Below, one piece after another: positions 1-64,000 of a stretch of DNA of 64,000 bases. The translations under genes were made by a program, and so were the position numbers. The notes below the pieces were generated by a model. That model was not told the origin of the DNA. It saw nothing but the letters and a program-made list of their open reading frames with translations, and made no database searches. This stretch comes from Candidatus Levyibacteriota bacterium (GTDB taxonomy: Bacteria; Patescibacteriota; Microgenomatia; Levybacterales; UBA12049): NCBI GenBank assembly GCA_016186645.1, contig JACPLF010000005.1, positions 109,995 through 173,994 of the forward strand. Direction: 5' to 3'. Positions within the stretch are counted from its first letter, which is position 1; every line of letters begins with the position of its first letter.

Positions 1-18
1 ATAGATAGCACAAAGGAG

Positions 19-445
19 ATGTCTCCTCTTACGGAGATTAATAGGCTTGCAGAATCTTTGCCAGCAGGAGGTTTGGTATTAGATGCGGGTTGCGCTTTTG
101 GGAGAGACACAAAGCTATTTATGGACAGGGGATTTAGGGCTGTTGGAATTGATTTATCTCAACAACGAAGATCTAAAGAAAGCATTGGAAGAATTTCATA
201 GGGTCATAAAAGAAAAGGGTATCTTATTTGTTTCTTTTAAAGAAGGAGAAGGAAGCGAAGAATTAATAGAATCCTTTAGTAGTGACCATCCAAGATTTTA
301 TAATTATCAAACTGCAAATAGCGTAAGGAGTTTCCTTGAAAAATCGGGTTTTAAGCCAACTGAAGTTTTCGTTGTTAATGAAAAAGAAAGATTTGGAAAA
401 GACAAAAGAGATCTAAATTGGGTCTATGCCTTTGCCAGAAAATAA
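19..445 (+). pseudogene. Class I SAM-dependent methyltransferase, apparently frameshifted near nt 170-200
   Basis: ORF 19..201 carries motif I (VLDAGCAFGRDT) and post-I (AVGIDLS). The continuation (LKKALEEFHRVIKEKGILFVSF...) lies in another frame as ORF 83..445. The two frames overlap at 83..201. Confidence 0.45.
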
Positions 446-782
446 TTTTAGTCGCGTTAAAATACTCTGTATTCATGCAATCGCAGCAATATACGGGAAA
501 TAATAAATTAACTAGTGAGTCTAGGGGCATCAGCCTCGTGGCCTATTGAAATTGTAAATCATCACAAATTTTACAATTGCTCAAATTGTGATGATTATTT
601 CCACGTAGCTGAAATGATAAATGTTGGTTTTAAATTCTGAATTAGTTTCAATGTTTCAAAACATTTAAGTAAGTTCAGATTTAGTCTTCCCTAAAGGCTA
701 ATAACTTGACGGCACAAGTTTTTTTCAGACCAAAAGGGAAGAGATGGGGTAGGTTTGGATCTTTTGAAATGGGAGCTTCTTA

Positions 783-890
783 ATCTCTTGAGCTTGACGT
801 TTTGAATTCTTGAAATCAAGATATCAAAAAGTCAAAATCAAAGACGTCCCACTTCCAACTTCAAGGATTCTAACTTTTACTTCTTGACAT
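783..890. repeat. Intergenic palindromic element, copy A (tcttga/tcaaga word type)
   Basis: Homologous to 1800..1921. It ends with the motif cttccaacttcaaggattcta. Confidence 0.6.
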
Positions 891-921
891 TGGTGTATAC
901 AAAGTATACACTAAGTGTATA
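884..921 (+). promoter_or_regulatory. TTGACA -35 box plus a perfect palindrome GTGTATAC-AAA-GTATACAC (93..911), likely the operator/promoter of the antitoxin gene
   Basis: The 19-bp perfect inverted repeat lies directly upstream of the ATG at 921. A TGTATAT repeat follows it. Confidence 0.4.
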
Positions 922-1094
922 TGAATACAGCGGTGATTAATATTAAAACTGATCCCAAAGTTAAAGCACAGGCAAAAAAAATCGCTCGAAAATTAGGTTT
1001 TAGTTTAAGTTCCATAATCAATGCTTTTCTAAAACAGCTTATTAAAACTAGGCGGGTAACTTTTAGTTTGGATGAAGAGCAAAATTGCCGTTGA
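921..1094 (+). CDS. RelB/DinJ-family antitoxin (57 aa); no cognate toxin gene is obvious
   Basis: The translation MNTAVINIKTDPKVKAQAKKIARKLGFSLSSIINAFLKQLIKTRRVTFSLDEEQNCR resembles DinJ ribbon-helix-helix antitoxins. It is under 60 aa, so it is absent from the ORF track. Confidence 0.55.
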   Translation: MNTAVINIKTDPKVKAQAKKIARKLGFSLSSIINAFLKQLIKTRRVTFSLDEEQNCR

Positions 1095-1105
1095 CAGATT
1101 AAGGA

Positions 1106-1435
1106 TTATTTTAGTTTGCGGTCAGATCGTCTATTCTTGATTTCCCTCGTAGCTCTCTTAAGAGCTGGTTTCAAAATTCCGTCTAAAGCTACTAGAAGTC
1201 CAAAAGCCCCTGTCGCAACAAGAAATCCGTGTTTTAAGGCATCGATGTTTTCTGCATGGCCTATTATTTTGTCAGCTGCTGTAAAACTAACACCAAAACT
1301 TATGGTATACAGACCATACTTTTCAACCTCGTTTACTAAAAATTTTTTTGCTTCTTGTGTTCTTCCTATAATACGTTCTTTCATTTCGAGAGTATCGTAC
1401 TCTACTATAAGATTATTGTCAATAACGTATTGCAT
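1106..1435 (-). CDS. Hypothetical small protein with one hydrophobic segment
   Basis: 109-aa ORF with a protein-like composition. It is convergent with the antitoxin gene. The overlapping plus-strand ORF 1116..1469 looks like noise. Confidence 0.3.
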   Translation of the reverse strand: MQYVIDNNLIVEYDTLEMKERIIGRTQEAKKFLVNEVEKYGLYTISFGVSFTAADKIIGHAENIDALKHGFLVATGAFGLLVALDGILKPALKRATREIKNRRSDRKLK

Positions 1436-1469
1436 AAAGAAAAGGAATTTGATATTCTTAATAAGTTTT

Positions 1470-1796
1470 GTGAGCGATCTAAATTTTACCGATCAAACAT
1501 TTAAGAGCGAAGTTTTGGAAAGCTCTGAGCCTGTTATTGTGGATTTTTGGGCGCCATGGTGCGGTCCATGTAGAATTGTTTCTCCAATTATTGATGAATT
1601 AGCAGCGGAATACGCGGGAAAAATAAAAGTTGGAAAACTTAATGTGGATGAAAATCCCCAAACATCAGGACAATATGGAATAATGAGTATTCCAAGTATT
1701 GTATTTTTCAAAAACGGACAGCCGATTAGGACAATGATCGGCGCGCAGAGTAAGGAGAATTATAAAAAGGAAATAGAGGAGATATTAGGAAACTGA
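1470..1796 (+). CDS. trxA: Thioredoxin
   Basis: A GTG start gives MSDLNFTDQTFKSEVLES... with the WCGPC active site. The order and length match E. coli TrxA. Confidence 0.85.
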   Translation: MSDLNFTDQTFKSEVLESSEPVIVDFWAPWCGPCRIVSPIIDELAAEYAGKIKVGKLNVDENPQTSGQYGIMSIPSIVFFKNGQPIRTMIGAQSKENYKKEIEEILGN

Positions 1797-1799
1797 TAT

Positions 1800-1921
1800 T
1801 CTTGAAGTTAGATCTTCTTGACGCTCTTGAATTTGACTCCTTGATATTCTTGATTTCTTGAATTCAAGATTTCAAATATTCAAGATCAAAAATCTCTAAC
1901 TTCCAACTTCAAAAATTCTAT
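1800..1921. repeat. Intergenic palindromic element, copy B; it fills the trxA-trxB gap up to the trxB ATG
   Basis: Shares tcttgaNtcaaga words and the 3' terminal motif ctaacttccaacttcaaaaattcta with copy A and with the copies at 11961 and 47747. Confidence 0.6.
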
Positions 1922-2842
1922 TTGTTTATGTACGACGTTATAATAATTGGTTCCGGACCTGCAGGACTAACTGCTGCGATTTATACGACTCGAGCGAATT
2001 TGAAAACTCTTCTTATTGCAGGAGTTAAATGGGGCGGACAACTTCAGCTTACAACTCTTGTTGAAAATTATCCTGGATTTGCGGAAGGAATCCAAGGCCC
2101 GGACTTAATGACTGCAATGAGAAAACAGGCAGAAAGATTCGGAGCGGAAATAAAAGATGTGGATTTTAAAACTGCGGATTTCTCCAAACCTCCCTTTAAA
2201 GTCTCAGCAGATATCGAAAGCTTTGAGGGAAAATCAGTCATTATCGCAACAGGAGCAGATACAAAATGGCTTGATGTGCCTGGAGAAAAAGAAAAAATCG
2301 GACGGGGAGTGTCATCTTGCGCTCCATGCGATGCATTTTTCTTCAAGGGAAAAAATGTAATTGTTGTCGGAGGAGGAGATAGCGCGATGGAGGAGGCATT
2401 GGTTTTGACTAAATTCGCAAAAGAAATAACGATTATTCATCGCAGAGATGAGTTTAAAGCAAGTCAAATAATGCTTGATCGGGCAAAAAAGAATCCAAAA
2501 ATAAAATTTATTCTAAACTCGGAAGTAATTGAGGTATTAGGACAAGATAAGGTTTCGGGAGTAAAGATTAAAAATAATAAAACCAATCAAGTATCTGAAA
2601 TGCCAGTTGATGGAATTTTTGTGGCAATTGGCCATATACCGAATTCATCTGCATTCAAAGGAATTGATGTTGACGAGAAAGGATTTATCAAAGTTTCGGA
2701 TCATTACAAAACAAATATTGATGGAGTTTTTGTGGCAGGAGATGTTCACGATAACCATTACAAACAAGCAGTCACCGCGGCAGGGTTTGGATGCTCGGCT
2801 GCCCTAGAGGCTGAAAGATGGTTAAGCAATAATGAAGGTTAA
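1922..2842 (+). CDS. trxB: Thioredoxin-disulfide reductase
   Basis: FAD motif GSGPAGLTAAIY, redox-active SCAPCD and the NADPH motif GGGDSAME. 306 aa. Confidence 0.9.
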   Translation: MFMYDVIIIGSGPAGLTAAIYTTRANLKTLLIAGVKWGGQLQLTTLVENYPGFAEGIQGPDLMTAMRKQAERFGAEIKDVDFKTADFSKPPFKVSADIESFEGKSVIIATGADTKWLDVPGEKEKIGRGVSSCAPCDAFFFKGKNVIVVGGGDSAMEEALVLTKFAKEITIIHRRDEFKASQIMLDRAKKNPKIKFILNSEVIEVLGQDKVSGVKIKNNKTNQVSEMPVDGIFVAIGHIPNSSAFKGIDVDEKGFIKVSDHYKTNIDGVFVAGDVHDNHYKQAVTAAGFGCSAALEAERWLSNNEG

Positions 2843-2884
2843 TTTACTTTCGGCACCAATCTCTGCCGCGTTTGACGCGGTGTC

Positions 2885-2965
2885 GATGTTGCGCGGCAAG
2901 CCGCAGCAGGGTTTGGTTGCATGGCAGCATTGGAAGCTGAAAGGTGGCTTCAAGGACCACCATAA
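2885..2965 (+). other. Degenerate GC-rich duplicate of the trxB 3' end (encodes ...DVARQAAAGFGCMAALEAERWLQGPP*)
   Basis: Aligns to the last ~25 codons of trxB (...GDVHDNHYKQAVTAAGFGCSAALEAERWLSNNEG*) at about 75 percent DNA identity. It lies roughly 60 bp downstream of the real stop. Confidence 0.55.
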
Positions 2966-3166
2966 AATATGTGGGTTTTTTATAGCCTTTTCTTTGCCGA
3001 ATTTTAATTTCTCGGTCATGCTCTTTGGCGCAATTCTACTGGCAATGTGAAATAGCTATTTAACTAAACTAAGCGGTCGCTGCATGTAGTTAAATGTCTG
3101 AACTTCATTCCATTGACTTTCTGATTTAAAGAGTATAAAAATAATTTGTAATTTTATTCAGTCAAT

Positions 3167-3643
3167 ATGGGAAAAAACATCGGTTCTGCTTTGAAAAATA
3201 GTAAGACGCTCCATCATGTGAAACATAGTTTGGTTAGATTATTCAAAGACACGAAAAAGAAAAATAGCATTGAGAAGATAGGTTATGTTGCGGGAATAAT
3301 TACTTCAGGTGGACCTGAATATTTCAAAGCAAATAGAAGACGACTGGCTGATTATGTAGGGAAATTACGTAAAATCCACAACTTTCCAATGTTTTCTGCA
3401 ATAGACGTATTTACGAGCGAGGTTTACGAAAGATTAGAGGAGTGGAAACTTCCATTTAGTGAAAGAGAAGTTAAAGCCAGATCTTTTTGGAGAAAAATAT
3501 TAAAAAGCGGACACGTGACAGATATTTTTATGACACCCCGCTTCAAAAAATCAAAAGGAGCAAGTGATGAACACAAAACAGCAAAAGAAATTGGCCTAAC
3601 GATACATTATATGAATGAAGATAAAAAAACAAAAAACAAATAG
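3167..3643 (+). CDS. Hypothetical protein (158 aa)
   Basis: Clean ORF followed by a strong intrinsic terminator. No motif I can name. Confidence 0.5.
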   Translation: MGKNIGSALKNSKTLHHVKHSLVRLFKDTKKKNSIEKIGYVAGIITSGGPEYFKANRRRLADYVGKLRKIHNFPMFSAIDVFTSEVYERLEEWKLPFSEREVKARSFWRKILKSGHVTDIFMTPRFKKSKGASDEHKTAKEIGLTIHYMNEDKKTKNK

Positions 3644-3687
3644 CCATTGACACGGCAAAATGGCTATGATAATATTGCAAATGGAAT

Positions 3688-3716
3688 CACCCCGCCTAGG
3701 CGGGGGTTTATTCGTT
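3688..3716 (+). terminator. Rho-independent terminator (caccccgcc-tag-ggcgggggt plus a T-run)
   Basis: GC stem followed by TTTATTCGTTT. Confidence 0.6.
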
Positions 3717-3854
3717 TATGATAAGAAACTTTCAAGCAATAAAAGTAGTAAATAATACTCAGGTTCTTTTATTGTCTTCGTAAAAAGGGTTCTTCATAAA
3801 TAGATTTACGCGATCCCGTATTGCCTGCCTGACGGCAGACAGGTCTGACATTGG

Positions 3855-3930
3855 GGGCCGTTAGTTCATCTGGTAGAATACTTCATTTGCAATGAAGAGG
3901 TAGGGAGTTCGAGTCTCCCACGGTCCACCA
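3855..3930 (+). tRNA. tRNA-Ala (anticodon TGC), CCA encoded
   Basis: Acceptor stem gggccgt/acggtcc with G3:U70. Anticodon loop tttgcaa. T-arm gggagttcgagtctccc. Lies upstream of the 23S gene. Confidence 0.85.
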
Positions 3931-4630
3931 GTAAATTAACGGCAAAGATAACGGGATCATGATTTAGTAGCTGGTTCTTGGTCTTTCGTTTCAGAAGTTC
4001 TCTGACAAAGACCAGAAACTAGCGACTAAATATTCTGGCTCTTTGACCCTCCTGCGCTAAAAGCTACGGAAGGGTCAATAAGCAAAAACAAACCGTTAAG
4101 GTTAGAGACGGCATCGCCACTCGAAGCTTTAGCGAAGTGTGGCTCTTTGACAAGTGAGGAGAAGCCCTATACAAAGCTTGCTTCGCGTCGGAGGCTTACA
4201 GTCTCGCGCCCGCGAAGTGCGCTTGTACAGGGTAAATTTTTTAATTTTAAAATCTACTCATAATGCCGATAATGAATGCCTAGGAGATTTTGGCCGAGGA
4301 AGGACGCAGACGGCGGCGATACTCGTTGGGGAGGTGCCATCAACCTTTGATCCAGCGGTTTCCGAATGGAGCAATCCACTCGTCTTTGACGAGGAGCCAC
4401 TCATAAAAATATTACCGCAAGGTTTTATATAGTGTTTGGCAGGGTACGGCGCGAACCGAAACATCCAAGTAGCGCCAGGAAAATAAATCATAGACCCCGT
4501 TAGAACTTTGGTAGTAAAACTTGTTACGTTAAGAAAGATTTTGCTAACTTAACTTGAGAAGAGACTTTATTTCCAGAGTTCTAACGGGGTAGAGATTCCG
4601 TTAGTAGCGGCGAGCGAAAGCGGAACAGTC

Positions 4631-4755
4631 TAAAGCGTGCGTAGCACGCAACAGTCAACCAACAACACTTCGCCTTTGGCGAATTTCAACAAACAACAAA
4701 AATTGTTGTGAGTTGTTTGTTGTAAGTTGAAGGTTGCATGCTGCGCATGCGGTTG
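4631..4755 (+). repeat. IVS-like structured insertion in the 23S 5' domain, copy 1
   Basis: About 85 percent identical to 9214..9333. It contains the hairpins gcgtgcgtagcacgc and caacaaacaacaaaaattgttgtgagttgtttgttg. Confidence 0.6.
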
Positions 4756-4938
4756 CAGGGCAGACGATATTCGATGTATTTTTTGTAGCAGAAGGACCCG
4801 GAATGGTCCCCCAAAGAAAGTGAAAGGCTCGTACGCAAAACAAAAAATACCGATAGTTTGTTCCTAAGTACCATGGAGCACGATAAAACTCTGTGGGAAT
4901 CTGGGGCGTCCACGCTCCAAGACTAAATACCAGAATCT

Positions 4939-4977
<39 letters not shown>

Positions 4978-5562
4978 CACCCCGGAAGGGGAATGAAATA
5001 GAACTGAAATTGTCGGCTGACAAGCAGGCAGAGGAACGTAACGCGCAAGCGTGTACGTTCTGATGCCGTGCCTATTGAAGAATGAACCGGTGAGTTATTC
5101 CCTCACTTTCGTCTAAGCCATTAAGTGGCGCAGGCAAAGTGAAAGCAAGCTCTAATTGAGCATTTTTAAAGTGTGGGATTAGACCCGAAGCTGGGTGAGC
5201 TAACCTTGGGCAGGGTGAATCCCGATGAAAATCGGGAGGAGGCCCGAACTCGTGACTGTAGCAATAGTCTGAGATGACCTGAGGTTAGGGGCAATATGCC
5301 AATCGAACCCAGAGATAGCTGGTTCTCCCCGAAATATATTTAGGTATAGCGGTCGCCATGTAGTTGCCTGGGGTAGAGCACTAAATGGTTCGCGGCAACG
5401 CAAGTTGTCGTAACCAATTAAACTCCGAATACAGAGCAACATTGGGCGACTAGTCAGACTGGTCGGGCTAAGCCGATGGGTCAAAAGGGAAACAACCCAG
5501 ACTCCCAATTAAGGTCTCTAAATAAAAGCTAAGTTTAGAAGGAAGTCAAGTTCCATAGACAA

Positions 5563-5593
<31 letters not shown>

Positions 5594-6488
5594 TAAAGAA
5601 AGCGTAACAGCTCACTGGCGGATTGGAATTTGGCGCCCAAAATTTAACGAGGATTAAGCTTTTTACCGAAGTTGGAGGAACGTACACTTTTGCTTTGCAA
5701 AATGTTACGTTCGGTAGGGGAGCGTTCTAAGTGCAGCGAAGTCGTGGTGTAAACCATGGTGGAGTGCTTAGAAGTGAGAATGCCGGTATGAGTAGCGAGT
5801 GTCTGGTGAGAAACCAGGCCGCCGAAAACCCAAGGTTTCCTCCGCAATGTAAATCAGCGGAGGGTTAGTCGGTCCTAAGGGTGTTCCTCTTTGGTCCTAA
5901 GGGTGTTCCTCTTTTGGGGAGTAGCCCGATGGGCAAGTCGTTGAGATTCGACTACAAATTATACATATTCTAAGGGGAAGTCGAAGATAGAAGAATCAAG
6001 GCCAGCTAAGCTGGCTTTAAGTAGTGAAATAGGATGAAATGGTAAATACGTTCATCTGTTTAATTAAGCTACGATGAAAACCCTGAGAGCAATCGAAGGG
6101 TATTTGATCGCTTTTAACTTCCGAGAAATATCCCATTAGTTCCATTCATTTGTGAAAAAATGTATATTTTACCGTACCGACATCCGACACAGGTGGGTTG
6201 GTCGAGAAGACTAAGGCGAACGGGAGAAAGATGGTCAAGGAACTCGGCAATAAATCTGGGCGTAACTTTTGGAGATGCCCTACCAGCTACCATGCGGTAC
6301 CTGGTTGCAACAAAAGATTATTAAGCGACTGTTTATCTAAAACACAGGTCCATGCAAAACTGAAAAGTTAAGTATATGGGCTGAAGCCTGCCCAGTGCTG
6401 GTAAGTCAAAAGTTGAGAATCAGGCTCGCAAGAGTCAAAGTTTTTAACTTAAGCTCCAGTAAACGGCAGCAGTAACTATAAGAAATTG

Positions 6489-7190
6489 TAGTTGTAAAAG
6501 TCGACTAAATGCTGGAAAATCCGTACCGTGATTCTGCTTTACAGAACAAACGGTTGCAGTATCTGACGCTACCATGTATTATGGTAATAATGCGATCAGT
6601 GCGGACAATCAGCAGGAAAGACTTGACGAAGAAAGAGCTAGGATTTTTCCTTGCTGGGTTTGTTGAAGGAGAAGGAAGTTTTAATGTCTCGTTACGGCGC
6701 AAGCCTGACTATAGACTCAAATGGCAAGCGGTAATGAGTTTTAATGTTTCGCAAAAAGACCCTACCTTATTAAAAATTTTAAAGGAGGAGCTAAAATGCG
6801 GAATTATTAAAACACGTAAAAGAGACAATCTATATTCCTTTGATGCAACAAATCCTAAGGATCTAATCCAGAAAGTCATTCCATATTTCAAAAAATATCC
6901 AGTTCAATCTGATTCTAAAAAGAATAATTTTTCTATTTTTTGCAAGATAGCAAAATTAATGGAAAAAGGGGAACACAGAAATTTGGCTGGATTAAGGTTA
7001 ATCCTAAAACTTCGAGAGAAAATAAACATTGGAGCAGGAAGAACAAGGAAATATGATATAGATGATGTTTTTTCTAAGTCAGGAATCCTCAGAGACTATA
7101 CGTCGACGTCCCGCTCAGCGGGACATGATATAGTCCGACCTCATGAACGATCATGAGACTCTGTAATCAATCAGAGTACCGCGATTAGCG
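6489..7190 (+). mobile_element. 23S intron 1, inserted after GTAACTATAA (E. coli ~1917); carries a LAGLIDADG homing endonuclease ORF
   Basis: The exon sequence breaks after gtaactataa and resumes with ctgttctaaggtagcgaa. The intervening sequence encodes the endonuclease. Confidence 0.7.
6509..7156 (+). CDS. LAGLIDADG homing endonuclease (intron-encoded)
   Basis: Contains LAGFVEGEGSF and a second, degenerate motif. The probable start is the ATG at 6590 (MRSVRTISRKDL...). Confidence 0.75.
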   Translation: MLENPYRDSALQNKRLQYLTLPCIMVIMRSVRTISRKDLTKKELGFFLAGFVEGEGSFNVSLRRKPDYRLKWQAVMSFNVSQKDPTLLKILKEELKCGIIKTRKRDNLYSFDATNPKDLIQKVIPYFKKYPVQSDSKKNNFSIFCKIAKLMEKGEHRNLAGLRLILKLREKINIGAGRTRKYDIDDVFSKSGILRDYTSTSRSAGHDIVRPHERS

Positions 7191-7232
7191 GGATAACAAT
7201 GTGAACTGTTCTAAGGTAGCGAAGCCCCTTGT

Positions 7233-7496
7233 CGGGTGATGGAAAAAGCCCGAAAACTGGCTTAAAACGGTGAAGCCCTACCATGTTGCATCGTACAAGA
7301 CGATGTGTAAAAATAGAGGGTGATACCGTGGGTAAGACTTTCTTTTAAAAGAGAGAACCTGTAACGACTTGTCCCGCCAAAGGCGGGACAGAGACATAAT
7401 TTTTATGTCTAATACGCCAGCATTTAGTATAGATTTCATTGGACATTATCTTTCAGGAGATGCCGAAGCCCTATAAAAATCGGGCAGAAGGACAAT
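7233..7496 (+). other. Highly divergent, shortened 23S domain IV/V segment (corresponds to E. coli ~1936-2440)
   Basis: Only loose similarity to the canonical exon sequence. The universally conserved AAGTTCCGACCTGCACGAATGG and GACGGAAAGACCCCGTGAACCTTTACTATA blocks are not found. A weak match (catttagtatagatttcattggacattat) and gtctggtgggcag follow. Confidence 0.4.
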
Positions 7497-7787
7497 GTCT
7501 GGTGGGCAGTTTAACTGGGACGGTTGACTCCTACAATGCAACGGAGTCGTACAAAGGTTGGCTAGCTCCGGATGGAAATCGGAGTGATAGTGCAAAGGCA
7601 TAAGCCAGCTTGACTGCGAGACTTACAAGTCGAGCAGGGACGAAAGTCGGTCTTAGTGATCCTCAGTAGCATAGTGGTATGCTCTGAGCTTAACGGATAA
7701 AAGCTACCCTGGGGATAACAGGCTTATCGCATCCAAGCGTTCACAGCGACGATGCGGTTTGGCACCTCGATGTCGGCTTAACACAAA

Positions 7788-8186
7788 TAGTGTTTGGGCC
7801 CTTCAGTAAATAATTACTGTTGTAAATTTGGCTAATAACGGTGGACTCCTAATTGACTAAGTAAAGTTTCTCAAGTTATGATAAAGTCAATGGACAATAC
7901 CGTGGGAAGTCGCATTTTTCAGAACACTCGGAAGACTCGGTTTTCCAGGAACATCAGAATATCTGGCTATCAGATTGTCTGAGCCTCTGGTTTACTGAGT
8001 AATAATCTGAGTTTTCTGAAATATTGTTGACCCCGTAACGACTGATTCTTTAGCAAACTAAATTGAACCCTTAGTTTGTAATAGATGAGATTCCAGTTTT
8101 TGGAATCATACGCCGAACCCCTCTCTTTTTTCAAAAAAGTGGGGGTGATGATATAGTCTACACTTCTAGTAACAGAAGATTCATGT
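7788..8186 (+). mobile_element. 23S intron 2 (ORF-less), inserted after GATGTCGGCT; it contains repeat R1
   Basis: The exon resumes with catcgcatcctggggg...gggtcgggctgttcgcccgttaaagcggtacgcgagctgggttcagaacgtcgtaagacagt. Confidence 0.65.
7921..8022. repeat. R-family MITE-like element, copy R1 (inside 23S intron 2)
   Basis: Carries the terminal motifs cagaacactcggaagactcgg and ctgagttttctgaaat shared with R2 to R5. Confidence 0.6.
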
Positions 8187-8212
8187 GCATCGCATCCTGG
8201 GGGTGGAGAAGC

Positions 8213-8272
<60 letters not shown>

Positions 8273-8280
8273 AAGACAGT

Positions 8281-9028
8281 AGACCTATAGCGTTAATTAC
8301 GCTATTAAATGAGCTGTCTATAAATCTAGCTATTTGCTGGAAACTCCGAGTATCTTCAACTACTTGACAAATGACTTATCGTAGAGATACGATATCTCTA
8401 TGTCTAGTGATAATGTTGGAAGTGCGGACAATCAGCAGGCAGCTGGGAAAGAAATTTCTAATGAGTATTTAGCAGGATTCACCGATGGTGAAGGGTGTTT
8501 CTATGTGGGATTTGGTAAGAGAAAAGACCTGCCGCTTAAATGGCAAGTAATTACCGAATTTCATGTAAGTCAAAATCCAGGCGGGAAAAATGTTTTGGAA
8601 GAGTTCAGAGAAAGGCTTGGTTGTGGCTATTTAAAGCCCAATCATGCAAAGAGCTTGAAAGACAAAACTTGGATTTTAATTGTGAAAGATAGAAAGGATT
8701 TAAAAGAAAAACTTATTCCTTTTTTTCAGCAACACAGATTGCACACAAGCAAACAAAAAGATTTTGAAATCTTTGTAAAAGTGCTTGAAAAAATTGAAAC
8801 GGGAAAGCATTTAACTAAAGATGGTTTTAAACAAATCGTTGAATTAGTTTTTGCCACTACCAGGGTAACAAATAAAAGATATTCAAAAGAATCACTTCTT
8901 TCCTAGAGCCTCAGAGACTACATGCTAGATGATGCATTGAATAGTGCGTCAAAGATATAGTCCGAACTGCATGGCGACATGTAGAGCGTATCAGAAATGC
9001 TACGTCATTCGTAAGAATGTAACATATT
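8281..9028 (+). mobile_element. 23S intron 3, inserted after GTCGTAAGACAGT (E. coli ~2595); carries a second LAGLIDADG homing endonuclease ORF
   Basis: The exon resumes with cggtctctatccagga...cccctagtacgagaggac. Confidence 0.7.
8400..8906 (+). CDS. LAGLIDADG homing endonuclease (intron-encoded)
   Basis: Contains LAGFTDGEGCFYV. It shares the 19-nt string agtgcggacaatcagcagg with the first endonuclease gene, in a different reading frame. Confidence 0.75.
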   Translation: MSSDNVGSADNQQAAGKEISNEYLAGFTDGEGCFYVGFGKRKDLPLKWQVITEFHVSQNPGGKNVLEEFRERLGCGYLKPNHAKSLKDKTWILIVKDRKDLKEKLIPFFQQHRLHTSKQKDFEIFVKVLEKIETGKHLTKDGFKQIVELVFATTRVTNKRYSKESLLS

Positions 9029-9160
9029 GTCGGTCTCTATCCAGGACAACCGATTGAGATTTGAGGAGATTCGCCCCTAGTACGAGAGGACTGGGATGAG
9101 GAAATCCCTGGTGTGCCAGTTGTTCTTACAAGAGCATCGCTGGGTAACTATATTTCCAAC

Positions 9161-9193
<33 letters not shown>

Positions 9194-9213
9194 GTCTCCA
9201 ATATTAGATCTCT

Positions 9214-9333
9214 AGCGTGCGTAGCACGCAACAGTCAACAATCAACACAGCCGATTCAATCGGCTTTTCAACAGACAACAAAATTGTTGTAAGTTGTTTG
9301 TGGTAAGTTGAAAGTTGCATGCTGCGCATGCAT
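9214..9333 (+). repeat. IVS-like structured insertion in the 23S 3' domain, copy 2
   Basis: Homolog of 4631..4755. Compensatory hairpin changes (cttcgcctttggcgaa versus cagccgattcaatcggct) show it is a structured RNA. Confidence 0.6.
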
Positions 9334-9563
9334 AAGCCCCTTGTAGATCACGAGGTTGATAGGCAGGCAGTGGAAGAACCGCAAGGTTTTAAGCTTACCT
9401 GTACTAATGGTTGAACGAGTAGATTTAAAAATTACCGTGCCCCGCAAAAAGTGCTCTTCGAGCCCGCTACGAATAGTAGCTAAGGCGAAAAGTAAACTTT
9501 GTGGGGTATTCTCCTCACATGTCAGAGAGTCAATTGTACATTGATTTTTGAAGAAAGTAATTC

Positions 9564-9680
9564 TCTGGTAATTAGAGCGACGTGGAACTACCCTTTCCCA
9601 TTCCGAACAGGGAAGTAAAACGCGTCAGCGCTTACGATACTTTTTGCGTATTGCAGAAGGGACAATAGGTCATTGCCAGG
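9564..9680 (+). rRNA. rrf: 5S rRNA
   Basis: Terminal helix tctggtaat/attgccagg. The conserved CCCATTCCGAACAGGGAAGT block is present. Confidence 0.8.
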
Positions 9681-9733
9681 GGATTTCTTTCTTCAAAGGA
9701 AAATTTAAATAAGAATCCACTCCTCACTTTTCT

Positions 9734-9865
9734 CTAAAAATCTTCGTCTTCGTTATTTATTTTTGGCGTATCAATATTACATTGCATGCACATTCCGTTG
9801 GATTCAGTAGCGGCTCTTTGGCATTGTTTTCCTTCGTGGTCATGTCTATTAAAGCAACTACACAT
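9734..9865 (-). CDS. Cys-rich 43-aa peptide (MCSCFNRHDHEGKQCQRAATESNGMCMQCNIDTPKINNEDEDF)
   Basis: A perfect Shine-Dalgarno AAGGAGG sits 7 nt upstream. A TTGACA-N17-TATATT promoter is present. Six Cys and two His in 43 aa. Confidence 0.5.
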   Translation of the reverse strand: MCSCFNRHDHEGKQCQRAATESNGMCMQCNIDTPKINNEDEDF

Positions 9866-10032
9866 AATTTTTCCTCCTTTTAGCATAAATATACATCAAG
9901 TAATAAATTTGTCAACCCACAGACCTTACCTATTGCAAGCAGAGATTTTTTTGTGCTGAAAATATCTTTAATAAATTCATCTTTGCATTTTATTAATTGA
10001 GGATATAAACTCTAAATGAGGATAAGTTTTTA

Positions 10033-10203
10033 ATGAAAGGCTTTTTCGGAGGCTTCTTGCTAATGTCTGGATTAGGGGGTTTGATTATATATTTACCAAA
10101 ACATGACTTTGATTGGTTAACGCTCCTATTTATTGCGCTTTTCTTTATTGGCTTGAATTATGTAATAGATGACAAAATCGATGACAAGTTGGGTAAGCAT
10201 TAA
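10033..10203 (+). CDS. Small two-TM membrane protein (56 aa)
   Basis: MKGFFGGFLLMSGLGGLIIYLPKHDFDWLTLLFIALFFIGLNYVIDDKIDDKLGKH with an upstream TTGCAT-N17-TATAAA promoter. Confidence 0.4.
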   Translation: MKGFFGGFLLMSGLGGLIIYLPKHDFDWLTLLFIALFFIGLNYVIDDKIDDKLGKH

Positions 10204-10205
10204 AG

Positions 10206-10445
10206 TTAAAATTTAACAGAGACCCCGAAATAGTGAAGTACAAAGATAATTCCTGCTAAGCCTAAAATAAAGCAGATAATGCCGATGAGTCGTATTAGGA
10301 CATATTTAAGAATTGCTTCTATTGAAATACTTTCTGCTGATTTTAGATCTTTCATATCAACAGCTATGCTATCTCTAATATCTTTTAAGTTCATAAATCT
10401 CTTTTCAACATTTTCCCAGTTATTTGCAAAAACACAAGTGTACAC
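10206..10445 (-). CDS. Small tail-anchored membrane protein (79 aa)
   Basis: C-terminal hydrophobic helix LIRLIGIICFILGLAGIIFVL. Convergent with the preceding small gene. Confidence 0.35.
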   Translation of the reverse strand: MYTCVFANNWENVEKRFMNLKDIRDSIAVDMKDLKSAESISIEAILKYVLIRLIGIICFILGLAGIIFVLHYFGVSVKF

Positions 10446-10769
10446 GTTTTAGCCTCAAAATATTAAGAAACCTTCAATCAACCTTTGATTTTTTCTCAAT
10501 TTTTCACTGTTTTCAAGTCTAAAGACGGTTTTTATTTCCTGTCAACCCCCAAAAACGCAAAAAACCGATCACCGTGGCCACCATATCGTTGGCCTTCTGA
10601 TCGGTCTCTGAGGTATATCCTCTTTAGACCTGACTATCTATATATTTTAGTCACTTCTTTTATGAAAGTCAATATGATTCTATTGCGGGGCAAATTATTT
10701 TGTGGTACAATGGCGAGACTGTTAAATCAGGTGCCGAATGGTACCTGAAAAGAAAGGTGAATTTAATGA

Positions 10770-11960
10770 ATGCAAACTCAATTAACAAGTAACAAGTCAC
10801 AAGTAGCAAGTAGCTCCAAGAAGGCTACTTCCATGGCGGATTTAATGAAGAAAGTGGCAGCCGCTAAAACTCCGTTTATCTCTCCTCACAAAGGCGATAT
10901 GCTCATGGGAACCATTACCAAATTAACATCTGGTGAAATTTTGGTGGATATAAATGCCAAGACAGAAGCTGTTGTTTTGGAAAAAGAAAGGCAGATTCTT
11001 AATAAAATTCTTTCCTCTTTCAAAGTAGGGGACAAGATTCAAGTTCAGGTTCTCAATCCTGAATCGGATTTTGGTTATCCGGTTGTATCTCTCAGACGAT
11101 CAGTCGGAGATATTACTTGGGATAGGCTTAGCAAATTACAAAAAGCTCAGGAGGCAGTTGAAGTAACTTTGGATATGGCAACCAAAGGCGGATTTTTAGC
11201 AACCACAACAGATGGAATTTCCGGATTTTTGCCAAATTCCCACACCTCAAGTCTTGAAAATCCCCAAGGATTGATTGGTAAAAAAATAAAAGTTGTAGTT
11301 CTGGAAACAAATCGCGAACTTAACAAGATTATCTTTTCCCAAAAACAAGTCATGGGTCCGGCAGACTTTCAGAAGCTAATTAAGAATCTAAAGGTTGGAC
11401 AAAAAATTGATGCAGTTGTATCCAATGTGGCCCCATTTGGTGTGTTTCTTTCTATCCCAGTTGACCCCGAAGGATCTTCCCGTTCGCCTTCAGGTACTAT
11501 TCGTACACGGCTCACGGAGCGATCTAACGGGGCAGGCTCAGGAAAATTGGCAGAGGGATTTATTCATATTTCTGAAACATCATGGGGAAATGTAGAAAAT
11601 ATTTCAAACCTTTTCAAAATCGGAGACAAAATTACCGGAGTTGTTTTAGGTTTTGACAAAGATTCGAGACGCGTAAATCTTTCTATAAAAAGAACAGTGG
11701 CTGATCCTCTTGAGAAGAAATTTGATGAATTTACAATTGACAAAAAACTCAAAGCAACAATTATCAAAGTTATCTCAACAGGTGTGATTTTGGACCTCGG
11801 AGACAATGTAAATGGATTTATTAAAAAAGAAAAAATTCCGGTTAAAATAACTTACAAAGACGGACAAGAGATTGACGTTACAGTATCCTCAGTTGATAAG
11901 AAAAGACATAGAGTTGAAGTCTCCCCAGTCCTCACGGCGAAGCCGATTGGATATAGATAG
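10770..11960 (+). CDS. rpsA: 30S ribosomal protein S1 (short CPR-type, S1-domain repeats)
   Basis: Several S1-fold repeats (GDKIQVQVLNPE..., ITGVVLGFDKDSRRVNLSIKR). SD-like aaaggtga and a TGTGGTACAAT -10 box lie upstream. Confidence 0.7.
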   Translation: MQTQLTSNKSQVASSSKKATSMADLMKKVAAAKTPFISPHKGDMLMGTITKLTSGEILVDINAKTEAVVLEKERQILNKILSSFKVGDKIQVQVLNPESDFGYPVVSLRRSVGDITWDRLSKLQKAQEAVEVTLDMATKGGFLATTTDGISGFLPNSHTSSLENPQGLIGKKIKVVVLETNRELNKIIFSQKQVMGPADFQKLIKNLKVGQKIDAVVSNVAPFGVFLSIPVDPEGSSRSPSGTIRTRLTERSNGAGSGKLAEGFIHISETSWGNVENISNLFKIGDKITGVVLGFDKDSRRVNLSIKRTVADPLEKKFDEFTIDKKLKATIIKVISTGVILDLGDNVNGFIKKEKIPVKITYKDGQEIDVTVSSVDKKRHRVEVSPVLTAKPIGYR

Positions 11961-12083
11961 AATAGACGGTAGATGATAGAATGTAGAAGATAGTAATTGA
12001 AGATGGAAAATAGAAAGTAGAAAACTATCCTCTAACTTCTATTTTCAAAATTCTACCATCAATCTTCTATTTTCTATCGTCAT
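11961..12083. repeat. Intergenic palindromic element, copy C (tagaa/ttcta word type); it fills the rpsA-radA gap up to the radA ATG
   Basis: Homologous along its length to 47747..47873. Its arms are mutually reverse-complementary. It ends with the motif ctaacttctattttcaaaattctacc. Confidence 0.65.
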
Positions 12084-13583
12084 ATGAAATCAAAGGTTTC
12101 ATTTGTCTGTCAGGAATGCGGTTATGATTCTCCCCAGTGGCTTGGAAAATGTCCTGAATGCGGAATGTGGAACAGTTTAAAAGAAATTTCCCACTTCGTT
12201 GAAACTTCGCGGGACAAGCAAAATTCAATAGGAAATATCAATAAAAATATAACGCCGAAAAGACTTTCGGAAATAAAGTTTGAGAGAAAACAAAGATTAT
12301 TAACAGGGTTTTCGGAATTGGATACTGTTTTGGGCGGGGGAATTGTGAAGGGAAGCGCAGTTTTACTTGCCGGTGATCCGGGCATTGGTAAGTCAACTCT
12401 GTTATTGCAGCTGGCGTTAAATTTAGCATCAACCTCTTCTCAGAAAACTCAGAATACTCAGCATATCAGAAAATCTGATAATCAGAAGCTCAGACAGTCT
12501 GGCTTACTGAGTTTTCCGAGTGTTCCGAATGTTTTATATATTTCCGGGGAAGAGTCTGAAGAACAAGTCAAATTAAGAGCAGATAGAATTAATCCTTCGG
12601 CTCGCTCAGGATCCAAAACTCATTCAAATTTATTACTTCTCTCAAATACAAATACTGATTTGGTTTGTGGAATAATTGTTAAAGTTAAACCAATGCTTGT
12701 GATTATAGATTCAATCCAAACAATGGAATCGGAAAATGTTTCCGGTCTTTCCGGGTCTGTTGGGCAGGTTCGTTATTCTGCTTTTCAATTTATAAAAATC
12801 GCCAAAACATTTGGGATTCCAATTATTATGGTAGGTCATGTAACAAAAGAAGGAATGGTTGCCGGACCTATGGTTTTATCCCACATGGTTGACACTGTTT
12901 TATTTTTGGAGGGAGAAAAATTTACCGCAACCAGAATTTTGAGAAGTCTGAAAAATAGATTTGGTCCGGTTGACGAAGTTGGAATTTTTGCAATGGAAGG
13001 TGTTGGGGTAAAAGAATTAAACAGTCCCGAACAACTTTTTTTATCAAAACACAATGATAAGACTATTTCAGGAAGTATTTTATCTGTCACCATGGAAGGT
13101 ACAAGAGCATTCTTAATTGAAATTCAAGCACTTGTTTTGTCATCGAAAATTCCAATTCCAAGAAGAGTTGCATCCGGCATTGATTACAAAAGATTGGAAC
13201 TTTTATTGGCGGTTTTGCAAAAACATTGTAATATCCCGCTTTCGGGAATGGATGTTTTTGTAAATGTGATAGGTGGAATAAAACTTTCAGATCCGGCAAC
13301 TGATTTGGCAATTTGCCTTGCGATTATATCGAGTTTCAAAAATATTAATTTATCCCAAAAAGTTGGGATTGGAGAAGTAGGGCTTTTGGGAGAGCTTCGT
13401 AAAGCCAGTTCTTTGGAAAAACGCATAAAAGACGCGCGAAAATTGGGGTTTCGCGATATAATAAGTTCGGACAAATTCAAGACTTTAAAACAAGTTGTTA
13501 ATAGTTTAAGCAATGACCCTCCTTCATTAAAATTACGGAAGGGTCATGCCTCGAAGCTTGAGAAAGAGGCAGAAGGTAATTAA
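12084..13583 (+). CDS. radA: DNA repair protein RadA/Sms
   Basis: N-terminal C4 zinc ribbon, Walker A GDPGIGKST, the KNRFG motif and a Lon-like C-terminal domain. Confidence 0.9.
   Translation: MKSKVSFVCQECGYDSPQWLGKCPECGMWNSLKEISHFVETSRDKQNSIGNINKNITPKRLSEIKFERKQRLLTGFSELDTVLGGGIVKGSAVLLAGDPGIGKSTLLLQLALNLASTSSQKTQNTQHIRKSDNQKLRQSGLLSFPSVPNVLYISGEESEEQVKLRADRINPSARSGSKTHSNLLLLSNTNTDLVCGIIVKVKPMLVIIDSIQTMESENVSGLSGSVGQVRYSAFQFIKIAKTFGIPIIMVGHVTKEGMVAGPMVLSHMVDTVLFLEGEKFTATRILRSLKNRFGPVDEVGIFAMEGVGVKELNSPEQLFLSKHNDKTISGSILSVTMEGTRAFLIEIQALVLSSKIPIPRRVASGIDYKRLELLLAVLQKHCNIPLSGMDVFVNVIGGIKLSDPATDLAICLAIISSFKNINLSQKVGIGEVGLLGELRKASSLEKRIKDARKLGFRDIISSDKFKTLKQVVNSLSNDPPSLKLRKGHASKLEKEAEGN
12441..12532. 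repeat. R-family element, copy R4, inserted in-frame in radA (encodes ~33 extra aa, STSSQKTQNTQHIRKSDNQKLRQSGLLSFPSVPN)
   Basis: Nearly identical to the reverse complement of R3 (cagaaaactcagaatactcag ... tactgagttttccgagtgttccgaa). The insertion sits between Walker A and the downstream RadA core, where other bacteria have none. Confidence 0.65.
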
Positions 13584-13627
13584 ACTATGTCAAAAGTACT
13601 ATTGAAAGAAAGGATAAGCGAAGTGGC

Positions 13628-14365
13628 ATGAAAGATAAAACAAAAAATCCTTCGCCAAGATTTCCGAAGAATTTTGTCAGTAATCTGGCTGAGGAAGTAG
13701 CAAAAACTCTTGCCACAAGATTCCGACGCCTGCCGAATAAAAAAAACAAAAAGCAAAAGAAGAAGAAAATAGAGAGCCCAATATTTTTGGATACCTCCGC
13801 AATTATTGACGGAAGAGTATTTGATGTTGCTAATTTGGGCCTATTTACGGGCACATTCGTCATTCTGGAAAGTATACTTTTGGAGTTAAAGCATATCGCC
13901 GATTCTCAGGATATGGTCAAAAGAGTAAGGGGCAGAAAAGGACTTGATCTTTTGGAAAAACTTAAAAAAAGTAGGAGAAATAAAGTTATTGTTCTTCCGG
14001 ATAACGAAGATTTTAAAAATAAAGAAGTCGATGAAAAATTAATCGATGCAAGCCGTAATTACAAAGGAAGAATTATAACATGTGATTATAATCTGGAAAA
14101 AAAAGCTGCAATCAGCGGAGTTTTGCCTATAAATATTAATACTTTGGCAAATCACCTTAAAATAACTGCAGTTCCGGGAGAAGCTCTGCATATAAGCATT
14201 TTGCATAAAGGCAAAGAAATAACACAGGGCGTTGGGTATTTGGATGATGGCACCATGCTCGTTGTAGAGAATGCTAGCGATGATTTGGGGAAGACAGTGG
14301 ATGTAGTTGTCTCCCGAGTTATCCAGACAACCGCAGGACGTATCCTGTTTGCTAAGAAGATCTGA
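13628..14365 (+). CDS. PIN/TRAM-domain protein (YacL-like)
   Basis: PIN domain (IFLDTSAIIDGR...) plus a C-terminal TRAM-like beta domain. It follows radA, as in Firmicutes. Confidence 0.65.
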   Translation: MKDKTKNPSPRFPKNFVSNLAEEVAKTLATRFRRLPNKKNKKQKKKKIESPIFLDTSAIIDGRVFDVANLGLFTGTFVILESILLELKHIADSQDMVKRVRGRKGLDLLEKLKKSRRNKVIVLPDNEDFKNKEVDEKLIDASRNYKGRIITCDYNLEKKAAISGVLPININTLANHLKITAVPGEALHISILHKGKEITQGVGYLDDGTMLVVENASDDLGKTVDVVVSRVIQTTAGRILFAKKI

Positions 14366-15178
14366 TCATGTTGTCATCCTGAACGAAGTGAAGGATCTAG
14401 GTTTATTCCAAGAGATTCTTCGCGTTGCTCAGAATGACATTGGGATAAAACTGAGAAGAGATAGGAATCCCTGCCCAAGACTCCTATCTCATCTCAATTA
14501 ACAAAACTTTTTTTGTATAAAAAAATCAAATCAAATCAATGCAAACGATTAAGTTTAGCCTCATTCACTTTTCTTGACAACAATTATTAATTTTGCTATT
14601 AACTAGTTGACAATTAGTTTTATCCTGCCTGAAAGACTAACTGTCGAATTTCATAAGAGCATTGCTTATCGTACCTGAACTTATATACTGAGTAACGAAA
14701 GCGATGCTCTTTTTTACAAAAGTGCTACCGGGATATTTATTCCTTTTTCAATTAATTTCTTGAATTGATCCCGTCCCTGTTTTACAAGTATTTCCATCTT
14801 GTAATCTGAAACTGTCTTCTGAGATACCTTTTTCTTCCGCCAGCTGGCGGATTTAAATCCGAATATCATACCTAAGGGGATTTTACCATACGTTGTCAAG
14901 TGTGTCAAACCTATAGCATTCTGCAGAGCAGAATTGGCATAACCTAGAGTAAAAAATGTTATGTTTGGATTGCAAAATCAATATAATTTTTTTAAAGAAA
15001 AAAATGTGGATAACTCGGGGAAATTAAAATTGACCTAATTAACCTAATTGCCCACGTCAAACGTGGCAGGTCTAATTTCTAAGTTGGGACTTAGCCCGCC
15101 TTGCCCGTTTCGATTCAACGAGGCGAGCCGGCGAGGCAGAGATTTGATTAGGTTAATTAGAAATTAGGAATTAGAAAT

Positions 15179-15970
15179 TTATCTGGTAGATACTTTTGTG
15201 AAAGGGATGAGAAGTGAGATTAATGAGGGTTTGTAATTATAATTGCTTTTTGAAAGGAGCCAAAGTTTTATGAAGGAAATAATGTTATTTCTCAAATCAT
15301 AGAAATATTCTTTCGGATTTTTCCTGTGATAATGAAGATATTCATCCAAATTCGCAAATTTACCATAGGGAAGAAGCTTTATAAATAAATCGGAATAGAT
15401 GAAAGGCTCAGTTGAATCGCTAAATTTCAATAAATCTTTAGGCATTAGATTTTTGTTGACCATGAGAGTTTCAAATTGCATTGTTATGCCATGAAGAGGG
15501 GATTTGTAGACGAATTGATTTTCTTTTGGAAAGAAACTTTTTCCAATCAACCTTCCTTTATCGTTAATAAATCTGCATTGGGCGCCAACTGCTACAACTC
15601 CGGGATTCCCCGAAATAAACTCAACTTGCTTTTTGATTCTTTGACGGGAGCTTATATCTTTCGCATCCATAAAGGCAATGTAGTCTCCTTTGGCTCGTCT
15701 TAAAAGCCTGTTTAGGGTTATAACTATTCCATATCTTTTTATATTTCTATAAACCCTAACTTTTTTGCCCCGCCCTGAGCCGGTCGTTGGGTATTTTTTA
15801 GCAAAGGACTTAAGGATTTTGAGGGATGAATCGGTTGAGAAGTCATCAATCGCAATGATTTCGATCTGCCGATAGCTTTGTCCAACAAGACTTTTTAGGC
15901 AATCTGCAAGAAAGCGTTCGCAATTATGGACTGGCAATAAAATAGAAACTAATGGTTTGTGATTAATCAT
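15179..15970 (-). CDS. Family 2 glycosyltransferase
   Basis: VSILLPVHNCERFL...IEIIAIDDFSTDSS matches the GT2 N-terminal motifs. Confidence 0.75.
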   Translation of the reverse strand: MINHKPLVSILLPVHNCERFLADCLKSLVGQSYRQIEIIAIDDFSTDSSLKILKSFAKKYPTTGSGRGKKVRVYRNIKRYGIVITLNRLLRRAKGDYIAFMDAKDISSRQRIKKQVEFISGNPGVVAVGAQCRFINDKGRLIGKSFFPKENQFVYKSPLHGITMQFETLMVNKNLMPKDLLKFSDSTEPFIYSDLFIKLLPYGKFANLDEYLHYHRKNPKEYFYDLRNNIISFIKLWLLSKSNYNYKPSLISLLIPFTKVSTR

Positions 15971-16034
15971 AGGGAAGCTAAAAGCTTAGCATACTTGACA
16001 AAATAATGCAAACAATGCCACTATATATAATAGT

Positions 16035-16358
16035 ATGAATCCAAATGCAGGAGAACCGGCTAATCCGAGCGGAGGAGTAGCTTTAGCACCAGAACCTTCA
16101 ATTACTATACCTTCTACCAATATTGGGTCTTCAGATCAGGTAGCTAATTTGCAAGATGTAGTAGATGCTGCGAGAGAGGAAGCTGCTGCCAACCCGATAG
16201 ATCAGTTTAATGCTCAATTTGGCTCCGGGGCAACACCACCTGCTGCTGAAGTTCCAGAATTAAAGCCAGAAGAAAATCCGCAGGCGACTTTTGTGAAAGA
16301 TATTAAAGCCGCTGTTGAAAAGTTAGAAAAAGCAACTAAAGAGAAAGTGGCTGCTTAG
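16035..16358 (+). CDS. Hypothetical low-complexity Ala/Pro/Glu-rich protein
   Basis: A TTGACA...TATATAAT promoter lies about 6 nt upstream of the ATG, so the mRNA is probably leaderless. Confidence 0.4.
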   Translation: MNPNAGEPANPSGGVALAPEPSITIPSTNIGSSDQVANLQDVVDAAREEAAANPIDQFNAQFGSGATPPAAEVPELKPEENPQATFVKDIKAAVEKLEKATKEKVAA

Positions 16359-17082
16359 ATTTTTTTCGAAGTATCCAACCCAAAATTCCTGTTGGAATTA
16401 GAGAAAATAATATCAAAGATTCAGGACCTGTTGGAGGAGCGGTTTTTATGGGAACCGGGGAGAGGACAGGAAATCCTTGTTTGATGATTTTAGCTGGAGT
16501 TGTACTCTTTTTTTCTATGCAAAATTGACTGTTGTCTTGCCCGACAGCAGGATCAGGCACGAAAGCTTTTACTTGATTTACTAAACAAATAACATTTTCT
16601 GAAAAGGAAAGTTGATTCGTATCAACAATTCTTCCAAAGATATTAAAAGTTCTTGTTTCCGAAGGCATTAGATTGTCAGCGTCAAAGGCTAACGTTCTAG
16701 TGGTGCTGTCAAAACTACCGGGTCCCGAACTAAAACTAACGAACTGAGGGAATATGTCTTGTATATGGGCCTTTTCAATAACAGTTTTTCTATTATTTGT
16801 AATTAGAACTTGAAATGTTACGATAAAATCAGATTGATATTTTGCATCATTTGGGCCTAAATTGTCAACCATCTTATTTGTGTCAGGATTTAGCACTTTG
16901 CTGTCAACAGTTATGTCTTGGGTTTTTATACAAGTTGTCCCGCCGCCGTATATGGCTTGACAAGGCTCTTCCGCAAACGCCTTTTTTGAAAATTGAAAAT
17001 TGCTCGCCTCGCTGCGAAGCGGGAAAATTGAAAATTGAAAATTGAAAAAAATAATTACTAATACTGTAAATAGCGTTTTCAT
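16336..17082 (-). CDS. Secreted cell-surface protein with a C-terminal PTG-TM-basic tail, a candidate sortase substrate
   Basis: Signal peptide. The C-terminus reads KTAPPTGPESLILFSLIPTGILGWILRKKSK. The N-terminal region carries an inserted heptamer-repeat/hairpin element. Confidence 0.5.
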   Translation of the reverse strand: MKTLFTVLVIIFFNFQFSIFPLRSEASNFQFSKKAFAEEPCQAIYGGGTTCIKTQDITVDSKVLNPDTNKMVDNLGPNDAKYQSDFIVTFQVLITNNRKTVIEKAHIQDIFPQFVSFSSGPGSFDSTTRTLAFDADNLMPSETRTFNIFGRIVDTNQLSFSENVICLVNQVKAFVPDPAVGQDNSQFCIEKKSTTPAKIIKQGFPVLSPVPIKTAPPTGPESLILFSLIPTGILGWILRKKSKQPLSL

Positions 17083-17236
17083 ATCCTGCCTTTAAGAATA
17101 GGAGTGTATCATAAATTATACCCCTTGACAACGATAGTAATATATGATGTAATACGGATGGATTTAGTCGCCTTCGGAGAAATTTTCCACAAGATGTTTC
17201 AATCTAACTATTAACTATTCACAATTAACTTAACTT

Positions 17237-18535
17237 ATGGTAAGCAAAAAAACCACGCCTCAAAAGGATGAGACTCCGGCAAAATCTGTTGATGAGATAA
17301 TTGGTTCTCCAAAGGAGAATGTTTCTGTAAAACCAGAGCCCTCTGTTATTCCGGCACAAGCTTTACCTATTCAACCAGCGCCAATTTATCCTCAGCCTGT
17401 GTCTTCTTTCGGTTATCGACAAGAACCTACGGTTACTGTTGATGTTTCGGGAATTTTGGATATTCAGCCCGAAGGCCATGGATTTTTAAGACCCAAATTT
17501 ATCCCATCCCAAAGAGATGTTTATATTTCTCAATCCCAAATAAGAAGATTCATGCTTCGTCCTGGAGATTTGATTAAGGGTGTGGGAAGACCTCCAAAAG
17601 ACACAGAGCGATATTTTGGGCTTTTGAAAGTTGAAACAGTTAATGACATGCCAGCGGACAGCTCTCTAAATAGACCATATTTTGATGATCTGACTGCTGT
17701 TTATCCCAAAAAACAAATAACTCTTTCAACCGGTAAGCTGCCTTTGTCAACCCGCATGATTGATCTTATCTCGCCGATTGGATTTGGGCAAAGAGGAATG
17801 ATCGTGTCGCCTCCAAAAGCCGGGAAAACAACAATTCTTAAAGAAATTGCAGCAGGAATTGCGCAAAATTATCCCAAAGCGCATCTCATGGCAGCATTAA
17901 TTGGAGAACGACCTGAAGAAGTCACAGATATTGCGCAATCTGTAAAAGGAGATGTGGTCGCATCGCACTTCGACGAACCGCCAGATGCCCAGACAAGAGT
18001 TGCGGAAATTACTTTGGAGAGGGCAAGAAGACTTGTTGAGATGGGGACAGACGTTATTATTCTTCTTGATTCAATAACACGTTTGGCAAGAGCTTATAAT
18101 TTGTCGGTCGCCCCTTCGGGTCGAACCCTATCGGGAGGATTTGACCCGGCAGCATTGTGGCCTGCGAAAAAATTCTTCGGAGCGGCGAGAAACTGCCAGG
18201 AGGGCGGATCTCTGACAATTATTGGAACCGCTTTGGTTGATACAGGTTCCAGAATGGATGATTTGATCTACGAGGAGTTTAAAGGAACCGGTAATTTGGA
18301 ATTGCATTTGGACAGAAGATTGGCAGACCGAAGAATATTCCCCTCGATTGATATTGCACGTTCAGGGACTCGTCAGGAAGAATTATTATTATCTGAAAAA
18401 GATTTGAAAAAGGTTTCTACAATGAGAAGGATGATTGATATGCTTGGACCTGAAGAACGAACAAGTATATTTGTGGAAAGGCTTTCAAAAACCGCTACCA
18501 ACGAAGAATTCCTAGAGAGTTTGGGAAAGGGATAA
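17237..18535 (+). CDS. rho: Transcription termination factor Rho
   Basis: RNA-binding OB domain, Walker A PPKAGKTT and Q/R loops. 432 aa. Confidence 0.9.
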   Translation: MVSKKTTPQKDETPAKSVDEIIGSPKENVSVKPEPSVIPAQALPIQPAPIYPQPVSSFGYRQEPTVTVDVSGILDIQPEGHGFLRPKFIPSQRDVYISQSQIRRFMLRPGDLIKGVGRPPKDTERYFGLLKVETVNDMPADSSLNRPYFDDLTAVYPKKQITLSTGKLPLSTRMIDLISPIGFGQRGMIVSPPKAGKTTILKEIAAGIAQNYPKAHLMAALIGERPEEVTDIAQSVKGDVVASHFDEPPDAQTRVAEITLERARRLVEMGTDVIILLDSITRLARAYNLSVAPSGRTLSGGFDPAALWPAKKFFGAARNCQEGGSLTIIGTALVDTGSRMDDLIYEEFKGTGNLELHLDRRLADRRIFPSIDIARSGTRQEELLLSEKDLKKVSTMRRMIDMLGPEERTSIFVERLSKTATNEEFLESLGKG

Positions 18536-18576
18536 TCTTTTAAGGTGTCATGCTGAACTAGTTTCAGCATCTCAAA

Positions 18577-18876
18577 TTAAGGCTTGACTGGCGGTCTTGA
18601 GAGTTTCGGTGGTGGGTTTTCAATTACTTCGACTAATTTTTCTCTTGGTGGTGGATTAACTTTGCCTCCTGATCCAGAAAATGGATGCAAGCCTTCTGGG
18701 TTAAAGTTTGTATGTGGTTCTGTGACCGTTAGAGGCTTTTTGTCACGAAGACGTTCTATTTCTTTGTCTCTTCTTCTTCTGGCTTCTGCAGCTCTGTCAG
18801 CTCTTTCTGCCCTTTCTCTTTCTTCTCTTCTTGCAATTTCTGCAACTTTGTCGCTTCTAAGCGTGTATTCTGACAT
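18577..18876 (-). CDS. Hypothetical Arg/Glu-rich protein (99 aa)
   Basis: ORF within the ~1-kb segment bracketed by the duplicated rho 3' end. Confidence 0.35.
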   Translation of the reverse strand: MSEYTLRSDKVAEIARREERERAERADRAAEARRRRDKEIERLRDKKPLTVTEPHTNFNPEGLHPFSGSGGKVNPPPREKLVEVIENPPPKLSRPPVKP

Positions 18877-18986
18877 ATCTTAACTTTATTATAAACTTTT
18901 TTGTCTTTTTGTCAAGCAATGAATTTTTTAGGCCATTTACATTTGTAGGCATTTAACCATTAACAGCGATCGCAGTGTCCAGTTAA

Positions 18987-19322
18987 ATGGCTGGAGAGAC
19001 TGGTGGAGAAATAAACAAAAAAACTACTATACTTTTTGCAGCCATGCTGCATAATACAATTATGAAGAAACAAACAGCGCATTTTCAAGTTATCAATAGG
19101 GGAATTGTTTTTTATTTTACAAAAGAGCCTAAAGGAGGATATGCAGTAGTTGTTCCTTCCTTACCAGGATGTGTTTCATATGGTAAAAATTTTGAGGAGG
19201 CAATGAGAATGATAAAAGATGCTATGCAAGGCTATTTGGCAATCGTAAAAGAAGAAGGACTTTTAATTCCCCAAGAAATAGAAGAAAATAAAGGAAATGC
19301 GGGCTTTGGTCTTGCCTTCTAA
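18987..19322 (+). CDS. hicB: HicB-family antitoxin (UPF0150)
   Basis: GGYAVVVPSLPGCVSYGKNFEEAMRMIKDAMQGYL matches the HicB fold. The true start may be the internal ATG at about 19064. Confidence 0.6.
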   Translation: MAGETGGEINKKTTILFAAMLHNTIMKKQTAHFQVINRGIVFYFTKEPKGGYAVVVPSLPGCVSYGKNFEEAMRMIKDAMQGYLAIVKEEGLLIPQEIEENKGNAGFGLAF

Positions 19323-19429
19323 TGCCAAACTTACCATCTTTAAAACCACGGGAGATTGCTAAACTTCGAGCAATTATTCGCGAAGCGCAATTAACACTGG
19401 ATGACATAGCGAAGTTTTTGAAAAATTAA
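19322..19429 (+). pseudogene. Truncated HicA-like toxin remnant (35 aa, MPNLPSLKPREIAKL...)
   Basis: Its start overlaps the hicB stop (TAATG). Only the N-terminal HicA-like segment is retained. Confidence 0.35.
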
Positions 19430-19599
19430 TCAAATTTATCTCCCAAACAACTCTTCTTACCAAAAGAACTTTTGCCGAGAAACTAGGCATTTGCAGAGTT
19501 TACCTAGATGCTAAGGAAATTGTAGATTGATTTATATCAAACGAAGAATTCCTCGAGAGTCTGGGAAAAGGCTAATTACAGAGAATTAAGATTTACGAT

Positions 19600-19974
19600 T
19601 TAAGAATTAAGAATAGATTTTGTCTTCTGAATAAACCCTTGTAATAATTGATGAGTAAAATTTGCCTGTTTAACTAGATCATCTAAGTCTTTTTTGTTGA
19701 GATATCCCACACCTCTAGCAATAAGAATAAAATTCTTAAGTTCTGTTAATGATCCTTGAGCAGTAAAATAAAATTGAAGTTTTTCTTTATATGAATGTCT
19801 GCCAAAACCCTCTGCGATATTTGCTGTTATTGATGCCGCCGATCTTCTCATCTGATCGATCAAAGAATACATCTCTTGTTTCGGAAAGCCTTGTGTAATT
19901 TTATAAACAAGCAGTACTAATTTATGGCCTTCCTGCCAGACTTTCAAGTCTGTAAAAGACTTAATAGTGCTCAT
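19600..19974 (-). CDS. Four-helix-bundle protein (23S rRNA IVS protein / S23-like family)
   Basis: DLKVWQ...QMRRSAASITANIAEGFGR...AQGSLTEL matches the family signature. It is flanked by inverted 'gatttaagaat' repeats. Confidence 0.7.
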   Translation of the reverse strand: MSTIKSFTDLKVWQEGHKLVLLVYKITQGFPKQEMYSLIDQMRRSAASITANIAEGFGRHSYKEKLQFYFTAQGSLTELKNFILIARGVGYLNKKDLDDLVKQANFTHQLLQGFIQKTKSILNS

Positions 19975-20054
19975 TCTTAAATCTTACATCATAATTCTTA
20001 AATCTCCAAAAAGTTGCTTTTTGGATCCCTTTTTGCTACCATTTTTTCTCAACC

Positions 20055-21164
20055 ATGATTAAACCCTCCCTTAGTTTTTTAGGCGCAAGTATCACAGATT
20101 TCTCTAAATTCTGTCAGTTTTTCTTCTCATATTTAAAGAAAAAAGTCATTATATTATCGCGAATTTTCGAGTCATACAAAAATACTCTAGTTAAATTATT
20201 TACCATCAAAAGAGGCCGATACAACAGGCCATTTATGCATGTTGCGGCAATGGGAGTTTTGGGAATCGGCGTTATTTTATCTCCGTTTTTGGCAGATACT
20301 TACCCAATATTTTCAGGGGATAAGGCAAATGCTTTACAAATCAGTTCTCCATCAGGTCCTGAATCGATTGCAGTAGATAGCGATGTTTTCCAAACAAGTA
20401 TTTCTCTAAAACCAAGAGACAAAATTCTAGATTATACTGTTGAAAGGGGAGACACTCTTTCAACAATTGCGGAGAAATTTGGAATTTCGGTTGAGACCAT
20501 CCGTTGGGCAAATGATTTGACCAATGACAACATTGCTGTTGGAGACAGTCTCAAAATCCTTCCGGTCACAGGTATTGCACACAAAGTTGCCAAAGGGGAA
20601 TCGGTCTATTCTATCGCGAAAAAATTGGATTCGGATGCCCAAAAAATAGTTGACTTTCCATTCAATGATTTTGCAAATCCTGAAACATTTTCTTTGGTGG
20701 AAGGACAGATATTAATAGTACCAGACGGTGTGAAGCCTGCAGAACAGCCGACCTTCAGGCGTCAAGTCTTTATTGCTTCAGGTCCGGTTTCAATTTCGGG
20801 TCTAGGTTTCACATGGCCGGCTCACGGAATCGTGAGTCAGTTTGCTGCTTGGTACCACATGGCTATAGATATTGCTGCGTCAATTGGCACACCTATTGTG
20901 GCAGCCCAAAATGGAGTGGTGGAAAGCGTAAATGTTGGGACATGGGATGGCGGTTATGGAACAAGCGTCTATGTTAGGAATGGAGATGTTCAGACCCACT
21001 ACGCTCATCTTGGGGGAATAAATGTATCTGTTGGGCAATCGGTTTCTGCCGGAGCAACAGTCTTAGGATGGATTGGAATGACAGGAAGAACCACAGGTCC
21101 TCATGTTCATTTTGAGATTATCAAAAACGGCGTTCTGGTTAACCCACTACCGTATCTTCAGTAG
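20055..21164 (+). CDS. LysM-domain M23 family peptidase
   Basis: Two LysM repeats (DYTVERGDTLSTIAEKFGI...) and the M23 motifs HMAIDIA...HYAHL...GPHVHFEI. Confidence 0.75.
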   Translation: MIKPSLSFLGASITDFSKFCQFFFSYLKKKVIILSRIFESYKNTLVKLFTIKRGRYNRPFMHVAAMGVLGIGVILSPFLADTYPIFSGDKANALQISSPSGPESIAVDSDVFQTSISLKPRDKILDYTVERGDTLSTIAEKFGISVETIRWANDLTNDNIAVGDSLKILPVTGIAHKVAKGESVYSIAKKLDSDAQKIVDFPFNDFANPETFSLVEGQILIVPDGVKPAEQPTFRRQVFIASGPVSISGLGFTWPAHGIVSQFAAWYHMAIDIAASIGTPIVAAQNGVVESVNVGTWDGGYGTSVYVRNGDVQTHYAHLGGINVSVGQSVSAGATVLGWIGMTGRTTGPHVHFEIIKNGVLVNPLPYLQ

Positions 21165-21256
21165 AATATAACAATTATTATTGTTATAATGTTTATAATT
21201 TTCGGGCCGTTCGCACAGTGGTAATGCACTGCATTCGCACCTGCCCGACTTTGACT

Positions 21257-21330
21257 GGGCTCGTAGTTAAGTGGCAAAACGATGCATTCGCATTGCATAG
21301 GCGAGGGTTCGATTCCCTCCGAGTCCACCA
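21257..21330 (+). tRNA. tRNA-Ala (anticodon CGC), CCA encoded
   Basis: Acceptor stem gggctcg/cgagtcc with G3:U70. Anticodon loop ttcgcat. Confidence 0.75.
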
Positions 21331-21434
21331 AGGAAAATGAAAAGTTCAAAATGCAAAATTAAAAATTGCAATTCAAAACTTAAAATTTTGGACTATAGCT
21401 TTTCACTTTTAATTTTGAATTTTAAATTTATTCT

Positions 21435-21507
21435 GGGCCCGTAGCGTAACGGCTATCGCGTTTTCATGGCATGAAAAAGATTAGGGGTTCGATTCCCCTC
21501 GGGTCCA
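21435..21507 (+). tRNA. tRNA-Ala (anticodon GGC), no encoded CCA
   Basis: Acceptor stem gggcccg/cgggtcc with G3:U70. Anticodon loop atggcat. T-arm ggggttcgattcccc. Confidence 0.75.
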
Positions 21508-21521
21508 CAAAGGGTAAAGCT

Positions 21522-21746
21522 TCAATAGAAGAATTTTATTATTGTTGCTCCAACAAAAATCAGGCTTAATATAGAGATTATAGTAATGGCAAAAAGGATT
21601 TTTTCAGAAATACCAGGCAGGGGAATTCTGAGTTCGCCTGTAGTTTTTTTAAGGTCTTTCCTGTAGAGCCAGCTATAAATAGCTATGATAATAAGTACAA
21701 AAAATGCTACTATGTATAAAATTAAAATTATTCTTGCATATTCCAT
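21522..21746 (-). CDS. Small two-TM membrane protein
   Basis: 74-aa ORF with two hydrophobic helices. Confidence 0.4.
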   Translation of the reverse strand: MEYARIILILYIVAFFVLIIIAIYSWLYRKDLKKTTGELRIPLPGISEKILFAITIISILSLIFVGATIIKFFY

Positions 21747-21750
21747 AAAA

Positions 21751-22407
21751 TTAGGCTAATCTTACTGACTCTCCGGGAAATATCTCCTCTATAAACCTAA
21801 GACGATTGTCTTTATCTTTTGTTCGAACCCACACAGGGGATTCTATATTGTCAATTCTTGCTTGGTCTAATTGTTCTGTCAATAAAAATCCTACAGATTT
21901 TGGGTCTTTTATGCTATGCATGTAAAACTCCTGTTGATGTGTGGGTCTGTCAAAAGTTACTATAACAGATCCAATGTCTAGTAATTGAGCAAGCATGCCT
22001 TCCATCTCTACGTCTATCTCGGTTGATTTTACTTGATTTATAATTACGTTATTCATATTTTTTGAAAATAAAGGTTTGTACGTAATTTCCATAATTCTTC
22101 GTGATGTGAGTACGTAAAAATGACAATACCAATCAGCTAGAAATTTAATAACAGTATTGATATATACCATTAAAACTATCAAAAGCGTTATGATAAACAA
22201 TAATAAATCGTTAAAAATCTGAAAGAAAAAATAGCTAATGAAAAATATGGCGGCAAAGAAAATAAGAGTAGCAAAACTTAATGGCTGAACAAGAAGATAC
22301 CAATGATTTCTTTTTCTCAGTAATAGAGTTTCTTTTGGTAATACTTTAGATGGATCATTGACCCATCGAGTAAGCGCTCTAGTTTTCTGCATTTTTACCC
22401 TCCCCAT
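21751..22407 (-). CDS. Membrane-anchored bacterial PH-domain protein (YdbS/YdbT-like)
   Basis: N-terminal TM hairpin followed by a soluble domain. The family assignment is tentative. Confidence 0.4.
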   Translation of the reverse strand: MGRVKMQKTRALTRWVNDPSKVLPKETLLLRKRNHWYLLVQPLSFATLIFFAAIFFISYFFFQIFNDLLLFIITLLIVLMVYINTVIKFLADWYCHFYVLTSRRIMEITYKPLFSKNMNNVIINQVKSTEIDVEMEGMLAQLLDIGSVIVTFDRPTHQQEFYMHSIKDPKSVGFLLTEQLDQARIDNIESPVWVRTKDKDNRLRFIEEIFPGESVRLA

Positions 22408-22764
22408 TTAATAAAAATTATAAATGCGAGCTGCCTTGGGCATGCATAAACTATGCTTTTGCGAGTTCACAATATAGCTTATTTTAAGCGTATGCAGTAA
22501 TCTATGTTACAAAATTTGCCTCTTGCTATTTTGTTTTTGACTGCGTATAATTGCAATATATTAATCCATCCTCCTTTCTCTAGATCCCCCAGTACCAGTC
22601 GGTACCGGGCTACGTAGAAAATGGTAGGGGGAATTTAGAGATTCTAATGATAAGCAAAGTTTCAACAATCAAATCGAAAACAGATTGTTTTTCCTGTAGA
22701 AAATTATATATGGCGAACCCTACTTCGCCAAGGCTTCGTAGGGCGAGGGGGGGTGAAAAATAAA

Positions 22765-23064
22765 ATGGCAAATTTTCAAGATCAAAACTTAACATGCCGC
22801 GATTGCGGTAAACCTTTTACCTGGACAGCTTCAGAGCAAGAATTCTATCAGAGTAAAGGCTTTCAAAATGCACCAGTTAGATGCCCAGCATGCCGTGCAT
22901 TGAAAAAGGCTCGTATGGATGGAAATCGAGGAGCGTCTTCCGGACAATCCTTTCCGATAACTTGCGCAAACTGCGGCAAGAGCGATACAGTGCCTTTCGA
23001 ACCGAAAGGAGACAGACCAGTCCTTTGTAAAGACTGTTTTAGAAAACAAAGACAATCTGCATAA
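22765..23064 (+). CDS. Tandem zinc-ribbon protein (zf-trcl-like CxxC...CxxC, two copies)
   Basis: CRDCGKPFTWTASEQEFYQSKGFQNAPVRCPACR, then CANCGKSD...CKDCF. A GGGGGGTGA SD-like sequence lies upstream. Confidence 0.55.
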   Translation: MANFQDQNLTCRDCGKPFTWTASEQEFYQSKGFQNAPVRCPACRALKKARMDGNRGASSGQSFPITCANCGKSDTVPFEPKGDRPVLCKDCFRKQRQSA

Positions 23065-23132
23065 GATATCTTTGGTATCGAAAGTATCACGCGGATATCT
23101 TGTCTTTTGTGATACTTTTGGTATTCCTTGAA

Positions 23133-25229
23133 TTATCTGGAAGATTCGGTTGCAACATTGGGCGGGGGAATTTTAACGGGCGGATTTTGTGGAGGCAGCT
23201 GTGCTTGCGGTTCCTCTATATTGAGTGCCTGTTGATCAACATTAGCCGAACTTCCGCCAGCTTGAAGAGCTGATATCTCTTTCTCTATTTGTTCCAGGCT
23301 TGCCTTGTCCTGAGCAACCAGACTTCTTACTATCTGATATTGCACCAAAGCATTTTCTTTGTCACCCTTTTGTTCCAAGACATGGCCTAGATTGTAATGT
23401 GAATTAGCATAATCTGGTTTGAGAGCTATGGCGATCTGGAACTGACTTTGAGCATTATCCCATTGCCCAAGTTGATAATGAATTCCTCCCAAACTTATAT
23501 ATTGCTGTGGATTATTTGGGTCAAGATTTATGCTTTGCTGGGCTGTTGTGATTGCAAAACTTTCCGCATTTTGTCCAAAACCAATAAGACCCCTATAAAT
23601 GGATGACAAGTTCTGCCAGTTAAGATATGTTTGAGGAGCAATGGTTGTTGCAGTCCGTGCGGAGTTGATAGACTGCTGTATTAAAGTAGTTATGTTCTGC
23701 TGGATTTGCGCGCTTGGAGAAGCCCCTCTTGGTTGTTGAGAAGCCAATGTGTTTGCCAATGCCAAATTCGTTTGAGAAAAGACTCGATAGAACCCATCTC
23801 TATATGGGAATGTTGAAATGGCTTGTGCTTGTTTCTCATAAGTTAGAGATCCATTATTTTGGCTTGCTGCAACAAGAGATTTTTGGAAAGTAATATCCGA
23901 AATTGCGTACTGCATGCCTAAATATCCTATCCATGCAGCAATCAAGATTATTAGCGTAGCAATTGCGGATGGCAAGATCAAGCTTTTTTCATTTTTAGAA
24001 TGAGGCGCTTCCATTGCAATAAGTCCTTTTTTGAGCGCAACCAGCTGAAGTTCAATGTCAAAGAATCTGTCCTGAGCCTTGGTTATCAGACCTTGATTTG
24101 CTGCAAAAAGTCCCAGGATAATGAGAAATAATGTTTGCGTAACAAAGCCCAAAGGCAAAAGTAAAGACAATATCAATAGGGAGACAAGAGAGACAAGCAT
24201 CTTATTTTGAGGAACAGAACGAATTTCTTTTGTTGCTCTAATTAATAAGAATATGAATGCACACAAACCTAGCACTCCTGTTGTCGCCAAAAGCTCAAGG
24301 GCGAAGTTGCTGCTTCTAAAGAAAGTCAGATTCCATAAGTCATTATTTTGATTAAACGCTGCCTGTTTCCATCTGGAAAAATCAACAGCATATGTTCCGA
24401 ATCCCGATCCCAAAAGAAAACCTTGTACTATTCGGCCTGAATCCAAAGATATTTCTGAGAAAGCAGTCTGAAATCCCGTTTCAATAGGAAGAATAGGAGG
24501 CTTATCCAATGTGAAAAGCGCATAAGTGGTTACAATTATGCCCAAAAGAATAATAAAAGATGCTGCTCCAAAACTAACAGCTTTTGCCGTTGCTTGATTA
24601 GTTGTTTTATTTGCTTCCAAAGAATAATCTTGTTCTTGTACGCGAGCTTTTGATCTAAAAAATCTCCATAAATAATAAAAAGATATACTAAAGGCAGCTA
24701 TAAGGTAAATTTCCTGTTCCAATTCCGAGCCTAAAGGAGTAAAAGTTTGGCTATGGGTTGCCGGAAAGGGCAATATATATATCTTAAAAAACGACAATAC
24801 GCTTAATAAAGAAAGTAAAACTGCGCCGATCATAAGAGAAAACATCAGAAAAAGAAGTGAGTTTTTGTCTTTTACTATATTTACAATAAGAAAAAATCCC
24901 AATATTCCCAAAAAGTAGGGAACAAATGCTGTTAGGGAATCAGCTCTATTTATAGCAAAAATGCCTGATAGGAAAGAAAAAATCGTCAGCAAAACAATTG
25001 GAATATCAAAAGATGTTCTTCTCAATTTTACTGATTTTTCCGTGAGCATTTTTATTACCTGAAGGATAAGAAGAACGATTACGACTGCGCCTAACAACAT
25101 TTGCTTGGGAAGAACAATCGGGTTGGTGGTAATTGTTGTGAAGATAACAGGAAACGCCATGAAAAGAACTCCAAGCAAAAAAAGAGAAAGGTTTTGGATG
25201 TAACTGAGGATTTCGTTTTTCTGTTCCAT
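23133..25229 (-). CDS. O-antigen ligase-like polytopic membrane protein with C-terminal TPR repeats
   Basis: More than 10 TM helices with a Wzy_C-like segment, then TPR repeats (YISLGGIHYQLGQWDNAQSQFQIAIALKPDYANSHYNLGH...). Confidence 0.55.
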   Translation of the reverse strand: MEQKNEILSYIQNLSLFLLGVLFMAFPVIFTTITTNPIVLPKQMLLGAVVIVLLILQVIKMLTEKSVKLRRTSFDIPIVLLTIFSFLSGIFAINRADSLTAFVPYFLGILGFFLIVNIVKDKNSLLFLMFSLMIGAVLLSLLSVLSFFKIYILPFPATHSQTFTPLGSELEQEIYLIAAFSISFYYLWRFFRSKARVQEQDYSLEANKTTNQATAKAVSFGAASFIILLGIIVTTYALFTLDKPPILPIETGFQTAFSEISLDSGRIVQGFLLGSGFGTYAVDFSRWKQAAFNQNNDLWNLTFFRSSNFALELLATTGVLGLCAFIFLLIRATKEIRSVPQNKMLVSLVSLLILSLLLPLGFVTQTLFLIILGLFAANQGLITKAQDRFFDIELQLVALKKGLIAMEAPHSKNEKSLILPSAIATLIILIAAWIGYLGMQYAISDITFQKSLVAASQNNGSLTYEKQAQAISTFPYRDGFYRVFSQTNLALANTLASQQPRGASPSAQIQQNITTLIQQSINSARTATTIAPQTYLNWQNLSSIYRGLIGFGQNAESFAITTAQQSINLDPNNPQQYISLGGIHYQLGQWDNAQSQFQIAIALKPDYANSHYNLGHVLEQKGDKENALVQYQIVRSLVAQDKASLEQIEKEISALQAGGSSANVDQQALNIEEPQAQLPPQNPPVKIPPPNVATESSR

Positions 25230-25464
25230 TAACTTAGGTTAACAAGCTCTATGGATAATGTCAACCCCTCAATTTTATTCGGGGTTAACCCTGAGTGTTC
25301 CTCTTGGTACCTACGGCTTGCCGAATGGGTCAAGGAGAAAAAATTGAAATTTTAGGGTCAATTTTTTCGACGAAGACCCCGCCTAAGCGCTCTTCGAGCC
25401 GTATTCGAATAGAATTGAAAAGGCGAGAAGTAAGCTTGTGTGGGGTCAAGGAGAAAAATCCTTA

Positions 25465-28400
25465 TTAGTTCACAATAAGCCAGTTGAAAGGGATTGGGTT
25501 TTTGTTGGGGGATTGGACGCCGACAGTAAACTCCGCAGGTAATTGGCGCATTAAAAATGGCGATTGAGCGCTGGGCGTTCCCACAGGAGTTATATAAATG
25601 ACTGACTCGTTGGTTACAAGAGCGTTTTTGATAGTAAGTTCTGCGTAATAGGGAGCGATATTAGCAACCCCTGCTGAAGAACTTGCTATTGCCTCTGTTG
25701 CAGAAACAGCCAATACAGGCTGGACAAGGCTGAAGTTAAGTTTTGCAAAAGTACCGGAACCTGAGGAAATTAAATCGCCCTTTTGATTTATAGATAAAAC
25801 ACCAGACCCGCTTGCATTATTTACAACCAGATCTGAAGTCGGGAGAGGAGAAATAATATTTACAGCAAGTTTGCCTAAAACAGTTAAATCTCCTTGAGTC
25901 GAAATATTTCCGTGGGTATCAATATAAACAAGTCCTCCCATAATTGAAAGTCCGCCTTGCCTTAAGCTTTGCAAAGATAAATCAGTTCCTAATGTTTCTA
26001 TAGAATTTTGCGTAATAAACATTGTTCCTCCTATTGAAATATTTCCTACGACTGAAAGATCGGATAGAGATGTTGATCCAAATACCATAAGTCCTTGATT
26101 GAAAAGTGCCTGTTCTGCTTGAAGATTAGGTACATAAGCAATTTGAGCCGAGAAAGATGCGACATCTATGTAGTTAGATGAGAGATGAGATGTTAGAAAT
26201 GAAAAAGCTCTTAATGTGCCGCTTATTGATGCATTTTCAAACTGACCGTCAAGAGCTGATAACTGACCGCTGAATGATGCATCGCCTTCATTATTAATAG
26301 TAGTGATTGCAGAGCCGCTTGAGTTTTGAATTATGAATTGTGAATCATGAATCTCTGCCGATGGTGTTGCCAATTTGACGATTAATGATTTACCTAGAGG
26401 TGAAATAATATTGGCTGAGACCTGATCAGTTCTTATAATCGGAGAAATTATTCCTGCTTGCCCCCCGAAGTCTTGACGAAGGGGGGATTCTTGAATCACG
26501 TCAACAATATAATCCCTTAGATTCTGGCCGTTAACTATTATATTATCCGAGGTAACAATCAGTGAGTTTGCAATTATTTCTTGAGCGTTAAGAAGGCCGG
26601 TTTTAATATTAGCAGCTACAACTTTAAAAAATCCTCCGACATTACTTAAAGTTTCATTTTGAGAATCAACAGAATAGCCATTGGATCCTGTTTTATGAAT
26701 AATCAGGTCGCCATTATTAGCTAAATACGCGCCCGGATCAAACCAGGAGATATTTGCAAAAGTATTGATCTTTACAATCTTAATGATGTTTGGTTTTAAC
26801 GGAACATTAGGAAAGCCATCCTTGCTTCTATACTCTTTGCTATCAGGATCATAGAAGCCTACTACTTTTCCCTCATCTATAATGTCTAAATTTTCCAAAG
26901 CCTTTCCGACAATTTGTCCTGCTTTTGTTGCTTTTACTGCTACTCCGGGGATATCAGATGATGCTAACGCATCGCCGGCTTTAATCGTTCCGTTAGAGAT
27001 AGAGACGAGAGTATCAACTTGTCCGATAAGACCAACTGCTATTGAGCTATCACCAAGATTTTCTCCTCCCAGAAATGCTGGTCGCTCGGATGCAATACCC
27101 AAAATTTTACCATTATTATTATCACATGGAACAACAAAGCCATTATTTAGACAGACAACAGAGCCAAATTCTATTTTTAGATATTTATCTTTTTTGAAGT
27201 ATTCAGCAAAGTCAGCGACACCGGATGTTGCATAAGTCACGCCTTTCCCGCCACTTCCTTGAATAGATCCGACAATTCCAATTCCTGCTGTTTGAAAGCT
27301 CACAAAGTGATTTGTGCTGGCAACTGCGGTAGTTGAAGTATTGCCCAGTTTTATAACAAGACCATCCGCATCTGTTCCAGAACTTGTATTGTAAATTTGA
27401 GCAGCAGCGGTTGCTGATTGAGAATCTTGAATGTCTAGTTTTGATAATGGTGTCGTTGTTCCAATTCCTACGTTTCCCGTATTGATCCATGAATTATTTC
27501 CGCTAGTTCCGCTAAACTTAATCAAAGCAGAAGAAGTAGCAGTTGCTCCTAGTAGGATATCATCTGATATATTGGTTGGGCTGAGCGCAGCCGAAGCCCT
27601 TTGCCACGGTCCAAATGTTCCTGTTGAGGCAGAATATATGTTGTCAATATAAGCATTGTCCCAAGGCAGAGAAGCAGACCCTAGATTATTGGTTCCGCTT
27701 GTTCCGATCGGAACAAGACTTGAATCTTGTGCGACTCGACCGGTGAAGGTAATAGTGTCAGTGGCTGCATCTCCCAGCGTAACGCTTCCCTGTATATTGG
27801 CTGTTGCATTTCTTATAGTTATGGTGCCTGTTGACGCTCCAAGAACGAGTGTTGTTGCTGCTCCTCCAACATTTAAGGTAGTAACAGTTGAATTCAGAAG
27901 GTTGAAAGTTGTGGCTGTACTTGTCATATCTCCGCCGTTTATTCCAAGATCTCCGGCAAACAATCCAGCCCCATCGCTTTCAACACCAAATTTGGCAATA
28001 CCGGATGTACTGGCGCTAATCAGACTCCCTATTGAATTCTGATTGATATGAAAGGCTGATTGTGCACTTGTTGTTGCCAGTATAGCCACGTTATCATCGA
28101 ACTCTACCGCCCCTTTCATAAATGATACGTTGCTATTGTTTGTGCTATTCTGAATGGGTTTTGAAAGATCTATTTTTCCGACACCATCAGGCACGATTTC
28201 CACCCTGCTATTACTGCCTGGGACTGTTGTCAAAGACAATATGCTTCCGGAAAGCACGAATTGGCCGCCGATGGTCTGAAAAGTGTGCGCTTTTGAGCCT
28301 GCAATGCTAAGATTGCCCGAGGAATCCAAAGCCAAGACGACATTACTTACTTTGGTTGAATTTGTGATGGGTTCAAGTCCTTGTAATGTTTCAGCATTAC

Positions 28401-29892
28401 TTGCAAAAGGCACTGTAGCCAACTCTTGACGCGGACTAAGCTCTGGACCGCTCCCAATAGTAATTCCCAAGAAAAGCTGCGAATTCTGGCTAAAAAGAGT
28501 ATCAGGAATAGGGGTAGTCTTGCCAAGAAACACTGAGAATATCCCATCTGAATCAGGTTCTATCGAGTTGCTTTCCTGCCAAAGAAAGGCCGCACCTGAA
28601 GCATTTTGGTCATTATAGATAGAAAAGAGAATATTTGTCGCATTGGTTATAGGATTATCAGATGAGTCGGTCAGTTTTCCCTGAAAAGAAAGAATTCGGG
28701 GGGGAGCAAATGAAGCTGCAGCAAGTGTCGCTCCTTCTTTTTGGCTTTGTGCAAAAAGACTATCATATGTTCCAAAACCAAGCGCTGCAGCTACGATAAT
28801 AAGGATCGCAAAATGGAAATAATGGGTAAATGAGTATGAGTGATACTTTTTGTACCAGTTGGGTCGTACATGCCGAATATAATGCCAGACTCTTTTGTGG
28901 TTTGGTAAATAGCGTGTTGAAACGGTGAGGGGGGCATAAAACTCCTTCTTAATATTTGAAACCGGAATTAATGACTCAGAGTCAAATTTGGATTTCTTGA
29001 ATACTCTTTTTCCCGATGCTTTCCAAAATAAATACTGTGTACTCTCAACAGTTTTGACAAGCGGCAATATAAAGATGGCATCAAAGAGGAAATCAGCGCC
29101 ATTTATGAGCTTTTGCGTTAATCTCAGAGGTGGAAAAGAAGATCTGTTCGGAATACTCGGAAGACTCGGTGCGTCAGATTGCTCGCCTCGCTCAAGCTTC
29201 GGCGAAGAGGGTCTTATTATCTGATAGTCAGAATTTCTGATGGTCTGGATTTCGGAGTCTTCTGAGTTTTCTGAAATTAATTTCTGGTTTTTTGCCCAAG
29301 CAATATAATTCCTTAAAGACGAAAGTTTTCTATTGATAGTCCTGGGAGAAAATTTAGCCGCAATTAGTCTTTGCTTGTATTCTTCAATGGTTGTGTAATT
29401 GACTTTGTCTAGTAAATTTCTTTCCGTGACAACCCATGCGTATTTGATAAGCGTTACTTCCTCAAGCCACACGAAGAAACTTTTGATATCGTTGATGTAG
29501 TTTTTTATAGTAAGATTAGATTTTTTATACTCGTAAAGATAGCTTTTGAAATTCCTAAGCATCCATGGATCCGCCTCCGCCAAGGCTTCGGCGGACACAG
29601 TCCTTTTTTCAAGTGGATCTTGTGAGATTATTTTGTTTGTTTGGAGCAACTTAAAAAACTTACGCAAAGAGGAAAAATGTCTCTCCATGGAGCTTGGAGA
29701 AAGACTCCTTGCTTTTTTGTACTGATCTAAGATGACAAGGTTAACTTTTGATGGATCAAAAGGGGAATTAAATTCTTTTTCGAACCAGTTTATAAATTGT
29801 CCGATATCAGCTTTATAATTTTTGAAAGTAGAAAGAGATGGTGTATCTTTTTGATTTATCAGGAAATTAAGGAATTGTTGTAATAAATTCAT
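25465..29892 (-). CDS. Giant (1475 aa) cell-surface protein: N-terminal integrase-SAM-like repeats, one TM helix, then a long Ser/Thr/Gly/Asn-rich extracellular region
   Basis: Three core-binding-like repeats (FKNYKADIGQFINWF / IKNYINDIKSFFVWL / INRKLSSLRNYIAWA). TM helix HYFHFAILIIVAAALGFGTY. No recombinase catalytic domain. Confidence 0.6.
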   Translation of the reverse strand: MNLLQQFLNFLINQKDTPSLSTFKNYKADIGQFINWFEKEFNSPFDPSKVNLVILDQYKKARSLSPSSMERHFSSLRKFFKLLQTNKIISQDPLEKRTVSAEALAEADPWMLRNFKSYLYEYKKSNLTIKNYINDIKSFFVWLEEVTLIKYAWVVTERNLLDKVNYTTIEEYKQRLIAAKFSPRTINRKLSSLRNYIAWAKNQKLISENSEDSEIQTIRNSDYQIIRPSSPKLERGEQSDAPSLPSIPNRSSFPPLRLTQKLINGADFLFDAIFILPLVKTVESTQYLFWKASGKRVFKKSKFDSESLIPVSNIKKEFYAPLTVSTRYLPNHKRVWHYIRHVRPNWYKKYHSYSFTHYFHFAILIIVAAALGFGTYDSLFAQSQKEGATLAAASFAPPRILSFQGKLTDSSDNPITNATNILFSIYNDQNASGAAFLWQESNSIEPDSDGIFSVFLGKTTPIPDTLFSQNSQLFLGITIGSGPELSPRQELATVPFASNAETLQGLEPITNSTKVSNVVLALDSSGNLSIAGSKAHTFQTIGGQFVLSGSILSLTTVPGSNSRVEIVPDGVGKIDLSKPIQNSTNNSNVSFMKGAVEFDDNVAILATTSAQSAFHINQNSIGSLISASTSGIAKFGVESDGAGLFAGDLGINGGDMTSTATTFNLLNSTVTTLNVGGAATTLVLGASTGTITIRNATANIQGSVTLGDAATDTITFTGRVAQDSSLVPIGTSGTNNLGSASLPWDNAYIDNIYSASTGTFGPWQRASAALSPTNISDDILLGATATSSALIKFSGTSGNNSWINTGNVGIGTTTPLSKLDIQDSQSATAAAQIYNTSSGTDADGLVIKLGNTSTTAVASTNHFVSFQTAGIGIVGSIQGSGGKGVTYATSGVADFAEYFKKDKYLKIEFGSVVCLNNGFVVPCDNNNGKILGIASERPAFLGGENLGDSSIAVGLIGQVDTLVSISNGTIKAGDALASSDIPGVAVKATKAGQIVGKALENLDIIDEGKVVGFYDPDSKEYRSKDGFPNVPLKPNIIKIVKINTFANISWFDPGAYLANNGDLIIHKTGSNGYSVDSQNETLSNVGGFFKVVAANIKTGLLNAQEIIANSLIVTSDNIIVNGQNLRDYIVDVIQESPLRQDFGGQAGIISPIIRTDQVSANIISPLGKSLIVKLATPSAEIHDSQFIIQNSSGSAITTINNEGDASFSGQLSALDGQFENASISGTLRAFSFLTSHLSSNYIDVASFSAQIAYVPNLQAEQALFNQGLMVFGSTSLSDLSVVGNISIGGTMFITQNSIETLGTDLSLQSLRQGGLSIMGGLVYIDTHGNISTQGDLTVLGKLAVNIISPLPTSDLVVNNASGSGVLSINQKGDLISSGSGTFAKLNFSLVQPVLAVSATEAIASSSAGVANIAPYYAELTIKNALVTNESVIYITPVGTPSAQSPFLMRQLPAEFTVGVQSPNKNPIPFNWLIVN
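29146..29278. repeat. R-family element, copy R2, in-frame within the giant surface-protein gene (encodes a low-complexity linker)
   Basis: Carries gttcggaatactcggaagactcgg ... tctgagttttctgaaatt. Confidence 0.6.
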
Positions 29893-30556
29893 CTAGATAC
29901 GAAATTATACAGATTATACAAATTATTTCTCTATACAATTAGAATAGACAATAGTTTGAATCTTGTCAATAGGTAAATTAAAGAAAAATTGATATTTTAC
30001 GATATGCTTTGATACGCTTAGAAGAAAACATTATTTCTGTGAAATGTTAGTGAAAACAATTTTCTAGCCGTGAAAACACTGAGATTGGAAAAATACCCGT
30101 ATACCCAGTGAATATCTGGCAAGAATGAGTATATCAAAGAGTCTCAATCTTATTTATTGATTAGTTCAAATTTTGTTAAAATTTTAGCCTCTCTCTTACA
30201 ATTTTATTCCAAAACAAAATTACTAATTAGCAGATGATTCCAATTAGTGATAGGCAATCCAAGGTTTTTATTTGGCCTTTAAATAAAGCGCAAATTTTTA
30301 AGAGATAATTGATTATTAAGATTATCCATGATTGTTCCTGAGAAAAAACAGGCTGTTTTAAGTTGTGAGTATTTCTCGTTATTCGCCCAAAAGATATCTC
30401 TAAAACTAAAAATTGACTTTTCACAACAAGTTTAAAGAAACAGGCGTTTTTCACAGAGCTGACTGGGGAAAATTGTGCTTTTAGGAGGAATTGAGCTGAA
30501 AGCGATTTATACCTACGATTATACAAGCGTTCGACTTTTTTCCGAGAGTCTAAGAT

Positions 30557-31621
30557 TCACTTCTTTATATGAGCACGTACTCTATTTACAACTACAATAG
30601 CACCAATCAGTACAATCACAATCACTATCATTCCCATGAGGGGAAAAGCAAAGAAATGAATAGTTTTAGTAAAGCTTGGCCCTTCATCGGAAAGGCTGAT
30701 ATTAAGAGTTGCGGTATAAAATCCCAAAAGAAAGTCTTCGTTCCATAAAAGCTTAGGGTTTTGGAAACTAAGATTAGAATTTTTCTCGGTATCCTCAGAT
30801 ATCAGCTCCTGGATATAAGCTGTATTCGGAATAGCACGAACACTTTCAGATAGAATGTTCACCTTCATTAGGTCTAGCCTGCCAATGTTTTGACCAAACA
30901 TATTTTTTATCAAAATTTCACCCTTTGGTTTTATAATTTGCTTGCCATTATTCTTAATTCTGAGAGTAAAAGGCACAGGGCCGCTCTCGTAGAAAAGTCC
31001 TGATGAGAATTCTTCAATAACCCCATCAGGTATTTCTTTTGCTCCAATTGACAATAGAATATTAGACGCAATTCCGAGCTGGCCTAAAGAGCTGGTTGAG
31101 ACAGGAGTCGCTGTATTTTGAGAAACGAATATAATGGAGAAATAATGGTCTCGCCCGACTTCGCCTGCGACACCTGCTTGATTTGCTTGTGATTGATTGG
31201 ACGAAGTCGCTGGCGGGCGGGTTGATGCTGGAGTACCTTGCGAAGTATTTACGTTCAAGGTTAAATCTTTTTTCTGTTTTGGACCTAGTGCTATACCTTC
31301 AATAGGAATTCCGCTATCCAGAAGCTGGATATTTTGTGTTAGAAAAGGACTTGGCGAGCTTAAATATTGTAGCTCTCCGTTCTCAGATTTTGCCTTGAAG
31401 GGGACAAGTAATATTTGGAGTTCTACCAGGTTTTCGCTTTTGTTTTGGATTGATAAAGTGCTTGTGGCAACTGATGGGGGCAGGGCATTAATTTCTATAA
31501 CAGAAGGATCCAGGCTCAGCGATAAAGCCGAAGCCTCGGCTTTAGAAATAAGAAGTGAGAAATGAGAAATGAGAAACAAGACAATCAAAAGTCTAATGCA
31601 ATCTCTACTAATATTTTTCAT
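30557..31621 (-). CDS. Secreted protein with a C-terminal TM anchor and basic tail (354 aa)
   Basis: Signal peptide. The C-terminus reads FAFPLMGMIVIVIVLIGAIVVVNRVRAHIKK. Same strand as the giant gene. Confidence 0.5.
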   Translation of the reverse strand: MKNISRDCIRLLIVLFLISHFSLLISKAEASALSLSLDPSVIEINALPPSVATSTLSIQNKSENLVELQILLVPFKAKSENGELQYLSSPSPFLTQNIQLLDSGIPIEGIALGPKQKKDLTLNVNTSQGTPASTRPPATSSNQSQANQAGVAGEVGRDHYFSIIFVSQNTATPVSTSSLGQLGIASNILLSIGAKEIPDGVIEEFSSGLFYESGPVPFTLRIKNNGKQIIKPKGEILIKNMFGQNIGRLDLMKVNILSESVRAIPNTAYIQELISEDTEKNSNLSFQNPKLLWNEDFLLGFYTATLNISLSDEGPSFTKTIHFFAFPLMGMIVIVIVLIGAIVVVNRVRAHIKK

Positions 31622-31642
31622 CTTTCACCTCTCATCTTTCAT

Positions 31643-32410
31643 TTAGAAATTGGGAACTGCAATATAGGTAATAATATTGGTGTAAATTCCTTCTGCCTGA
31701 TTGCCGGGGATGTTTACTTTGTAGGAAATTCTAACGTCTTTATTTTTTGAGCCTATTCCTGACATCATAGACTGCTCTGATTGCCCATTGGAATGATCTG
31801 CGAAGTGTTTGTAGAAATTGGGTTTTGCAAATGAACTATTGCAATCAAAGCCAATTACATTGTCACAGCGATATCCCAATCCATAAGTCAGAGTATTTGT
31901 CCATTCTCGCGCATTTTCTTCACTACACTGGCCATCATCGCAGGTTGTATTGGGAATAGTTGTATTCTCACTTTGAAGCGGATGGTTCTCAAAAGCCAAA
32001 ACAGAATACCCATATGCAGGAAGGCTGTAAATATTAAGATTTGCTGTGCGAACGATTGGATTAGTTGGGCTTAAAGAGCCAAAATCAATTAAATCTGATG
32101 ACAGGGAAATAGAAAAGGCGAGTGTTGAATCAATATTTTCAATTCCCGATCTTATTTTGAAATTTACACCTTCTGAAACAACAGGACTGAGGTCTCCGAC
32201 CGTAGATCGCACTTTGTAATCTGTATTAGTTGTAGTGCCGGAGATTGAATTAAACCCCTGCATCTTAACTTTGTAGTCCTTGTTGGACATTGTCTGCGCG
32301 CTCGCGGTCGGCAAAAATAAGCCAATAAACAAATAAACAAATAACCCAATAGCCATGTAGCCAATTTTAAACCTGCCCGTCCGGCAGGCGGGTCTTAAAT
32401 CATTTATCAT
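31643..32410 (-). CDS. Secreted hypothetical protein (255 aa), first gene of the surface-protein operon
   Basis: N-terminal signal peptide ending ...LPTASAQT. Confidence 0.45.
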   Translation of the reverse strand: MINDLRPACRTGRFKIGYMAIGLFVYLFIGLFLPTASAQTMSNKDYKVKMQGFNSISGTTTNTDYKVRSTVGDLSPVVSEGVNFKIRSGIENIDSTLAFSISLSSDLIDFGSLSPTNPIVRTANLNIYSLPAYGYSVLAFENHPLQSENTTIPNTTCDDGQCSEENAREWTNTLTYGLGYRCDNVIGFDCNSSFAKPNFYKHFADHSNGQSEQSMMSGIGSKNKDVRISYKVNIPGNQAEGIYTNIITYIAVPNF

Positions 32411-32509
32411 AAATCAATCGTAGATAATCTTGGGTAAAAACGCAATATCTCGGCAGCTTGACAAAGACCTATTTTGGAAATAAGATATATCTTGTAGGAG
32501 TAGATTATT

Positions 32510-33343
32510 ATGGCTGAAATTAGTGGAAGTCCAGACTTTGAGCAGCGACCAACGCCCAGCAGGGAAAGTGAATTATTAGGAGCGATCAAAGAAATCGAAG
32601 TTCCGTTTATGGAAGCCTTGAAGCGTGATTACGGAGAGGAACGTGGTTGGAGAATGTGTGCTCCTGCGTCAATTGCTCTTTCAAGGATTCTTTCTGCTCG
32701 TACTGGCGTACCGATTGGGAGAGATATTCCAGGAGAGCACGTTGAGCTTACTGTGGGCATATTTGATCCTAAAACTGCCCCTGACAGACTCAGCAGGATT
32801 GAGGAACAGACTTATATCCGTTACTTTACAGGGGATGGAAACGTCTACTATATAGACCCAATATACGGATTATTGATGCAAACTAGACAACAGCTTAGTG
32901 AGGCAATTCAAGTTGAAAAGTATCCAGTAACGGAAGTAGATCAAGCCCTGATTCGGGAACATCACTTATATCCATTTGACCCAAATCACGACGGATTGGA
33001 CACTTCAGAAGCCTTTGCGCCACATGGAACTTCTGCTGAGGAAAGGAAATCATACATAGCTGAAGTTATTCCTGCTCTCAATGATGAGAGAGCGACTATG
33101 TCAGAATTTGTCGCAGATTCAGGTCGAGTTATGATTACTGATTGGCAGAAAACTGAGGCAATAATCAAAGAGTTTGCTCCCAGCTGGAAACCAGAGCGAT
33201 TAGTCAGAATGGAAAGATTTATTGCTGCAATTCAAGCAATGAATCGTGGAAAGCAATACCCAACCACCCTTTTAAGATTTGCAAAAAGAGGTGCGGGCCC
33301 AAATCCAGATGTTAATAATTTTAAGAAGGTATTGAGGGGGTAA
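32510..33343 (+). CDS. Hypothetical protein encoded by a GC-rich (about 47 percent) gene with a strong SD, a candidate horizontal acquisition
   Basis: TTGACA-N17-TAAGAT promoter and AGGAG SD. Conserved Cys (GWRMCAPAS) and His (EHVEL, REHHLYPFDPNHDG) residues. Confidence 0.5.
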   Translation: MAEISGSPDFEQRPTPSRESELLGAIKEIEVPFMEALKRDYGEERGWRMCAPASIALSRILSARTGVPIGRDIPGEHVELTVGIFDPKTAPDRLSRIEEQTYIRYFTGDGNVYYIDPIYGLLMQTRQQLSEAIQVEKYPVTEVDQALIREHHLYPFDPNHDGLDTSEAFAPHGTSAEERKSYIAEVIPALNDERATMSEFVADSGRVMITDWQKTEAIIKEFAPSWKPERLVRMERFIAAIQAMNRGKQYPTTLLRFAKRGAGPNPDVNNFKKVLRG

Positions 33344-33521
33344 AAAACAGAAATTATCACCCTAACACCTAGAACATCTTAGAAATACTACTGGGACGGT
33401 CTTCGGTTTTATAATTAAGTTTTTCACCATTTTACCTTCGGATACATTTAAATCCCAAAAGAACTGTGTTATACTAAATAAAATTTCTAATTACTAATTT
33501 CTAATTTCTAAATAAATCCAA

Positions 33522-36230
33522 ATGACCAAAAACTCAAAGGTAAGAATTAATCAATATAATCCTTCAGAGATTGAAAAAAAATGGCCCCGCAAGAATCTTA
33601 CCTCGAGACTGAGGCTTCCAGCCTCGCGCTCTCGAGGGGCGATCTCACGGGGTAAACAAGAGTACAGTCCAAGTTTGATTGAATCAAAATGGCAATCTAT
33701 TTGGAAGAAAGAGAAGATTTATTCTCCTAATTTGGATAAGGCGAAGAAGCCGTTTTACAACCTCATGATGTTCCCATATCCCAGTGCCGAGGGAATGCAC
33801 GTTGGAAATATGTATGCTTTTACTGGTGCTGATGTATACGGCAGGTTTCAGCGGATGCAGGGTAAGGATGTTTTTGAGCCGATTGGCTTGGACGGATTCG
33901 GAATTCACAGCGAAAACTACGCTATAAAAACAGACAAGCATCCTGCCAAACAAGCTGAAATTTCAGAGAAAAACTTTTACAGGCAGTTGAAAAGTATTGG
34001 AAATGGTTTTGATTGGTCAAGAACTGTTGAGACTTACGACACTTCCTATTACAAATGGACACAGTGGCTTTTTATCCAATTGTTCAGGGCGGGTTTGGCA
34101 TATCGAAAGAAGGCGCCGGTTAATTTTTGCCCATCATGCAAAACAGTTTTGGCAGACGAACAAGTCTTGGATACCCGATGCGAGCGCTGCAATTCACTAG
34201 TTGAGAAAAGAGATTTGGAACAGTGGTTTTTTGCAATCACGAAATACGCGGATCCTTTGCTAGCTAATATTGATAAATTAGATTGGTCGGAAAAAGTCAA
34301 AATCGCACAGCGCCAATGGATCGGGCGATCAGAGGGAACTCTAATTAGATTTAAGATTAAAGATTTAAGAATTAAGAATGAAATTGAGGTGTTTACGACT
34401 CGTGCAGATACATTATACGGAGCCACATTTATCGTTCTTGCTCCCGAGCACCCCGTTTCAGCAGCTATTAAGGATTCCAAGATCAGAGCTTATATAGAAA
34501 AGGCAAAAGAGATTCAAAAAAGCTTAGAAAAAGATAAAGAAAAAACCGGAGTTTTTACGGGTTTGTACGCAATCAATCCTCTTAATGGCGAGGAGATTCC
34601 TGTTTGGATTGCGGATTATGCATTAATGGATTTTGGAACAGGCGCTTTGTTTGGAGATGCGCATGATGAGCGCGATGTAAAATTTGCCAAGAAATATAAA
34701 ATTCCATTAACGCCAACTCTAATCACCGGAGATAAAGAGTTTGATAAAAAAATCTTAAGTCTTGAAGAGTGTTTTACAGGATACGGAACATTAATCGATT
34801 CAGGTCCCTTTACAGGATTGGACTCAAAGCAAGCAATGAAAAGAGTTGCTGAATGGCTCAAGAAGCATAATGCTGGAGATTTTGAAGCCACTTATCATCT
34901 TCGGGATTGGTTGATTTCAAGACAAAGGTATTGGGGACCTCCGATTCCTATGGTGTACTGTAAAAACTGTGCAGATCAAAAACTTTCTTGGTTTTCCATG
35001 GCCGAAGAGAACGAGCATAAAGTATCAAGTAGCAAGCATAAAGTATTAAGCAAAGACGAAAATATACTTGATACTAAATACTTAATACATAATACAGATA
35101 TGGTTGGTTGGTGGCCGGTTCCGGAGAAAGATTTGCCGGTTGAATTACCGTTTATCAAAGATTACAAGCCTTTGGGAATCCATTCGGCAAGCTCAGGACA
35201 GGCAGTCAAAGCACCTCTTGCAAGCCACCCTGAATTTTACAGAACAAAATGCCCAAAATGCGGAATGAATGCAAGAAGAGAAACAGATGTTTCAGACACA
35301 TTTTTGGACTCTGCATGGTATTTCTTAAGATATGTTTCGACAGAGTTTGATTCTGTTCCTTTTGATGAGGCAAGAGTGAAAAAGTGGCTTCCGGTAAACA
35401 TGTATATTGGCGGTGCAGAACATTCGGTTTTGCATCTTTTATACTCTAGATTTATCACAATGGTTTTAAAAGACTTAGGGTTTATTGACTTTGAAGAGCC
35501 ATTCGCAAGGTTCCGCGCGCATGGCTTAATCGTCAAAGATGGCGCAAAAATGAGTAAGAGCCGCGGAAATGTGGTTGTCCCGGATCAATATGTTAAAAAA
35601 TTTGGCGCAGACAGTCTTCGTACCTATCTAATGTTCATGGGCCCTTTCAGTCAAGGTGGAGATTTTAGAGATACAGGAATAGAGGGAACGCACAGATTTT
35701 TGCGCAGAGTTTGGGCTTTAGCGCAAAAATCAATTTCCAATTCAAAACTTCTAATTTCTAATGAGGGAAAAAGAGCGGTTAATAAAACAATTAAGAAGGT
35801 GACTGAAGATGTTTCAAATCTGTCCTACAACACTGCGATTGCGGGCTTGATGGAATATTATAATTTCCTCTCAGTGCAAAAAGAGGTTTCAAAAGAAGAA
35901 ATTGAAGTGTTCTTAAAATTAATTTCCCCATTTGCTCCGCATATTGCCGAAGAATTATGGTCTATCTTGGGTAACAAAACATCTATTCACAAATCTCAGT
36001 GGCCTACATACGATGAAAAATATCTAGTTTCCGACGAAGTAATTATTGCAGTTCAGATAAATGGAAAATTAAGAGAGGTATTAAAAATTAAAAATGAAAA
36101 ATTAAAAATGAAAAATGATATCGAGCAATTGGCTAAAGAGAGTGCTAAGATAAAAAAATACCTGGAAGGCAAACAAATTAAAAAAGTTATTTATGTCGAG
36201 GGAAAAATCATTAACTTTGTGATTGTTTAA
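33522..36230 (+). CDS. leuS: Leucine--tRNA ligase
   Basis: HVGN (HIGH-class) and KMSKS motifs, CP1 editing and anticodon-binding domains. The N-terminus carries a duplicated YNPSEIEKKW/YSPSLIESKW segment around a palindromic insert. Confidence 0.9.
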   Translation: MTKNSKVRINQYNPSEIEKKWPRKNLTSRLRLPASRSRGAISRGKQEYSPSLIESKWQSIWKKEKIYSPNLDKAKKPFYNLMMFPYPSAEGMHVGNMYAFTGADVYGRFQRMQGKDVFEPIGLDGFGIHSENYAIKTDKHPAKQAEISEKNFYRQLKSIGNGFDWSRTVETYDTSYYKWTQWLFIQLFRAGLAYRKKAPVNFCPSCKTVLADEQVLDTRCERCNSLVEKRDLEQWFFAITKYADPLLANIDKLDWSEKVKIAQRQWIGRSEGTLIRFKIKDLRIKNEIEVFTTRADTLYGATFIVLAPEHPVSAAIKDSKIRAYIEKAKEIQKSLEKDKEKTGVFTGLYAINPLNGEEIPVWIADYALMDFGTGALFGDAHDERDVKFAKKYKIPLTPTLITGDKEFDKKILSLEECFTGYGTLIDSGPFTGLDSKQAMKRVAEWLKKHNAGDFEATYHLRDWLISRQRYWGPPIPMVYCKNCADQKLSWFSMAEENEHKVSSSKHKVLSKDENILDTKYLIHNTDMVGWWPVPEKDLPVELPFIKDYKPLGIHSASSGQAVKAPLASHPEFYRTKCPKCGMNARRETDVSDTFLDSAWYFLRYVSTEFDSVPFDEARVKKWLPVNMYIGGAEHSVLHLLYSRFITMVLKDLGFIDFEEPFARFRAHGLIVKDGAKMSKSRGNVVVPDQYVKKFGADSLRTYLMFMGPFSQGGDFRDTGIEGTHRFLRRVWALAQKSISNSKLLISNEGKRAVNKTIKKVTEDVSNLSYNTAIAGLMEYYNFLSVQKEVSKEEIEVFLKLISPFAPHIAEELWSILGNKTSIHKSQWPTYDEKYLVSDEVIIAVQINGKLREVLKIKNEKLKMKNDIEQLAKESAKIKKYLEGKQIKKVIYVEGKIINFVIV

Positions 36231-36308
36231 TGACTATACCAATATGCTAATCCATACTAATAATACGAATTAGTGTAATTAGCATGAATTCGTATATTAG
36301 AATCGTTT

Positions 36309-36911
36309 ATGGATTTTACTGGCCTGCTTGATAAGTATCTGCCTCTCCTTAAAAAGCATTGGCTTCCTCTGAGCTTGGCATCCTTGGGAATGATATTCTT
36401 TGCATATGGTTTGATAGGGTTATTCTTTGTTAACCAATCAGCCTCGGAAGATATAGTTTTTGAGTCCTCTGAAGAACAGAGTTCTAAGGAAGCAAAAACT
36501 ATTTTTATAGACATAGAAGGGGCTGTGGTGAGGCCGGGATTATATAAATTGCCTCAGGATTCAAGGATTCAAGATGCTCTTGTTGCGGCTGGCGGTTTGG
36601 CTGCTTCTGCTGACAGAAATTTCGTTGCTAAAAATATTAATTTAGCAATCAAACTAACGGACGGCGCTAAAATATATATACCGAATGTTGGGGAAGCAGT
36701 CAGCGGGGCATCAGCGCTAAATGCTTCCTCTCAAGTTAATATTAATACTTCCTCGCAATCTGAGCTGGAGGCATTGCCGGGCATTGGTCCTGTAACTGCT
36801 CAGAAAATCATTGGGAATAGGCCCTACGGCTCTGCAGACGAGCTTCTAAAGAGGAAGATAGTAGGGAGTAAGGTATTTGATCAGATCAAAGATAAAATCA
36901 CGGTATACTAA
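36309..36911 (+). CDS. comEA: Competence protein ComEA (membrane anchor, SLBB, tandem helix-hairpin-helix)
   Basis: ELEALPGIGPVTAQKIIGNRPYGSADEL helix-hairpin-helix. SLBB-like IFIDIEGAVVRPGLYKL. Confidence 0.8.
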   Translation: MDFTGLLDKYLPLLKKHWLPLSLASLGMIFFAYGLIGLFFVNQSASEDIVFESSEEQSSKEAKTIFIDIEGAVVRPGLYKLPQDSRIQDALVAAGGLAASADRNFVAKNINLAIKLTDGAKIYIPNVGEAVSGASALNASSQVNINTSSQSELEALPGIGPVTAQKIIGNRPYGSADELLKRKIVGSKVFDQIKDKITVY

Positions 36912-36935
36912 TTGCTAAATTGTTAAATTGCTATA

Positions 36936-38144
36936 TTGCTAATGAATTTAAAGCTGCTCGTGCTCCTTCTTATAATTCTTAGTTTCAGATTTTATTTTTT
37001 TTATTCAAATCAGCATCAGTTTGCGGATAAGCAGCAAGTCAGTTTCGAAACAACGATTTTGTCCCAGCCGCAGGTCTTTGGCAGTCGACAAGCATTTACT
37101 GCTAATTATCAAAATCAGAAAATCAGAATTACAACGTCACGCTTTCCAGAACTTAATTATGGAGATTTCGTGCGTATTTTCGGCAGAATAAGCAATCAAA
37201 ACAACAGAGTGCTAATGTATTTTCCAAAAATAGAAATTCTGAAGGATAAATCTTTTCTCGGGGGAAGCTTAAAAGCTATAAATCGTCTTAGGGAAAAAAT
37301 GATTTCTTTATTCTCAAAAACTCTTCCGACTCCTGCATCAAGTCTTTTATTAGGAATAATTTTCGGGATAAAAGAGCAGATGCCGAAAGATTTTTCTGAC
37401 AATTTAAAAACTTCGGGCGTTTTTCATGTTATTGCCGCATCAGGAATGAACGTTACATTGGTTGGTGGATTCATCAGCACATTTTGCGCATTTTTTCTGA
37501 AGCGCCAAATTGCAATTGGGTTAAGCATTTTAGGAATTATATTCTATGCAGTTTTGGCCGGATTGGAAGCCTCAATTATTAGGGCGTCGATAATGGGGAT
37601 TCTGGTTTTTTCCGCTCAGATTATAGGCAGACAGACTTTAGCAGTGAACGGATTATTTCTGGCAGGATTTATAATGCTTTTTATTGATCCAACTTTGATT
37701 TCCGACATTGGATTTCAGCTCTCGTTTGCCGCAACACTCGGACTTATTCTTATTCCAAAAATTAGGGCGATTGGGGAGATTAGGGTGATTGGCGATAGCA
37801 TAAATACCACCATTGCGGCTCAGATTGCAACTTTGCCAATTCTTCTGGCTAATTTCGGAACTCATTCTATCTATTCTGTTTTGGTCAACGGCCTGGTTTT
37901 GTGGACTGTGCAAATTCTTATGGTTATTGGCGGAATAGGCGCTTTGATTGGCCTAGTTTTTATGCCTTTGGGACAATTTGTAATTTATATTTCTTATCCG
38001 CTTTTGATTTATTTTGAGACTATTGTACAAATTTTTGGGAAAATTGGGGGAATAATAACTTTACAAAGCGTTCCCTGGCAATTCATTGCAGGATATTATT
38101 GCTTACTGACTTCGATTCTTATTGTTTTCAAAAGAAAGAAATAA
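36936..38144 (+). CDS. comEC: ComEC/Rec2 membrane channel domain (no fused MBL domain)
   Basis: Polytopic Competence-domain protein with a FHVIAASGMNV motif. Confidence 0.7.
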   Translation: MLMNLKLLVLLLIILSFRFYFFYSNQHQFADKQQVSFETTILSQPQVFGSRQAFTANYQNQKIRITTSRFPELNYGDFVRIFGRISNQNNRVLMYFPKIEILKDKSFLGGSLKAINRLREKMISLFSKTLPTPASSLLLGIIFGIKEQMPKDFSDNLKTSGVFHVIAASGMNVTLVGGFISTFCAFFLKRQIAIGLSILGIIFYAVLAGLEASIIRASIMGILVFSAQIIGRQTLAVNGLFLAGFIMLFIDPTLISDIGFQLSFAATLGLILIPKIRAIGEIRVIGDSINTTIAAQIATLPILLANFGTHSIYSVLVNGLVLWTVQILMVIGGIGALIGLVFMPLGQFVIYISYPLLIYFETIVQIFGKIGGIITLQSVPWQFIAGYYCLLTSILIVFKRKK

Positions 38145-38146
38145 GC

Positions 38147-38995
38147 ATGAAAAAATTTTTTTTGATTGGATCTTTGCTTTTATTTTTGTTGGGGTGTATT
38201 TTAATATATCAAAACATAACTTACAATGACAAAAAACTGCATGTTGTAATTTGCAATGTTGGTCAGGGAGATGCAATTTTCATAAGAACACCTCAGGGGT
38301 CGGATATTTTGATTGATGGCGGACCGGATGATTCGGTTTTAAATTGTTTGGGAAAACATATGCCGTTTTGGGATAGAACTTTGGAAATTATAATTTTAAC
38401 TCATCCGGACGCCGATCATGTCACAGGCCTAATAGATGTTATAGAACGATATAAATTGATATTTTTTTACACTAGCAAAATAACCACAAAAACAGCAGTT
38501 TATAACCAATTTCTAAAAACTTTGGAAAAATATAAAATAAAACAAAATTATCTTTGGCAGGGAGACAGGTTTATTTTAAAAGACGGCTTGAGCTTTCAAG
38601 CTCTTTGGCCAGCGCATGAGTGGGAAGAAGAAACTGTTATAGCTGGCGGGGCAACCAATTCATTCTCAGTTATAGGACTCTTGACTTACAAGAAATTCAA
38701 AGCGCTTTTTACTGGAGATTCGGATGCAGAACAGATGGAAGAAGTTGAAGATTTCACGGGAAAAATAAATTTCCTCAAAGTTCCTCATCATGGATCGCGA
38801 TTTGGTTTGACTGCCGAAATTTTAGATGTTTTAAACCCAAGACTTGCAGTAATTTCTGTTGGAAAAAATTCCTACGGCCACCCCACGCAATTCATTTTAG
38901 ACTTATTAAAATCCAAAAATATCAAAACCTTGCGCACCGACCAAGTCAGCGACATCGAAATTGTTTCGGACGGTAAATCCTGGAAAGTCAATTAA
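38147..38995 (+). CDS. Membrane-anchored MBL-fold hydrolase, corresponding to the ComEC C-terminal domain as a separate gene
   Basis: HPDADHVTGL and HHGSR metallo-beta-lactamase motifs. It has its own N-terminal TM helix. ATG lies 3 nt after the comEC stop. Confidence 0.65.
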   Translation: MKKFFLIGSLLLFLLGCILIYQNITYNDKKLHVVICNVGQGDAIFIRTPQGSDILIDGGPDDSVLNCLGKHMPFWDRTLEIIILTHPDADHVTGLIDVIERYKLIFFYTSKITTKTAVYNQFLKTLEKYKIKQNYLWQGDRFILKDGLSFQALWPAHEWEEETVIAGGATNSFSVIGLLTYKKFKALFTGDSDAEQMEEVEDFTGKINFLKVPHHGSRFGLTAEILDVLNPRLAVISVGKNSYGHPTQFILDLLKSKNIKTLRTDQVSDIEIVSDGKSWKVN

Positions 38996-39365
38996 GTAGC
39001 TTCGCAAGACCTAGCTTCGCAAGACCTGGTCTTGCGAAGCTGACTGGCCTTGCAAAGCTGAACAATAGTGAACCATAGTTTGAATTTTCATGTTATTGGA
39101 GATCATGTCACTAAGTACATGTGATACTCAATTAGATTTTTCTCAATTTCCGTAATTTCAATTTTCCCGTTTTAGGCCAGAAAGATGTCATTCTGAAGAA
39201 CGAAGCGACTGCAGAATTTAAAGAAAATGATTCTGGACAAGCCAGAATGACAAAGTGATATGCAATTGAATCATCTGCGTTTAGGAAAAATCAGTGTCGT
39301 GTAACAAGTACACATAATTTGACAGCTTTTAGTTTTTAGCGTATTATGGTATAAGATGCTTTAAT

Positions 39366-40115
39366 ATGTCAGAATCACACTTCGAACAGGAACGGACGGA
39401 AAGAAAAGAAGGGGGAGATCAAGGGAACAGCTCTTTTCTTAGGCGAGTTAGAGGTTTTATAGATCCTAATCCTATAAGAGCTCTTGCTAGGCGAGAAGTT
39501 GCAAAAGCCCTGGAAGAACATCTCTTAGGACCAGAATGGCACAGACAATCTCAATATCTAGCAACCCTCTTTGCAAAAGAATTGAACTTAACACAAGAAC
39601 AATACATTGCTTCTTTACCAAAATTTGGACCTCGACCGGAAAGTTGGAAAAAAAGATCTGGTATTCCAGTTATTGTTGAAACAAGAGTTCCTCTGGAAAG
39701 AATGCTAGAACTAGCAGGTATAAAAGTAGATTCTTTTAATGTAAATTCAATAATAGATTGGAAAAAAGGCAAATTCAGAACTCCTAAGTCTCCATATACC
39801 ACATGGCTTAATGATGGAGAAGTTGATTTAAATACGTCAGTAAATCACGTTCGTAAATCTTTAAAACCTGATGAAAGAGGGGCAACTATATATGATGGTA
39901 TAGCTCTTTGCATAAGAGATCGAAACCTCAATGTTCGGGAAAGAAGTCGCCTTTTAATTTCAAATCTTCCTGGATCGCAGATTGACTTTGGCTTCGCTCC
40001 CCGTCTTGCTCGTATGAGTGTAGATACTTGGGTATATAGGCATTTGGATGACGATGATGGTTCGAATTCTGGTTGTGTTCTCGTTGCGGGAAGAAAAATA
40101 AAAATTACAAATTGA
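39366..40115 (+). CDS. Hypothetical protein (249 aa)
   Basis: Clean ORF, no recognisable motif. Confidence 0.45.
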   Translation: MSESHFEQERTERKEGGDQGNSSFLRRVRGFIDPNPIRALARREVAKALEEHLLGPEWHRQSQYLATLFAKELNLTQEQYIASLPKFGPRPESWKKRSGIPVIVETRVPLERMLELAGIKVDSFNVNSIIDWKKGKFRTPKSPYTTWLNDGEVDLNTSVNHVRKSLKPDERGATIYDGIALCIRDRNLNVRERSRLLISNLPGSQIDFGFAPRLARMSVDTWVYRHLDDDDGSNSGCVLVAGRKIKITN

Positions 40116-40273
40116 ATTCTTGATTTTTTTGAATCTCTGGATGCTACCGTTCTACAAGGTGGGAGTTGGATAAAAAACGTTACTGTAATATATTAATATT
40201 TTATTGCAAAAGAAAGGAGAACAACCGTTTTCCATATATATCCTGCACAAATTAGCCGCAGTCATTCCTCAAA

Positions 40274-41989
40274 TTAGTTAATTGTTTGGGAGAGTTTGGA
40301 GAGGGGGGTTGTGGTTGGTTTTGGGGCCTCCAGAGAAGTTTTAGCATCATCCACAGCAGGGAGGGAGAAAGAGAAGGTTGTACCCACACCTTGCGCGGAT
40401 TTGACCCATATTCTTCCCTCATGGGATTCAACAATTCCTTTGACCAAATAGAGTCCTAGTCCTGTGCCTTGAGTAGAAACTTGTTCTGATGTATTTTGGG
40501 CCTGAGTATATTTGGAGAAAAGTAATTTTTGCTGTTCCGGAGCAATGCCTACTCCTGTATCCGTGACGGAAACAACAATATATTTATCAAGACTCAAAAA
40601 TTCTTCTGTTGGAGGAATTACTTTGTAATCAACTTCAACCTTTATGCGGCCATTCTCCGGTGTAAATTTAAGGCTGTTTGACAAAAGATTATCAATTACT
40701 TGACTTATTCTTATCTCATCAAAGGAAATTTCAGGAAGCGATTTTGCAATAGTTTCAAAGTTCAGAGAAATATTTTTGCGCTCTGCTTGTGGGGCGAAAG
40801 TTTGCATTTGTTCCTGAATCAGTTTTTCAATATCCCCTGGACTTTTTTGCAAAACCAATTTTCCTGCATCCAATTTGGCAGTATCCAAAATAGAGCCTAT
40901 CTGTCCCAAAACTTTTTTTGCCTGGGTATGAATCATCTCCAAAAATTTCAATTTCCTTTCTTCTTCAAGAGTATTTGTTGAAAGGATAAGCTCAGCTGAG
41001 TCTTTGATAGTTGTAACAGGAGCACGAAGTTCATGAACCATGATGTGTGTCAAATCCTCTTTGAGCATTTCTTTTTTCTTATATTCTGTCATATCATGCA
41101 AAACTAAAGAAACCTTGTAATTTCCGATTGGATTTATGAAAAGGTCAGCTGTTTTGCTCCCTATATTAATCCCCTTTTCAATATATGGATTTTTGCTGAG
41201 TATGACCTCACTGATTTTGGGGGCCAAATTCATGTTTTGAGGGAAAACATTTGCAACATCAAAAAAGCTGGCATTCATGTTGGTTATTCCAAGCATTTTT
41301 TTTGCGAAGTCATTTATTGCCAGCAAATTATTTTTATCGTCAATCATAATTATCCCTTCATTCATGCTGTCAATTAGGGATGAAAATTTTTGCGTTTCAG
41401 AATCAATTGCCTGCTCAAAATGTGTTAAAGAAGAAGACGCCGCGTCTATTAATTCGTGAAGATCTTCCATGTTTTTGTAGGCATTCTGCGCAGCTGAAGA
41501 CAAATGTATGAGTGCCAAGACTTTATTTTTGGCAATTAATGGAATATGAAAAGATGATGAATAGATTGATTTGACAGCATCATTCAATGGCACTCCATAG
41601 AATTTTTTGTCAATTATTTCAGGCATTTTCCCAACAAGTTTTTCAAAAGAAGAAATCATACTTTCTTCGACCCTTCTTATATATTCACCTCCAATATTGT
41701 CTTCTACGTATACTTGAAAAATAACGTGTCCATTTTTAATCACCATTGATGCGGCCGCGGAATAGCTGAAAAAGTTTCTCAAGTTCGCCATTATGACATC
41801 AACTACTTTTTCAGGATCTGTTGTATAAGCAATTTTTCCCTGGATTTCTTTAAGGACTGAGAGTTTGTAAATTCTATCCTCCTGAGTCTTTTTTTCTATT
41901 GCATCCTGAGCCTTAAGTCTGTCAAGATGCCAGGAAACTAAAACAGCAATTATTCCCAAGATTGACGCAGCGATCAAGGCAATTTCCAT
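40274..41989 (-). CDS. Sensor histidine kinase (TM, PAS, HisKA, HATPase_c)
   Basis: H-box MVHELRAPVTTI and G2 box GTGLGLYLVKGIVESHEG. Confidence 0.85.
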   Translation of the reverse strand: MEIALIAASILGIIAVLVSWHLDRLKAQDAIEKKTQEDRIYKLSVLKEIQGKIAYTTDPEKVVDVIMANLRNFFSYSAAASMVIKNGHVIFQVYVEDNIGGEYIRRVEESMISSFEKLVGKMPEIIDKKFYGVPLNDAVKSIYSSSFHIPLIAKNKVLALIHLSSAAQNAYKNMEDLHELIDAASSSLTHFEQAIDSETQKFSSLIDSMNEGIIMIDDKNNLLAINDFAKKMLGITNMNASFFDVANVFPQNMNLAPKISEVILSKNPYIEKGINIGSKTADLFINPIGNYKVSLVLHDMTEYKKKEMLKEDLTHIMVHELRAPVTTIKDSAELILSTNTLEEERKLKFLEMIHTQAKKVLGQIGSILDTAKLDAGKLVLQKSPGDIEKLIQEQMQTFAPQAERKNISLNFETIAKSLPEISFDEIRISQVIDNLLSNSLKFTPENGRIKVEVDYKVIPPTEEFLSLDKYIVVSVTDTGVGIAPEQQKLLFSKYTQAQNTSEQVSTQGTGLGLYLVKGIVESHEGRIWVKSAQGVGTTFSFSLPAVDDAKTSLEAPKPTTTPLSKLSQTIN

Positions 41990-41994
41990 AGGTC

Positions 41995-42345
41995 TTAGGC
42001 GGATTTATGTTTCGATAATGCTTCAAGCTTTTCTCCCATGGACTTACTTCCTATAACGATAATATAAGTTCCGATTACAAAAAGAATTTGCCTGATAAAA
42101 AGTAAAATGTTAAGCGTTGGAGAATTACTTGAAACCTGAATATATATTGAGACTGCGTCTATAATTATGGCTAAAGCAACAATAAAAATTCCAAATCCAA
42201 TCGTCTTAAATCCTGTTGCCAGAATTCCTGTAACAAATTTTTTCAAAAATCTTGCCATTATTATTGCGGCTGCAATAGCTGCAAAAGCAGATATGAAAGA
42301 AGATGCCTCAATTAAAATCGGTGAGAGCTTTGTAAAATCTATCAT
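41995..42345 (-). CDS. Small polytopic membrane protein
   Basis: 116 aa with three hydrophobic helices. Lies between the response-regulator and kinase genes. Confidence 0.45.
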   Translation of the reverse strand: MIDFTKLSPILIEASSFISAFAAIAAAIIMARFLKKFVTGILATGFKTIGFGIFIVALAIIIDAVSIYIQVSSNSPTLNILLFIRQILFVIGTYIIVIGSKSMGEKLEALSKHKSA

Positions 42346-42351
42346 GGACAG

Positions 42352-42717
42352 TTACATTTTGAGAGCTTGTTTGACCTTGCTGACAAGGTCCGCAGGCTCG
42401 ACTTGATACTTGAAGACGTAGTCCATAGCTCCATTATTTATCGCTTCTTTTACCAGTTCTTCCTGACTGAAGTTGGAAAGTATTATAACTGGAATATTTT
42501 GGGTTTGGGAATCGGTTTTGAGAGTTTTGAGGACTTCATTTCCTGAAATATCAGGCAAAACTTGATCAAGGAGTATAAGGTCGGGTTTTTCTGATCTGGC
42601 TTTGTCAATTCCGCCCTTTCCATTTAGGGAAAAAACGGTCTGTAAACCATTCTTTTGAAGCGCAGTTTCAAAAACTGCACTTATATTTTCATCATCATCG
42701 ATGATAAGAACCTTCAT
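42352..42717 (-). CDS. Stand-alone response-regulator receiver domain (CheY-like)
   Basis: MKVLIIDDDENI...DLILLDQVLPD...K motif set. Confidence 0.8.
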   Translation of the reverse strand: MKVLIIDDDENISAVFETALQKNGLQTVFSLNGKGGIDKARSEKPDLILLDQVLPDISGNEVLKTLKTDSQTQNIPVIILSNFSQEELVKEAINNGAMDYVFKYQVEPADLVSKVKQALKM

Positions 42718-42839
42718 ATTAGCGTCTAGTTATCAGCGTCTAGCGTCTAGTTTTCGGCAACTGAACGCTGAAGGCTAGTTGCTGAACGCTAATTAAAGGC
42801 TATCAGTTGCGAAAGAAGTTGTCAATACTAAAAAATGAA

Positions 42840-43739
42840 TTATTTTGCGGGATTTGCAGGAATCGGAACGTAGAAATCTTGATAATACCCGCGAAGCTCT
42901 CTTGGCATATTTTGCGCAATTTCAGCCATAGCATAATCAACAATATCTTGTTTATTGTTCTCTCTGCCAGGTGATGTTCCTAGAGCTTCTATAAATTCAT
43001 TGTCAAGTAGAGTAAAGCTTAAATAGCAAGTATTTTCTCCAAACCACGCAGAGGTAGAGATAATGGGAATATTTTTTCGAGCGGCAAATAAAATAATACC
43101 GCCTGCTTTTGGATCGCCTCTTATTAGCTCTCTGTGTTCTTCTCCTTCTGGGTAAAGTCCAACACTTTCCTGATCTGAAAACGCTTTTAATATTAGTTTG
43201 ATTCCTTTTGTCCCGTTTCCTTCTCCGACCGGAATAGAATTAGCGCTTTTTCCTATAGGATTTCCCCTGTTTAGAATAGCACGATGGCTTTCTATTATAG
43301 GATGTCGAAAAAATCTCTGCGTCGTACTCTTATTTTGTCCGGATATCCACCTTATTTCTTTTCCTGTCATCTTTTTAATCAAATAATTTGTAGCAAAAAG
43401 TTTCCATGACCCATTGATGGGACCTTGTATTGTGTGATTTTCTAAAAAAAGAGTTCCTGTTCCTTTTAATCCTTCTAGGAAACTTGATCCCTCTGAGGAT
43501 AGTTTAAATCCATTAAGCACTCCAATATATTCCGACAATGGAGTCTGTTTTCCCTTCTTGATTCTCTCAGCCATTATTTGAAAATTAATTTCCCCTGAGG
43601 CTGTAAGTTGGTCTTCACAATCCAAGAGATAATCTGACCAAGAATCCAGAGCCCTTCTTTGTACCCATCCTGCGGCCAATTCTTTCATAGCCACAATTAT
43701 AGGGTTTTGGATTAGATTATTCAATAATATGTGGTACAA
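42840..43739 (-). CDS. Acyltransferase-like protein (PlsC/LPLAT-like YPEGxxHR motif)
   Basis: LYPEGEEHRELIRGDPKAGGIILFAARKNIPIISTSAWF. The N-terminal half is unassigned. Confidence 0.4.
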   Translation of the reverse strand: MYHILLNNLIQNPIIVAMKELAAGWVQRRALDSWSDYLLDCEDQLTASGEINFQIMAERIKKGKQTPLSEYIGVLNGFKLSSEGSSFLEGLKGTGTLFLENHTIQGPINGSWKLFATNYLIKKMTGKEIRWISGQNKSTTQRFFRHPIIESHRAILNRGNPIGKSANSIPVGEGNGTKGIKLILKAFSDQESVGLYPEGEEHRELIRGDPKAGGIILFAARKNIPIISTSAWFGENTCYLSFTLLDNEFIEALGTSPGRENNKQDIVDYAMAEIAQNMPRELRGYYQDFYVPIPANPAK

Positions 43740-43746
43740 TTATTGC

Positions 43747-45504
43747 ATGTTAAATGTTAGGCAGCAAGTTGCTTTTGATCTAAGAAGAGTACTTAAAAAT
43801 CTGGTTTCGCCGGATCGAGATATTATTCCTCAGCTTGAGCATCCGATGGATGAGAAACATGGCGATTATGCGTCGAATATTGCCCTAGCAATATTCTCCA
43901 GTTCAAAGTTCCCCTCCTCGGTGGGCAGGCAAGTTCAAAGTTCAAAGTTTGGGTCGCCGATGGAATTGGCAGAGGAAATTGTAAAAAAACTCAATAGTTC
44001 AAGCGCAACTTTGCCAAATATTGCCAAAGTTGAAGCAGTAAAACCAGGCTTCATCAATTTCTATTTATCTCAAAATTATCTAATCACTCTAATGATACAT
44101 ATCATTAGAGTGTCGGAGGGGTATGGAGCCTCAGAAAAGCTGAAAAATAAGAAAATAATGGTTGAGTTTACGGATCCCAATCCATTTAAAGAATTTCATA
44201 TCGGTCATTTGTACAGCAATACAGTGGGAGAATCCATAAGCCGAATGCTGGAAGCCTTGGGCGCAAATGTAAAAAGAGCAAATTATCAGGGAGATGTTGG
44301 AATGCATGTTGCAAAAGCAATTTATGGAATCCAAAATTTAGAAATAAAAATTGAAGATTTAGAAAAAAAATCTTTGAAAGAAAAAATTAAAATTTTGGGA
44401 GAGGCATATGCAAATGGTTCAAAAAAATATGAAGACGATGAAAATGTAAAGAAAGAAATCGAAGAATTGAACAAGAAAATATATGACAAAGAGCCTGATG
44501 TAACGGCACTTTACGAAAAAGGCAGGCAATGGAGTTTGGAATATTTCGAAGAGATATATAAACGCCTTGGAACCAAATTCGACTTCTATTATTTTGAGTC
44601 GGAAGTTGGAAGAGATGGATTAAAATTAGTAAAAGAATATTTAAAAAAAGGCATTTTTGAGGAAAGCCTTGGCGCAGTAATATTTCCTGGTGAAAAATAT
44701 GGATTGCACGACAGGGTATTTATAAATTCGCTTGGACTTCCGACATATGAAGCAAAAGAGTTAGGTCTTGCATTAAAAAAATATCAAGATTTTAAGTTCG
44801 ATCAATCAATAGTTGTAACGGGAAATGAAATTATTGGTTATTTCAAGGTCATACTTGTTGCTTTGGGAGAAATAAATCCTGAGCTGGCAACCAAAACGAA
44901 GCATCTATCTCATGGAATGGTCAGGCTTCCAACCGGAAAAATGTCTAGTAGGACTGGAAATATTTTAACAGGAGAATGGCTTTTGGATGAAGCAAAAAGC
45001 CTCTTAAAAGGGAAGTTTAATGAAATGGAAGAAGATATTTTGGAAAAAGTTACAGTTGGGTCTATAAAATACGCGCTTTTGAAAAGCAGTCTTGGTCGTG
45101 ATATTGAGTTTGATTTTGAAGAATCAATAAATATTCAAGGCAATTCTGGGCCTTATTTGCAGTATACATTTGCTCGGACGCAAAGCGTCCTTGCTAAAGC
45201 AGAAAAAGATTTAAGATTTAAGATTAAAGATTTAAGAATAGAACCGGAAGAAATATCTCTGCTAAGAACATTGAGTCGTTTTCAGGAGATTGTAGAAGAG
45301 GCAGCTAATAAATTTGCGCCGAATCTTTTGTGCAATTATCTTTTTGATCTGGCCCAAAAGTTTAATTTATTCTACCAGAGGCGCAAGATTCTTGGGGAGA
45401 TTGGAGATATTAGGGATTTTAGGATTGCCTTAACAAAAGCAGTGGGACAGGTTATCAAAAACGGTCTCCATTTGCTGGGGATTGACTCTCCGGAGAAGAT
45501 GTAG
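43747..45504 (+). CDS. argS: Arginine--tRNA ligase
   Basis: FHIGHLYS (HIGH) and a DALR-type anticodon-binding C-terminus. A TGTGGTACAAT -10 box immediately upstream suggests leaderless translation from the ATG at 43747. Confidence 0.85.
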   Translation: MLNVRQQVAFDLRRVLKNLVSPDRDIIPQLEHPMDEKHGDYASNIALAIFSSSKFPSSVGRQVQSSKFGSPMELAEEIVKKLNSSSATLPNIAKVEAVKPGFINFYLSQNYLITLMIHIIRVSEGYGASEKLKNKKIMVEFTDPNPFKEFHIGHLYSNTVGESISRMLEALGANVKRANYQGDVGMHVAKAIYGIQNLEIKIEDLEKKSLKEKIKILGEAYANGSKKYEDDENVKKEIEELNKKIYDKEPDVTALYEKGRQWSLEYFEEIYKRLGTKFDFYYFESEVGRDGLKLVKEYLKKGIFEESLGAVIFPGEKYGLHDRVFINSLGLPTYEAKELGLALKKYQDFKFDQSIVVTGNEIIGYFKVILVALGEINPELATKTKHLSHGMVRLPTGKMSSRTGNILTGEWLLDEAKSLLKGKFNEMEEDILEKVTVGSIKYALLKSSLGRDIEFDFEESINIQGNSGPYLQYTFARTQSVLAKAEKDLRFKIKDLRIEPEEISLLRTLSRFQEIVEEAANKFAPNLLCNYLFDLAQKFNLFYQRRKILGEIGDIRDFRIALTKAVGQVIKNGLHLLGIDSPEKM

Positions 45505-46402
45505 GGGCGGGTTTTTCTTCTATGCGAAAAGCCCTAACTTTTTTGCCATTTACTTCAGCTTCATATTCAACTAATATGCAGTCATTTTTTCTTAGAATAA
45601 TGTTAGCTCTTTTTACTACTAAATTTACGCTACTTTCACCATCTCGATTATTAAAAGGTGACACCCCTAATGCAGCGATCTCTCCGGCCAAATAGGGAGT
45701 TCCATTTTCCTGAGCCAAAAGAGCTCCCTTTATAGCTCTCGTTTCGAGTGTGTCTCTGTCTACTTTAATTATTCTCCCATTGGGAAGCAAAATATCTTTT
45801 TTTGCCAAAGCTTTCGTGTCTAAAGGATGGGCAAACTGCGGCTCATCTTTATGTCTAAACCAATATTGACGGCTTGTCCCTTCTTCAGAACCTTTAATAA
45901 GCGGAATTGCGTCGATTACCCAACCATGTGGTTTAATTTTTTTACGATAGCTTTCAATCTTAATATATACTTTTTTTCTGGCAGTTGCCTTGCTTTCTTT
46001 AGATCTTTTGGGAGTCGGATCCAAAGCCTGTGCTATTTGTTCTAAGGAAAAAGGCTGTTGTTCTTTTCTTGCTTGTGTTACGATTTCTGTGATTTGTCGT
46101 ATGTGAGATGTTTTTGTTCCAGTTATTTGGTTGCCATCCGGAAGAATAGCCGACTCGAAATCTGCCCTAAGGGAATTATTTTCTGGCTCTTGCATAAATC
46201 CAACTAACCTGTCATGATCTGCTTGTGGATATAGCTCTCGTCCATTAGAATCGGTTTGAGGAGTAAGGCCAACATCACGATCAATTTCTCTTTTCAATCT
46301 GCCCATAGCTTTTGGATCATTAGATTTACCCGCATCATGAAGTATTTGTGCTCTTGTGAATAAAGATTCATCTACAGCATTTGATCGTTGTTCTATTCCC
46401 AT
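45455..46402 (-). CDS. Hypothetical protein with a possible HD-like N-terminal motif
   Basis: ILHDAGKS...ADHDRL. Confidence 0.35.
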   Translation of the reverse strand: MGIEQRSNAVDESLFTRAQILHDAGKSNDPKAMGRLKREIDRDVGLTPQTDSNGRELYPQADHDRLVGFMQEPENNSLRADFESAILPDGNQITGTKTSHIRQITEIVTQARKEQQPFSLEQIAQALDPTPKRSKESKATARKKVYIKIESYRKKIKPHGWVIDAIPLIKGSEEGTSRQYWFRHKDEPQFAHPLDTKALAKKDILLPNGRIIKVDRDTLETRAIKGALLAQENGTPYLAGEIAALGVSPFNNRDGESSVNLVVKRANIILRKNDCILVEYEAEVNGKKVRAFRIEEKPAPTSSPESQSPANGDRF

Positions 46403-46471
46403 AATAACTACGGATTATATAACAAAATACTGCTGATTGTCACTTTTTAACGGATTTGGTAGAATTGAAAC

Positions 46472-47746
46472 ATGCAGTTTCACAGAAAAGTTCTTCCAAA
46501 CGGTCTTCGGGTCATTACAGTTCCAATGCCGTCTTTTGAATCCGCAACAGTCATGGTAATGGTTGGGGCAGGCTCAAGATACGAGACGCGACTTAACAAC
46601 GGAATTTCCCACTTTCTGGAACACATGGCTTTCAAGGGAACTAAAAAGCGTCCAACAGCAATGGATATTTCAAGTCTTATTGACGGAATGGGAGGCCAGT
46701 TTAATGCCTCAACAGGAAAAGAAGTCACTGCGTATTACATAAAATCGGAAGTAAATAAAGTAGAAGTTTCTTTGGATGTTCTTTCAGACATGCTTTCGAA
46801 TTCTCTTTTTGATGCAAAAGAAATTGAGAAAGAAAAAGGAGTAATTTTGGAAGAAATTAGCTACCACGACGATAATCCAACTCATAGAATCGGCGATGTT
46901 TATGAAAGACTTTTGTACGGAGACAGCCCAATGGGATGGAATATTGATGGAGAAAAAGAAATAATCAAAAAAGTAAAACGTGAGGATTTTATAAATTACA
47001 TGAAAAGTCTTTACAGTCCTCACAATATGACTGTTGTTATTGCCGGGGGGATTGAGAGCAAAAAAGCAGAGCAATTAGCAGATAAATATTTGGGGAAAAT
47101 GAGCCGTTTCGATACATTAAAGTATGGAAAATTTGAAGAAAATCAGACTAATTCTGCGGTTCTGATCAAAACCAAAAAGACAGAACAGACGCATTTGGCA
47201 ATAGGATTTCGAACTGTAAAATTGGAGCATCCGGACAAATATTCCTTAGAACTTCTAGCTGCGATTTTGGGCGGGGGAATGAGTTCAAGACTTTTCCATG
47301 AAGTTAGGGAAAAAAGAGGACTGGGATATTATATCTCAACTTCTGCTGACAGTTATCAAGATGCGGGAAGTTTGGTTACGATGGCCGGAGTCGATTCCAA
47401 AAGAGTCAAAGAAGCGATTAAGGTTATTTTGGGAGAACACGAAAAAATCGCAAATCTCAAATCTCAAATCTCAAAAGAGGAATTAAAGAAGGCGAAGGAA
47501 TATTTAAAGGGACATTTGGTTTTGAGCCTTGAGAATAGCCGGTCTGTTGCATATTATTACGCGGCTCAGGAACTTTTGGAAAGAGAAACTGAGAACCCAG
47601 CAGATGTAATTAAAAAAATAGATGCGGTGACAGTAGAGCAAATTGAGAAAGTTGCGAAAAAATATTTTGTTGAGAAGGGTTTGAACCTTGCAATCATAGG
47701 CAATTTTGAAGATAGACAAAGTTTTGAAAATCTGTTACATTTATAA
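46472..47746 (+). CDS. M16-family zinc peptidase
   Basis: HFLEHMAFKGT inverted zincin motif. 424 aa. Confidence 0.8.
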   Translation: MQFHRKVLPNGLRVITVPMPSFESATVMVMVGAGSRYETRLNNGISHFLEHMAFKGTKKRPTAMDISSLIDGMGGQFNASTGKEVTAYYIKSEVNKVEVSLDVLSDMLSNSLFDAKEIEKEKGVILEEISYHDDNPTHRIGDVYERLLYGDSPMGWNIDGEKEIIKKVKREDFINYMKSLYSPHNMTVVIAGGIESKKAEQLADKYLGKMSRFDTLKYGKFEENQTNSAVLIKTKKTEQTHLAIGFRTVKLEHPDKYSLELLAAILGGGMSSRLFHEVREKRGLGYYISTSADSYQDAGSLVTMAGVDSKRVKEAIKVILGEHEKIANLKSQISKEELKKAKEYLKGHLVLSLENSRSVAYYYAAQELLERETENPADVIKKIDAVTVEQIEKVAKKYFVEKGLNLAIIGNFEDRQSFENLLHL

Positions 47747-47873
47747 CTAGACGATAGAAAATAGAGGGTAGAAAATAGTAATTTGAAGATGGACAATAGA
47801 AGATAGATCCATTGTCAATCTTCTACCTTCAAAATTCTACTATCCAGTTTCTATCATCTATCGTCAAAAATTT
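47747..47873. repeat. Intergenic palindromic element, copy D; it fills the gap up to the ndk ATG
   Basis: Homolog of 11961..12083 (gatagaaaatagagggtagaaaatagtaatttgaagatgg ... cttctaccttcaaaattctac ... ctatcgtca). Confidence 0.65.
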
Positions 47874-48338
47874 ATGGAACGTTCAGTTGTGTTGGTCAAG
47901 CCGGATGGGGTACAAAGAGGTCTTATTGGTGAAATAATCCATCGTTTTGAAAGAAAAGGTCTGAAGTTAGTCGGACTTAAAATGATTAGTCTGAATGACG
48001 CTGTTTTGGATGAATGGTATGTTCATCACAAAGACAAACCTTTCTTCGGAGGCTTAAAATCTTACATGAAATCTTATCCTGTCATCGCAATGCTTTTGGA
48101 AGGAAAAGATGTGGTTGCAACAGTTCGCAAAATGATTGGTATTACAAAAGCTCGTGACGCAGAGCCGGGAACCATCCGGGGAGATTTTGCCATGAGCCAG
48201 CAATACAACCTAATCCATGCTTCAGAAAGTATTGAGACAGCCAAAAAAGAACAAAGTCTAATTTTCAGCAAAGAAGAAATTTTCGACTGGGACAAAAAAG
48301 ATATTGAGAGCATCTACCTCCAAGACGAACTTTTATAA
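47874..48338 (+). CDS. ndk: Nucleoside diphosphate kinase
   Basis: NLIHASES catalytic-His loop and the RGDFA motif. Confidence 0.85.
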   Translation: MERSVVLVKPDGVQRGLIGEIIHRFERKGLKLVGLKMISLNDAVLDEWYVHHKDKPFFGGLKSYMKSYPVIAMLLEGKDVVATVRKMIGITKARDAEPGTIRGDFAMSQQYNLIHASESIETAKKEQSLIFSKEEIFDWDKKDIESIYLQDELL

Positions 48339-48339
48339 T

Positions 48340-48840
48340 TTAGGGTTTTATGGGCGTAAATAGATCGCCTAGGATTTTTGGCATTTTTTCCAAAGCACCA
48401 GCTCCTTCGCGTACGTCGAGGCTAGCATCTTGTACTCTTGCAGTGCCATCTGTAAATTGCGATATTTCTCCATGAGTTTCGTCAAATTCAGTGGTCAAAT
48501 CAACATAAAGCAGGTTCCTGGGAAAGGCAACTGGGTTTTTAATAATGGACAAACTTATGGATACATGGGAGGAGGGGTCTCCTTTGGATACAGAATGAGA
48601 CCGTTCAGCTTTATACGCTATGCCATAAATATAACCACCTTTTTGAAACCTAATCCTATCTATGTTTCTACCTTCAAAAGCAAGATTTGTGTTAAAAAAA
48701 GCATCGTAAAGAGCGTTCCTAAATTCAGGCACTTCTTGAAGTTTTGTCGCAACATTTATAATAATTGCATGAGTTTTCTTTCCAAGTTCAACTGGCGATA
48801 ATACTTCTCCTGTTCTAAGTTGTTCTGCGCGTGTGGTCAT
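48340..48840 (-). CDS. Hypothetical protein (166 aa)
   Basis: Clean ORF. Confidence 0.4.
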   Translation of the reverse strand: MTTRAEQLRTGEVLSPVELGKKTHAIIINVATKLQEVPEFRNALYDAFFNTNLAFEGRNIDRIRFQKGGYIYGIAYKAERSHSVSKGDPSSHVSISLSIIKNPVAFPRNLLYVDLTTEFDETHGEISQFTDGTARVQDASLDVREGAGALEKMPKILGDLFTPIKP

Positions 48841-48895
48841 TATGAGAACTATATCATAAATATACTATGTCTGTCAACCTATGGGTTACTTTTCA

Positions 48896-49912
48896 GCGTG
48901 GTGCAAAACTCGTTGTAGATTGATTTGACAATCAAAAAGGCAGTTGACACAATGAAAATGTTGAAGAAACAACGTTTTCTTTCCAAAAGGAGGTGTTAAC
49001 TGCCCATGACTTTTGTACCAAAATTACCGCATAAAGTCCAGTATCTTTTTCATAGCTCATATCCTTTTGTTGCAAAACTTTGTGAGAAAACCAAGATTGA
49101 GAAATTTATCGGTGGAAGACCCGGCTATGATAAAGACTTTTTGTTCTCTCTTCTTTTAATGAAACGGGTAACCAATTGGAGTTTCAGAACTATTGCTGAA
49201 ATGGGAGGAATCTCTCATTCAACCCTTGTCAGGGCAAATACATATTTCTTAACCCATCATGTATATGAAAAATTCTTCCTTTTCTTAGTTAAAAAAGCCT
49301 ACGGGAAAGGATTAATTAAAGGTAAGTTTGTAGCCATGGATTCAAGTTTTGTTCAGACCTTTTCAGGCAAACAAGAAGAAGGAAGTGAAGGATGGAATGG
49401 TTTCAAAGAAGCCTATGGATTCAAGCTCCATTTACTTATTGATTGTGAAACAAAATTTCCCATTGCTTTAACAATAACCAATGGACTGGCAAGTGACAAT
49501 ACTTTAGCAATCCCATTGTTAAAAAGAGCAAAGAATTGGTTGAAAAAATGCGGTTATGTTCTTGCAGATAAAGGATACGATGATGGAGAAATTATTGATT
49601 TCATTGTAAAAGCTTTCTCCGCTAAAGCAGGAATACCAATCAGGAAACACAATAGAGGAAAGAACTATTCATGGAGAGGAGCAACAAAAAACTTTCAGTT
49701 GAAAGCCAAAGGAAGAACATTAAAAAAGAGTGTTTACAACAGAAGAACTGCTGTTGAGAGGGTTTTCTCTGTTCTTAAAAGGGTATTTCATTTAGGAAAA
49801 GAAGAGGTACGGGGAATTCTTTCTTTTGCCAAACAGGTCTATCTGACCTTAATTTGTTACATGCTTAAGCTCTTTGACATTGCTATATCAAGCTAATGGA
49901 TGTTTTGCACCA
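48896..49912. mobile_element. IS4/IS5-superfamily insertion sequence with 12-13 bp target duplication
   Basis: Terminal inverted repeats gtggtgcaaaac / gttttgcaccag. Flanking direct repeat GGGTTACTTTT(T)C at 48883..48894 and 49914..49926. The target lies inside a hairpin gtcaacc...ggttgac. Confidence 0.65.
49006..49896 (+). CDS. DDE transposase (IS4/IS5 family)
   Basis: DDE_Tnp_1-like motifs FVAMDSSFV ... YVLADKGYDDGEI ... AVERVFSVLKR. Confidence 0.8.
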   Translation: MTFVPKLPHKVQYLFHSSYPFVAKLCEKTKIEKFIGGRPGYDKDFLFSLLLMKRVTNWSFRTIAEMGGISHSTLVRANTYFLTHHVYEKFFLFLVKKAYGKGLIKGKFVAMDSSFVQTFSGKQEEGSEGWNGFKEAYGFKLHLLIDCETKFPIALTITNGLASDNTLAIPLLKRAKNWLKKCGYVLADKGYDDGEIIDFIVKAFSAKAGIPIRKHNRGKNYSWRGATKNFQLKAKGRTLKKSVYNRRTAVERVFSVLKRVFHLGKEEVRGILSFAKQVYLTLICYMLKLFDIAISS

Positions 49913-50053
49913 GACTGGGTTACTTTTTCTGCGGCGACCCCTGCGGTTGACCGATAAACTTTGGAGAACTAATTTTTGCGATCGCCGGGAAAAGTGTCAC
50001 AAAAGTTCAATACTACCAAGTATTAGACTTTTTTACGGAATTGCTAATTCTAA

Positions 50054-50772
50054 CTATTTTCTCCTGAATTTTTCTTTTATTCTTTCCTGATCAAGCAGGT
50101 AGGCTTTTTTGTCTTCTTGGAGCTTCTTTTCTAAAGACTGTACCAAAACTCTAAGTAGATAATCCGTTTTATTAATCAACTCAATAAATATCTCGTAAGT
50201 TAAGTCTCGGGCTTTGATTTTAGATAGAGGAGAATAAAGGAGAGTTAGAGGACGGTAAAGGAAAAGACTATCTGAATCGGGAGGAGCTTTCTTACCCGGC
50301 ATAACTTTTTCCTTTATATCTCCTTTAGTATCCTTTAATTGTCCTTTAGGTTTGAGCGCGGTATTCAAATCTTTAAGATTAATACCAATGCCTTGAAGAC
50401 TTAATCCTGGTTTGCTGGGCAGAAATCCATCTTCAGTGAGCTCTCGGATATCTCCTTTGACTTCCTCTAAAGACCCCTGGCTAAAACTTATAAATTCTAT
50501 ATAAGCAGAGGTATTTGAGCGTTTATAGCCTTCCTCAATATTTCGGACAACACTTCGTCCGGCATCATCCAATTGAGCTTTTCTTCGATATTCTGATTTC
50601 GGAAGACTTGATGTGAATGTTCTTATTAAAAAACGAAGTAAAACAGTATTTGATCATTGGACAAGATATCTATAGCCTTGAGGGTGTTGCCAAACCCTAG
50701 AACTTTGTAAGGGCTTACTCGGAACTGAAAGTTCTGCCATTGTTTTGGCGATTAGATCTTTGGCGATATCAG
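50054..50772 (-). pseudogene. Second four-helix-bundle (IVS-protein family) gene, frameshifted
   Basis: The C-terminal frame gives ...LPKSEYRRKAQLDDAGRSVVRNIEEGYKRS...GSLEEV. The N-terminal piece (MTDIAKDLIAK...SSRVWQ...) is in another frame and ends in a stop. Confidence 0.45.
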
Positions 50773-51159
50773 TCATTCTTTATACCTAAAGCTCAGGATG
50801 AAAATTGCTAAGATGATTACCTCGGACAAAAGACAGTATTGGCAGAAGGCGTGGAGAATAAATGCTTGGGTGAAAAAGAAGTAAATAGAAGCAAGTACTC
50901 CTAAGAAAGCAAAGAATTTAAAATATCTGGGAAATTTACCGCTTAAAAGTACAAATATCAAAAAGAGAAAATAGAAAGCCCCCAGAAGAGCTACGGGAAT
51001 GCCAAAAATCGTTGAAAATTGGCTGACCAGTACGGTTTCGCAGCCTTTGGCGATAGCGCATGGCGGAATAACGTTTTTATAGTGTAAGATGGTTAAATAG
51101 GAGCTGTCAAAAAATCCAGCGATTGAGAGAATTAGCAAAAAGGTTTTTTTAAACGTCAT
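50773..51159 (-). CDS. Vitamin K epoxide reductase (VKOR) family protein
   Basis: Loop cysteine pair PPCAIAKGCETV and the TM CxxC motif CQYC. Four TM helices. Confidence 0.7.
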   Translation of the reverse strand: MTFKKTFLLILSIAGFFDSSYLTILHYKNVIPPCAIAKGCETVLVSQFSTIFGIPVALLGAFYFLFLIFVLLSGKFPRYFKFFAFLGVLASIYFFFTQAFILHAFCQYCLLSEVIILAIFILSFRYKE

Positions 51160-51203
51160 TTTTTGTTAATCCGCCTTCACGGAATTTTTTGCTTCGGCGG
51201 ATT

Positions 51204-51872
51204 TCAGTGCGCTTCAATTTCATCTTGGATAATTCTCTTAAATCCCTGATAATCTGGTGGATTTGGAATATGCACCCCATTTACAAAAAATGTCGGAGTA
51301 GAGTTAATGCCGATTGAAATAGCATTGTTTGCGGCTTTACCCATAAACTCTTTTGTTGAATCTGCATCCGCGTCTTTTTTGAATTTGTCCAAGTCCAATC
51401 CTAATTTTTTTGCATAGTCAATAAATATATTTTTGGGATTTGTTGCGGACCAAGAATTTTGATTTTCATAGAGTATGTCATGCATCTCCCAAAATTTATT
51501 CTGCAACCCCGCTGCATAAGAGACTTGGGCCGCAAGCATTGCATTTTGGTGAATATTGGTGAGCGGAAAAAAGCGGTAAACAACTCTCAAGTTATTATTA
51601 AATTCTGCTTCGAGTTGTTTAATAAACGGATAATACGCCCCGCATGCAGGACATTGAAAATCTCCGTATTCAATAAGAGTAACTTTTGCGCTCGGAGTTC
51701 CTATTGCAAAATCATCTTTCGAGACATCGGGAATTTTTATTGCGGCAGGTGCAGAGGGTGATGGAGAATTATTAACTGCGCTAACCAATATCCACAATCC
51801 GCCGATTAATACTGCAATTACTCCTCCCCAAATTCCAAGTTCTTTAAATTTCATTTTATAATTCTGACACAA
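51204..51872 (-). CDS. DsbA-like thiol:disulfide oxidoreductase
   Basis: Thioredoxin-fold CPAC active site (GDFQCPACGAYYP). N-terminal TM anchor. Adjacent to VKOR. Confidence 0.7.
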   Translation of the reverse strand: MCQNYKMKFKELGIWGGVIAVLIGGLWILVSAVNNSPSPSAPAAIKIPDVSKDDFAIGTPSAKVTLIEYGDFQCPACGAYYPFIKQLEAEFNNNLRVVYRFFPLTNIHQNAMLAAQVSYAAGLQNKFWEMHDILYENQNSWSATNPKNIFIDYAKKLGLDLDKFKKDADADSTKEFMGKAANNAISIGINSTPTFFVNGVHIPNPPDYQGFKRIIQDEIEAH

Positions 51873-51940
51873 AATTTGGAAAAAATAAAGTCCTTCGACT
51901 CCTTCGATTTCGCTCAGGACAAGTCCGCTCAGGATTTTTG

Positions 51941-52012
51941 TCGGGGTGCTGGGAATTGGACCCAGTGTTTCTGCGTCCCGAACGCAGCGTGTTACCGATA
52001 CACTACACCCCG
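51941..52012 (-). tRNA. tRNA-Pro (anticodon CGG), no encoded CCA
   Basis: On the minus strand: acceptor cggggtg/caccccg, anticodon loop ttcggga, T-arm ctgggtccaattcccag. Confidence 0.7.
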
Positions 52013-52129
52013 ATTCGTCTCATTTTACTTTCTTTTATGTTAAAATACAATGTCCTCTCAGAAGCTATATGAACAAACAATCCTTTACTAGATTGACAAG
52101 GAGGTTTTAATTTAGTAGGCTAAGATCAG

Positions 52130-52756
52130 GTGAGTAGGCTAAGTAGGAAAAAAATAGAAAAAATCAAATCTTTAAGAAGTAAGGGTTATAGTTTGCCTGA
52201 AATTGGTAAGGCTTTAGGTATAGGTAAAACTACTGTTTTCTATCATATTAAGAATGTAGAAATCTTGCCAGGCTTCATAAGCGAGTGGAGGGGGAAAAGG
52301 GGAGGAAGTAAAAAATTAAAATTAATTAAGGAAAAATTAGCATTTGAGGAAGGCAAAAAAACAATAGATAAGCTTTCAAATAAAGAAAAATTGCTATTTC
52401 TAGCTGCTCTATATTGGGCTGAGGGAAATAAAACAGATTTTATCCTCACTAATTCTGATCCTAACCTAATTATGGTTTTTATTGATGGGTTAAGAAAGAT
52501 CCTAGAAGTATCAGACGATAGAATTCAAGTAACACTTAGGCTTTATGAAGATATTGACAAAGAAAAAAGTTTGTCTTTTTGGTCAGAAGTAGTTAAAATA
52601 CCAAAAGAAAAGTTTTTAAACATACACATATTGCCAGGAAAGAAAAAAGGTAAATTAGAATATGGCATGTGTAGAGTTAGAGTAAAAAAGGGTGGAGATC
52701 TTCTTAAAAAGATTTTCGGAATTAATAAAGCTATTGTTAGTAGTTTGCTCTCGTAG
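52130..52756 (+). CDS. Free-standing HTH + single-motif LAGLIDADG endonuclease-like protein
   Basis: N-terminal helix-turn-helix GYSLPEIGKALGIGKTTVFYHIK. LAGLIDADG-like LLFLAALYWAEGNK. The stop codon lies inside the 5' end of tRNA-Arg. Confidence 0.5.
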   Translation: MSRLSRKKIEKIKSLRSKGYSLPEIGKALGIGKTTVFYHIKNVEILPGFISEWRGKRGGSKKLKLIKEKLAFEEGKKTIDKLSNKEKLLFLAALYWAEGNKTDFILTNSDPNLIMVFIDGLRKILEVSDDRIQVTLRLYEDIDKEKSLSFWSEVVKIPKEKFLNIHILPGKKKGKLEYGMCRVRVKKGGDLLKKIFGINKAIVSSLLS

Positions 52757-52818
52757 CTCAACGGATAGAGTAGACGCGTCCTAAGCGCCCGATGGCCGTT
52801 CAATTCGGCCCGAGAGCA
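52747..52818 (+). tRNA. tRNA-Arg (anticodon CCT), no encoded CCA
   Basis: Acceptor gctctcg/cgagagc, anticodon loop gtcctaa, T-arm ggccgttcaattcggcc. There is one A-C mismatch in the anticodon stem. Confidence 0.6.
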
Positions 52819-52819
52819 C

Positions 52820-53521
52820 ATGACAAGGAAAGAGACGATAAGATATATAATCATCCAGAGCATCGGGAATTTTTTGGTGCTTTTTGCTATTTTCGGAGTT
52901 CTTGCAACTTTTGGTCCGGCACTTTATTACGAAGCTCAATACAGAATTATTCAAATTCGAGGAGTTCATTTTAGCGTCGCTCTGTCGACGCAACAGACAA
53001 CAGTTAACAAACAACAAACAACTAGCGTTTCTTCAGGAGGTTTTGCAGATGTTTTGTCCGGTCCGATAGAGCAAATTCTGACACCAATTGATCCATTGTT
53101 TAATATTTTGATACCCAAGATTGGGGCAAATGCAAGAGTTTTTCCCAATGTTGACCCAGCTAATCAAGATGCTTTTGTCCCTATTTTGCAAAAAGGAGTA
53201 GCGCATTCGCAAGGGACATTTTTCCCGGGACAAGCAGGCAATATTTATTTATTTGCTCATTCAACAGATAATTTTTGGGATGTCGGAAGATATAACGCAA
53301 TATTTTATTTGTTAAAAGATTTAAGTAAGGGCGATGAGGTGGTGGTTTTCTTCCAAAATGTAAGACACAATTATCTCGTAACAGATTCCAAAATCATAAA
53401 TCCTCAAGAAGTTTCATATATAACAAAGGCCGAGACGGGGAAAGAGCTGTTAGTGCTTCAGACGTGCTGGCCCCCCGGTACTACTTGGCAACGTCTCATG
53501 GTTTTTGCTGAGCCTAAATAA
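52820..53521 (+). CDS. Sortase (membrane-anchored transpeptidase)
   Basis: N-terminal TM helix. Catalytic LQTCWP (TLxTC-type) and a conserved His in LFAHS. Confidence 0.7.
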   Translation: MTRKETIRYIIIQSIGNFLVLFAIFGVLATFGPALYYEAQYRIIQIRGVHFSVALSTQQTTVNKQQTTSVSSGGFADVLSGPIEQILTPIDPLFNILIPKIGANARVFPNVDPANQDAFVPILQKGVAHSQGTFFPGQAGNIYLFAHSTDNFWDVGRYNAIFYLLKDLSKGDEVVVFFQNVRHNYLVTDSKIINPQEVSYITKAETGKELLVLQTCWPPGTTWQRLMVFAEPK

Positions 53522-53523
53522 CT

Positions 53524-53622
53524 TCGGAACACTCGGAAAACTCAGTGAATCAGAATTTCAGGAGGTCTGACTGTCTGATTATCTGATAGTCTGGCGTACT
53601 GAGTATTCTGAGTTTTCTGGAA
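53524..53622. repeat. R-family element, copy R3 (intergenic; most complete terminal inverted repeats)
   Basis: Ends ggaacactcggaaaactcag / ctgagttttctggaattac. It exactly fills the gap between two convergent genes. Confidence 0.65.
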
Positions 53623-54822
53623 TTACTTTAGGCCAATGGTATATAGATTTGGGGAGATAGTGGGGTTGCCAAGATCAGTCAAAATCAAGATTTTTGATCC
53701 GTCAGGCCACGCAAATACATAGTTATCGATAAATGGTCCTGCATACACGGTCGTTCGATTTAGCCCGTCATAATCCATAATGCTTATCTTTTTGTCATTA
53801 ACGTAGATCAAATGTTTGGAATCTGGGAACCAGCTTAAGGGGAGAGTTGGAGGCATTGAATCAAATATCTTAAAATTCTTGTCTTCTTTTATGTCATAAA
53901 CATATATGGCATCTTTGGTGATATTTCTTTCTTGCGGAGTTGGATTTGTGCCTATCAATGGAGGATTGATGATTAAGGGCAGACCTGCAAATCGAGTGGC
54001 TGTATAAAGAATTTTTGTTTCATCTTCAGACCAGGACAAAATTTTGAAATTCTCTTTAATAAGACTTTGCAATTTTGCTTTAAATCCTAAAAGCTGAGAT
54101 TTGTCTTGCTGTTCTTTTTGCTGAATCCATGAAGCATTGAGATTGTCCAAGGTTGCAGTTACATCCTGAGGATTTTCATTAAAGCTGGTTTTTAAAAGAT
54201 AAGTTGTATGAAAATTTTGCGTTGCTGCTATTGTTGCGACAAGCTCTTTGGCATCAGGAGACCATGAAAGTGAAGCATTGGAAAAATTGTCAATTGTGTT
54301 GTCTGCTATTTGCGTTGAGGAGCTTTGCAAAGTTAGAATTGGCCGTAATCCCATGTCCAATATATAAACTCCATTCTTGCGCGGATCTTCGAGATCCGAT
54401 ACGGTATAGGCTATTTTGGTACGCGTTGGATCTAGAACGGGACTACTGATTCCTATGTCAGTAACATTGTCAAGCTTTGGAGCTGTTGGTATCAAAAGTG
54501 CGAAAGCGCTTGACACAACTTCTTTGTCAATTTTAATAATTTTGCGCCATGGAAAATAGCCTGATTTAGCAATCTTTACGTCATATTCCCCAGGGGAAAG
54601 GCTAACTGTGTTGTTAGTAGCAGAAGTTAAATGATTGTTAATATATATTCCGGCCCCATCTGGCTGAGATGTTGCTGCCAAAAGTCCTGTGCCAAGGATG
54701 CCTATTTTCCCGTCTCCAAAGCTGAAATTATATCCCTTGCCATACGAAATAACACCTATTGTTACGATGAGTAAAAAAAGAGAAGTGGCAATATAAGCTA
54801 TCTTCTTTTTCATTGAGCCCAT
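53623..54822 (-). CDS. PEGA-domain plus TolB-like beta-propeller protein
   Basis: PEGA motif region (DGAGIYINN...GEYDVKIAKSGYFPW). Repeated WSPD/WFPD/AWPDGSK propeller signatures. Confidence 0.55.
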   Translation of the reverse strand: MGSMKKKIAYIATSLFLLIVTIGVISYGKGYNFSFGDGKIGILGTGLLAATSQPDGAGIYINNHLTSATNNTVSLSPGEYDVKIAKSGYFPWRKIIKIDKEVVSSAFALLIPTAPKLDNVTDIGISSPVLDPTRTKIAYTVSDLEDPRKNGVYILDMGLRPILTLQSSSTQIADNTIDNFSNASLSWSPDAKELVATIAATQNFHTTYLLKTSFNENPQDVTATLDNLNASWIQQKEQQDKSQLLGFKAKLQSLIKENFKILSWSEDETKILYTATRFAGLPLIINPPLIGTNPTPQERNITKDAIYVYDIKEDKNFKIFDSMPPTLPLSWFPDSKHLIYVNDKKISIMDYDGLNRTTVYAGPFIDNYVFAWPDGSKILILTDLGNPTISPNLYTIGLK

Positions 54823-54958
54823 TATATATGTTTAAAATGGTCCTTGCAAGACAAAGAAGAGGGGGATATAATCAAAAATATAAGGCTAAAAGGCTTTTTG
54901 ATCTACTAGTGATATAGTTTGATAGATTATTGGTGTCAGATGACACGGAGGAAAGTTT

Positions 54959-55993
54959 ATGTTTTCATTATCAGGTAAGAGGATTGGGATAGACTTAGGT
55001 ACTGCCAACACGTTAGTCTATTTGGTTGGACAGGGGATAGTTCTTAATGAACCTACAGTCGTAGCTGTGACTGCCGAAGAAAATAGGGTGGTGGCGGTAG
55101 GAAAAGAAGCAAAAGAAATGCTGGGCAGAACTCCGGGAAATATAGTAGCTTTGAGACCCCTTCGAGATGGAGTTATCGCAGACTACACCATAACTGAGGC
55201 CATGCTTTCTTATTTTATAGACAAAGCTGCAGGACGTTCCCGCTTTTTCAAACCCGAGGTAATGGTTTGTATTCCATCAGGAGTAACTCAGGTTGAAAGA
55301 CGCGCTGTTCTGGATGCAACTATGGCAGCTGGGGCAAAAATCGCTTATTTAATAGAAGAGCCTCTAGCTGCTGCGATTGGTGCAAAAATTCCTATTGCTC
55401 AGGCAGCAGGGCATATGGTGGTTGATGTTGGAGGAGGTTCAACTGAATGTGCGGTTATATCTTTGGGAGGAGTAGTTGTGCACAATTCTGTTCGGGCTGG
55501 GGGGAACAAGATAGATGAGGCTATAGCAAATTATACCAAGAAGAAATTTAATCTTCTGGTTGGAGAAAGAACAGCTGAAGAAATAAAAATTGCCATAGGA
55601 AATGCCTACATCGAAGAAAACCCCACTGCGTCCGCCGCTGAACCAGGGAAAATGGAAATAAGAGGCCGTGATACCATAACCGGCTTGCCCCGGACAATTG
55701 AGCTAACCGAAGTACAGATAAATGAAGCAATTCACCCTGTTTTGCTCCAAATTGTAGGAGCAGTCAAGGGTGTTTTGGAGCAGACTCCGCCGGAATTGGC
55801 CAGCGATATCATAGATAAAGGGGTTGTGATGAGCGGGGGAACGTCTCTTATTAAAAATTTCGACAAACTTATGACCAAATTGACAGGAGTTCCATGCCAT
55901 GTTGCTGAAGATGCGCTTTTGTGTGTTGCCAAAGGCACAGGAGTTGCCTTGGAAAACATAGAACTTTACAAAAGAAGTATTAGCAAGAAATAG
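54959..55993 (+). CDS. mreB: Rod shape-determining protein MreB
   Basis: Actin-fold motifs GIDLGTANTLVY ... DVGGGST. GGAGGA SD. Confidence 0.9.
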   Translation: MFSLSGKRIGIDLGTANTLVYLVGQGIVLNEPTVVAVTAEENRVVAVGKEAKEMLGRTPGNIVALRPLRDGVIADYTITEAMLSYFIDKAAGRSRFFKPEVMVCIPSGVTQVERRAVLDATMAAGAKIAYLIEEPLAAAIGAKIPIAQAAGHMVVDVGGGSTECAVISLGGVVVHNSVRAGGNKIDEAIANYTKKKFNLLVGERTAEEIKIAIGNAYIEENPTASAAEPGKMEIRGRDTITGLPRTIELTEVQINEAIHPVLLQIVGAVKGVLEQTPPELASDIIDKGVVMSGGTSLIKNFDKLMTKLTGVPCHVAEDALLCVAKGTGVALENIELYKRSISKK

Positions 55994-56222
55994 TCTTATA
56001 ATATTTTTAGGTAATATTTTTGAAGTTGTGAAAAGTTTAAAAATCAGATAATTTTCACAGAGCAGTAGAATTATAGTATTAGGTTTGTATAATAAGCAAA
56101 ACTAGATAATTTTTAGCTTTACGATCTTAGTTATTAGATACAAGCATTGAGTATATTAAATATTCAAAATGGCCAAAAAGTAAAAACGCAAACCATCTAT
56201 AGAATCTTATAGTCTTAAAAAT

Positions 56223-57104
56223 ATGATTGAGAAAAAAAATATCCTCGGAGTCGGCATTACAAATGCATCCAGAAAAGAAATCCTAGAGTATATTATAAAA
56301 AATCTCGAAAATTTCAAAAAAAAGCTCTTTTTTGTCACCCCCAATCCCGAATTTTTGGTACTTGCCTCCAAAAATCCTACATTCAAAAATGTCCTAAATA
56401 GAGCAAATTTAGCCTCAGCTGACGGCATTGGGGTAATAATTGCTGCCAAGTTTTTGGGTAAACCATTAAAAGGCAGATTTACCGGTGTAGACCTCGTTGA
56501 AAACCTATGTAAACAAGTTGCTGTAAAGCCTATAACAGTGGGCTTTTTAGGTGGTTGGCCTGGCGTAGCAGAGAGGACCGCCGAGTGCTTACGAAAAAAG
56601 TACCCGGGATTAAAAGTAAGTTTTGCTGGCGAAGAATGGCCAAATGATTTAAATACTCGGCAACCACGCGTTTCAGATGACTCTCGGCTGCAAAAATCTG
56701 AAAACCAATCGTTAAATTCGGCCTCGCTAAGTAAAAGTCGGCTCCCATCAGATGCTCAGCCGACTTTTAGTTCATCTAAAAGCGGATTGCCTCGCGATAA
56801 CAATTTAACAATGAAACAATTTAACAATGAAACAATTGACATTCTTTTTGTTGCTTTTGGGGCGCCGAAGCAGGAATTTTGGATTTCGGAGTATTTAGAA
56901 AAGATTCCAGTCAAGATTGCTATTGGAGTTGGAGGAGCTTTTGATTATATCAGCGGAAAAACGCCAAGAGCGCCTTTGTTTTTACAAAACATAGGTCTTG
57001 AGTGGTTATTCCGTTTGATAATGCAACCCTGGCGTATCAAACGCCAACTTTCCCTTCTCCAATTTATTTGGCTTGTCATCAAAGAAAAATTAAGTAAAAA
57101 TTGA
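56223..57104 (+). CDS. WecB/TagA/CpsF-family (GT26) glycosyltransferase containing an in-frame low-complexity insert
   Basis: Conserved GT26 N- and C-terminal halves. The middle ~60 aa (WPNDLNTRQPRVSDDSRLQKSENQSL...) is encoded by an R-like repeat at 56650..56800. Confidence 0.65.
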   Translation: MIEKKNILGVGITNASRKEILEYIIKNLENFKKKLFFVTPNPEFLVLASKNPTFKNVLNRANLASADGIGVIIAAKFLGKPLKGRFTGVDLVENLCKQVAVKPITVGFLGGWPGVAERTAECLRKKYPGLKVSFAGEEWPNDLNTRQPRVSDDSRLQKSENQSLNSASLSKSRLPSDAQPTFSSSKSGLPRDNNLTMKQFNNETIDILFVAFGAPKQEFWISEYLEKIPVKIAIGVGGAFDYISGKTPRAPLFLQNIGLEWLFRLIMQPWRIKRQLSLLQFIWLVIKEKLSKN

Positions 57105-57291
57105 TCTATTAATTAATATTTAGATACATTCAGATACTTCTTGTTATATTAGCTAAATAAAACATTTTTCCCTACGGTTTCCAATTGTTTCTTATTTTAA
57201 CCATTTAACTACATGCAGCGATCGCTGCGAATAGTTAAATGGCATTTTACAAAAAAATTGACACTATAAATATTATGTTATAATACCAACA

Positions 57292-58461
57292 ATGCGAATT
57301 TTGTATTTACAAACTTTTCCACTGTTTGGTTCCGGATCGGGTACCTACGCAAGAGAGCTTGCGGAAGAAGTTGCCAAAAAGCATGAGGTTGCCATGGTTG
57401 CGCCTGAAGACAGGGTGTTATCCGGTGTAAAAATGTACAAAGTTGATCTGCCTGTAAAAATTGCATTTACGGGTCATCCCGAATGGCCGGATTGCAAAAT
57501 GTATACAAAGGTCGGAGGGAAAGATTTATCTGCCAATTACCTTGCTTATTTCCAAAAGACAATTGAAGCTGTTAATGATTTTCAACCAAACATTATCCAT
57601 GTTCATCATCTGATGCCTCTTACTTGGATTGCCCGATTTATCAAAATTGCATACGGACTTAATTTTATAGTTACTGTTCATGGTTCCGAATTACCGACAT
57701 TGGAAAAAGATAAGAGATATCCTTTTTTAACATCTGAAGCCTTGCATAAAGCTGTGCGTATAATTCCGAATAGTTTTTGGACAAGAGATTGGATGAACAA
57801 AGTGCTCAAAGACGGATTTGGTGATCAGATAAGAGTAATTCCCGGTGGCGTTGACATTGATAAATTCAAAAAAGTTGACACAGAGGATATTGATAGGAAA
57901 TTTAACCTTAAAGGGAAAAAGGTTGTTGTTTTTGCCGGGAAACTCACTCCCTATAAAGGAGTTAAGTATCTTGTCTATGCTGCCAAAAAGATAAAAGGGG
58001 AAGTTTTAATTCTGGGAGAGGGAAGTGAGCGAAAAAATTTGGAAGAAATTGTAAATAAAGAACAAATTAACAATGTTAGATTTATCGGCCATCTGGGAAA
58101 CGATACGAAATTTCTGGTTAAGTTTTACAGCAGAGCAGATGTTTTTGTTGCCCCAAGCGTCTGGGATGAGCCTTTGGGACTTGTTATTCTTGAGGCAATG
58201 GCGTGCGAAACTCCGGTTGTTGTTACCAGAAAAGGGGGAATACCTTTGGCCGTGAAAGACGGCAAAAACGGTTTGTTTATCAGATCAAGAAATGCAAATG
58301 ATATCGCGGAAAAAGTTAACTATCTCCTCTCCAATGACGAAAAGCGTTTCAAAATGGGCCAAAAAGCCCGCGAAATTGCGGTAGAAAGGTTCAGCTGGAA
58401 AATAATTGCGCAGAAATTTATTGACAAATACGAGAAATTCGCCACATATCCAAAGAAATAG
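57292..58461 (+). CDS. GT4-family glycosyltransferase
   Basis: EPLGLVILEAMACETPVV (E-x7-E region). Confidence 0.75.
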   Translation: MRILYLQTFPLFGSGSGTYARELAEEVAKKHEVAMVAPEDRVLSGVKMYKVDLPVKIAFTGHPEWPDCKMYTKVGGKDLSANYLAYFQKTIEAVNDFQPNIIHVHHLMPLTWIARFIKIAYGLNFIVTVHGSELPTLEKDKRYPFLTSEALHKAVRIIPNSFWTRDWMNKVLKDGFGDQIRVIPGGVDIDKFKKVDTEDIDRKFNLKGKKVVVFAGKLTPYKGVKYLVYAAKKIKGEVLILGEGSERKNLEEIVNKEQINNVRFIGHLGNDTKFLVKFYSRADVFVAPSVWDEPLGLVILEAMACETPVVVTRKGGIPLAVKDGKNGLFIRSRNANDIAEKVNYLLSNDEKRFKMGQKAREIAVERFSWKIIAQKFIDKYEKFATYPKK

Positions 58462-58505
58462 TTCTCCTTTACTTAAAAACTGAATTCCACTATTATTAAT
58501 TTAAG

Positions 58506-59585
58506 ATGCGACTTGCAATATTAGGATCCGTTGCTCTTTCAGTTCCGCCTCCTGCTCAAGGGGGAACTGAGTGGATTGCTTACTATCAGGCGAAAGGATT
58601 GGGCGAACGCGGCCACAAAGTTTTATTACTTGCGTCTAAAGGAACAGCGGTAAATTTTCAAAACGTATCTAATATTGAGGTGATCGAAGTTGGCGGCGGA
58701 GATGTGGTTGCCGGCAGTTCAACGGAAAATAATTTCGATACGCATTCCGTAGAGTCTTCAAGAAGATTGCGCCTTGAAACAGTATATCTATCAGAGGCTT
58801 TAGAAAAACTTATTGAACGCAAAGACGATTATGATGTTGTTCTTAACAATATGCGTGGAGAAGCTGTGTTTTTGCCGATCGCAAAGCTTTTGAATAAGCC
58901 ATTTGTCAACGTGATGCATCTTAACTTGTTTCCCGAGCTTGCCCAGCTTTTTTCAGAGTTCAACACAAGCATTATTACAATCAGTAACGCGCAGAGAAAA
59001 GAATTTCCAGATCTCAATTATTCTGCGACAGTTTACAACTGCGTTGATGTTGATAAATATTCATTCAATCCAACTCCAGAAGGTTATCTTTTGATGGTAG
59101 GTACAATTGGACGGCACAAAAATCAAGGAGAAGCGATTGCAGTTGCAAAAGAGCTTGGCTTAAAACTTATTCTTGCGGGAAAAATTAGAGACCAGGATTA
59201 TTTTGAAGAGTTAAAGAAGAATATTGACGGAAAACAAATAAAATATCTTTCCGAAGTTGGGCTTGAGGAGAAAGTAAAACTTTATCAGAACGCAAGAGCC
59301 TTTCTTTTTCCCATTCTTTGGGAGGAACCTTTTGGTTTGGTTATGATTGAAGCAATGGCATGCGGAACGCCGGTTGTTGCTTTTAATCATGGAGCAGTTT
59401 CTGAAGTTGTACGAGATGGTTTGACAGGATACGTAGTAGAAAATCATAGTCAAATGGTTGAAGCAGTTAAAAAGATTGACGCTATTGATAGAACAGCTTG
59501 CCGAAAACACGTTGAAGAGAATTTTAGCATTTCGAAAATGATAGATGAATATGAAAAAGCTTTACAAAAATTAATTGCCATATGA
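58506..59585 (+). CDS. GT4-family glycosyltransferase
   Basis: EPFGLVMIEAMACGTPVVA. Confidence 0.75.
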   Translation: MRLAILGSVALSVPPPAQGGTEWIAYYQAKGLGERGHKVLLLASKGTAVNFQNVSNIEVIEVGGGDVVAGSSTENNFDTHSVESSRRLRLETVYLSEALEKLIERKDDYDVVLNNMRGEAVFLPIAKLLNKPFVNVMHLNLFPELAQLFSEFNTSIITISNAQRKEFPDLNYSATVYNCVDVDKYSFNPTPEGYLLMVGTIGRHKNQGEAIAVAKELGLKLILAGKIRDQDYFEELKKNIDGKQIKYLSEVGLEEKVKLYQNARAFLFPILWEEPFGLVMIEAMACGTPVVAFNHGAVSEVVRDGLTGYVVENHSQMVEAVKKIDAIDRTACRKHVEENFSISKMIDEYEKALQKLIAI

Positions 59586-61012
59586 AGGATTTAAAAGTTC
59601 TTATTACCGGTTATGAAGCGGCGCCGTTTTACAAGCGCGGAGGATTGGGGGATGTGATGGGGTCTTTGCCAAAAGCGCTTGTTGAGATTGGCGTTGATGC
59701 GAAAGTTGCCATTCCTTATTATAATGATATAAAAAATAAATATCATTTCGAAAAACAGGGAGAATTTGAGGTTATTTTTGGCGGCAGGACAGAACGTGTT
59801 AGTGTTTTTTTTGAGAAATCCGTAAACGTTCCTTTTTATTTTTTGGAAAACAAAAGCTATCTGTCTTTAAGTAAGGCAAAAGATAAGACTAAAAGAATGG
59901 GGCAATTTGCTTTCTTTGATCTGGCGATTGTTGAGTTTATCCGCTGGTTGGGAACACATCATAAGTGGCATGCGGATATTGTCCATTGCAACGATTGGCA
60001 TACAGCTTTAATTCCTCTTATTCTAGACAAAGTGAAGCTAAAAACTTCGACTATTCTGACCATCCACAATCTTTTATACCAAGGCATAGGCTCTCTAAAA
60101 GTTTTGGATTTATTGGATATTAAAGACCAAGAGACAAAAGTGTTGAAAAGGGGAGTGCCTGCGTCAGAAATGAATGTTTTGGGAGAAGGAATTATCCATG
60201 CGACAAGAGTCTCAACAGTTTCCCCGTCTTATGCTAAGGAAATTGCAAAGATCGAGCACGATCATAACCCGATATCGCCGTTTCTTATAGAAAGAGAACA
60301 CGAAGGTTTAGGAAGGCACGGAAAGATAATAGGAATTCTTAACGGGATTGATTATGATATTTGGAATCCTGCGAAGGATGAGTCTATTTTTCATAAGTTT
60401 GATGTTAGCAATTGGGAAGTTGGAAAAAAGGACAATAAGGATGATTTGCTGAAAAGTTTAGGTTTGGAAGACCGTCCTACTTTTTGTTTTGTCGGCAGAA
60501 TGGCTGCTCAAAAAGGTCTGGATATTTTGATGAAAGCAATTAACAGAATTTCTCATCTTGATATTAACGTAATAATTTTAGGTTCGGGAGATCCAAGAAT
60601 AGAACGCAGTGTTTTAACTGTAGCTAAGAAATTTTCTTGGGTCAAGGCAGAACTGGCTTACAGTGAAGACCTTGCTCATAAGATTTATGCGGGATCGGAC
60701 TTTATAATTATTCCATCTCGATACGAACCCTGCGGATTGATACAGATGATTGCTATGAGATATGGTACGCTACCTATAGCAAGCAATACGGGAGGACTAA
60801 AGGATTCTATTGCGAATGGGAAGAACGGGCTTCTTTTTGAAAAAGGAAAATCAATTCGTCTTAAAAAAGCAATAAGACACGCATTAAATATTCAAAAAGA
60901 TATAATTAGATATAGGAAAATGGTAGCGGCAGCAATGAGAAAAGATTTTTCTTGGGATAAAAGCGCGGTTTTATATAAAAAGTTGTATGGGGAAATGATC
61001 GGCAAAATATAA
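59582..61012 (+). CDS. glgA: Glycogen/starch synthase-like glycosyltransferase (GT5)
   Basis: KRGGLGDVMGSLP (KxGGL motif). 476 aa. Confidence 0.75.
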   Translation: MKDLKVLITGYEAAPFYKRGGLGDVMGSLPKALVEIGVDAKVAIPYYNDIKNKYHFEKQGEFEVIFGGRTERVSVFFEKSVNVPFYFLENKSYLSLSKAKDKTKRMGQFAFFDLAIVEFIRWLGTHHKWHADIVHCNDWHTALIPLILDKVKLKTSTILTIHNLLYQGIGSLKVLDLLDIKDQETKVLKRGVPASEMNVLGEGIIHATRVSTVSPSYAKEIAKIEHDHNPISPFLIEREHEGLGRHGKIIGILNGIDYDIWNPAKDESIFHKFDVSNWEVGKKDNKDDLLKSLGLEDRPTFCFVGRMAAQKGLDILMKAINRISHLDINVIILGSGDPRIERSVLTVAKKFSWVKAELAYSEDLAHKIYAGSDFIIIPSRYEPCGLIQMIAMRYGTLPIASNTGGLKDSIANGKNGLLFEKGKSIRLKKAIRHALNIQKDIIRYRKMVAAAMRKDFSWDKSAVLYKKLYGEMIGKI

Positions 61013-61054
61013 TCGTTATAACTGTTATAATAATTATAAAAGTTATATTGTCCT

Positions 61055-61951
61055 ATGGCTGATTTTGAATTTTTGCAGAACCCTCTTTCAAAAAAATGGG
61101 TTATTTTGTCCCCAAGACGCGCAAAAAGACCTGATATTGCCAATGGAATAGAGCCTGTATGTCCTTTCTGTCTCGGCAAAGAATCTAAGGAAAAAGAAAT
61201 TTACCGAGTGGGAGGTAAGCAGGGCGATAATAACTGGCAGATCAGAGTGGTAAATAACAAATATCCTTTTGCGCCTATTCATGAGATTATAATTCATTCA
61301 CCAGATCACCACAAAAATTTTGGGGAACTGAGTTTGGAGTCTACAGAATTAATACTGCAAACCTATAGACAGCGTTACAATACGCATCAAAAGAATGGGC
61401 AAGTGTACATTTTTCATAACAGGCAGGAAAAAGCAGGGGAGAGCTTACCTCATCCCCATACTCAGATTGCAGTTGTTCCTTTTGATGTGAAGCTGGATAT
61501 CCCGCGGCTTGCAACACCAGAAGAAATGGCCTTAGCAACAGAGGGTCAACAGGTTCATGGAACTCACCGTTTCGTAATCTTTTGTCCCCGTACCTCTCAA
61601 TGGCCTGATGAAGTTTGGATAGCCCCAAAAGAGCGGGGAAGAGCGTTTGGTGAAATAAAAGATATAGAAATTAAGGATTTAGCATTTGTTCTATCACGTT
61701 TAATTAAGATTTTTGATCTTCGTCATGGTTTGGAGTTTCCATTTAATTTTTACATTTATCCGGGAGGGGATTGGTATCTTAGAATTATTCCTAGGGTTAA
61801 AGTTTTGGGCGGATTTGAAATCGGAACAGGCGTTTTTATCAATACTCAGGATCCCCGCGAGACAATAGTGTTTATTAAAGAGCATTTTGATAAGCCGGAT
61901 GAAGAAAAAATAAAAACAGTCCACCGCGCAAAATATCCCAAGAGAGTTTAA
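61055..61951 (+). CDS. GalT-family nucleotidyltransferase (galactose-1-phosphate uridylyltransferase or ADP-glucose phosphorylase-like)
   Basis: HPHTQ active-site motif (HxHxQ) and an N-terminal CPFC zinc site. Confidence 0.65.
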   Translation: MADFEFLQNPLSKKWVILSPRRAKRPDIANGIEPVCPFCLGKESKEKEIYRVGGKQGDNNWQIRVVNNKYPFAPIHEIIIHSPDHHKNFGELSLESTELILQTYRQRYNTHQKNGQVYIFHNRQEKAGESLPHPHTQIAVVPFDVKLDIPRLATPEEMALATEGQQVHGTHRFVIFCPRTSQWPDEVWIAPKERGRAFGEIKDIEIKDLAFVLSRLIKIFDLRHGLEFPFNFYIYPGGDWYLRIIPRVKVLGGFEIGTGVFINTQDPRETIVFIKEHFDKPDEEKIKTVHRAKYPKRV

Positions 61952-62059
61952 CACAATTCAGAATCTAGAATTCAAAATCTACTCAAGCTAAAGAGATAAG
62001 TTTAGGCATTTAATCATTGACCGCGGCCGCTTGATATGGTTAAATAAATTTATTTTATT

Positions 62060-62950
62060 ATGAAGAAATTATTAAGATCCCGCGATATATTGCTTTTGGG
62101 TTTGACTCATGCTTTAGATCTATTCGAAGAGATAAAAGATCCGTTGCATCTTGTAAGCAAAAGCTATGAGAACATGTATGGATGGGTACCCAAACAATAC
62201 AAAAAACATCAGTTTAATCACTTGGTCTGGAGGACATTAAGAGCGGGTTATATAGAAAAAATAGAGAAGGAAGGCAAAATGTATATTCGGATAACATCCC
62301 AAGGAGCAAAAATGGCTCAAAGAGATTTCCCGCTATTGCATTTGCAAAATAAGAAGTGGGATGGCAAGTGGAGGATTGTTATGTTTGACATTGCAGAAAT
62401 TCAGAAAAGGAAAAGAGATTATTTACCCCGTTACCCAATGCCCCATCCGTTAGGATGCGGGTTTCTAATGGCGTGAAACGAAAATTCAATAATGCCCCGA
62501 CCATAAGGTCGTGGGTAACGGGGTTTACGAGAAAAACTGAAAGAGTTAGGGTTTGGCATGCTTCAAGAATCTGTTTTCATAACTCCTCATGATATTATCA
62601 GAGATTTTTCAGAGTATATAGAGAATGCTGGTTTGCAAAATTCGGTCGATATTCTTGAGGCTACATATATTTTAGGAGACTCAAAAGAGTTAGCAAAAAG
62701 AATATGGAAGATAGAAGAGCTGAACGAAAAGTATCTAGAAATTTTGCAAAAGGCACAAAAAATGAAAAATAGCCATTTAATCACAACACGCGGCCGCACG
62801 AAACAGTTAAATAGCTTAAATAGTAAAGTAAAGGAAATAAAAGAAAAATATGTGAAGGTGTTATTGGGTGATCCTTTTTTGCCCTCAGCGCTTCTTCCAA
62901 AAAATTACAGTCGTGATCAGGCAGGAAGGCTTATAAAAGAACTATTTTAA
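62060..62950 (+). pseudogene. PaaX-family regulator gene split into two ORFs by a 98-nt MITE
   Basis: ORF 62060..62476 and ORF 62558..62950 are in the same frame. Removing the element plus one TTTA copy restores ...KWDGKWRIVMFDIAEIQKRKRDYLREKLKELGFGMLQESVFITP..., the PaaX W-x-G-x-W...GFGxL signature. Confidence 0.55.
62426..62523. mobile_element. 98-nt MITE with perfect 12-bp terminal inverted repeats (CCCCGTTACCCA / TGGGTAACGGGG) and a TTTA target duplication
   Basis: TTTA flanks both ends. Element plus duplication is 102 nt (3n), but it carries in-frame TGA and TAA stops. Confidence 0.6.
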
Positions 62951-62955
62951 GCTTG

Positions 62956-63219
62956 TTACGATTTAAAGTTGACGTAGACGTACACCTTGTCTTTATATAT
63001 CCGCACAATGCCATTCTCGATTTGAATCTCCTTATTCTCCCGTAAGGTTGGATGGATTATCACTTTTTCTTTTATAAGAGTAATAAAATTTTCGTGTCTG
63101 GGTAAAACATCAAAAACACCCTTTTCATTCACAGAGGTTATCGCAGCAGCCTGACCGCTATACAGAACTTTTTCTTTATTTCGTATTACAACAGTTAGAT
63201 TAGTTGTAGAGTTAATCAT
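62956..63219 (-). CDS. atpC: ATP synthase epsilon subunit
   Basis: 87 aa with the beta-sandwich/helix pattern. It lies directly downstream of atpD. Confidence 0.65.
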   Translation of the reverse strand: MINSTTNLTVVIRNKEKVLYSGQAAAITSVNEKGVFDVLPRHENFITLIKEKVIIHPTLRENKEIQIENGIVRIYKDKVYVYVNFKS

Positions 63220-63232
63220 TCTTGATTTCTTA

Positions 63233-64000
63233 TCACTTGCTGCTTATTTCTTGTATGCTGCCGATAAAGCTGAATTTATCATCTGTTATGTCGTCATATT
63301 TTCCGGATAACAAATCATTTACATCATTGACAGTTGTCTCCCGAGGGACATAGGCGCCTTTTCTTCCCGTCTGATTTTCAGTAACGAAAAAATTTTGGGT
63401 CATAAAATTGCGAAGTTTTTTTGCTCTTTCATAAATAAGCTGATCCGCAGGAGAAAGTTCGGATTCTCCAACCAATGAGACAATTCTGTCTAAAGCTGTT
63501 GCCTGTTTTAATAAATTTAAAGCCTTTAGGGCAACATCATAATGAAGCTGTCCTACAGTTTCAGGATTTAAGTTGGCTGATGAAGAAGAAAGAAGATCTA
63601 TCGCGGGAAGAAGACCCTCCTGATAAATACTTCTGGACAGCACAACAGATGAGTCAAGGTATGGGAAAATTGCCTGTACGCCTTGATCGAGAATATCGTC
63701 GTTGGGGATATAAATTGCCTCGATTGATGTTATTGAATTATCTTTGTTGGAAACTAATCTTTCATGGAAAGATGCCATTTCGGATGTTAAAGTTGCCTGA
63801 TAGCCGTCTTCAGATGGAATTGTGTTCATCAAAACGGAGAGCTCGTTTCCGGCTTGGGCAAGCCTAAAAACATTGTCGATAAAGAATAATACATCCTTTT
63901 TAAGACTGTCTCTGAAATATTCTGCAAGAGCGACCGCAGTGTACCCGGTTAGAAACCTGACAGCCGGGTTTTCTCCCATTGTTCCTAAGACCAAAGAAAC
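63233..64000 (-). CDS. atpD: ATP synthase beta subunit (3' portion; the gene continues beyond the window)
   Basis: ...FIDNVFRLAQAGNELSVLMNTIPSEDGYQATLTSEMASFHERL... matches the beta-subunit C-terminal region. Confidence 0.8.
   Translation of the reverse strand, partial: VSLVLGTMGENPAVRFLTGYTAVALAEYFRDSLKKDVLFFIDNVFRLAQAGNELSVLMNTIPSEDGYQATLTSEMASFHERLVSNKDNSITSIEAIYIPNDDILDQGVQAIFPYLDSSVVLSRSIYQEGLLPAIDLLSSSSANLNPETVGQLHYDVALKALNLLKQATALDRIVSLVGESELSPADQLIYERAKKLRNFMTQNFFVTENQTGRKGAYVPRETTVNDVNDLLSGKYDDITDDKFSFIGSIQEISSK

Follow-up and report, generated by a model that had tools for sequence, protein, structure and literature searches.

GC-clamped hairpin modules at two sites of one Levybacteria 23S rRNA gene and their relatives in stable-RNA genes of candidate phyla radiation bacteria

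The window examined in this study, meaning the whole 64-kb stretch of DNA that was analysed, comes from a Candidatus Levybacteria MAG and contains a 5.2-kb 23S rRNA gene on the forward strand (positions 4251-9427), identified by Rfam RF02541 alignments over model positions 1-633 and 2566-2925. In addition to three group I introns and an unrelated hairpin insert, the gene contains two related elements, copy A (116 nt; 4635-4750, forward strand) and copy B (117 nt; 9215-9331, forward strand). The boundaries given are the limits of a covariance model of the family, with which repeat-search families D2 and D5 agree; this model scores copy A at 77.7 bits (E = 9e-16; antisense 50.8 bits) and copy B at 75.5 bits (E = 3e-15; antisense 47.3 bits). 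Copy A replaces the hairpin at LSU model positions ~274-300, at E. coli nt ~272, which is the position of helix 15 (H15), and copy B stands at the position of helix 98 (H98), between E. coli nt ~2787 and ~2815; the Rfam alignments show inserts of 99 nt and 109 nt at the two sites. An earlier note on this DNA had described a repeat at 4631-4755 and 9214-9333 within a single 23S gene. That repeat is real, its coordinates are essentially as reported there, and both copies do lie within the one gene, at the H15 and H98 positions. The copies are identical in 98 of 120 aligned columns (81.7%), a value that rises to 93 of 101 (92.1%) when one internal hairpin is excluded and falls to 5 of 19 (26%) within that hairpin. 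With up to three mismatches allowed, two probes, a 25-mer taken at the 5' end and a 29-mer taken at the 3' end, have exactly two matches each in the window (chance expectation 0.00, from 100 shuffles), and the family covariance model found no copy besides A and B in the 64 kb. A cmscan of window positions 1-10500 at E <= 0.01 detected the 23S gene's three true group I introns and no Rfam family over either copy. No 16S or RNase P gene of the host genome was found when the contig was extended by 10 kb at each end. The strain of the MAG is also present in runs SRR12113384, SRR12113420, SRR12113422 and SRR12113430.

Minimum-free-energy predictions fold both copies into an irregular Y-shaped hairpin of roughly 45 bp that is closed by GC clamps (copy A, -59.1 kcal/mol, z = -7.85; copy B, -55.0 kcal/mol, z = -6.87). 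None of 200 shuffles folds as well, in agreement with the earlier proposal of a structured RNA element. The 5' clamp, GCGTGC-GTA-GCACGC, is a perfect local 6-bp palindrome and occupies 4635-4649 in copy A and 9215-9229 in copy B. The 3' clamp, GCATGC-TGC-GCATGC, occupies 4736-4750 in copy A, where it pairs with the 5' clamp except for one C.A mismatch, and 9317-9331 in copy B. Each clamp remains a perfect local palindrome despite the cost of an A.C mismatch in the long stem. Between its clamps, copy A folds into a hairpin-1 cassette, UUCGCC-UUU-GGCGAA (4669-4683), and a hairpin 2, CAAC..ACAACAA-AAA-UUGUUGU..GUUG (4687-4715), the latter kept in all five members of its subfamily; the hairpin-1 cassette in the fold of copy B is AGCCGAU-UCA-AUCGGCU (9249-9265), and all of these features are on the forward strand. 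What had been described as compensatory hairpin substitutions between the copies is a cassette swap, since hairpin 1 was exchanged wholesale rather than altered by point compensatory substitutions, and each of the two cassettes recurs in other genomes. An archaeal-type bulge-helix-bulge intron, which would have two 3-nt bulges on either side of a 4-bp helix at the junctions, was also considered and rejected, as the folds present 11-12 bp followed by a 1x1 mismatch and then uninterrupted stem, with no such motif.

On the basis of a metagenome scan and covariance-model searches, the two copies belong to a family with over 30 distinct members, each about 95-140 nt long. Of the 109 metagenome hits, approximately two thirds were chance matches rich in GC and were removed on interior GC content; the 41 AT-rich hits, together with the window copies and the element L047b, make up 32 unique sequences, of which 20 carry the 5' clamp in a form identical to that of the window. 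The members have a common plan, with a conserved 15-nt GC clamp at each end (5' ..TGC-NNN-GCA.. and 3' ..YGC-NNN-GCR..) and a hypervariable, AT-rich and internally repetitive interior made of short tandem motifs such as CAAC/GUUG, AAAGU and CAUAG. When the exact 5' 18-mer was searched in the genome collection, 13 of the 14 loci were unrelated isolated hairpins from other phyla and were rejected, leaving L008, in a Patescibacteria 16S gene, as the sole relevant locus. The literature, searched with the literal clamp sequences included, yielded no description of this clamp family, and the GC-clamped hairpin modules are apparently undescribed so far.

About 16 sites are occupied across three RNAs: 16S rRNA (about nt 70-101, 186-216 and 453-478), 23S rRNA (about nt 228, 272, 415, 645, 1421, 1866-1875, 2400, 2787-2815 and the 3' trailer) and RNase P RNA (L081 and L063, both RF00010 hits). 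Members with variant clamps are located in helix 25 (L136/L137), helix 45 (L134) and helix 78. Other clamp alleles include TTGTGC, CGATGC and TCGTGC. [quoted passage not shown] A scan for clamp pairs found no copy outside stable-RNA genes in the 220 kb covered, and in 340 kb all significant matches of the covariance model lay in rRNA transcripts or RNase P genes, the single match upstream of a 23S gene (L096) having E = 0.97. The phage collection, the plasmid collection and the viral contigs contained nothing beyond chance. No long, ORF-carrying "autonomous" version bounded by clamps was present in the loci examined, where all long-range clamp pairs were the clamps of adjacent short elements. 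The earlier note had allowed for the case that no other copies exist; there are instead dozens of relatives in other genomes, spread over many sites and three different RNAs.

Several lines of evidence indicate that the modules are constrained as RNA. All 41 AT-rich hits are in sense orientation, the sense strand folds better than the antisense strand in 29 of the 32 unique sequences (mean difference -6.7 kcal/mol; Wilcoxon p = 3e-6), and G.U pairs are biased toward the transcript strand. For both window copies, the covariance-model score of the sense strand exceeds that of the antisense strand by 25-28 bits. Eleven diverse family members have fold z-scores of -5.0 to -9.3. Across 30 distinct sequences, 88.8% of the basal stem is paired, compared to 82.9 +/- 0.7% in shuffles (none of 500 reach the observed value), while slid controls are just 17-55% paired. 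Changes on both sides of a pair were found at nine pairs, in 47 cells versus 16.6 +/- 3.7 cells in shuffles. This real covariation is visible at the family level only, the close five-sequence subfamily being too conserved to inform. Orientation, G.U bias and covariation together indicate that the modules are constrained within the sense pre-23S RNA.

The distribution of subfamilies and cassettes bears on how the modules reached their sites. Two sites of one gene share a single subfamily both in the window and in L022 (92% identity over 64 nt), and one interior subfamily spans six different sites in three RNAs. The hairpin-1 cassette of copy A occurs at H98 in L027/L088 and that of copy B at H15 in L102, with compensated variants in L037 and L133, so that hairpin-1 cassettes have been exchanged between H15 and H98 in the relatives L102 and L027. 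Among other loci, H98 is empty or bears only a short GCAA hairpin (L132, L134-L140, L019 and L040), and H15 bears a short native hairpin (L119, L028, L053, L134 and L135). In L141, the upstream exon is 98.4% identical and the element merely 45% identical, and in L133 a window-type interior is joined to a different clamp allele. Turnover of the interiors far outpaces that of the host rRNA, and the clamp alleles are uniform within a gene. As judged by these sequence comparisons, one module at two sites demonstrates copying or exchange between sites, not evolution in situ. Homology by position was rejected because of the same sequence at H15 and H98, the swapped cassettes, the six-site subfamily and the state of L141.

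The confinement to stable-RNA genes and the constant sense orientation point to an RNA element that resembles bacterial intervening sequences (IVSs) and is copied between sites. Our favoured explanation, held with moderate confidence, is that the modules are IVS-like structured elements that are copied from site to site and are probably cleaved by RNase III, a cleavage predicted by analogy. In the Levybacteria 23S gene, where one module stands at H15 and its sister copy at H98, each folds in the sense pre-23S RNA into the clamp-closed, Y-shaped hairpin. The long duplex would be an RNase III-type substrate, as in classical rRNA IVSs, and the AT-rich interior would be excised; the GC clamp might then staple the two rRNA fragments together or refold into two terminal cap hairpins. 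A precedent is the Coxiella IVS, whose 28-bp terminal stem has one mismatch and one bulge and is cut mid-stem by RNase III, after which the residual stem may keep the fragments joined (PMC4990558). In CPR bacteria, removal of rRNA insertions has been predicted from a comparison of genes and transcripts (Brown 2015, as cited in PMC9297842).

The modules are similar to the IVSs of Salmonella, Leptospira, Coxiella, Campylobacter and alpha-proteobacteria in several respects. Both are extra rRNA sequences at helix tips that occur sporadically among relatives, both have complementary termini that give a long, mismatch-bearing stem, and in both the stem is conserved and the interior variable. However, the clamp modules constitute one sequence family that spans three RNAs (16S, 23S and RNase P) and about 16 sites, their conserved 15-nt clamp is itself locally palindromic at both ends, they contain no ORF, and the window copies are at H15 and H98. 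The earlier note's comparison to IVSs or expansion segments holds for the architecture of the element, and its duplication at two positions within a single 23S gene holds too. It does not hold for classical IVS placement, as the window copies map instead to E. coli ~272 and ~2787-2815. These copies are thus off the classical IVS helices (9, 25 and 45); other family members do sit in helices 25 and 45. Cleavage at the sites in 16S and RNase P RNA would break up those RNAs as well, which would be unusual, and a plain RNase III substrate needs no locally palindromic clamp. No RNase III gene was found within the 64 kb, which is a small part of the genome.

ORF-less, non-intron insertions, mostly shorter than 200 bp, have been reported from CPR 16S and 23S genes, and those at known IVS sites were guessed to be IVS-like (Tsurumaki et al. 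2024, PMC11270868, main text). [quoted passage not shown] The main text of PMC11270868 reports no shared sequence or clamp and no recurrence of one element at several sites per gene, and neither presence in RNase P RNA nor turnover between close relatives.

It is possible, although considerably less probable, that the modules are retained as expansion segments, forming unexcised "tentacles" of ~45 bp on the mature 50S subunit, 30S subunit and RNase P. Such segments could be neutral or, with the same tentative standing, could offer a docking surface for a CPR-specific factor, and copying between sites would proceed as in the favoured explanation. Eukaryotes and archaea have expansion segments at H98, H15/16, H31, H54, H25 and H45. 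H98 presumably corresponds to ES39L, and we assume that the positions of the window copies carry retained expansion segments in other lineages. The occupied sites are variable helix tips and linkers, and the strong structural conservation and sense-strand G.U bias fit a retained helix. In addition, drawings of RNase P RNAs from CPR bacteria show their "large extensions of helices" as part of the RNA (PMC8172020). The modules are also like known expansion segments (ES39L at H98, ES5L near H15/16 and the supersized ES9/ES39 of Asgard archaea) in occupying the same positions on the rRNA scaffold and in being long helical extensions of simple repeats. However, expansion segments are retained and homologous by position, whereas the clamp modules place one sequence at non-homologous positions, have a conserved terminal clamp and are swapped between close relatives. 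Against retention, turnover is far slower in the host rRNA than in the interiors, which look like disposable, slippage-type short repeats, and the presence of one module in about 16 structurally unrelated settings speaks against a structural role tied to a particular site. Insertions have also been reported to be absent from transcripts (Brown 2015, as cited in PMC9297842).

Improbable, in our estimation, is a reading in which the clamps are the recognition sites of a dedicated and hitherto unknown CPR enzyme system. In one version, a homodimeric endonuclease, with or without a ligase, may excise the modules, which would then be a new, protein-dependent kind of bacterial "hairpin intron" in stable RNAs. 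In a second version, spread may take place as RNA: re-ligation would join an excised hairpin to a loop exposed on an abundant stable RNA, and reverse transcription and recombination would bring it into the gene. Both versions would account for the restriction to stable RNAs, the sense-only orientation, the lack of target-site duplications, the genome-specific clamp alleles common to the sites of a gene and the selection for clamp palindromy. Genes for RNase III, RtcB, a reverse transcriptase or a Y1 transposase were not found in the window.

We consider it more doubtful still that the modules are DNA-level miniature transposons (MITE- or REPIN-like) mobilised by a transposase, with insertions outside stable-RNA genes being lethal or quickly lost in a compact genome. 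The palindromic ends recall REP or terminal-inverted-repeat structures, each clamp is a double-stranded DNA palindrome that a dimeric DNA enzyme could read, and the clamp alleles are uniform within a gene. REPINs/BIMEs and MITEs are likewise hairpins of roughly 100 nt with two conserved, inverted palindromic ends and a variable middle; however, they are extragenic, present in many copies and in either orientation, and need a RAYT or other transposase, while the clamp modules are found only in stable-RNA transcripts, only in sense orientation, and with neither target-site duplications nor, within the 64 kb, a linked transposase. A target-site duplication of at least 3 bp was present in 0 of 31 junctions and no target motif was seen. 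Intergenic and coding copies were absent from the 220 kb of the clamp-pair scan and the 340 kb of the covariance-model search, and the G.U pairs, like the orientation of every copy, favour the transcript strand. The window does contain a DDE transposase gene (DDE_Tnp_1; 49006-49896), but no clamp is near or at its ends, and no Y1/RAYT gene was found within the 64 kb. The phage and plasmid collections and the viral contigs likewise yielded nothing.

Other mobile palindromes differ as well. The mobile hairpins of organelles, which include yeast mitochondrial GC clusters, Allomyces double-hairpin elements and the repetitive hairpin-forming elements of sponges (PMC2800124), are short structured palindromes that settle in variable parts of rRNA genes, too, and can be transcribed along with them; unlike the clamp modules, they are also abundant in intergenic DNA and introns, have other sequences and belong to another domain of life. 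Rickettsia palindromic elements (RPEs) are selfish palindromes of about 100-150 nt that are tolerated in genes via the surface of the gene product, but they lie mostly in protein-coding genes, are translated, and have no sequence or clamp relation to the modules.

Independent, lineage-specific helix growth with convergent slippage, or an assembly artefact, can hardly be the explanation: the interiors do consist of short tandem motifs (CAAC/GUUG, AAAGU and CAUAG), a pattern known as cryptic simplicity from eukaryotic expansion segments, but 92% identity over 101 aligned columns between two sites, 15-nt clamps identical in many assemblies and sample series, exchanged cassettes, and the same elements in independent assemblies (L027/L088, five around L016, and L019/L075/L087) already refute this reading in practice, and single reads or read pairs should be able to span a module of ~117 nt.

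[quoted passage not shown] If these represent one clamp-defined family that is common to 16S, 23S and RNase P RNA and passes between sites and lineages, the clamp and the covariance model (R1) would provide a sequence handle for annotating and masking them, with consequences for the design of 16S and 23S primers and for the calling of rRNA genes and the detection of RNase P in CPR genomes. Hundreds of natural insertions, empty sites and replacements would then allow a test of how IVS-type elements spread, a long-standing question. A conserved, dyad-symmetric clamp with an obligatory U.G/A.C pair would in that case predict a specific trans-acting partner, which could be RNase III or new, and such processing would set the actual rRNA make-up of these minimal ribosomes.

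The earlier note had also raised a possible link between the elements and two four-helix-bundle genes in the window. The ORF at 19600-19974 does encode a genuine PF05635 protein (E = 9e-35) and that at 50054-50572 a truncated one (E = 8.6e-9). The link is unsupported, as the genes are free-standing among unrelated neighbours (Rho, HicB, an M23 peptidase, VKOR and the DDE transposase), no clamp sequence or reverse transcriptase was found around them, and the ~117-nt elements contain no ORF. The type of IVS that carries a PF05635 gene in its loop was rejected for the window copies on the same grounds, the PF05635 genes lying elsewhere in the window. A 24-nt inverted repeat (I6) flanks the whole 23S gene and resembles an RNase III processing stem.

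The window derives from a Candidatus Levybacteria MAG whose RadA and S1 proteins are MBI2613446.1 and MBI2613445.1. The enlarged 23S gene of the window (4251-9427, 5.2 kb) carries several inserts, two of which, copy A (4635-4750) and copy B (9215-9331), were recovered on the forward strand by both repeat search and covariance model. The duplication claimed in the earlier note is real, with 98 of 120 aligned columns identical (81.7%); a single internal hairpin matches at 26% and the remainder of the element at 92.1%, and what had been read as compensatory hairpin substitutions is instead the exchange of one hairpin cassette for another. Both copies form a Y-shaped fold composed of a basal stem in which the 5' and 3' ends pair (12 bp, one C.A mismatch and 5 bp, followed by further interrupted stem), a variable hairpin 1 (UUCGCC-UUU-GGCGAA in copy A, AGCCGAU-UCA-AUCGGCU in copy B) and a conserved hairpin 2. 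Their free energies of -59.1 kcal/mol (z = -7.85) for copy A and -55.0 kcal/mol (z = -6.87) for copy B bear out the proposal of a structured RNA. In the Rfam alignment, copy A replaces the hairpin at model positions ~274-300, directly after GGCGAGCGAAAGCGGAACAG, at E. coli nt ~272, which we take to be helix 15 in the standard numbering, while copy B occupies the interval from E. coli ~2787 to ~2815 (helix 98). Neither copy matches an Rfam family, and the elements contain no ORF. Terminal 25-mer and 29-mer probes each had exactly two matches in the 64 kb (up to 3 mismatches; 0.00 expected), and copies A and B were the sole matches in the window to the family covariance model. Further members, for which the earlier note proposed a search, occur in other genomes and bring the family to 32 unique elements, A and B included.

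An exact search with the 5' 18-mer identified an element with the same 5' end in the 16S gene of a Patescibacteria MAG (L008). The same 18-mer, GCGTGCGTAGCACGCAAC, also turns up in genomes of unrelated Bacteroidota and Chloroflexota (L003, L013, L014), at the core of solitary perfect hairpins that resemble terminators and were placed outside the family. Scanning metagenome contigs with a degenerate two-clamp pattern (a clamp being the conserved 15-nt GC-rich terminus at either end) gave 109 loci, 41 of which had an AT-rich interior (GC <= 0.46), the remainder being GC-rich chance matches. Collapsing the family sequences, with copies A and B and a second L047 element added, left the 32 unique elements, which have in common the 5' clamp GCGTGC-RYA-GCACGC and the 3' clamp GC(GC|AT)GC-TRY-GC(GC|AT)GC. 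Their interiors are wholly unlike one another and contain short tandem motifs such as CAAC/GUUG, AAAGU, CAUAG, GCGAAU and GUCAA. Additional clamp alleles of the same architecture came from syntenic Levybacteria-like loci, retrieved through homologues of the LAGLIDADG protein that the intron encodes, from a more permissive clamp scan and from R1, a covariance model built from the family: TTGTGC..GCACAA with TCGCGC..GCGCGA, CGATGC..GCATCG with CGCTGC..GCAGCG, TCGTGC..GCACGA with TCATGC..GCATGA, and TTTTGC..GCAAAA with TTCTGC..GCAGAA. Since the pattern searched for required GCGT at its 5' end, allele frequencies are biased. One 23S gene may hold several elements, as in L019 with five R1 matches at E < 0.05. 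Taxonomy was taken from labels for the window, L008 and the Levybacteria/Patescibacteria source names of a few LAGLIDADG homologues; judging from their rRNA features, the unlabelled contigs probably also derive from candidate-phyla-radiation (CPR) bacteria.

The elements are confined to stable-RNA genes, and all members examined lie within stable-RNA transcripts. In 16S they occur at E. coli ~70/101 (~h6), ~186/216 (~h10) and ~453/478 (~h17), and in 23S at ~228, ~272 (~H15), ~415, ~535/553 (~H25), ~645, ~1167/1182 (~H45), ~1421, 1866/1875 (~H68 tip), 2127/2167 (~H78), ~2400 (~H88) and 2787/2815 (~H98), as well as in the trailer directly 3' of the 23S end; the helix names are approximate, and the sites are presumably surface-exposed. 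A further site, in RNase P RNA, immediately precedes E. coli rnpB nt 292 (~P15-P17 region; RF00010 matches in L081 and L063). No credible match in protein-coding or intergenic DNA was obtained by a clamp scan of the window and loci L126-L141 (220 kb) or by a covariance-model search of 340 kb, the sole model match upstream of a 23S gene being L096 551-632 (E = 0.97). The E. coli controls likewise gave no credible match, and no element was found in phage, plasmid and viral collections.

Several lines of evidence show that the elements are self-contained structured modules with constraint acting on the RNA. All 41 AT-rich matches are sense-oriented relative to the host RNA, the sense fold is the more stable of the two strands' folds for 29 of the 32 unique elements (mean -6.7 kcal/mol; Wilcoxon p = 3e-6), and the covariance model favors the sense strand of both window copies by 25-28 bits. 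Pairing of the 24-bp basal stem amounts to 88.8% across 30 distinct sequences, compared to 82.9 +/- 0.7% in shuffles (0 of 500 reaching 88.8%), and slid controls are only 17-55% paired. Changes on both sides were counted in nine basal-stem pairs and in 47 cells, the shuffles giving 16.6 +/- 3.7 cells. In addition, all 11 members tested, from different subfamilies, fold into long hairpins (z = -5.0 to -9.3).

Each clamp 15-mer is also a perfect local palindrome of 6 bp and a 3-nt loop (32/32 at the 5' end, 31/32 at the 3' end), and where the 3' clamp changes from GC to AT it does so on both sides, keeping the palindrome. The central triplets of the two clamps covary (GTA with TAC or TGC, ATA with TGT, GCA with TGT or TGC). 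In consequence, a symmetric U.G + A.C pair is always present in the long stem, either at positions 4/12 or at 3/13. The search pattern also allowed full complementarity of the 3' clamp, computed to gain ~4-8 kcal/mol in stability over the clamp pairs observed, but this is essentially never used; together, these patterns indicate that the long stem and local palindromy are both conserved. The inter-clamp duplex has -23 to -27 kcal/mol compared to -15 to -18 kcal/mol for two local hairpins. The double conservation is compatible with three readings: the RNA may fold twice, into the long stem at first and into terminal cap hairpins once cleaved; a homodimer such as RNase III may recognise a dyad-symmetric duplex; or a DNA enzyme may recognise the palindromes as dsDNA.

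Comparison among loci shows that elements are copied between sites. Sites of one gene have a common subfamily and clamp allele (window H15/H98, L022, L133, L096): the 16S h6 and h17 elements of L022 are 92% identical over 64 nt, and the clamps are of the TTGTGC allele at three to four sites in L133 and of the CGATGC allele at three in L096. The cassettes are reversed in relatives, with B at H15 in L102 and A at H98 in L027. L133, with flanks ~75% identical, combines a window-type Y-shaped interior and a compensated hairpin 1 (AGCCAC/GUGGCU) with its TTGTGC clamps. The upstream exon of L141 is 98.4% identical to that of the window and its H98 element just 45%, differing in clamp and interior; the H98 hairpin is absent altogether in L134 and L136/L137 and reduced to a short GCAA-tetraloop hairpin in L132, L135 and L138-L140. 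One interior subfamily (AGUUUAUAAAGU...) is spread over six sites in the three host RNAs (16S, 23S and RNase P). Together, these observations rule out growth of the inserts in situ and require copying or exchange between sites with fast turnover; the route may be ectopic recombination between clamps or RNA-mediated.

On present analysis, the best-supported reading is that the elements act like intervening sequences (IVSs). The ~20-bp near-perfect hairpin base would be a plausible RNase III substrate, and the GC clamp could serve as a staple after cleavage or, alternatively, form end-capping hairpins. A parallel is the Coxiella IVS, whose 28-bp terminal stem, with one mismatch and one bulge, is cut mid-stem and whose residual stem may keep the fragments together (PMC4990558). 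The main rival, retention of the modules in the RNA as expansion segments, is a possible but distinctly less probable explanation; CPR insertions are reported absent from transcripts in the passage of PMC9297842 citing Brown 2015. A conventional MITE or REPIN is unlikely: no target-site duplication or target motif was found in 31 junctions. Long clamp-bounded versions did not occur in the loci examined. No genes for RNase III, RtcB, reverse transcriptase or Y1 transposase were found in the 64-kb window. The catalogue of CPR rRNA insertions by Tsurumaki et al. 2024 (PMC11270868) describes short ORF-less insertions as "uncharacterized" and suggests an IVS-like nature for the ones at known IVS sites, and Lui et al. 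2021 (PMC8172020) noted that RNase P RNAs of CPR bacteria have extended helices. No account of the shared clamp, the multi-site and multi-RNA distribution or between-site exchange was found in the literature searched, which did not include Brown et al. 2015, and searching it for the literal clamp sequences returned nothing relevant. The family is therefore rated as belonging to the IVS kind, not as a separate category.

The PF05635 four-helix-bundle genes that the earlier note linked to the elements exist at 19600-19974 (reverse strand; E = 9e-35) and, truncated, at 50054-50572 (reverse strand), beside a DDE transposase gene (49006-49896), but the link itself is unsupported. Two more lie inside an ATP-synthase operon just past the window end (L129, 5257-5856 and 6392-6769), so that the genome has at least four PF05635 (23S_rRNA_IVP / bAvd-like) paralogs; all four stand free, among neighbours unrelated to them, and lack clamps. 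Elsewhere in the window, a 1475-aa ORF (25465-29892, reverse strand) has an odd architecture of two N-terminal phage-integrase SAM-like domains and a Peptidase_G2 autoproteolytic domain.

The host 23S gene also contains three group I introns, at 6482-7203 (E. coli ~1917; single-domain LAGLIDADG ORF 6509-7156), 7786-8187 (~2515) and 8281-9072 (~2604; single-domain LAGLIDADG ORF 8400-8906), and a 101-nt hairpin insert unrelated to the family (4491-4591; E. coli ~228; termini ACCCCGUUAGAAC.../...GUUCUAACGGGGU), at whose site CPR 23S genes L028 and L053 have clamped family members. A solo clamp-like hairpin, TTTTGC-TTT-GCAAAA (6 bp and a 3-nt loop; 5688-5702, ~tip of helix 45), shares its form with the 5' clamp that the H15 element has in L136, and an exact 22-nt tandem duplication, GGTCCTAAGGGTGTTCCTCTTT x2 (5871-5914), may reflect either slippage in the assembly or a genuine micro-expansion. 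The whole 23S gene is flanked by an inverted repeat of 24 nt (88% complementary; 4140-4163 / 9509-9532) and the 5S gene by one of 26 nt (9547-9572 / 9672-9697), both being processing stems of the classical RNase III type. The 23S and 5S genes are preceded by tRNA-Ala(UGC) (3855-3930) without 16S linkage (window 1-10500), no 16S gene being present in the window, and thioredoxin and thioredoxin-reductase genes lie upstream of the rRNA genes, as in relatives L134 and L135. Lastly, L140 (1-680) and L141 (730-1400), compared with window 8281-9072, are 100% identical to each other in a 3' intron segment and encode the same LAGLIDADG protein (P0008), while the flanking 23S exons are only ~87% identical, indicating recent horizontal transfer of the E. 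coli ~2604 group I intron.

Follow-up and report, generated by a model that had tools for sequence, protein, structure and literature searches.

The 23S rRNA gene described here raises the question of whether a member of the Candidatus Levybacteria encodes a genuinely reduced or divergent ribosomal RNA, or whether the unrecognizable segment in the middle of its gene has some other origin. The window, by which we mean the whole 64-kb stretch of DNA that was analyzed, had been described in the initial annotation as reading normally up to CTTGTCGGGT (7228-7237) and again from GTCTGGTGGGCAG (7497), and both anchors are borne out. Between them, AAGTTCCGACCTGCACGAATGG and GACGGAAAGACCCCGTGAACC had been listed as missing, and a search of the entire window at up to 3 mismatches indeed returned zero matches to either. 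The further statement that the canonical conserved blocks are unrecognizable agrees with a query covering E. coli 1940-2240, for which neither BLAST nor nhmmer returned anything corresponding to 1952-2222. What did not withstand comparison with E. coli K-12 rrlH is the assignment of the interval to E. coli ~1936-2440: the last base of CTTGTCGGGT is 1951 and the first of GTCTGGTGGG is 2230, and the true interval is therefore E. coli 1952-2229, which is 278 nt and not ~500 nt long. Nor is the segment short at only ~265 nt, since close relatives have 258 nt there, E. coli 278 nt and the window 259 nt. The apparent compression from ~500 to 265 nt is thus a numbering error.

The gene sits on the + strand of the window, with tRNA-Ala(UGC) at 3855, the 23S gene at ~4250-9420 and 5S at 9564-9681, and the S1 protein encoded downstream of 5S has 80-86% identity to homologues from Candidatus Levybacteria (CPR/Patescibacteria) MAGs; by the proteins encoded around the gene, the window belongs to that group. 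Upstream of tRNA-Ala and 23S lie TrxB and a thioredoxin gene instead of 16S; no 16S gene was found in the window, nor upstream of tRNA-Ala and 23S in either window 1-3855 or L007:1-6000, and 16S appears to be unlinked in the Levybacteria lineage. Three tRNA-Ala genes (UGC, CGC and GGC, at 3855, 21257 and 21435) fall within 18 kb. For comparison we used five Candidatus Levybacteria loci, namely L007, which supplies a full 23S gene (2259 bits), L023, L024 and L025, which were reached via homologues of the L1917 endonuclease, and L146.

23S genes of CPR bacteria are commonly interrupted by group I introns (PMC11270868), and mapping against E. coli K-12 rrlH and L007 placed several in this gene, all on the + strand. 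After E. coli U1917, a group I intron occupies 6480-7203 (exon mapping; RF00028 match at 6925-7157) and carries a LAGLIDADG homing endonuclease ORF at 6509-7156 (Pfam LAGLIDADG_1, E 5e-22); it is common to L023-L025 at 89-90% identity. It is followed by a mini-exon of 34 nt (7204-7237), which BLAST matches to E. coli 1918-1951, whose last base is U1951 and which is identical to that of L023-L025. The next recognizable 23S sequence is a native exon at 7466-7778, roughly E. coli 2197-2511, which is matched by the Rfam LSU model at 7426-7707 and holds H79 (7468-7485), the 3' strand of H75 and the P loop (7516-7522). An ORF-less group I intron then follows E. coli U2511 (7779-8187; RF00028 match at 7770-8179, 38 bits), with boundaries GTCGGCT/TAACAC at its 5' end and CATGTG/CATCGC at its 3' end, and a further group I intron lies after about E. 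coli 2604 (8281-9029; exon mapping, Pfam, RF00028 match at 8819-8984) with a LAGLIDADG ORF at 8400-8906. By Pfam, both LAGLIDADG endonuclease ORFs of the gene are intact. The relatives' counterpart of the U2511 intron (L023:3396-3742) lies after U2500, 11 nt upstream of the site used in the window, and closely related genomes thus differ in where the intron is inserted. Elsewhere in the gene, a 119-nt insertion rich in inverted repeats (9214-9332, roughly E. coli 2790, near the 3' end), where L007 has 17 nt, probably represents either an expansion segment or an intervening sequence, and domain I carries insertions of ~86 nt (4504-4589) and ~117 nt (4635-4751) relative to L023-L024, which cmscan scored as inserts of 101 and 99 nt.

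The relatives establish what should occupy the interval. All five read CTTGTCGGG(T/C) followed by (G/A)AGTTCCGACCTGCACGAAAGG, with a complete intron in between in L146 only. A comparison on both sides of the interval was possible in four of them (L007 and L023-L025), and these go on to GACAAAAAGACCCCA(A/G)GAGCTTTACTGTATC and then to a somewhat short L1 stalk. Their exon includes AGTTCCGACCTGCACGAAAGG and GACAAAAAGACCCC, and they hold both conserved blocks, E. coli 1952-1973 and 2053-2073, neither of which is in the window. The contig of L146 stops shortly past the first of these blocks, E. coli 1952-1973, which is the only one visible there; its endonuclease is closer to that of the window (92% identity), and its complete L1951 intron, of another type, is followed by normal exon. 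Up to 7239 the window and L023-L025 share one sequence, and similarity returns at 7466, with 96.7-98.3% identity to L007 and L023-L025 beyond that point, leaving a non-homologous block at 7240-7465 that measures 226 nt against 225 nt in L023-L025 with zero similarity between them; by the L007 anchors the lengths are 231 nt in the window and 230 nt in L007. The block is thus a sharply bounded substitution of near-equal length, a foreign sequence in place of the native exon, E. coli about 1954-2196.

Absent together with this exon are the L1 stalk, H71-H74, the 5' strand of H75 and, in the peptidyl-transferase ring, the A2058-A2062 side, in agreement with the original remark that the affected region bears the L1 stalk and part of that ring. 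The Rfam bacterial LSU model leaves positions 2044-2097 unaligned on the window (its first match ends inconsistently between two runs, at 7299 and at 6592), and the covariance alignment shrinks ~130 L1-stalk model positions to ~43 nt. The model does not align across H73-H78; H79 and the 3' strand of H75 are native. A search for the missing blocks elsewhere, proposed for the whole genome, found them absent across the 64-kb window by the Rfam LSU model, BLAST, nhmmer and the mismatch search alike. Exons with the strands that would pair in the missing helices have 97-98% identity to relatives, and they show no co-adaptation to the loss. Branch length proved uninformative as a test for a pseudogene: domains II-IV have 84-86% identity to the relatives, which have 92-94% among themselves, as befits a more distant species.

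Two nucleotide-level features of this part of the molecule are common to the relatives. Their peptidyl-transferase ring (L023:2960-2985, with equivalents in L007, L024 and L025) reads GACAAAAAGACCCC where E. coli has GACGGAAAGACCCC, G2056 and G2057 both being A in L007 and L023-L025; the corresponding segment of the window is missing. The P loop of the window (7514-7525) reads CUGGGACGG, in which the normally invariant G2253 is A (at 7520) and the G2246-C2258 pair has become A-U. Both P-loop changes recur in the four Levybacteria relatives that cover the site (L007, L023-L025), and position 2253 is G in 44 of 44 other CPR 23S loci compared, so that this tRNA-binding nucleotide is changed throughout the lineage.

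Most of the foreign block can be identified. A family profile and a MAFFT alignment establish positions 7238-7420 (~183 nt) as the 5' two-thirds, P1 through P3', of an L1951-family group I intron. This family is common in the 23S genes of CPR bacteria, and it is widespread in CPR metagenomes. An nhmmer profile of the family's 5' part matches window 7250-7421 (53.9 bits, E 3e-16) and the match ends exactly at the end of the model, at P3'. The helices were assigned by eye against the family alignment. P1 pairs UCGGGU (7232-7237) with GCCCGA (7248-7253) and includes the splice-site U.G pair typical of group I introns; it is followed by P3 (7257-7261), P4 (7267-7272/7324-7329), P5 (7275-7279/7317-7321), P5a (7287-7307), P6 (7330-7360), J6/7 with the 5' strand of P7 (GUAACGACU, 7361-7369), P7.1 (7370-7390), P7.2 (7391-7410) and P3' (7416-7420), all on the + strand, and P2 is absent from the fragment. 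The predicted fold of this intron part is stable (z = -5.8). A metagenome scan for the motif GCCCGA-N-ATACCGTGGG-N-GTAACGAC returned at least 120 loci that carry the same GCCCGA guide sequence, and in 103 of these at least 120 the element stands after GTCGGGT and is followed by AGTTCCGACC, the normal 3' exon. ORF-less introns of the family measure 251-412 nt, and those that encode an ORF 688-981 nt. The closest natural architecture was found outside the motif scan in L054 and L062, which have no P2, a long P5 and a LAGLIDADG ORF in P8, and which also continue into normal 3' exon; homology in the block breaks off where these two have the P8 ORF. Differences from known members keep their pairing: P3 is CUGGC/GCCAG where the family has CUGAC/GUCAG (by eye), and both P3 and the P5a stem differ from those of L054/L062 with pairing preserved. 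The intron at 7779-8187 belongs to the same structural class as the fragment, with ATACCGTGGG, GTAACGAC and ATACGCC in common.

The remainder of the intron is not there. The block has no P8, J8/7 or P9, no terminal G, and no 3' strand of P7 to form the guanosine pocket. Neither AGTC nor GTATAGTC occurs in 7369-7520, and P7 therefore cannot form. A profile of the family's 3' tail (the last 110 nt of 103 introns) finds nothing in 7421-7465, and the same profile detects J8/7-P7'-P9 of other introns in the window, at 8952-8985 and 8142-8176. RF00028 gives zero matches at E <= 1 in 7238-7465, where complete members of the L1951 family score 34-39 bits and the other three introns of the window 27-38 bits. 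The terminal G with its cognate 3' exon, AAGUUCCGACC, is absent from the entire window and present after 103 of the at least 120 family introns. The earlier option of a further unrecognized intron was therefore right in that a genuine L1951 group I 5' part is present, and wrong in that this is a truncated copy for which the window has no 3' exon.

The last 45 nt of the block (7421-7465, + strand) form a tail of unassignable origin that has no significant similarity to either of its expected sources. Local alignment to the relatives' exon gave p = 0.13-0.38, and 186 of 200 shuffles scored at least as well as the tail itself did in its best match among 103 intron tails. A translated search with a spurious 53-aa ORF of the block returned no homologue. 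An origin by copying from another part of the window fared no better, since all that the block has in common with the remaining sequence is chance 10-13-mers and short motifs of the 7779-8187 intron. The tail does contain a stretch at 7437-7449 (UUCAUUGGACAUU) that can pair with exon 7494-7506 (AAUGUCUGGUGGG), mimicking the 5' strand of H75; the duplex has an energy of -25.6 kcal/mol against -16.3 +/- 3.3 for shuffles (p about 0.009). This partner of the H75 3' strand has no significant sequence homology to the 5' strand of the relatives. An alternative boundary, with the exon resuming at 7419 (about E. coli 2071) and compensatory changes by eye in H74/H75, is at best a weak rival, as the relatives place the start of native sequence at 7466.

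Comparison with known systems clarifies which features are ordinary and which are not. L1951 introns of CPR/Patescibacteria 23S genes, reported there as position 1952, were described by Tsurumaki et al. 2024 (PMC11270868), and the arrangement in the window fits the insertion sites 1917 and 1952 reported in that work. The fragment resembles these introns in its site after U1951, its guide GCCCGA, the core motifs AACGGUG, AUACCGUGGG and GUAACGAC and two extra hairpins between P7 and P3', and relatives of it often carry a LAGLIDADG ORF; unlike them, the window copy ends after P3', without P8, J8/7, P7', P9, terminal G or 3' exon. In Coxiella burnetii, Cbu.L1917 and Cbu.L1951 flank a 34-bp exon of the 23S gene (Raghavan et al. 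2007, as cited in PMC11270868), and the title of that study states that both introns self-splice. As far as that citation describes it, the layout is the same in the window, with group I introns at 1917 and 1951, a 34-nt exon between them (7204-7237) and a LAGLIDADG endonuclease encoded by the first. The Coxiella burnetii 23S exon is normal beyond both introns, whereas in the window the second intron is truncated and the next exon missing. The locus also recalls the trans-spliced group I introns of organelles in that the 5' intron half stands on its 5' exon and the break falls in the peripheral P8 region; it departs from them in that neither a 3' half nor the missing exon was found in the 64 kb and the fragment is joined in cis to the downstream exon. 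Trans-splicing of group I introns is not known from bacteria, nor from the rRNA of the Levybacteria lineage. A local, sharply bounded non-homologous block in a conserved rRNA gene is what chimeric or misassembled rRNA operons of MAGs show, yet the usual chimera is an in-register switch between related rRNAs, and the block is instead an equal-length substitution by an intron fragment. The fragment has neither the catalytic features of a group I intron nor the conserved blocks of 23S rRNA, and works like no system with which we compared it.

A 23S rRNA without H71-H74, A2058-A2062 and the L1 stalk cannot function. A transcript of this locus would keep a non-splicing insert and form no peptidyl-transferase centre, from which we infer that the gene as written is non-functional. 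Pseudo-rRNA and misassembly, both raised at the outset, are the two readings left standing. We put at roughly 0.6 the probability that the block is an artefact of in-silico reconstruction, be it misassembly of the rRNA operon, gap fill or otherwise non-native sequence, and judged from sequence such an origin seems more likely than a real defective allele. It is favoured because a probably single-copy gene would hardly be expected to have a lethal allele as its consensus, because the flanks and intron ORFs are pristine, and because the substituted stretch departs from the native length by no more than 1 nt. Against it count the natural appearance of the intron fragment, whose P3 and P5a differences keep pairing, the complementarity of tail and exon beyond chance (p about 0.009), which a random misjoin would not predict, and the lack of any nameable assembler mechanism for a same-length substitution. 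The region is evidently hard to assemble, because independent assemblies of this clade break at or inside the operon: L003 (Logan run SRR12113420), reached via TrxB and the sole identical public contig, is identical to window 1-3795 and ends at 3795, just before the operon, L004, the closest by S1 protein, starts at window-equivalent 7600, inside 23S, and L005 starts at about 9373. No identical protein is on record for S1 (with either of two start sites), RadA, both LAGLIDADG ORFs or two spurious ORFs that cross the block. A real but dead allele, in which one or more deletions would have removed P8-P9 of an ORF-bearing L1951 intron together with the downstream exon, is a tentative second account of the resulting pseudo-23S, for example as a second decaying operon, a minority allele or the outcome of botched homing repair. 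It would accommodate the well-formed intron 5' part at the correct site after U1951, the position of the LAGLIDADG ORF of L054/L062 in P8, precisely where homology ends, and the occurrence of L1951 introns in Levybacteria relatives. Such an allele is subject to the same objection that a lethal sequence is not expected as the consensus of a probably single-copy gene, it finds no decay elsewhere in the gene, where the endonuclease ORFs are intact and the flanks 97-100% identical to relatives, and a single deletion leaves unexplained both the 45-nt tail, with its dissimilarity to the exon of the relatives, and the near-equal length (226 vs 225 nt).

The readings in which the locus is functional fare considerably worse. 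Natural trans-spliced group I introns of organelles are split in peripheral intron loops, and the break at the start of P8, the intact 5' half through P3' and the pairing of the tail with the H75 3' strand would suit a split gene in which E. coli 1952-~2196 and the 3' half of the intron are encoded elsewhere, to be joined by trans-splicing or used as a fragmented rRNA in trans. We consider this very unlikely: the 64-kb window holds no LSU fragment and no intron 3' half elsewhere, the downstream exon is fused to the tail without a recognizable 3' intron half, so that its own 5' end has no splice partner, the exon is contiguous in all five relatives, and we know of no split or trans-spliced rRNA system of this kind in bacteria. 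That the locus is both real and used, with 23S rRNA built from separately encoded pieces and the segment 1952-~2196 supplied from another locus, is more doubtful still. Similarly improbable is a reduced or divergent functional rRNA, the reading implied by cmscan and raised in the initial annotation, in which 7419-7465 would represent H74/H75 in shrunken form plus a mini L1 stalk and the remainder a lineage-specific replacement, even though cmscan places 7426 onward at model position 2097, AGC(A)UUU could by eye pair with AAAGCU in H74, and UUGGACAUU could by eye pair with AAUGUCU in H75, the latter with support from the duplex energy. H71-H73 and A2058-A2062 are universally required and are absent here, and 7238-7420 is demonstrably intron sequence. 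Four of the relatives (L007, L023-L025) have flanks 97-100% identical to the window, all five have normal conserved blocks, and those at 97-98% flank identity possess H71-H73, A2058-A2062 and the L1 stalk. Nor is this an evolved reduction, because the partner strands are unchanged, being as conserved as in relatives that possess those helices. Least credible of all is a complete tiny intron of about 228 nt that joins U1951 directly to A7466. The last base of the block is a G (7465) and family members can be as small as 251 nt, but P7 cannot form, P8 and J8/7 are absent, RF00028 is silent on the block, and the spliced product would still be without ~245 nt of essential rRNA.

In summary, the foreign block at 7240-7465 means that the short, divergent 23S segment first reported is not a real feature of the rRNA, that a ribosome without H71-H78 is not upheld as a biological claim, and that the Levybacteria lineage has a normal segment at this position. 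Were the junctions real and the exon encoded elsewhere, the locus would represent the first fragmented or trans-spliced bacterial rRNA, an outcome that the present evidence makes unlikely. The finding serves instead as a quality flag, in that this 23S gene model needs read-level validation before it enters phylogenies, inferences about "reduced CPR ribosomes" or catalogues of introns.

Follow-up and report, generated by a model that had tools for sequence, protein, structure and literature searches.

REP sequences are 20–40 nt long, usually GC-rich and extragenic, and are tied to a RAYT transposase. Mycobacterial interspersed repetitive units (MIRUs) are small repeats in the intercistronic spacers of operons, where their ends adjoin stop and start codons; they are direct tandem units with small ORFs, not palindromes. 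The Rickettsia palindromic elements (RPEs) are palindromic families that occupy intergenic DNA and RNA genes, and that also lie in frame within unrelated housekeeping proteins, where each family encodes a conserved peptide (PMC10969869). Correia/NEMIS, ERIC and other MITEs are co-transcribed as hairpins, some of which are substrates of RNase III or RNase E (PMC10969869). REPINs, which are inverted doublets, fold into long hairpins and act as mobile units (PMC3116915). Heptanucleotide repeats were the commonest long simple repeats in most of the prokaryotic genomes examined, according to the account of Mrazek 2007 given in PMC4679880. TIGR arrays consist of 36-nt units with edge and loop repeats and two spacers, and they lie beside a Nop-domain tas gene (PMC12045711). 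In our literature search, no prior description of elements like those reported here was found for the CPR, and TIGR arrays were the sole CPR repeat class raised.

We analysed a window of 64,000 nt (the whole stretch of DNA presented above) from Candidatus Levybacteria, a lineage of the CPR, starting from four loci that a preliminary description had identified as long imperfect palindromes upstream of a relB/dinJ-like gene, trxB, radA and ndk (Table 1). The RadA encoded in the window matches a protein from a Levybacteria MAG at 100% identity. The data supports this description. The predicted minimum free energies of the RNA folds are –28.9, –29.0, –40.2 and –37.5 kcal/mol, respectively, with z-scores of –4.17, –3.68, –5.75 and –4.76 against dinucleotide shuffles, and an independent palindrome scan recovers all four loci (753–874, 1804–1903, 11972–12081 and 47736–47874). 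Each strand of an element could form an imperfect hairpin with a stem of about 50 bp. The relB/dinJ-like copy lies where it had been reported, but not with its reported start at 783; the palindrome scan starts at 753, and the copy therefore begins about 30 nt earlier. Pfam upholds the identities of the neighbouring genes (RelB/DinJ-like; thioredoxin and TrxB; an S1-domain protein and RadA; an M16 peptidase and NDK). The stop codon of the S1-domain gene occupies 11958–11960 and the radA ATG is at 12084, with the element core at 11965–12081, and the M16 peptidase gene ends at 47746 and the ndk ATG is at 47874, with the core at 47750–47866.

Table 1. Word-built palindromes in the 64-kb window.
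Feature	Position	Strand	Context and evidence
TCTTGA-type palindrome (relB/dinJ-like copy)	753..880	+	noncoding, 5′ of relB/dinJ-like gene (ATG 921)
TCTTGA-type palindrome, composite (trxB copy)	1797..1921	+	occupies trx–trxB spacer
TCAGA-type palindrome	7914..8024	+	within interrupted 23S rRNA region; Rfam 23S fragments on both flanks; profile E = 2e-26
TAGAA/GATAGAA-heptad palindrome (radA copy)	11961..12083	.	spacer from S1-domain gene to radA, filled entirely
TCAGA-type palindrome	12436..12532	+	in frame in radA (~aa 117–149); profile E = 1e-22
AGATTTAAGATT-word inverted arms	19566..20022	.	arms at 19566–19614 and 19973–20022
AAAATGA-word palindrome	21331..21434	.	spacer of two tRNA-Ala genes, filled; 7-nt autocorrelation 0.62
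TCAGA-type palindrome	29143..29283	-	in frame in 1475-aa ORF (25465–29892, minus strand); profile E = 1.7e-22
AGCGTCT-word palindrome	42718..42800	-	abuts response-regulator ATG (42717, minus strand)
TAGAA-type palindrome, second copy (ndk copy)	47747..47873	.	between M16 peptidase gene and ndk
AAAGGAG-word palindrome	50225..50348	-	wholly inside uninterrupted ORF 50057–50572 (minus strand)
TCAGA-type palindrome	53522..53622	.	fills spacer of convergent sortase and PEGA-domain genes; profile E = 2.6e-27, Pfam

The arms of these palindromes are built from short repeated words, and the two word types proposed for the four loci are real. The TAGAA copies at radA and ndk have a period of 7 nt (lag-7 autocorrelation of 0.55–0.59, compared to a background of 0.27 with a 99th percentile of 0.45), while the TCTTGA copies at the relB/dinJ-like gene and trxB repeat less strictly, at about 8 nt. 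Alignment against shuffled controls shows clear homology within each type, far above shuffles (z = 19.8 for the two TCTTGA copies and z = 31.8 for the two TAGAA copies), whereas homology between types is marginal. The trxB copy aligns to the radA copy with z = 5.3 (p = 0.003) and to the ndk copy with p = 0.034; the alignments of the relB/dinJ-like copy to the two TAGAA copies are not significant versus shuffles. The proposal that all four share a 3′ core is accordingly weak, as it is favored by one of the four cross-type pairs at p = 0.003 and not by either pair involving the relB/dinJ-like copy. The 20-nt core pattern is present in the two TAGAA copies only. Read from the sequence, the distance between the end of the supposed core and the ATG is 44 nt for the relB/dinJ-like gene, 6 nt for trxB, 28 nt for radA and 34 nt for ndk. 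We also tried to link the types through the TAGAA family and rejected the link, because a profile of 48 TAGAA-type copies matched the tail of the trxB copy with a non-significant E = 5. A single family united by its 3′ core is thus only marginally supported.

A composite structure may account for what similarity there is. The trxB copy has an inner TCTTGA/TCAAGA hairpin at 1804–1903 and an outer right arm, CTAACTTCCAACTTCAAAAATTCTA. In TCTTGA-family homologues from three other genomes (L026, L025 and L103), CTAACTTCCAACTTCAAAAATTCTA belongs to a larger palindrome as its outer right arm and has TAGAATTTTTGAAGTTGGA as its left partner; the trxB copy has this left partner in a form cut short at the stop codon of trx. 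The outer arms of the family consist of TAGAA-like words. Therefore, from the few sequences at hand, the TCTTGA family has the appearance of a composite in which a TAGAA-like palindrome encloses a TCTTGA one and which was afterwards propagated as a unit, and such nesting would explain the weak similarity across types.

The four loci are part of a larger population. Four copies of two types had been counted in the window; the four copies stand, but repeat and palindrome scans find about 20 word-built palindromes or arrays of several more types, with words that include TCAGA, AGCGTCT, AAAATGA, AGATTTA and AAAGGAG. The TCAGA type has four copies in the window, two of which are intragenic and in frame, one in the 23S rRNA region and one in a convergent spacer, the last with a minimum free energy of –43.6 kcal/mol over 101 nt. 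The radA insert falls between the Walker A helix and the VLYISGEES strand. AGCGTCT words also occupy the S1–radA spacer of two other genomes (L008 and L058), and the TCTTGA and TCAGA families are likewise found in other species. Among the large insertions that interrupt the 23S rRNA are two that code for LAGLIDADG endonucleases. The AGATTTAAGATT arms frame a gene for a PF05635 ‘23S rRNA intervening sequence protein’ (19603–19974, minus strand), and the ORF that contains the AAAGGAG palindrome is itself a PF05635-like gene (23S rRNA intervening-sequence protein, IVP). A general tie between PF05635 genes and word-built arms is unsupported, with a single informative case in the DNA examined. Palindrome density was rejected as a Levybacteria-specific signal, since 1.85 per 10 kb in Levybacteria and 1.29 per 10 kb in control loci of other phyla do not discriminate. 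Word-built palindromes are present in some control loci of unrelated phyla too.

To characterize the TAGAA family at large, metagenome contigs were scanned with a single pattern (GACGATAGANNNTAGA, 75–105 nt, TCTATCGTC). The scan returned 86 contigs with 54 true family members, 46 of them distinct, compared to a chance expectation of about 2 by our own rough estimate. Both window copies match the family profile (E = 3e-25 for the radA copy and about 3e-25 for the ndk copy). The consensus is a near-perfect palindrome of 118 nt with two inverted arrays of a degenerate heptad, running from GACGATAGA through GATAGAA-like heptads and a TTTTGAAG/CTTCAAA landmark to TCTATCGTC. Across the 46 copies, T.GA is invariant every 7 nt. 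The ends and the central TTTTGAAG/CTTCAAA are non-periodic landmarks, shared, at 75–82% identity, by copies that come from unlinked loci and from different species. The ends GACGATAGA and TCTATCGTC are inverted with respect to each other, as are the terminal inverted repeats of MITEs; because both ends belonged to the search pattern, part of the conservation that they show among the metagenome copies comes from the search itself. The radA copy in the window has GACGGTAGA.

Among the classifiable TAGAA copies, 26 of 29 lie between co-directional genes, and in 16 of these 26 the upstream stop codon falls from –15 to +4 nt of the left end; the downstream ATG is most often 7 nt past the right end. 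The occupied junctions include trx–trxB, map–infA, tuf–rpsJ, secE–nusG, secD–secF and gap–pgk, and the family as a whole is found at no fewer than 19 different junctions and in five different proteins. Fifteen copies have an open reading frame and 10 of them lie in frame within long ORFs on metagenome contigs, where their hosts are transketolase (at two sites) and LepA, RNase HII-like and WecG-like proteins. These in-frame copies encode a conserved peptide, TIDDRK..VEDRKSKIE..SSIINPQPLSSIINRLSS. Both TAGAA copies in the window are intergenic.

We compared orthologous junctions for the presence or absence of an element, as the preliminary description had suggested, and found empty, filled and swapped sites in sister species. 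The spacer between the S1-domain gene and radA is 3–6 nt long in some species and carries a word-built palindrome of 60–150 nt in more than half, with a word type that varies by species. Three metagenomic relatives whose RadA is 85–87% identical to that of the window have three other word types in this spacer, giving four different types among four genomes with RadA at least 85% identical. The TAGAA type recurs at the same junction in four genomes (L020, L022, L025 and L027) whose RadA is only 64–68% identical. Among the 25 closest RadA pairs, the spacer type is common to only 2–3, while several distant pairs strongly share one, and spacer similarity is higher between distant hosts than between close hosts. 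By these comparisons, the occupant of the S1–radA spacer is uncoupled from RadA identity.

The ndk locus shows the same pattern. In relatives with an NDK 88–92% identical to that of the window, the M16–ndk junction is either empty (TAA-AT-ATG in L174) or occupied by one of three other palindrome types (L175–L177); two further ndk contigs are identical to the window and carry no comparative information. The trx–trxB junction has the TCTTGA type in the window and the TAGAA type in L088 and L131, where TrxB is 70–75% identical. At both junctions that the TAGAA type occupies in the window, close relatives have an empty spacer of 2–6 nt or an unrelated palindrome type. Judging from these alignments, the occupant of a junction does not track the relatedness of the hosts.

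Occupancy also varies inside the RadA protein. In an alignment of 28 Levybacteria RadA sequences, many homologues have few residues at the insertion point and the others have inserts of 20–55 residues belonging to at least five unrelated sequence families. Across 58 species-representative Levybacteria genomes, 21 have a RadA loop insert of 19–79 residues, and several of the inserts checked at the DNA level are word-built palindromes. In an AF2 model of the window’s RadA, which is weak as a whole (mean pLDDT of 57.5), the insert (aa 119–146) is a coil with pLDDT below 50 between a helix (103–120) and a strand (150–154).

Taken together, these observations suggest that the four loci probably belong to two related families of foldback insertion elements, which are small, palindromic, non-coding and non-autonomous and are common in Candidatus Levybacteria. 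Sequence comparison places the TAGAA, TCTTGA and TCAGA families at many unrelated loci and in many species. The elements, so identified, fill the stop-to-start spacers of operons and are also found in frame in housekeeping proteins and in rRNA and tRNA spacers, and close relatives have either no element or one of another family at the sites judged orthologous. The elements would spread by insertion through some mobilising activity, turn over rapidly and replace one another, and they would be retained only at permissive sites where they do no harm. In mRNA, the insert would bring the upstream stop codon and the downstream start codon together again because it folds back on itself, and this restored proximity would keep termination–reinitiation coupling intact for genes that have no Shine–Dalgarno sequence. 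In a structured RNA, the insert would be extruded as a helix; in a protein, it would form a surface loop when its frame is open. If the elements alter expression at all, for instance through cleavage by RNase III or by shielding the upstream cistron’s 3′ end, that would be a secondary effect.

Several results speak against insertion. No recurrent direct repeat, target-site duplication or conserved flank was found around 28 oriented TAGAA copies. No mobilising gene was identified in the window, where the sole transposase is a DDE_Tnp_1 at 49006–49896; its GGTGCAAAAC-type inverted ends, as read from the sequence, are unlike those of the elements, and we rejected a link to it because the ends are unrelated. 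The number of families in a small genome is hard to square with one transposase for each. The TAGAA consensus is kept at 64–68% RadA identity, which is equally compatible with a selected function, and copies sit in highly expressed essential operons (tuf–rpsJ and secE–nusG), where a purely selfish insert might well be purged.

Alternatively, the palindromes could be immobile and grow in place by heptamer slippage combined with template switching or fold-back priming, with concerted evolution of the arms changing the word type. When the TAGAA arms are paired in register, 66% of positions are Watson–Crick pairs, compared to 57% after a shift of 7 nt and about 35% out of phase. The 7-nt shift costs little pairing, and much of the ‘palindrome’ is therefore word-to-word complementarity, which slippage could also create. 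This mechanism would agree with the prevalence of heptanucleotide repeats in the prokaryotic genomes covered by Mrazek 2007 (as cited in PMC4679880), with the differences in word type between very close relatives, with the occurrence of word-built palindromes in unrelated phyla and with the end of the S1-domain gene (GATATAGATAG), which resembles the adjoining TAGA words. However, growth in place cannot explain non-periodic landmarks, at the ends and at the TTTTGAAG/CTTCAAA centre, that are common to unlinked loci and to different species at 75–82% identity. It is also at odds with one family being found at 19 or more junctions and in five different proteins, and with spacers that are more alike between distant than between close hosts. 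We consider it improbable as the origin of the elements, although slippage and template switching in place may feed the system of insertion elements.

The main rival to the insertion elements is a functional intercistronic RNA hairpin, in which the families are recognized by a host factor and serve RNase III or other processing, stabilise the 3′ end of the upstream message or bridge the stop and start codons. As a processing site or stabiliser, the stem would uncouple neighbouring cistrons or tune their expression; as a bridge, it would let ribosomes reinitiate on genes without a Shine–Dalgarno sequence, and recognition by the host factor would account for the conserved families. The folds are stable (z from –3.7 to –5.8), the base of the stem is a few nucleotides from both the stop and the start codon in a set of copies that is co-directional in 26 of 29 cases, and classic operon junctions are occupied. 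Read from the flanks, short gaps lack a Shine–Dalgarno sequence and one is present where the gap is at least 24 nt. Moreover, the family consensus persists in hosts with 64–68% RadA identity, and RNase III cleavage of Correia-containing transcripts provides a precedent (PMC10969869).

A hairpin that is kept for its RNA pairing should accumulate more G.U than A.C mismatches on the transcribed strand. We found a G.U to A.C ratio of 200:211 on the sense strand of 72 Levybacteria palindromes between co-directional genes, and of 215:221 for the TAGAA family, of whose copies only about half can be oriented to the strand of the flanking gene. The two mismatches are balanced, and RNA pairing is therefore without a sign of selection. 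We relied on these counts and on the register shift because covariation was uninformative: six orthologous copies have just four pairs with compensatory changes, and RNAalifold gives no consensus structure for 46 copies. Rfam has no match at the gathering threshold, and the sub-threshold matches are to generic long-hairpin miRNA precursors. Conservation falls on the word (T.GA/TC.A every 7 nt) and not on the pair.

In addition to these counts and to a consensus structure without covariation support, a functional hairpin has to contend with the same families inside coding sequences and between convergent genes, with orthologous junctions in close relatives that are empty or hold unrelated families, and with a separate TATAAT promoter that follows the palindrome in some species and is absent in others. 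We therefore regard a selected hairpin as unlikely to be the reason for the elements’ presence. RNase III processing of the hairpin in polycistronic mRNA, as proposed in the preliminary description, is nonetheless possible, and selection on the pairing is not visible in the sequences compared.

The conservation of sequence over pairing would be expected if the heptads were iterons bound at the DNA level by a ribbon-helix-helix or nucleoid-associated protein, and served as operators or chromosome-organising sites. Only T.GA/TC.A is invariant per 7 bp and the bases between vary. The omega repressor of plasmid pSM19035 binds arrays of 7-bp direct and inverted repeats, which the heptad arrays resemble, and one copy lies upstream of a gene of the RelB family, whose products are ribbon-helix-helix proteins. 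The relB-like gene, however, has its own operator-like palindromic sequence downstream of the element, as well as its own promoter (TTGACA-N17-TACACT at 884–912, a 10/12 match). Many unrelated word types would also need many cognate proteins in a small genome, and the copies are in operons and coding sequences, not at promoters. Protein-binding iterons are therefore a very doubtful explanation.

The preliminary description had also considered a promoter cassette or attenuation by the palindromes, and neither idea is supported by the comparison with shuffled sequences or the search for terminators. If the common 3′ core supplied a promoter or an intrinsic terminator, sigma-70-like matches should stand out; we found 2–6 at the four loci compared to 1.4–3.9 expected from shuffles, which is at chance level, and no terminator-like site at any of them. 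The ndk copy contains TTCAAA-N18-TATCAT (9/12), the radA copy reads TTCAAA-N18-TATTTT, which is similar, and Correia elements do bear promoters (PMC10969869). In the trxB copy, the would-be –10 box falls in coding sequence. The genuine promoters of the host and its relatives (TTGACA/CTTCA-N17-18-TATAAT) lie near the ATG, outside the palindromes. We find it hardly credible that the elements are promoter cassettes or terminators.

A bolder form of the insertion reading, which we offer as a long shot, is that heptad foldback elements are a class widespread in Levybacteria and possibly in the CPR, that they spread without a classical transposase in a manner dependent on the hairpin or on single strands, possibly aided by PF05635 proteins, and that they have been domesticated as RNA bridges while seeding surface loops in proteins. 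A ribosome that terminates at the 5′ base of the stem would then reinitiate at the start codon at its 3′ base, a bacterial counterpart of ribosome shunting that would replace Shine–Dalgarno-dependent coupling in essential operons. The PF05635 four-helix-bundle proteins, themselves framed by word-built arms, could be helpers of the spread.

In-frame palindromic ‘selfish DNA’ in essential proteins has hitherto been regarded, for the most part, as peculiar to Rickettsia. Its occurrence in a small-genome CPR lineage suggests that genome reduction, where hairpin-forming repeats are present, generally leads to this behaviour, here with many families of fast turnover that are also found at the stop–start junctions of core operons. 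In practice, such elements inflate or fuse ORF calls. They account for differences in length among conserved CPR proteins, RadA being one, and their fast evolution makes them usable as markers in strain typing. Should the hairpins indeed maintain translational coupling or steer mRNA processing, they would provide a testable route to operon expression in organisms that cannot yet be grown alone.

Comparison with described systems begins with those that are more distant. TIGR-Tas arrays were rejected as a match, since the period is 7–9 nt and not 36 nt and the flanking genes are S1/radA, M16/ndk and trx/trxB. The elements resemble heptanucleotide repeats (the STRR of cyanobacteria, and the TAACTGA repeats of Beggiatoaceae, Cyanobacteria and Bacteroidetes) in being arrays of 7-nt units, placed head to tail, in intergenic DNA; those repeats are direct arrays of one near-exact heptamer, whereas here degenerate heptads are followed by an inverted copy, many word families exist and copies act as discrete insertions. 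With MIRUs they share an intercistronic position next to stop and start codons, but the elements here are palindromic. A TCAGA-type palindrome in the interrupted 23S rRNA and a PF05635 gene with word-built inverted arms recall 23S rRNA intervening sequences, although the PF05635 gene in the window is free-standing and lies outside the rRNA.

A REP/BIME-like nature, one of several suggestions in the preliminary description, came closest among them, insofar as the elements are dispersed palindromes within operons, repeated at many loci and in many species. Unlike REPs and REPINs, they are 100–150 nt long, AT-rich, word-periodic and also intragenic. Correia/NEMIS, ERIC and other MITEs are nearer, as small non-autonomous inverted-repeat elements located just 5′ of genes; here, however, we detected no target-site duplication, no related autonomous IS in the window, no embedded promoter and no IHF site, and the entire element is the inverted repeat, rather than a core with repeats at its ends. 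The closest likeness is to the RPEs, which are also palindromes of about 100–150 bp in several families, dispersed through a reduced host genome, with in-frame copies in unrelated proteins that encode a family-specific peptide (the TCAGA type in radA and the 1475-aa ORF, and the TAGAA type in metagenome proteins). The elements differ from RPEs in the CPR phylum of their host, in arms composed of tandem 7–8-nt words and in the location of most TAGAA-family copies at operon stop–start junctions instead of coding sequence. With so unrelated a host and arms made of heptads, sequence homology to the RPE families would not be expected. The evidence best supports non-autonomous insertion elements of the RPE/MITE kind, in a heptad-array form that is new.

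The PF05635 family is annotated as '23S rRNA intervening sequence protein', and a minus-strand PF05635 gene in the window, a weak bAvd-like match, is framed exactly by inverted arms of AGATTTAAGATT words. This arrangement resembles a palindromic element whose loop carries the PF05635 gene. An AAAGGAG-word palindrome also lies inside another PF05635-like ORF, which is longer (172 aa) and whose reading frame it leaves uninterrupted. The protein family and the palindromes may be linked.

Word-built segments also occur in frame in aminoacyl-tRNA synthetase genes. LeuRS and ArgRS both contain a 36-nt AGATTTAAGATT-word segment encoding the peptide FKIKDLRI, with 86-89% identity to the reference copy at 19582-19617, and a segment of AAAATGA words lies close to the C-terminus of LeuRS. 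At the LeuRS N-terminus, a motif is present twice (YNPSEIEKKW ... YSPSLIESKWQ) and surrounds an arginine/serine-rich, strongly folding insert, which may be a further insertion with target duplication.

Large insertions break up the 23S rRNA gene, of which Rfam covers only model positions 15-2044 and 2097-2466. The window's ORFs include two that encode LAGLIDADG endonuclease proteins; the positions tabulated for them are an attribution rather than a per-ORF assignment. The two copies of a 52-nt GTTGTTTGTTG-word segment are 94% identical, and an inverted relative lies elsewhere in the window.

Word-built palindromes, for example with GGCTACTGGCT words, are found as well in Gemmatimonadales, Clostridia and Magasanikiibacteriota control loci, and the architecture therefore extends beyond Levybacteria. 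The window also has a DDE_Tnp_1 transposase gene of IS4/IS5-like type. Inverted ends GGTGCAAAAC / GTTTTGCACC and a repeated GGGTTACTTTT flank it, and its ends bear no relation to the palindrome families.

Positions of the features (window coordinates, except for control loci L070, L075 and L082)
Feature	Coordinates	Strand
PF05635 gene	19603-19974	minus
Span including the AGATTTAAGATT arms framing it	19566-20022	
PF05635-like ORF	50057-50572	minus
AAAGGAG-word palindrome	50225-50348	
AGATTTAAGATT-word segments, LeuRS and ArgRS	34347-34382, 45207-45242	
AAAATGA-word segment, LeuRS	36077-36130	
LeuRS N-terminal duplication	33540-33700	
AATTTCT array	33470-33521	
23S rRNA gene	4263-9340	
Putative LAGLIDADG ORFs	6509-7156, 8400-8906	
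GTTGTTTGTTG-word segment	4699-4750, 9280-9331	
Its inverted relative	52989-53023	
Palindromes, L082	14803-14947, 17267-17386	
Palindromes, L070	20804-20908	
Palindromes, L075	1623-1754, 18503-18623	
DDE_Tnp_1 gene	49006-49896	
CATTTAAC..GCGATCGC/GCGGCCGC..GTTAAATG hairpins	3050-3098, 18943-18991, 57195-57243, 62000-62048, 62767-62815	

A distinct hairpin family, CATTTAAC..GCGATCGC/GCGGCCGC..GTTAAATG, lies mostly just 5′ of genes, including those for a HicB-like antitoxin and PaaX-like proteins as well as a gene at 57292; these hairpins could represent an operator or a further family of repeats. Separately, many genes have TATAAT 3-10 nt 5′ of the ATG and no Shine-Dalgarno sequence (window 16035 and 57292; Levybacteria loci L003-L007, L011, L038, L042 and L046), which suggests that these Levybacteria make leaderless or near-leaderless mRNAs.

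Upstream of LeuRS, AATTTCT heptads form a direct array only, with no nearby inverted partner, ending 6 nt 5′ of the ATG. This array resembles the TAACTGA-type arrays of Beggiatoaceae, which are described upstream of start codons.

Follow-up and report, generated by a model that had tools for sequence, protein, structure and literature searches.

A Rickettsia-like palindromic repeat family in a Levybacterial genome and its candidate PF05635 protein partner

Rickettsia palindromic elements (RPEs) are reportedly dispersed palindromes of ~100–150 nt that lie in frame in housekeeping genes and are also found in RNA genes. They are tolerated in proteins as surface peptides, no transposase has been assigned to them, and we know of no protein-coding partner for them. 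REP/REPIN-RAYT systems are said to combine a gene flanked by cognate hairpins with dispersed hairpins that have lost the gene. [quoted passage not shown] The 23S rRNA intervening sequences (IVSs) that bear an ORF have been proposed to be mobile elements, with the ORF as the mobility component (PMC4990558, citing Ralph and McClelland 1993), and 23S_rRNA_IVP ORFs have been recorded in rRNA insertions of CPR bacteria (PMC11270868). Here we analyze a repeat family, R, in a 64,000-nt stretch of a Candidatus Levyibacteriota contig (the window). The first-pass annotation of this DNA likened R to RPEs and Neisseria Correia elements and knew of no description of such behaviour for a CPR-like genome. 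Consistent with this, the literature that we searched on CPR/Patescibacteria returned no papers describing such elements, and Rickettsia-like behaviour appears not to be on record for this bacterial group.

The window contains four copies of R: R1 (7918–8022), R2 (12438–12529), R3 (29147–29277) and R4 (53523–53622). Allowing 3 mismatches, the 24-nt 5′ arm TTCRGAAYACTCGGAARACTCRGT was matched at 7918(+), 12529(−), 29147(+) and 53523(+), with 0 matches expected by chance (100 shuffles), and the same type of search placed the 3′ arm (..CTGAGTTTTCTGRAA) at matching distances from these sites. An nhmmer profile made from 25 R copies, all from other genomes, matched the window at exactly the same four places (R4, E = 6.4e-23; R2, 2.3e-20; R3, 1.4e-17; R1, 3.9e-17). 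The first-pass annotation had listed five copies, three of them in frame in proteins. Four of these stand, with coordinates that were exact or at most 3 nt off. The fifth, a supposed divergent copy at about 56650–56800, has no arm match at 3 mismatches and no profile match at E ≤10 with filters off, and was rejected as a member of R. It is a distinct insertion (56620–56796, +) that adds ~48 aa to a WecG/TagA glycosyltransferase ORF (56223–57104) relative to TagA 7mpk and that folds weakly, with only a local 12-bp hairpin. As this region is not an R member, two copies rather than three are in frame in proteins, R2 in radA and R3 in a 1475-aa ORF. The two lie in reverse orientation to each other, as had been noted; because their host genes are also on opposite strands, both genes read the same element strand, although in different frames.

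A single long hairpin is predicted for each of the four copies (z −4.5 to −6.8 versus shuffles), including R1 at −45 kcal/mol (z −6.7) and R4 at −43 kcal/mol (z −6.8). The copies have common arms and differing interiors (mean column identity 67%), so nothing points to a recent burst of R here, and no two copies within the window are near-identical. All four fold 9–16 kcal/mol better on the strand with the CGG-containing arm, in part because the arm pattern used in the search itself contained CGG; R copies of other genomes show the opposite preference. Strand-specific structure at the RNA level was considered for R and dropped, since it does not generalize beyond the window. No consistent direct repeat (target-site duplication) was recognizable around R1–R4 or around the longer composites described below, and no clean empty/filled pair defines the R termini; the empty and filled radA alleles have differing flanks. 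A phage origin of R was rejected, IMG/VR containing no match to the R arms.

The radA gene (12084–13583, +) encodes a 499-aa protein 100% identical to the RadA of an NCBI "Candidatus Levybacteria" MAG. R2 (− strand) lies in frame within it, encodes ..SQKTQNTQHIRKSDNQKLRQSGLLSFPSVPN.. and lengthens the protein by ~29 aa at a point after the Walker-A helix and before the VLYISGEES strand. S. pneumoniae RadA (5lkm) lacks these residues, as do ~80 of the 120 closest RadA proteins, which bears out the earlier description of a lineage-specific, in-frame insert. Within the insert, residues 124–146 have AF2 pLDDT values <50 and no secondary structure, and the insert is predicted to be disordered. The same site in the closest relatives is either empty or occupied by other palindromes, and several different palindrome families were found at this RadA loop among the closest proteins compared; the site, not the element, could drive insertion, or this could be the only permissive loop.

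At the DNA level, the window radA is 80–95% identical to its closest relatives and only 50–75% identical to radA of genome L049, with the exception of a tract at 12400–12535 (the insert plus ~25 nt of flank) in which the window and L049 are 82–96% identical. One R insert is thus common to distantly related radA genes; the short shared tract could in principle be an assembly chimera. A deletion series runs from the full insert in L049, through L131, which retains only the right arm, to L130, in which TCTTT is joined directly to TCTGAAAG, and the R hairpin is lost through deletions that end within its terminal arms. A 41-aa query for R-encoded peptides in other proteins returned no candidates, and the 38-aa RadA insert, run with HMMER against the full set of 1.84 billion representatives, had 0 matches at E ≤0.001, a significance that short low-complexity queries cannot reach.

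R3 (+) is translated on the − strand, as ISENSEDSEIQTIRNSD...PSLPSIPN, within the 1475-aa ORF (25465–29892, −), the product of which has two N-terminal Phage_int_SAM-like domains. Its interior contains a nested GC-rich mini-palindrome. The insertion site is a length-variable linker of the protein at which none of 37 homologues carries R, and as this linker is hypervariable no clean empty site can be defined there. The 1475-aa ORF is labelled a surface-protein gene. R4 (+), whose setting the first-pass annotation had missed along with the intron around R1 (below), fills the whole spacer between the convergent stop codons of a sortase gene (52820–53521, +) and a gene for a PEGA-domain protein (53623–54822, −).

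A search of other genomes with the R arms yielded 45 matches, of which ~30 form complete hairpins. They come from Levybacteria, Woesebacteria, Collierbacteria, Curtissbacteria and other Patescibacteria MAGs, and R is present in many independent Microgenomates assemblies. More than half of the complete copies (16/30) are read through by a long ORF, with 10 and 6 copies in the two orientations, which supports the proposal that R, like an RPE, is a palindrome tolerated within ORFs. The host proteins include DnaX, YchF, TopA, MurD, RNR, UvrA, transketolase, Pol I and an O-antigen-ligase protein. Several frames of R are stop-free and encode S/E/N/Q/K/D-rich peptides placed in loops or linkers. The interiors vary by whole 8-nt units, and the reading frame survives a change in length by three 8-nt units or by a single 9-nt unit; the inserts of two TopA orthologues, for example, differ by exactly 24 nt (75 nt in L009, 99 nt in L029). 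Where R is intronic, the hairpin merely lengthens a peripheral helix. R and its longer form (below) are found at many unrelated sites, in protein genes, in group I introns of the 16S and 23S rRNA genes and in spacers, and the sites are polymorphic among close relatives. The many assemblies, the read-through by ORFs and the lineage-specific RadA insert together rule out assembly chimeras and ancestral protein sequence as the source of the family, the two refutations that the first-pass annotation had named.

Some relatives of R are longer and carry a gene. In the full-length element, of ~0.55 kb, a 121-aa PF05635 gene lies between a left arm and a right arm, the right arm being the left one in inverted, complementary form. 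The left arm has two 9-nt units (RGAANACTC) and, after them, 8-nt units that vary in number and have a TCRGA core; a −10-like sequence (TCTGATAnnAT) sits between this arm and the gene. With the ORF removed, such a composite is a hairpin of 75–190 nt, that is, R. R arms flank PF05635 genes (E = 4.5e-18) in six genomes, next to at least 4 different neighbour genes and in both orientations; one composite lies inside a 16S rRNA intron, and the 64-kb window itself contains no R-type composite. The PF05635 profile matches PDB 2gsc (Xanthomonas XCC0516). In every composite examined the gene between the arms is PF05635, not a transposase or Y1 transposase, and no transposase partner for R was found.

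Distinct metagenomic homologues of the composite protein with at least 58% identity have an R arm on one side in 34 of 38 cases and on both sides in 30 of 38. At 40–51% identity, none of 16 homologues has R arms on both sides, and the genes are bounded instead by arms of CAGTTTT/CGGTTTT or ATCAGTG units. The arm type tracks the PF05635 clade in intron and non-intron contexts alike, a co-variation that could be simple co-inheritance of the gene and its flanks. Codon comparisons at dS >1 gave dN/dS values of 0.04–0.12 for the PF05635 protein of the composites, which is functional and under strong purifying selection.

R1 (+), which has no ORF, links the two forms. It occupies a peripheral loop of a group I intron (7779–8187, +) that interrupts the 23S rRNA gene near E. 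coli position 2500, between GTCGGCT and CATC. LSU rRNA matches flank the intron on either side, exactly this segment is missing from the syntenic 23S gene of another genome (L042), and Rfam Intron_gpI matched with 38 bits (E = 1.4e-7), under its gathering score of 50. R1 aligns end to end with the arms of PF05635 composites at the same intron position in three genomes (L050, L055 and L062). By this alignment, R1 is the composite with its ORF taken out, and it sits where the composites sit in a homologous intron.

Like an RPE, R is a palindrome of ~100–150 nt found in frame in protein genes and, as R1, in an rRNA intron. R works like an RPE, but this is likeness and not membership, which is not expected because the host is a Levybacterium: R occurs in an unrelated phylum, has an unrelated sequence built of 8-/9-nt periodic units, and has longer relatives with a PF05635 gene between the same arms. 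Because these relatives carry a PF05635 gene and not a transposase, the nearest known architecture is the ORF-bearing 23S IVS as much as the RPE or the Correia element. The composites share with the IVSs of Leptospira, Coxiella and Brucella (S23p) an inverted-repeat stem around a ~120-aa PF05635 ORF, whereas the R copies of the window lack the ORF. Classical IVSs take the place of tetraloops in 23S rRNA (helix 9, 25 or 45), whereas R1 lies at ~2500 in a group I intron and the composites are found in 16S/23S introns and ordinary spacers. R composites also differ in having abundant ORF-less derivatives, some of them inside protein genes, and in the strong purifying selection on their protein, Coxiella S23p having been reported as probably not made.

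With REP/REPIN-RAYT systems R shares a single protein gene within cognate hairpin repeats, many hairpins without a gene, and co-variation of repeat and clade. The RAYT protein, however, is an IS200/IS605-type Y1 transposase, whereas no catalytic activity is known for the partner of R, a four-helix bundle, and REPs are almost exclusively extragenic, whereas R is often within ORFs. Correia/NEMIS elements and bacterial MITEs are likewise small, multicopy and non-coding, with terminal inverted repeats, and some are co-transcribed with their neighbours. Correia elements have 26-bp terminal inverted repeats and a TA duplication and are intergenic, whereas R has no discernible duplication, no IS-type parent that we could find, and periodic sub-terminal units unlike those of Correia elements. 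The term MITE-like, used in the first-pass annotation, suits R as a small, multicopy, ORF-less repeat with terminal inverted repeats that is a deletion derivative of the PF05635 composite; in its strict sense it is not supported, as no target-site duplication was discernible and no transposase-encoding parent was found.

In sum, we read R as a family of selfish, RPE-like hairpins for which PF05635 is the candidate partner. We consider it probable that a selfish inverted-repeat element is widespread in Microgenomates/Patescibacteria and that R is its ORF-less, MITE-like form. In this model the PF05635 protein would bind the repeated units of its own arms, because the type of arm unit follows the protein clade. 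Once bound, it may promote insertion or retention of the hairpin, or may protect it, and spread between genomes would occur by DNA uptake and homologous recombination through conserved flanks. A further point in favour is that another PF05635 gene of the window has a unit family of its own, with solo arrays in leuS and argS (below). More tentatively, we suggest that PF05635 could be the sequence-specific trans-acting component of an unrecognized class of transposase-free mobile hairpins, in which each clade recognizes its own 7–9-nt inverted-array unit, ORF-less derivatives like R colonize the proteins, introns and spacers of Patescibacteria, and the classical 23S rRNA IVSs also have their origin.

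A different explanation is that the hairpins are selected host cis-elements (RNase III stems, terminators or binding arrays for four-helix-bundle proteins) and that the copies within ORFs are by-products or exaptations. R4 has the exact position, between two converging stop codons, in which one would expect a terminator, but no T-run follows it and Rfam has no match at any R copy. The spacer between the S1 gene and radA has a long periodic hairpin in every relative examined, of differing sequence family, and the arms of the composites are conserved over dS >1, both of which would suit a host function, as would the finding that RNase III acts on the stems of classical IVSs (PMC4990558). Over half of the R copies nevertheless interrupt the coding sequence of housekeeping enzymes, and the R insert of radA is both absent from the closest relatives and subject to decay through deletion. 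The strand bias in pairing that is expected of a transcribed RNA is also missing: of 59 composites, each oriented by its ORF, 34 fold more stably on the sense strand and 25 on the antisense strand (Wilcoxon p = 0.075), and the G.U counts are equal. We therefore regard a primary host function as unlikely.

It is likewise doubtful, and in our estimate improbable, that R has no mobility of its own and represents a few ancient insertions moved between lineages solely by natural transformation and by homologous recombination in the conserved gene sequence around them, with interiors remodelled by slippage and quasi-palindrome correction. Such a history would account for the insert and short flank shared by the window and L049 in otherwise divergent radA genes, for the orthologous inserts conserved between species in three pairs (L009/L029, L024/L032 and L015/L021), for interiors that differ by whole 8-nt units and for the absence of near-identical copies within the window. 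Recombination, however, is unable to make copies at non-homologous sites, and R or its composite is found in more than 15 unrelated genes, introns and spacers, with the ORF-bearing form adjoining at least four different genes. Chance low-complexity similarity or assembly artefact is effectively refuted. The element is indeed made of short periodic units, and unrelated tandem 9-mers in rumen Bacteroidales and Clostridia MAGs match the 22-nt pattern, but the shuffles gave no chance matches, the profile E-values range from 1e-17 to 1e-23, and independent assemblies from NCBI, ENA and JGI have the insert at one and the same radA codon.

The genomes of Patescibacteria are tiny and gene-dense, yet the one studied here tolerates hairpin DNA in RadA, and relatives do so in DnaX, TopA, UvrA, Pol I, MurD and RNR. 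As in Rickettsia, translatability can let selfish palindromes persist, and R is a source of lineage-specific protein loops in CPR bacteria. The repeats are tied to a large orphan family, PF05635, for which cognate protein/repeat pairs are now identified, and the 30-year-old idea that ORF-bearing rRNA IVSs are mobile, with the ORF serving their spread, becomes directly testable. The repeats also account for the uneven lengths of marker proteins and rRNA genes in CPR bacteria, which affect annotation, alignment and binning.

The window contains further periodic arrays and hairpins, for which sliding hairpin scans, being noisy, were used for examples only. One PF05635 gene (19603–19974; Pfam 23S_rRNA_IVP, E = 9e-35, also a profile match) is flanked by inverted arrays of AAGATTT/AAGAATT 7-mers (19975–20005 and 19582–19617; whole unit 19582–20005, −) that correspond to repeat families D9, I9 and I10. 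Solo 36-nt arrays of the AAGATTT family lie in frame in leuS (34347–34382, +; RFKIKDLRIKNE) and argS (45207–45242, +; DLRFKIKDLRIE) and are 86% and 89% identical, respectively, to 19582–19617 (D9); compared with 2v0c, the leuS array replaces a loop and does not lengthen it. The second PF05635 gene of the window (50054–50653, −; Pfam E = 4.4e-12) is broken in frame by a hairpin of TAAAGGA units (50221–50349). In the window, the S1-radA spacer is occupied by a periodic-unit hairpin of TAGAA-type 7-mers (11965–12082; families D3 and I3), a second copy of which is located at 47748–47880.

Four copies of R, a hairpin-forming repeat of about 100 bases, are present in the window (R1, 7918–8022; R2, 12438–12529; R3, 29147–29277; R4, 53523–53622). 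An arm scan located the 24-nt 5′ arm (TTCRGAAYACTCGGAARACTCRGT) at 7918(+), 12529(−), 29147(+) and 53523(+), with none expected by chance, and the 3′ arm (..AGTnTTCTGAGTTTTCTGRAA) lies at the matching spots, 53–91 nt away. A profile HMM trained on 25 R copies, all from other genomes with the window excluded, recovered exactly these four (E 6e-23 to 4e-17) and no further copy in the window, even at E ≤ 10 with filters off. The first-pass annotation had counted five copies; arms and HMM confirm four, and the fifth, a divergent copy at 56650–56800, is ruled out by its lack of a profile match even at E ≤ 10. Compared with solved TagA, that segment is a separate ~48-aa insertion in a WecG/TagA glycosyltransferase, and it folds into a local hairpin only. 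Alignment and folding of the copies were both proposed in that annotation. In MAFFT the four copies have conserved ends and variable interiors (mean column identity 67%), and each folds as one long hairpin (−40 to −52 kcal/mol, z −4.5 to −6.8). The arms consist of a tandem pair of 9-nt units (RGAANACTC), and the interior repeats an 8-nt unit whose TCRGA core changes to TCYGA at the midpoint, so that the hairpin is a ladder of 5-bp helices with small internal loops between them. Unit number sets the element length (75–192 nt). We found no Rfam family matching the R copies. The interior of R3 alone holds a nested GC-rich mini-palindrome (GCTCGCCTCGCTCAAGCTTCGGCGAAGAG, 29175–29210), which suggests that one palindrome was inserted into another.

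The R hairpins form a genuine family that is old and widely distributed. An exact search with a 22-nt arm pattern, using one genome per species, matched 45 loci, about 30 of which are complete hairpins. As labelled, the R loci belong to Levybacteria, other Microgenomates, Woesebacteria, Collierbacteria, Curtissbacteria and unclassified Patescibacteria; a few R-bearing MAGs carry the labels Gammaproteobacteria, Nanoarchaeota or Acidiferrales, assignments that are record labels only. IMG/VR viral contigs yielded no R copy. In 16 of the 30 complete copies an ORF runs through the element with 40 codons or more to either side (10 in one orientation, 6 in the other); among the host proteins are DnaX, YchF, topoisomerase I, a GalT-like protein, MurD, ribonucleotide reductase, UvrA, transketolase, DNA polymerase I and an O-antigen-ligase/TPR protein. 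Some inserts are orthologous across species. Two topoisomerase I inserts (L009, L029) differ by exactly 24 nt, or three 8-nt units, and the reading frame is therefore kept. Matches in rumen Bacteroidales and Clostridia were set aside as tandem 9-mers or lone matches without a hairpin. The Bacteroidales MAG loci (L006, L017, L026, L034, L038) carry 9-nt tandem repeats (ACTCGGAAG / ACTCAGAAT) upstream of genes that match the arm pattern exactly and form no hairpin; these arrays are probably unrelated and convergent.

R is found in frame within housekeeping proteins and within rRNA introns. R2 lies in radA (12084–13583), whose protein is 100% identical to the RadA of an NCBI 'Candidatus Levybacteria' MAG. 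The first-pass placement of this copy in frame after Walker A holds, with a size of ~29 aa rather than ~33 aa; the added residues separate the Walker-A helix from the VLYISGEES strand. As expected of the lineage-specific insertion it proposed, the insert is missing from S. pneumoniae RadA (5lkm) and about 80 of the 120 closest RadA proteins. AlphaFold modelled the protein with moderate quality (mean pLDDT 67) and left residues 124–146 unstructured, between helix 103–117 and strand 150–154. R3 is carried by a 1475-aa ORF whose N-terminus has two Phage_int_SAM-like domains, within a linker variable in length and sequence across all 37 homologues, none of which has R at this site (0/37). The two genes translate the same element strand in different frames. 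R4 takes up the whole gap that separates the stop codons of two convergent genes, a sortase gene and a PEGA-domain gene. R1 is more than plain intergenic sequence, as it occupies a peripheral loop of a group I intron (7779–8187) at about E. coli position 2500 of the 23S rRNA gene (4263–9414); the intron is precisely missing from the syntenic gene of L042. The R copy of L042 lies in a 23S intron. The window's 23S gene has several interruptions, at least four, including two LAGLIDADG ORFs (6509–7156, 8400–8906). It also contains hairpins of CAACAAT/GTTGTAA units (~4700–4750 and 9229–9331) that share a 52-nt direct repeat of 94% identity (family D17).

A longer inverted-repeat element carries a PF05635 gene, and R is its form without the ORF. 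At six loci (L001, L016, L030, L033, L036, L045) a 121-aa ORF stands between a left and a right R arm. The ORF encodes a PF05635 '23S rRNA-intervening sequence protein' (E 4.5e-18) whose profile matches PDB 2gsc (Xanthomonas XCC0516). These composites adjoin at least four different genes (trmH-like, mreB, rnj, cysS) in both orientations. A metagenome scan with the aligned proteins as query gave 80 loci. Among 38 distinct composites with at least 58% identity to the query proteins, 34 have an R arm on at least one side, 30 on both, and 10 lie in an intron loop; the corresponding counts among 16 composites of 40–51% identity are 2, 0 and 4, and the arms of this group are inverted arrays of other units (CAGTTTT/CGGTTTT, ATCAGTG, ATCGGAAAA). 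Arm type tracks protein clade in intron and non-intron composites alike. The 10 R-type intron composites occupy the same loop as R1, with common flanks (ATACCGwGGGAAGTCGCA ... TTGTTGACCCCGTAnnGACT), and in alignment R1 and the L042 copy are these composites less ~395 nt of ORF. A 16S rRNA gene holds one composite within a group I intron. The PF05635 protein is under strong purifying selection (dN/dS 0.04–0.12 at dS > 1), and the terminal arms stay conserved despite that divergence. The four window copies show an apparent G·U asymmetry between strands; as arm pairing showed no strand bias across 59 composites (34 vs 25, p 0.075), this asymmetry is no evidence for function at the RNA level.

R sites have been gained, exchanged and lost. 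About a quarter of the 120 closest RadA proteins carry inserts of 10–50 aa at the loop occupied by R2, of several unrelated classes that all resemble translated palindromes. R-type inserts occur in four (P0001, identical to the window's RadA, P0094, P0111, P0120) and remnants in two (P0110, P0118). Either this loop is a hot spot for insertion or no other loop is permissive. In a RadA tree computed with the insert left out, insert types are scattered, and the nearest relatives of the window protein are empty (P0004), type b (P0002) or type c (P0003). The window radA DNA is 80–95% identical to these nearest relatives and 50–75% to L049, the locus of P0094, except at 12400–12535 (the insert and ~25 nt of upstream flank), where identity to L049 is 82–96%. 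The history of the insert therefore differs from that of its host gene. On this sequence comparison the separate history points to lateral transfer, through a short recombination tract or homing-like copying; an assembly chimera, which would have to switch twice to leave this L049-like tract in otherwise divergent radA, is less likely. Loss is recorded in a decay series in which L049 has the full element, L131 lacks the left arm and interior, and in L130 nothing but the junction TCTTT|TCTGAAAG (read as TSFLK) is left; the flanks of all three are still those of the R allele and differ from the empty allele (MSSGKET). Across Levybacteria (P0002–P0120) we count at least seven unrelated palindrome-derived inserts in this loop (window region 12400–12440), for example VVLSETKDP..LRSAQNDN, FIVHG..STMNNE and GPAASFPPASAR..RAVGSPS.

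R behaves like Rickettsia palindromic elements, and its long form has the architecture of ORF-bearing 23S rRNA intervening sequences. REPIN-RAYT systems pair a gene, a transposase, with cognate repeats; the R system is similar in pairing gene and repeats and differs in having no transposase. The PF05635 protein may recognise the arm units and may aid the spread or retention of the element. For the ORF-bearing intervening sequences, PMC4990558, citing Ralph and McClelland 1993, records a long-standing proposal that they are mobile and that the ORF takes part in this mobility. CPR rRNA insertion sequences with 23S_rRNA_IVP ORFs are already listed in PMC11270868, whose text does not use the words 'inverted repeat' or 'palindrom'; our literature search found no description of R-like elements in CPR. 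R may even represent a PF05635-dependent class of mobile hairpins, the more novel reading of these data.

Many other hairpins and arrays of 7–8-nt units are present throughout the window. The S1–radA spacer holds one (11965–12082), and a long periodic-unit hairpin occupies this spacer in every relative examined (L046, L047, L048, L049, L132), with differing unit families (TAGAA, TTGTTAWA, AATTTCT, CAAAnnT); the window's family is that of the distant L132, not of close relatives. Inverted AAGATTT/AAGAATT arrays border a PF05635 gene (19603–19974, minus strand; E 9e-35), and solo 36-nt AAGATTT arrays lie in frame in leuS (34347–34382) and argS (45207–45242), with 86–89% identity to the arm at 19582–19617 and one shared reading frame (..LRFKIKDLRI..). 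Compared with solved structures they add no length to LeuS or ArgS: they overwrite a variable loop and are not inserted into it. A second PF05635 gene (50054–50653, minus strand) is interrupted in frame by a TAAAGGA-unit hairpin (50221–50349, KGQLKDTKGDIKEK...LFLYRPLTLLYSPL). The last 37 nt of rho (18500–18536) recur 1040 nt downstream (19540–19576, 89% identity), and this duplicate and the PF05635 composite bracket ~1.5 kb between rho and a LysM/M23 peptidase gene, a spacer of just 51 nt in L048. A 49-nt palindrome (family D2; CATTTAAC..GCGATCGC..GTTAAATG), of a class distinct from the periodic-unit hairpins, has five intergenic copies (3050, 18943, 57195, 62000, 62767). Short arrays of 7-nt period number more than 25, both at gene borders and within ORFs (for example 10779–10812, 15155–15179, 17023–17048, 31544–31576, 33482–33511, 36080–36116 and 47445–47475), and two of them (15155–15180 and 33481–33506; inverted family I21) are 96% complementary.
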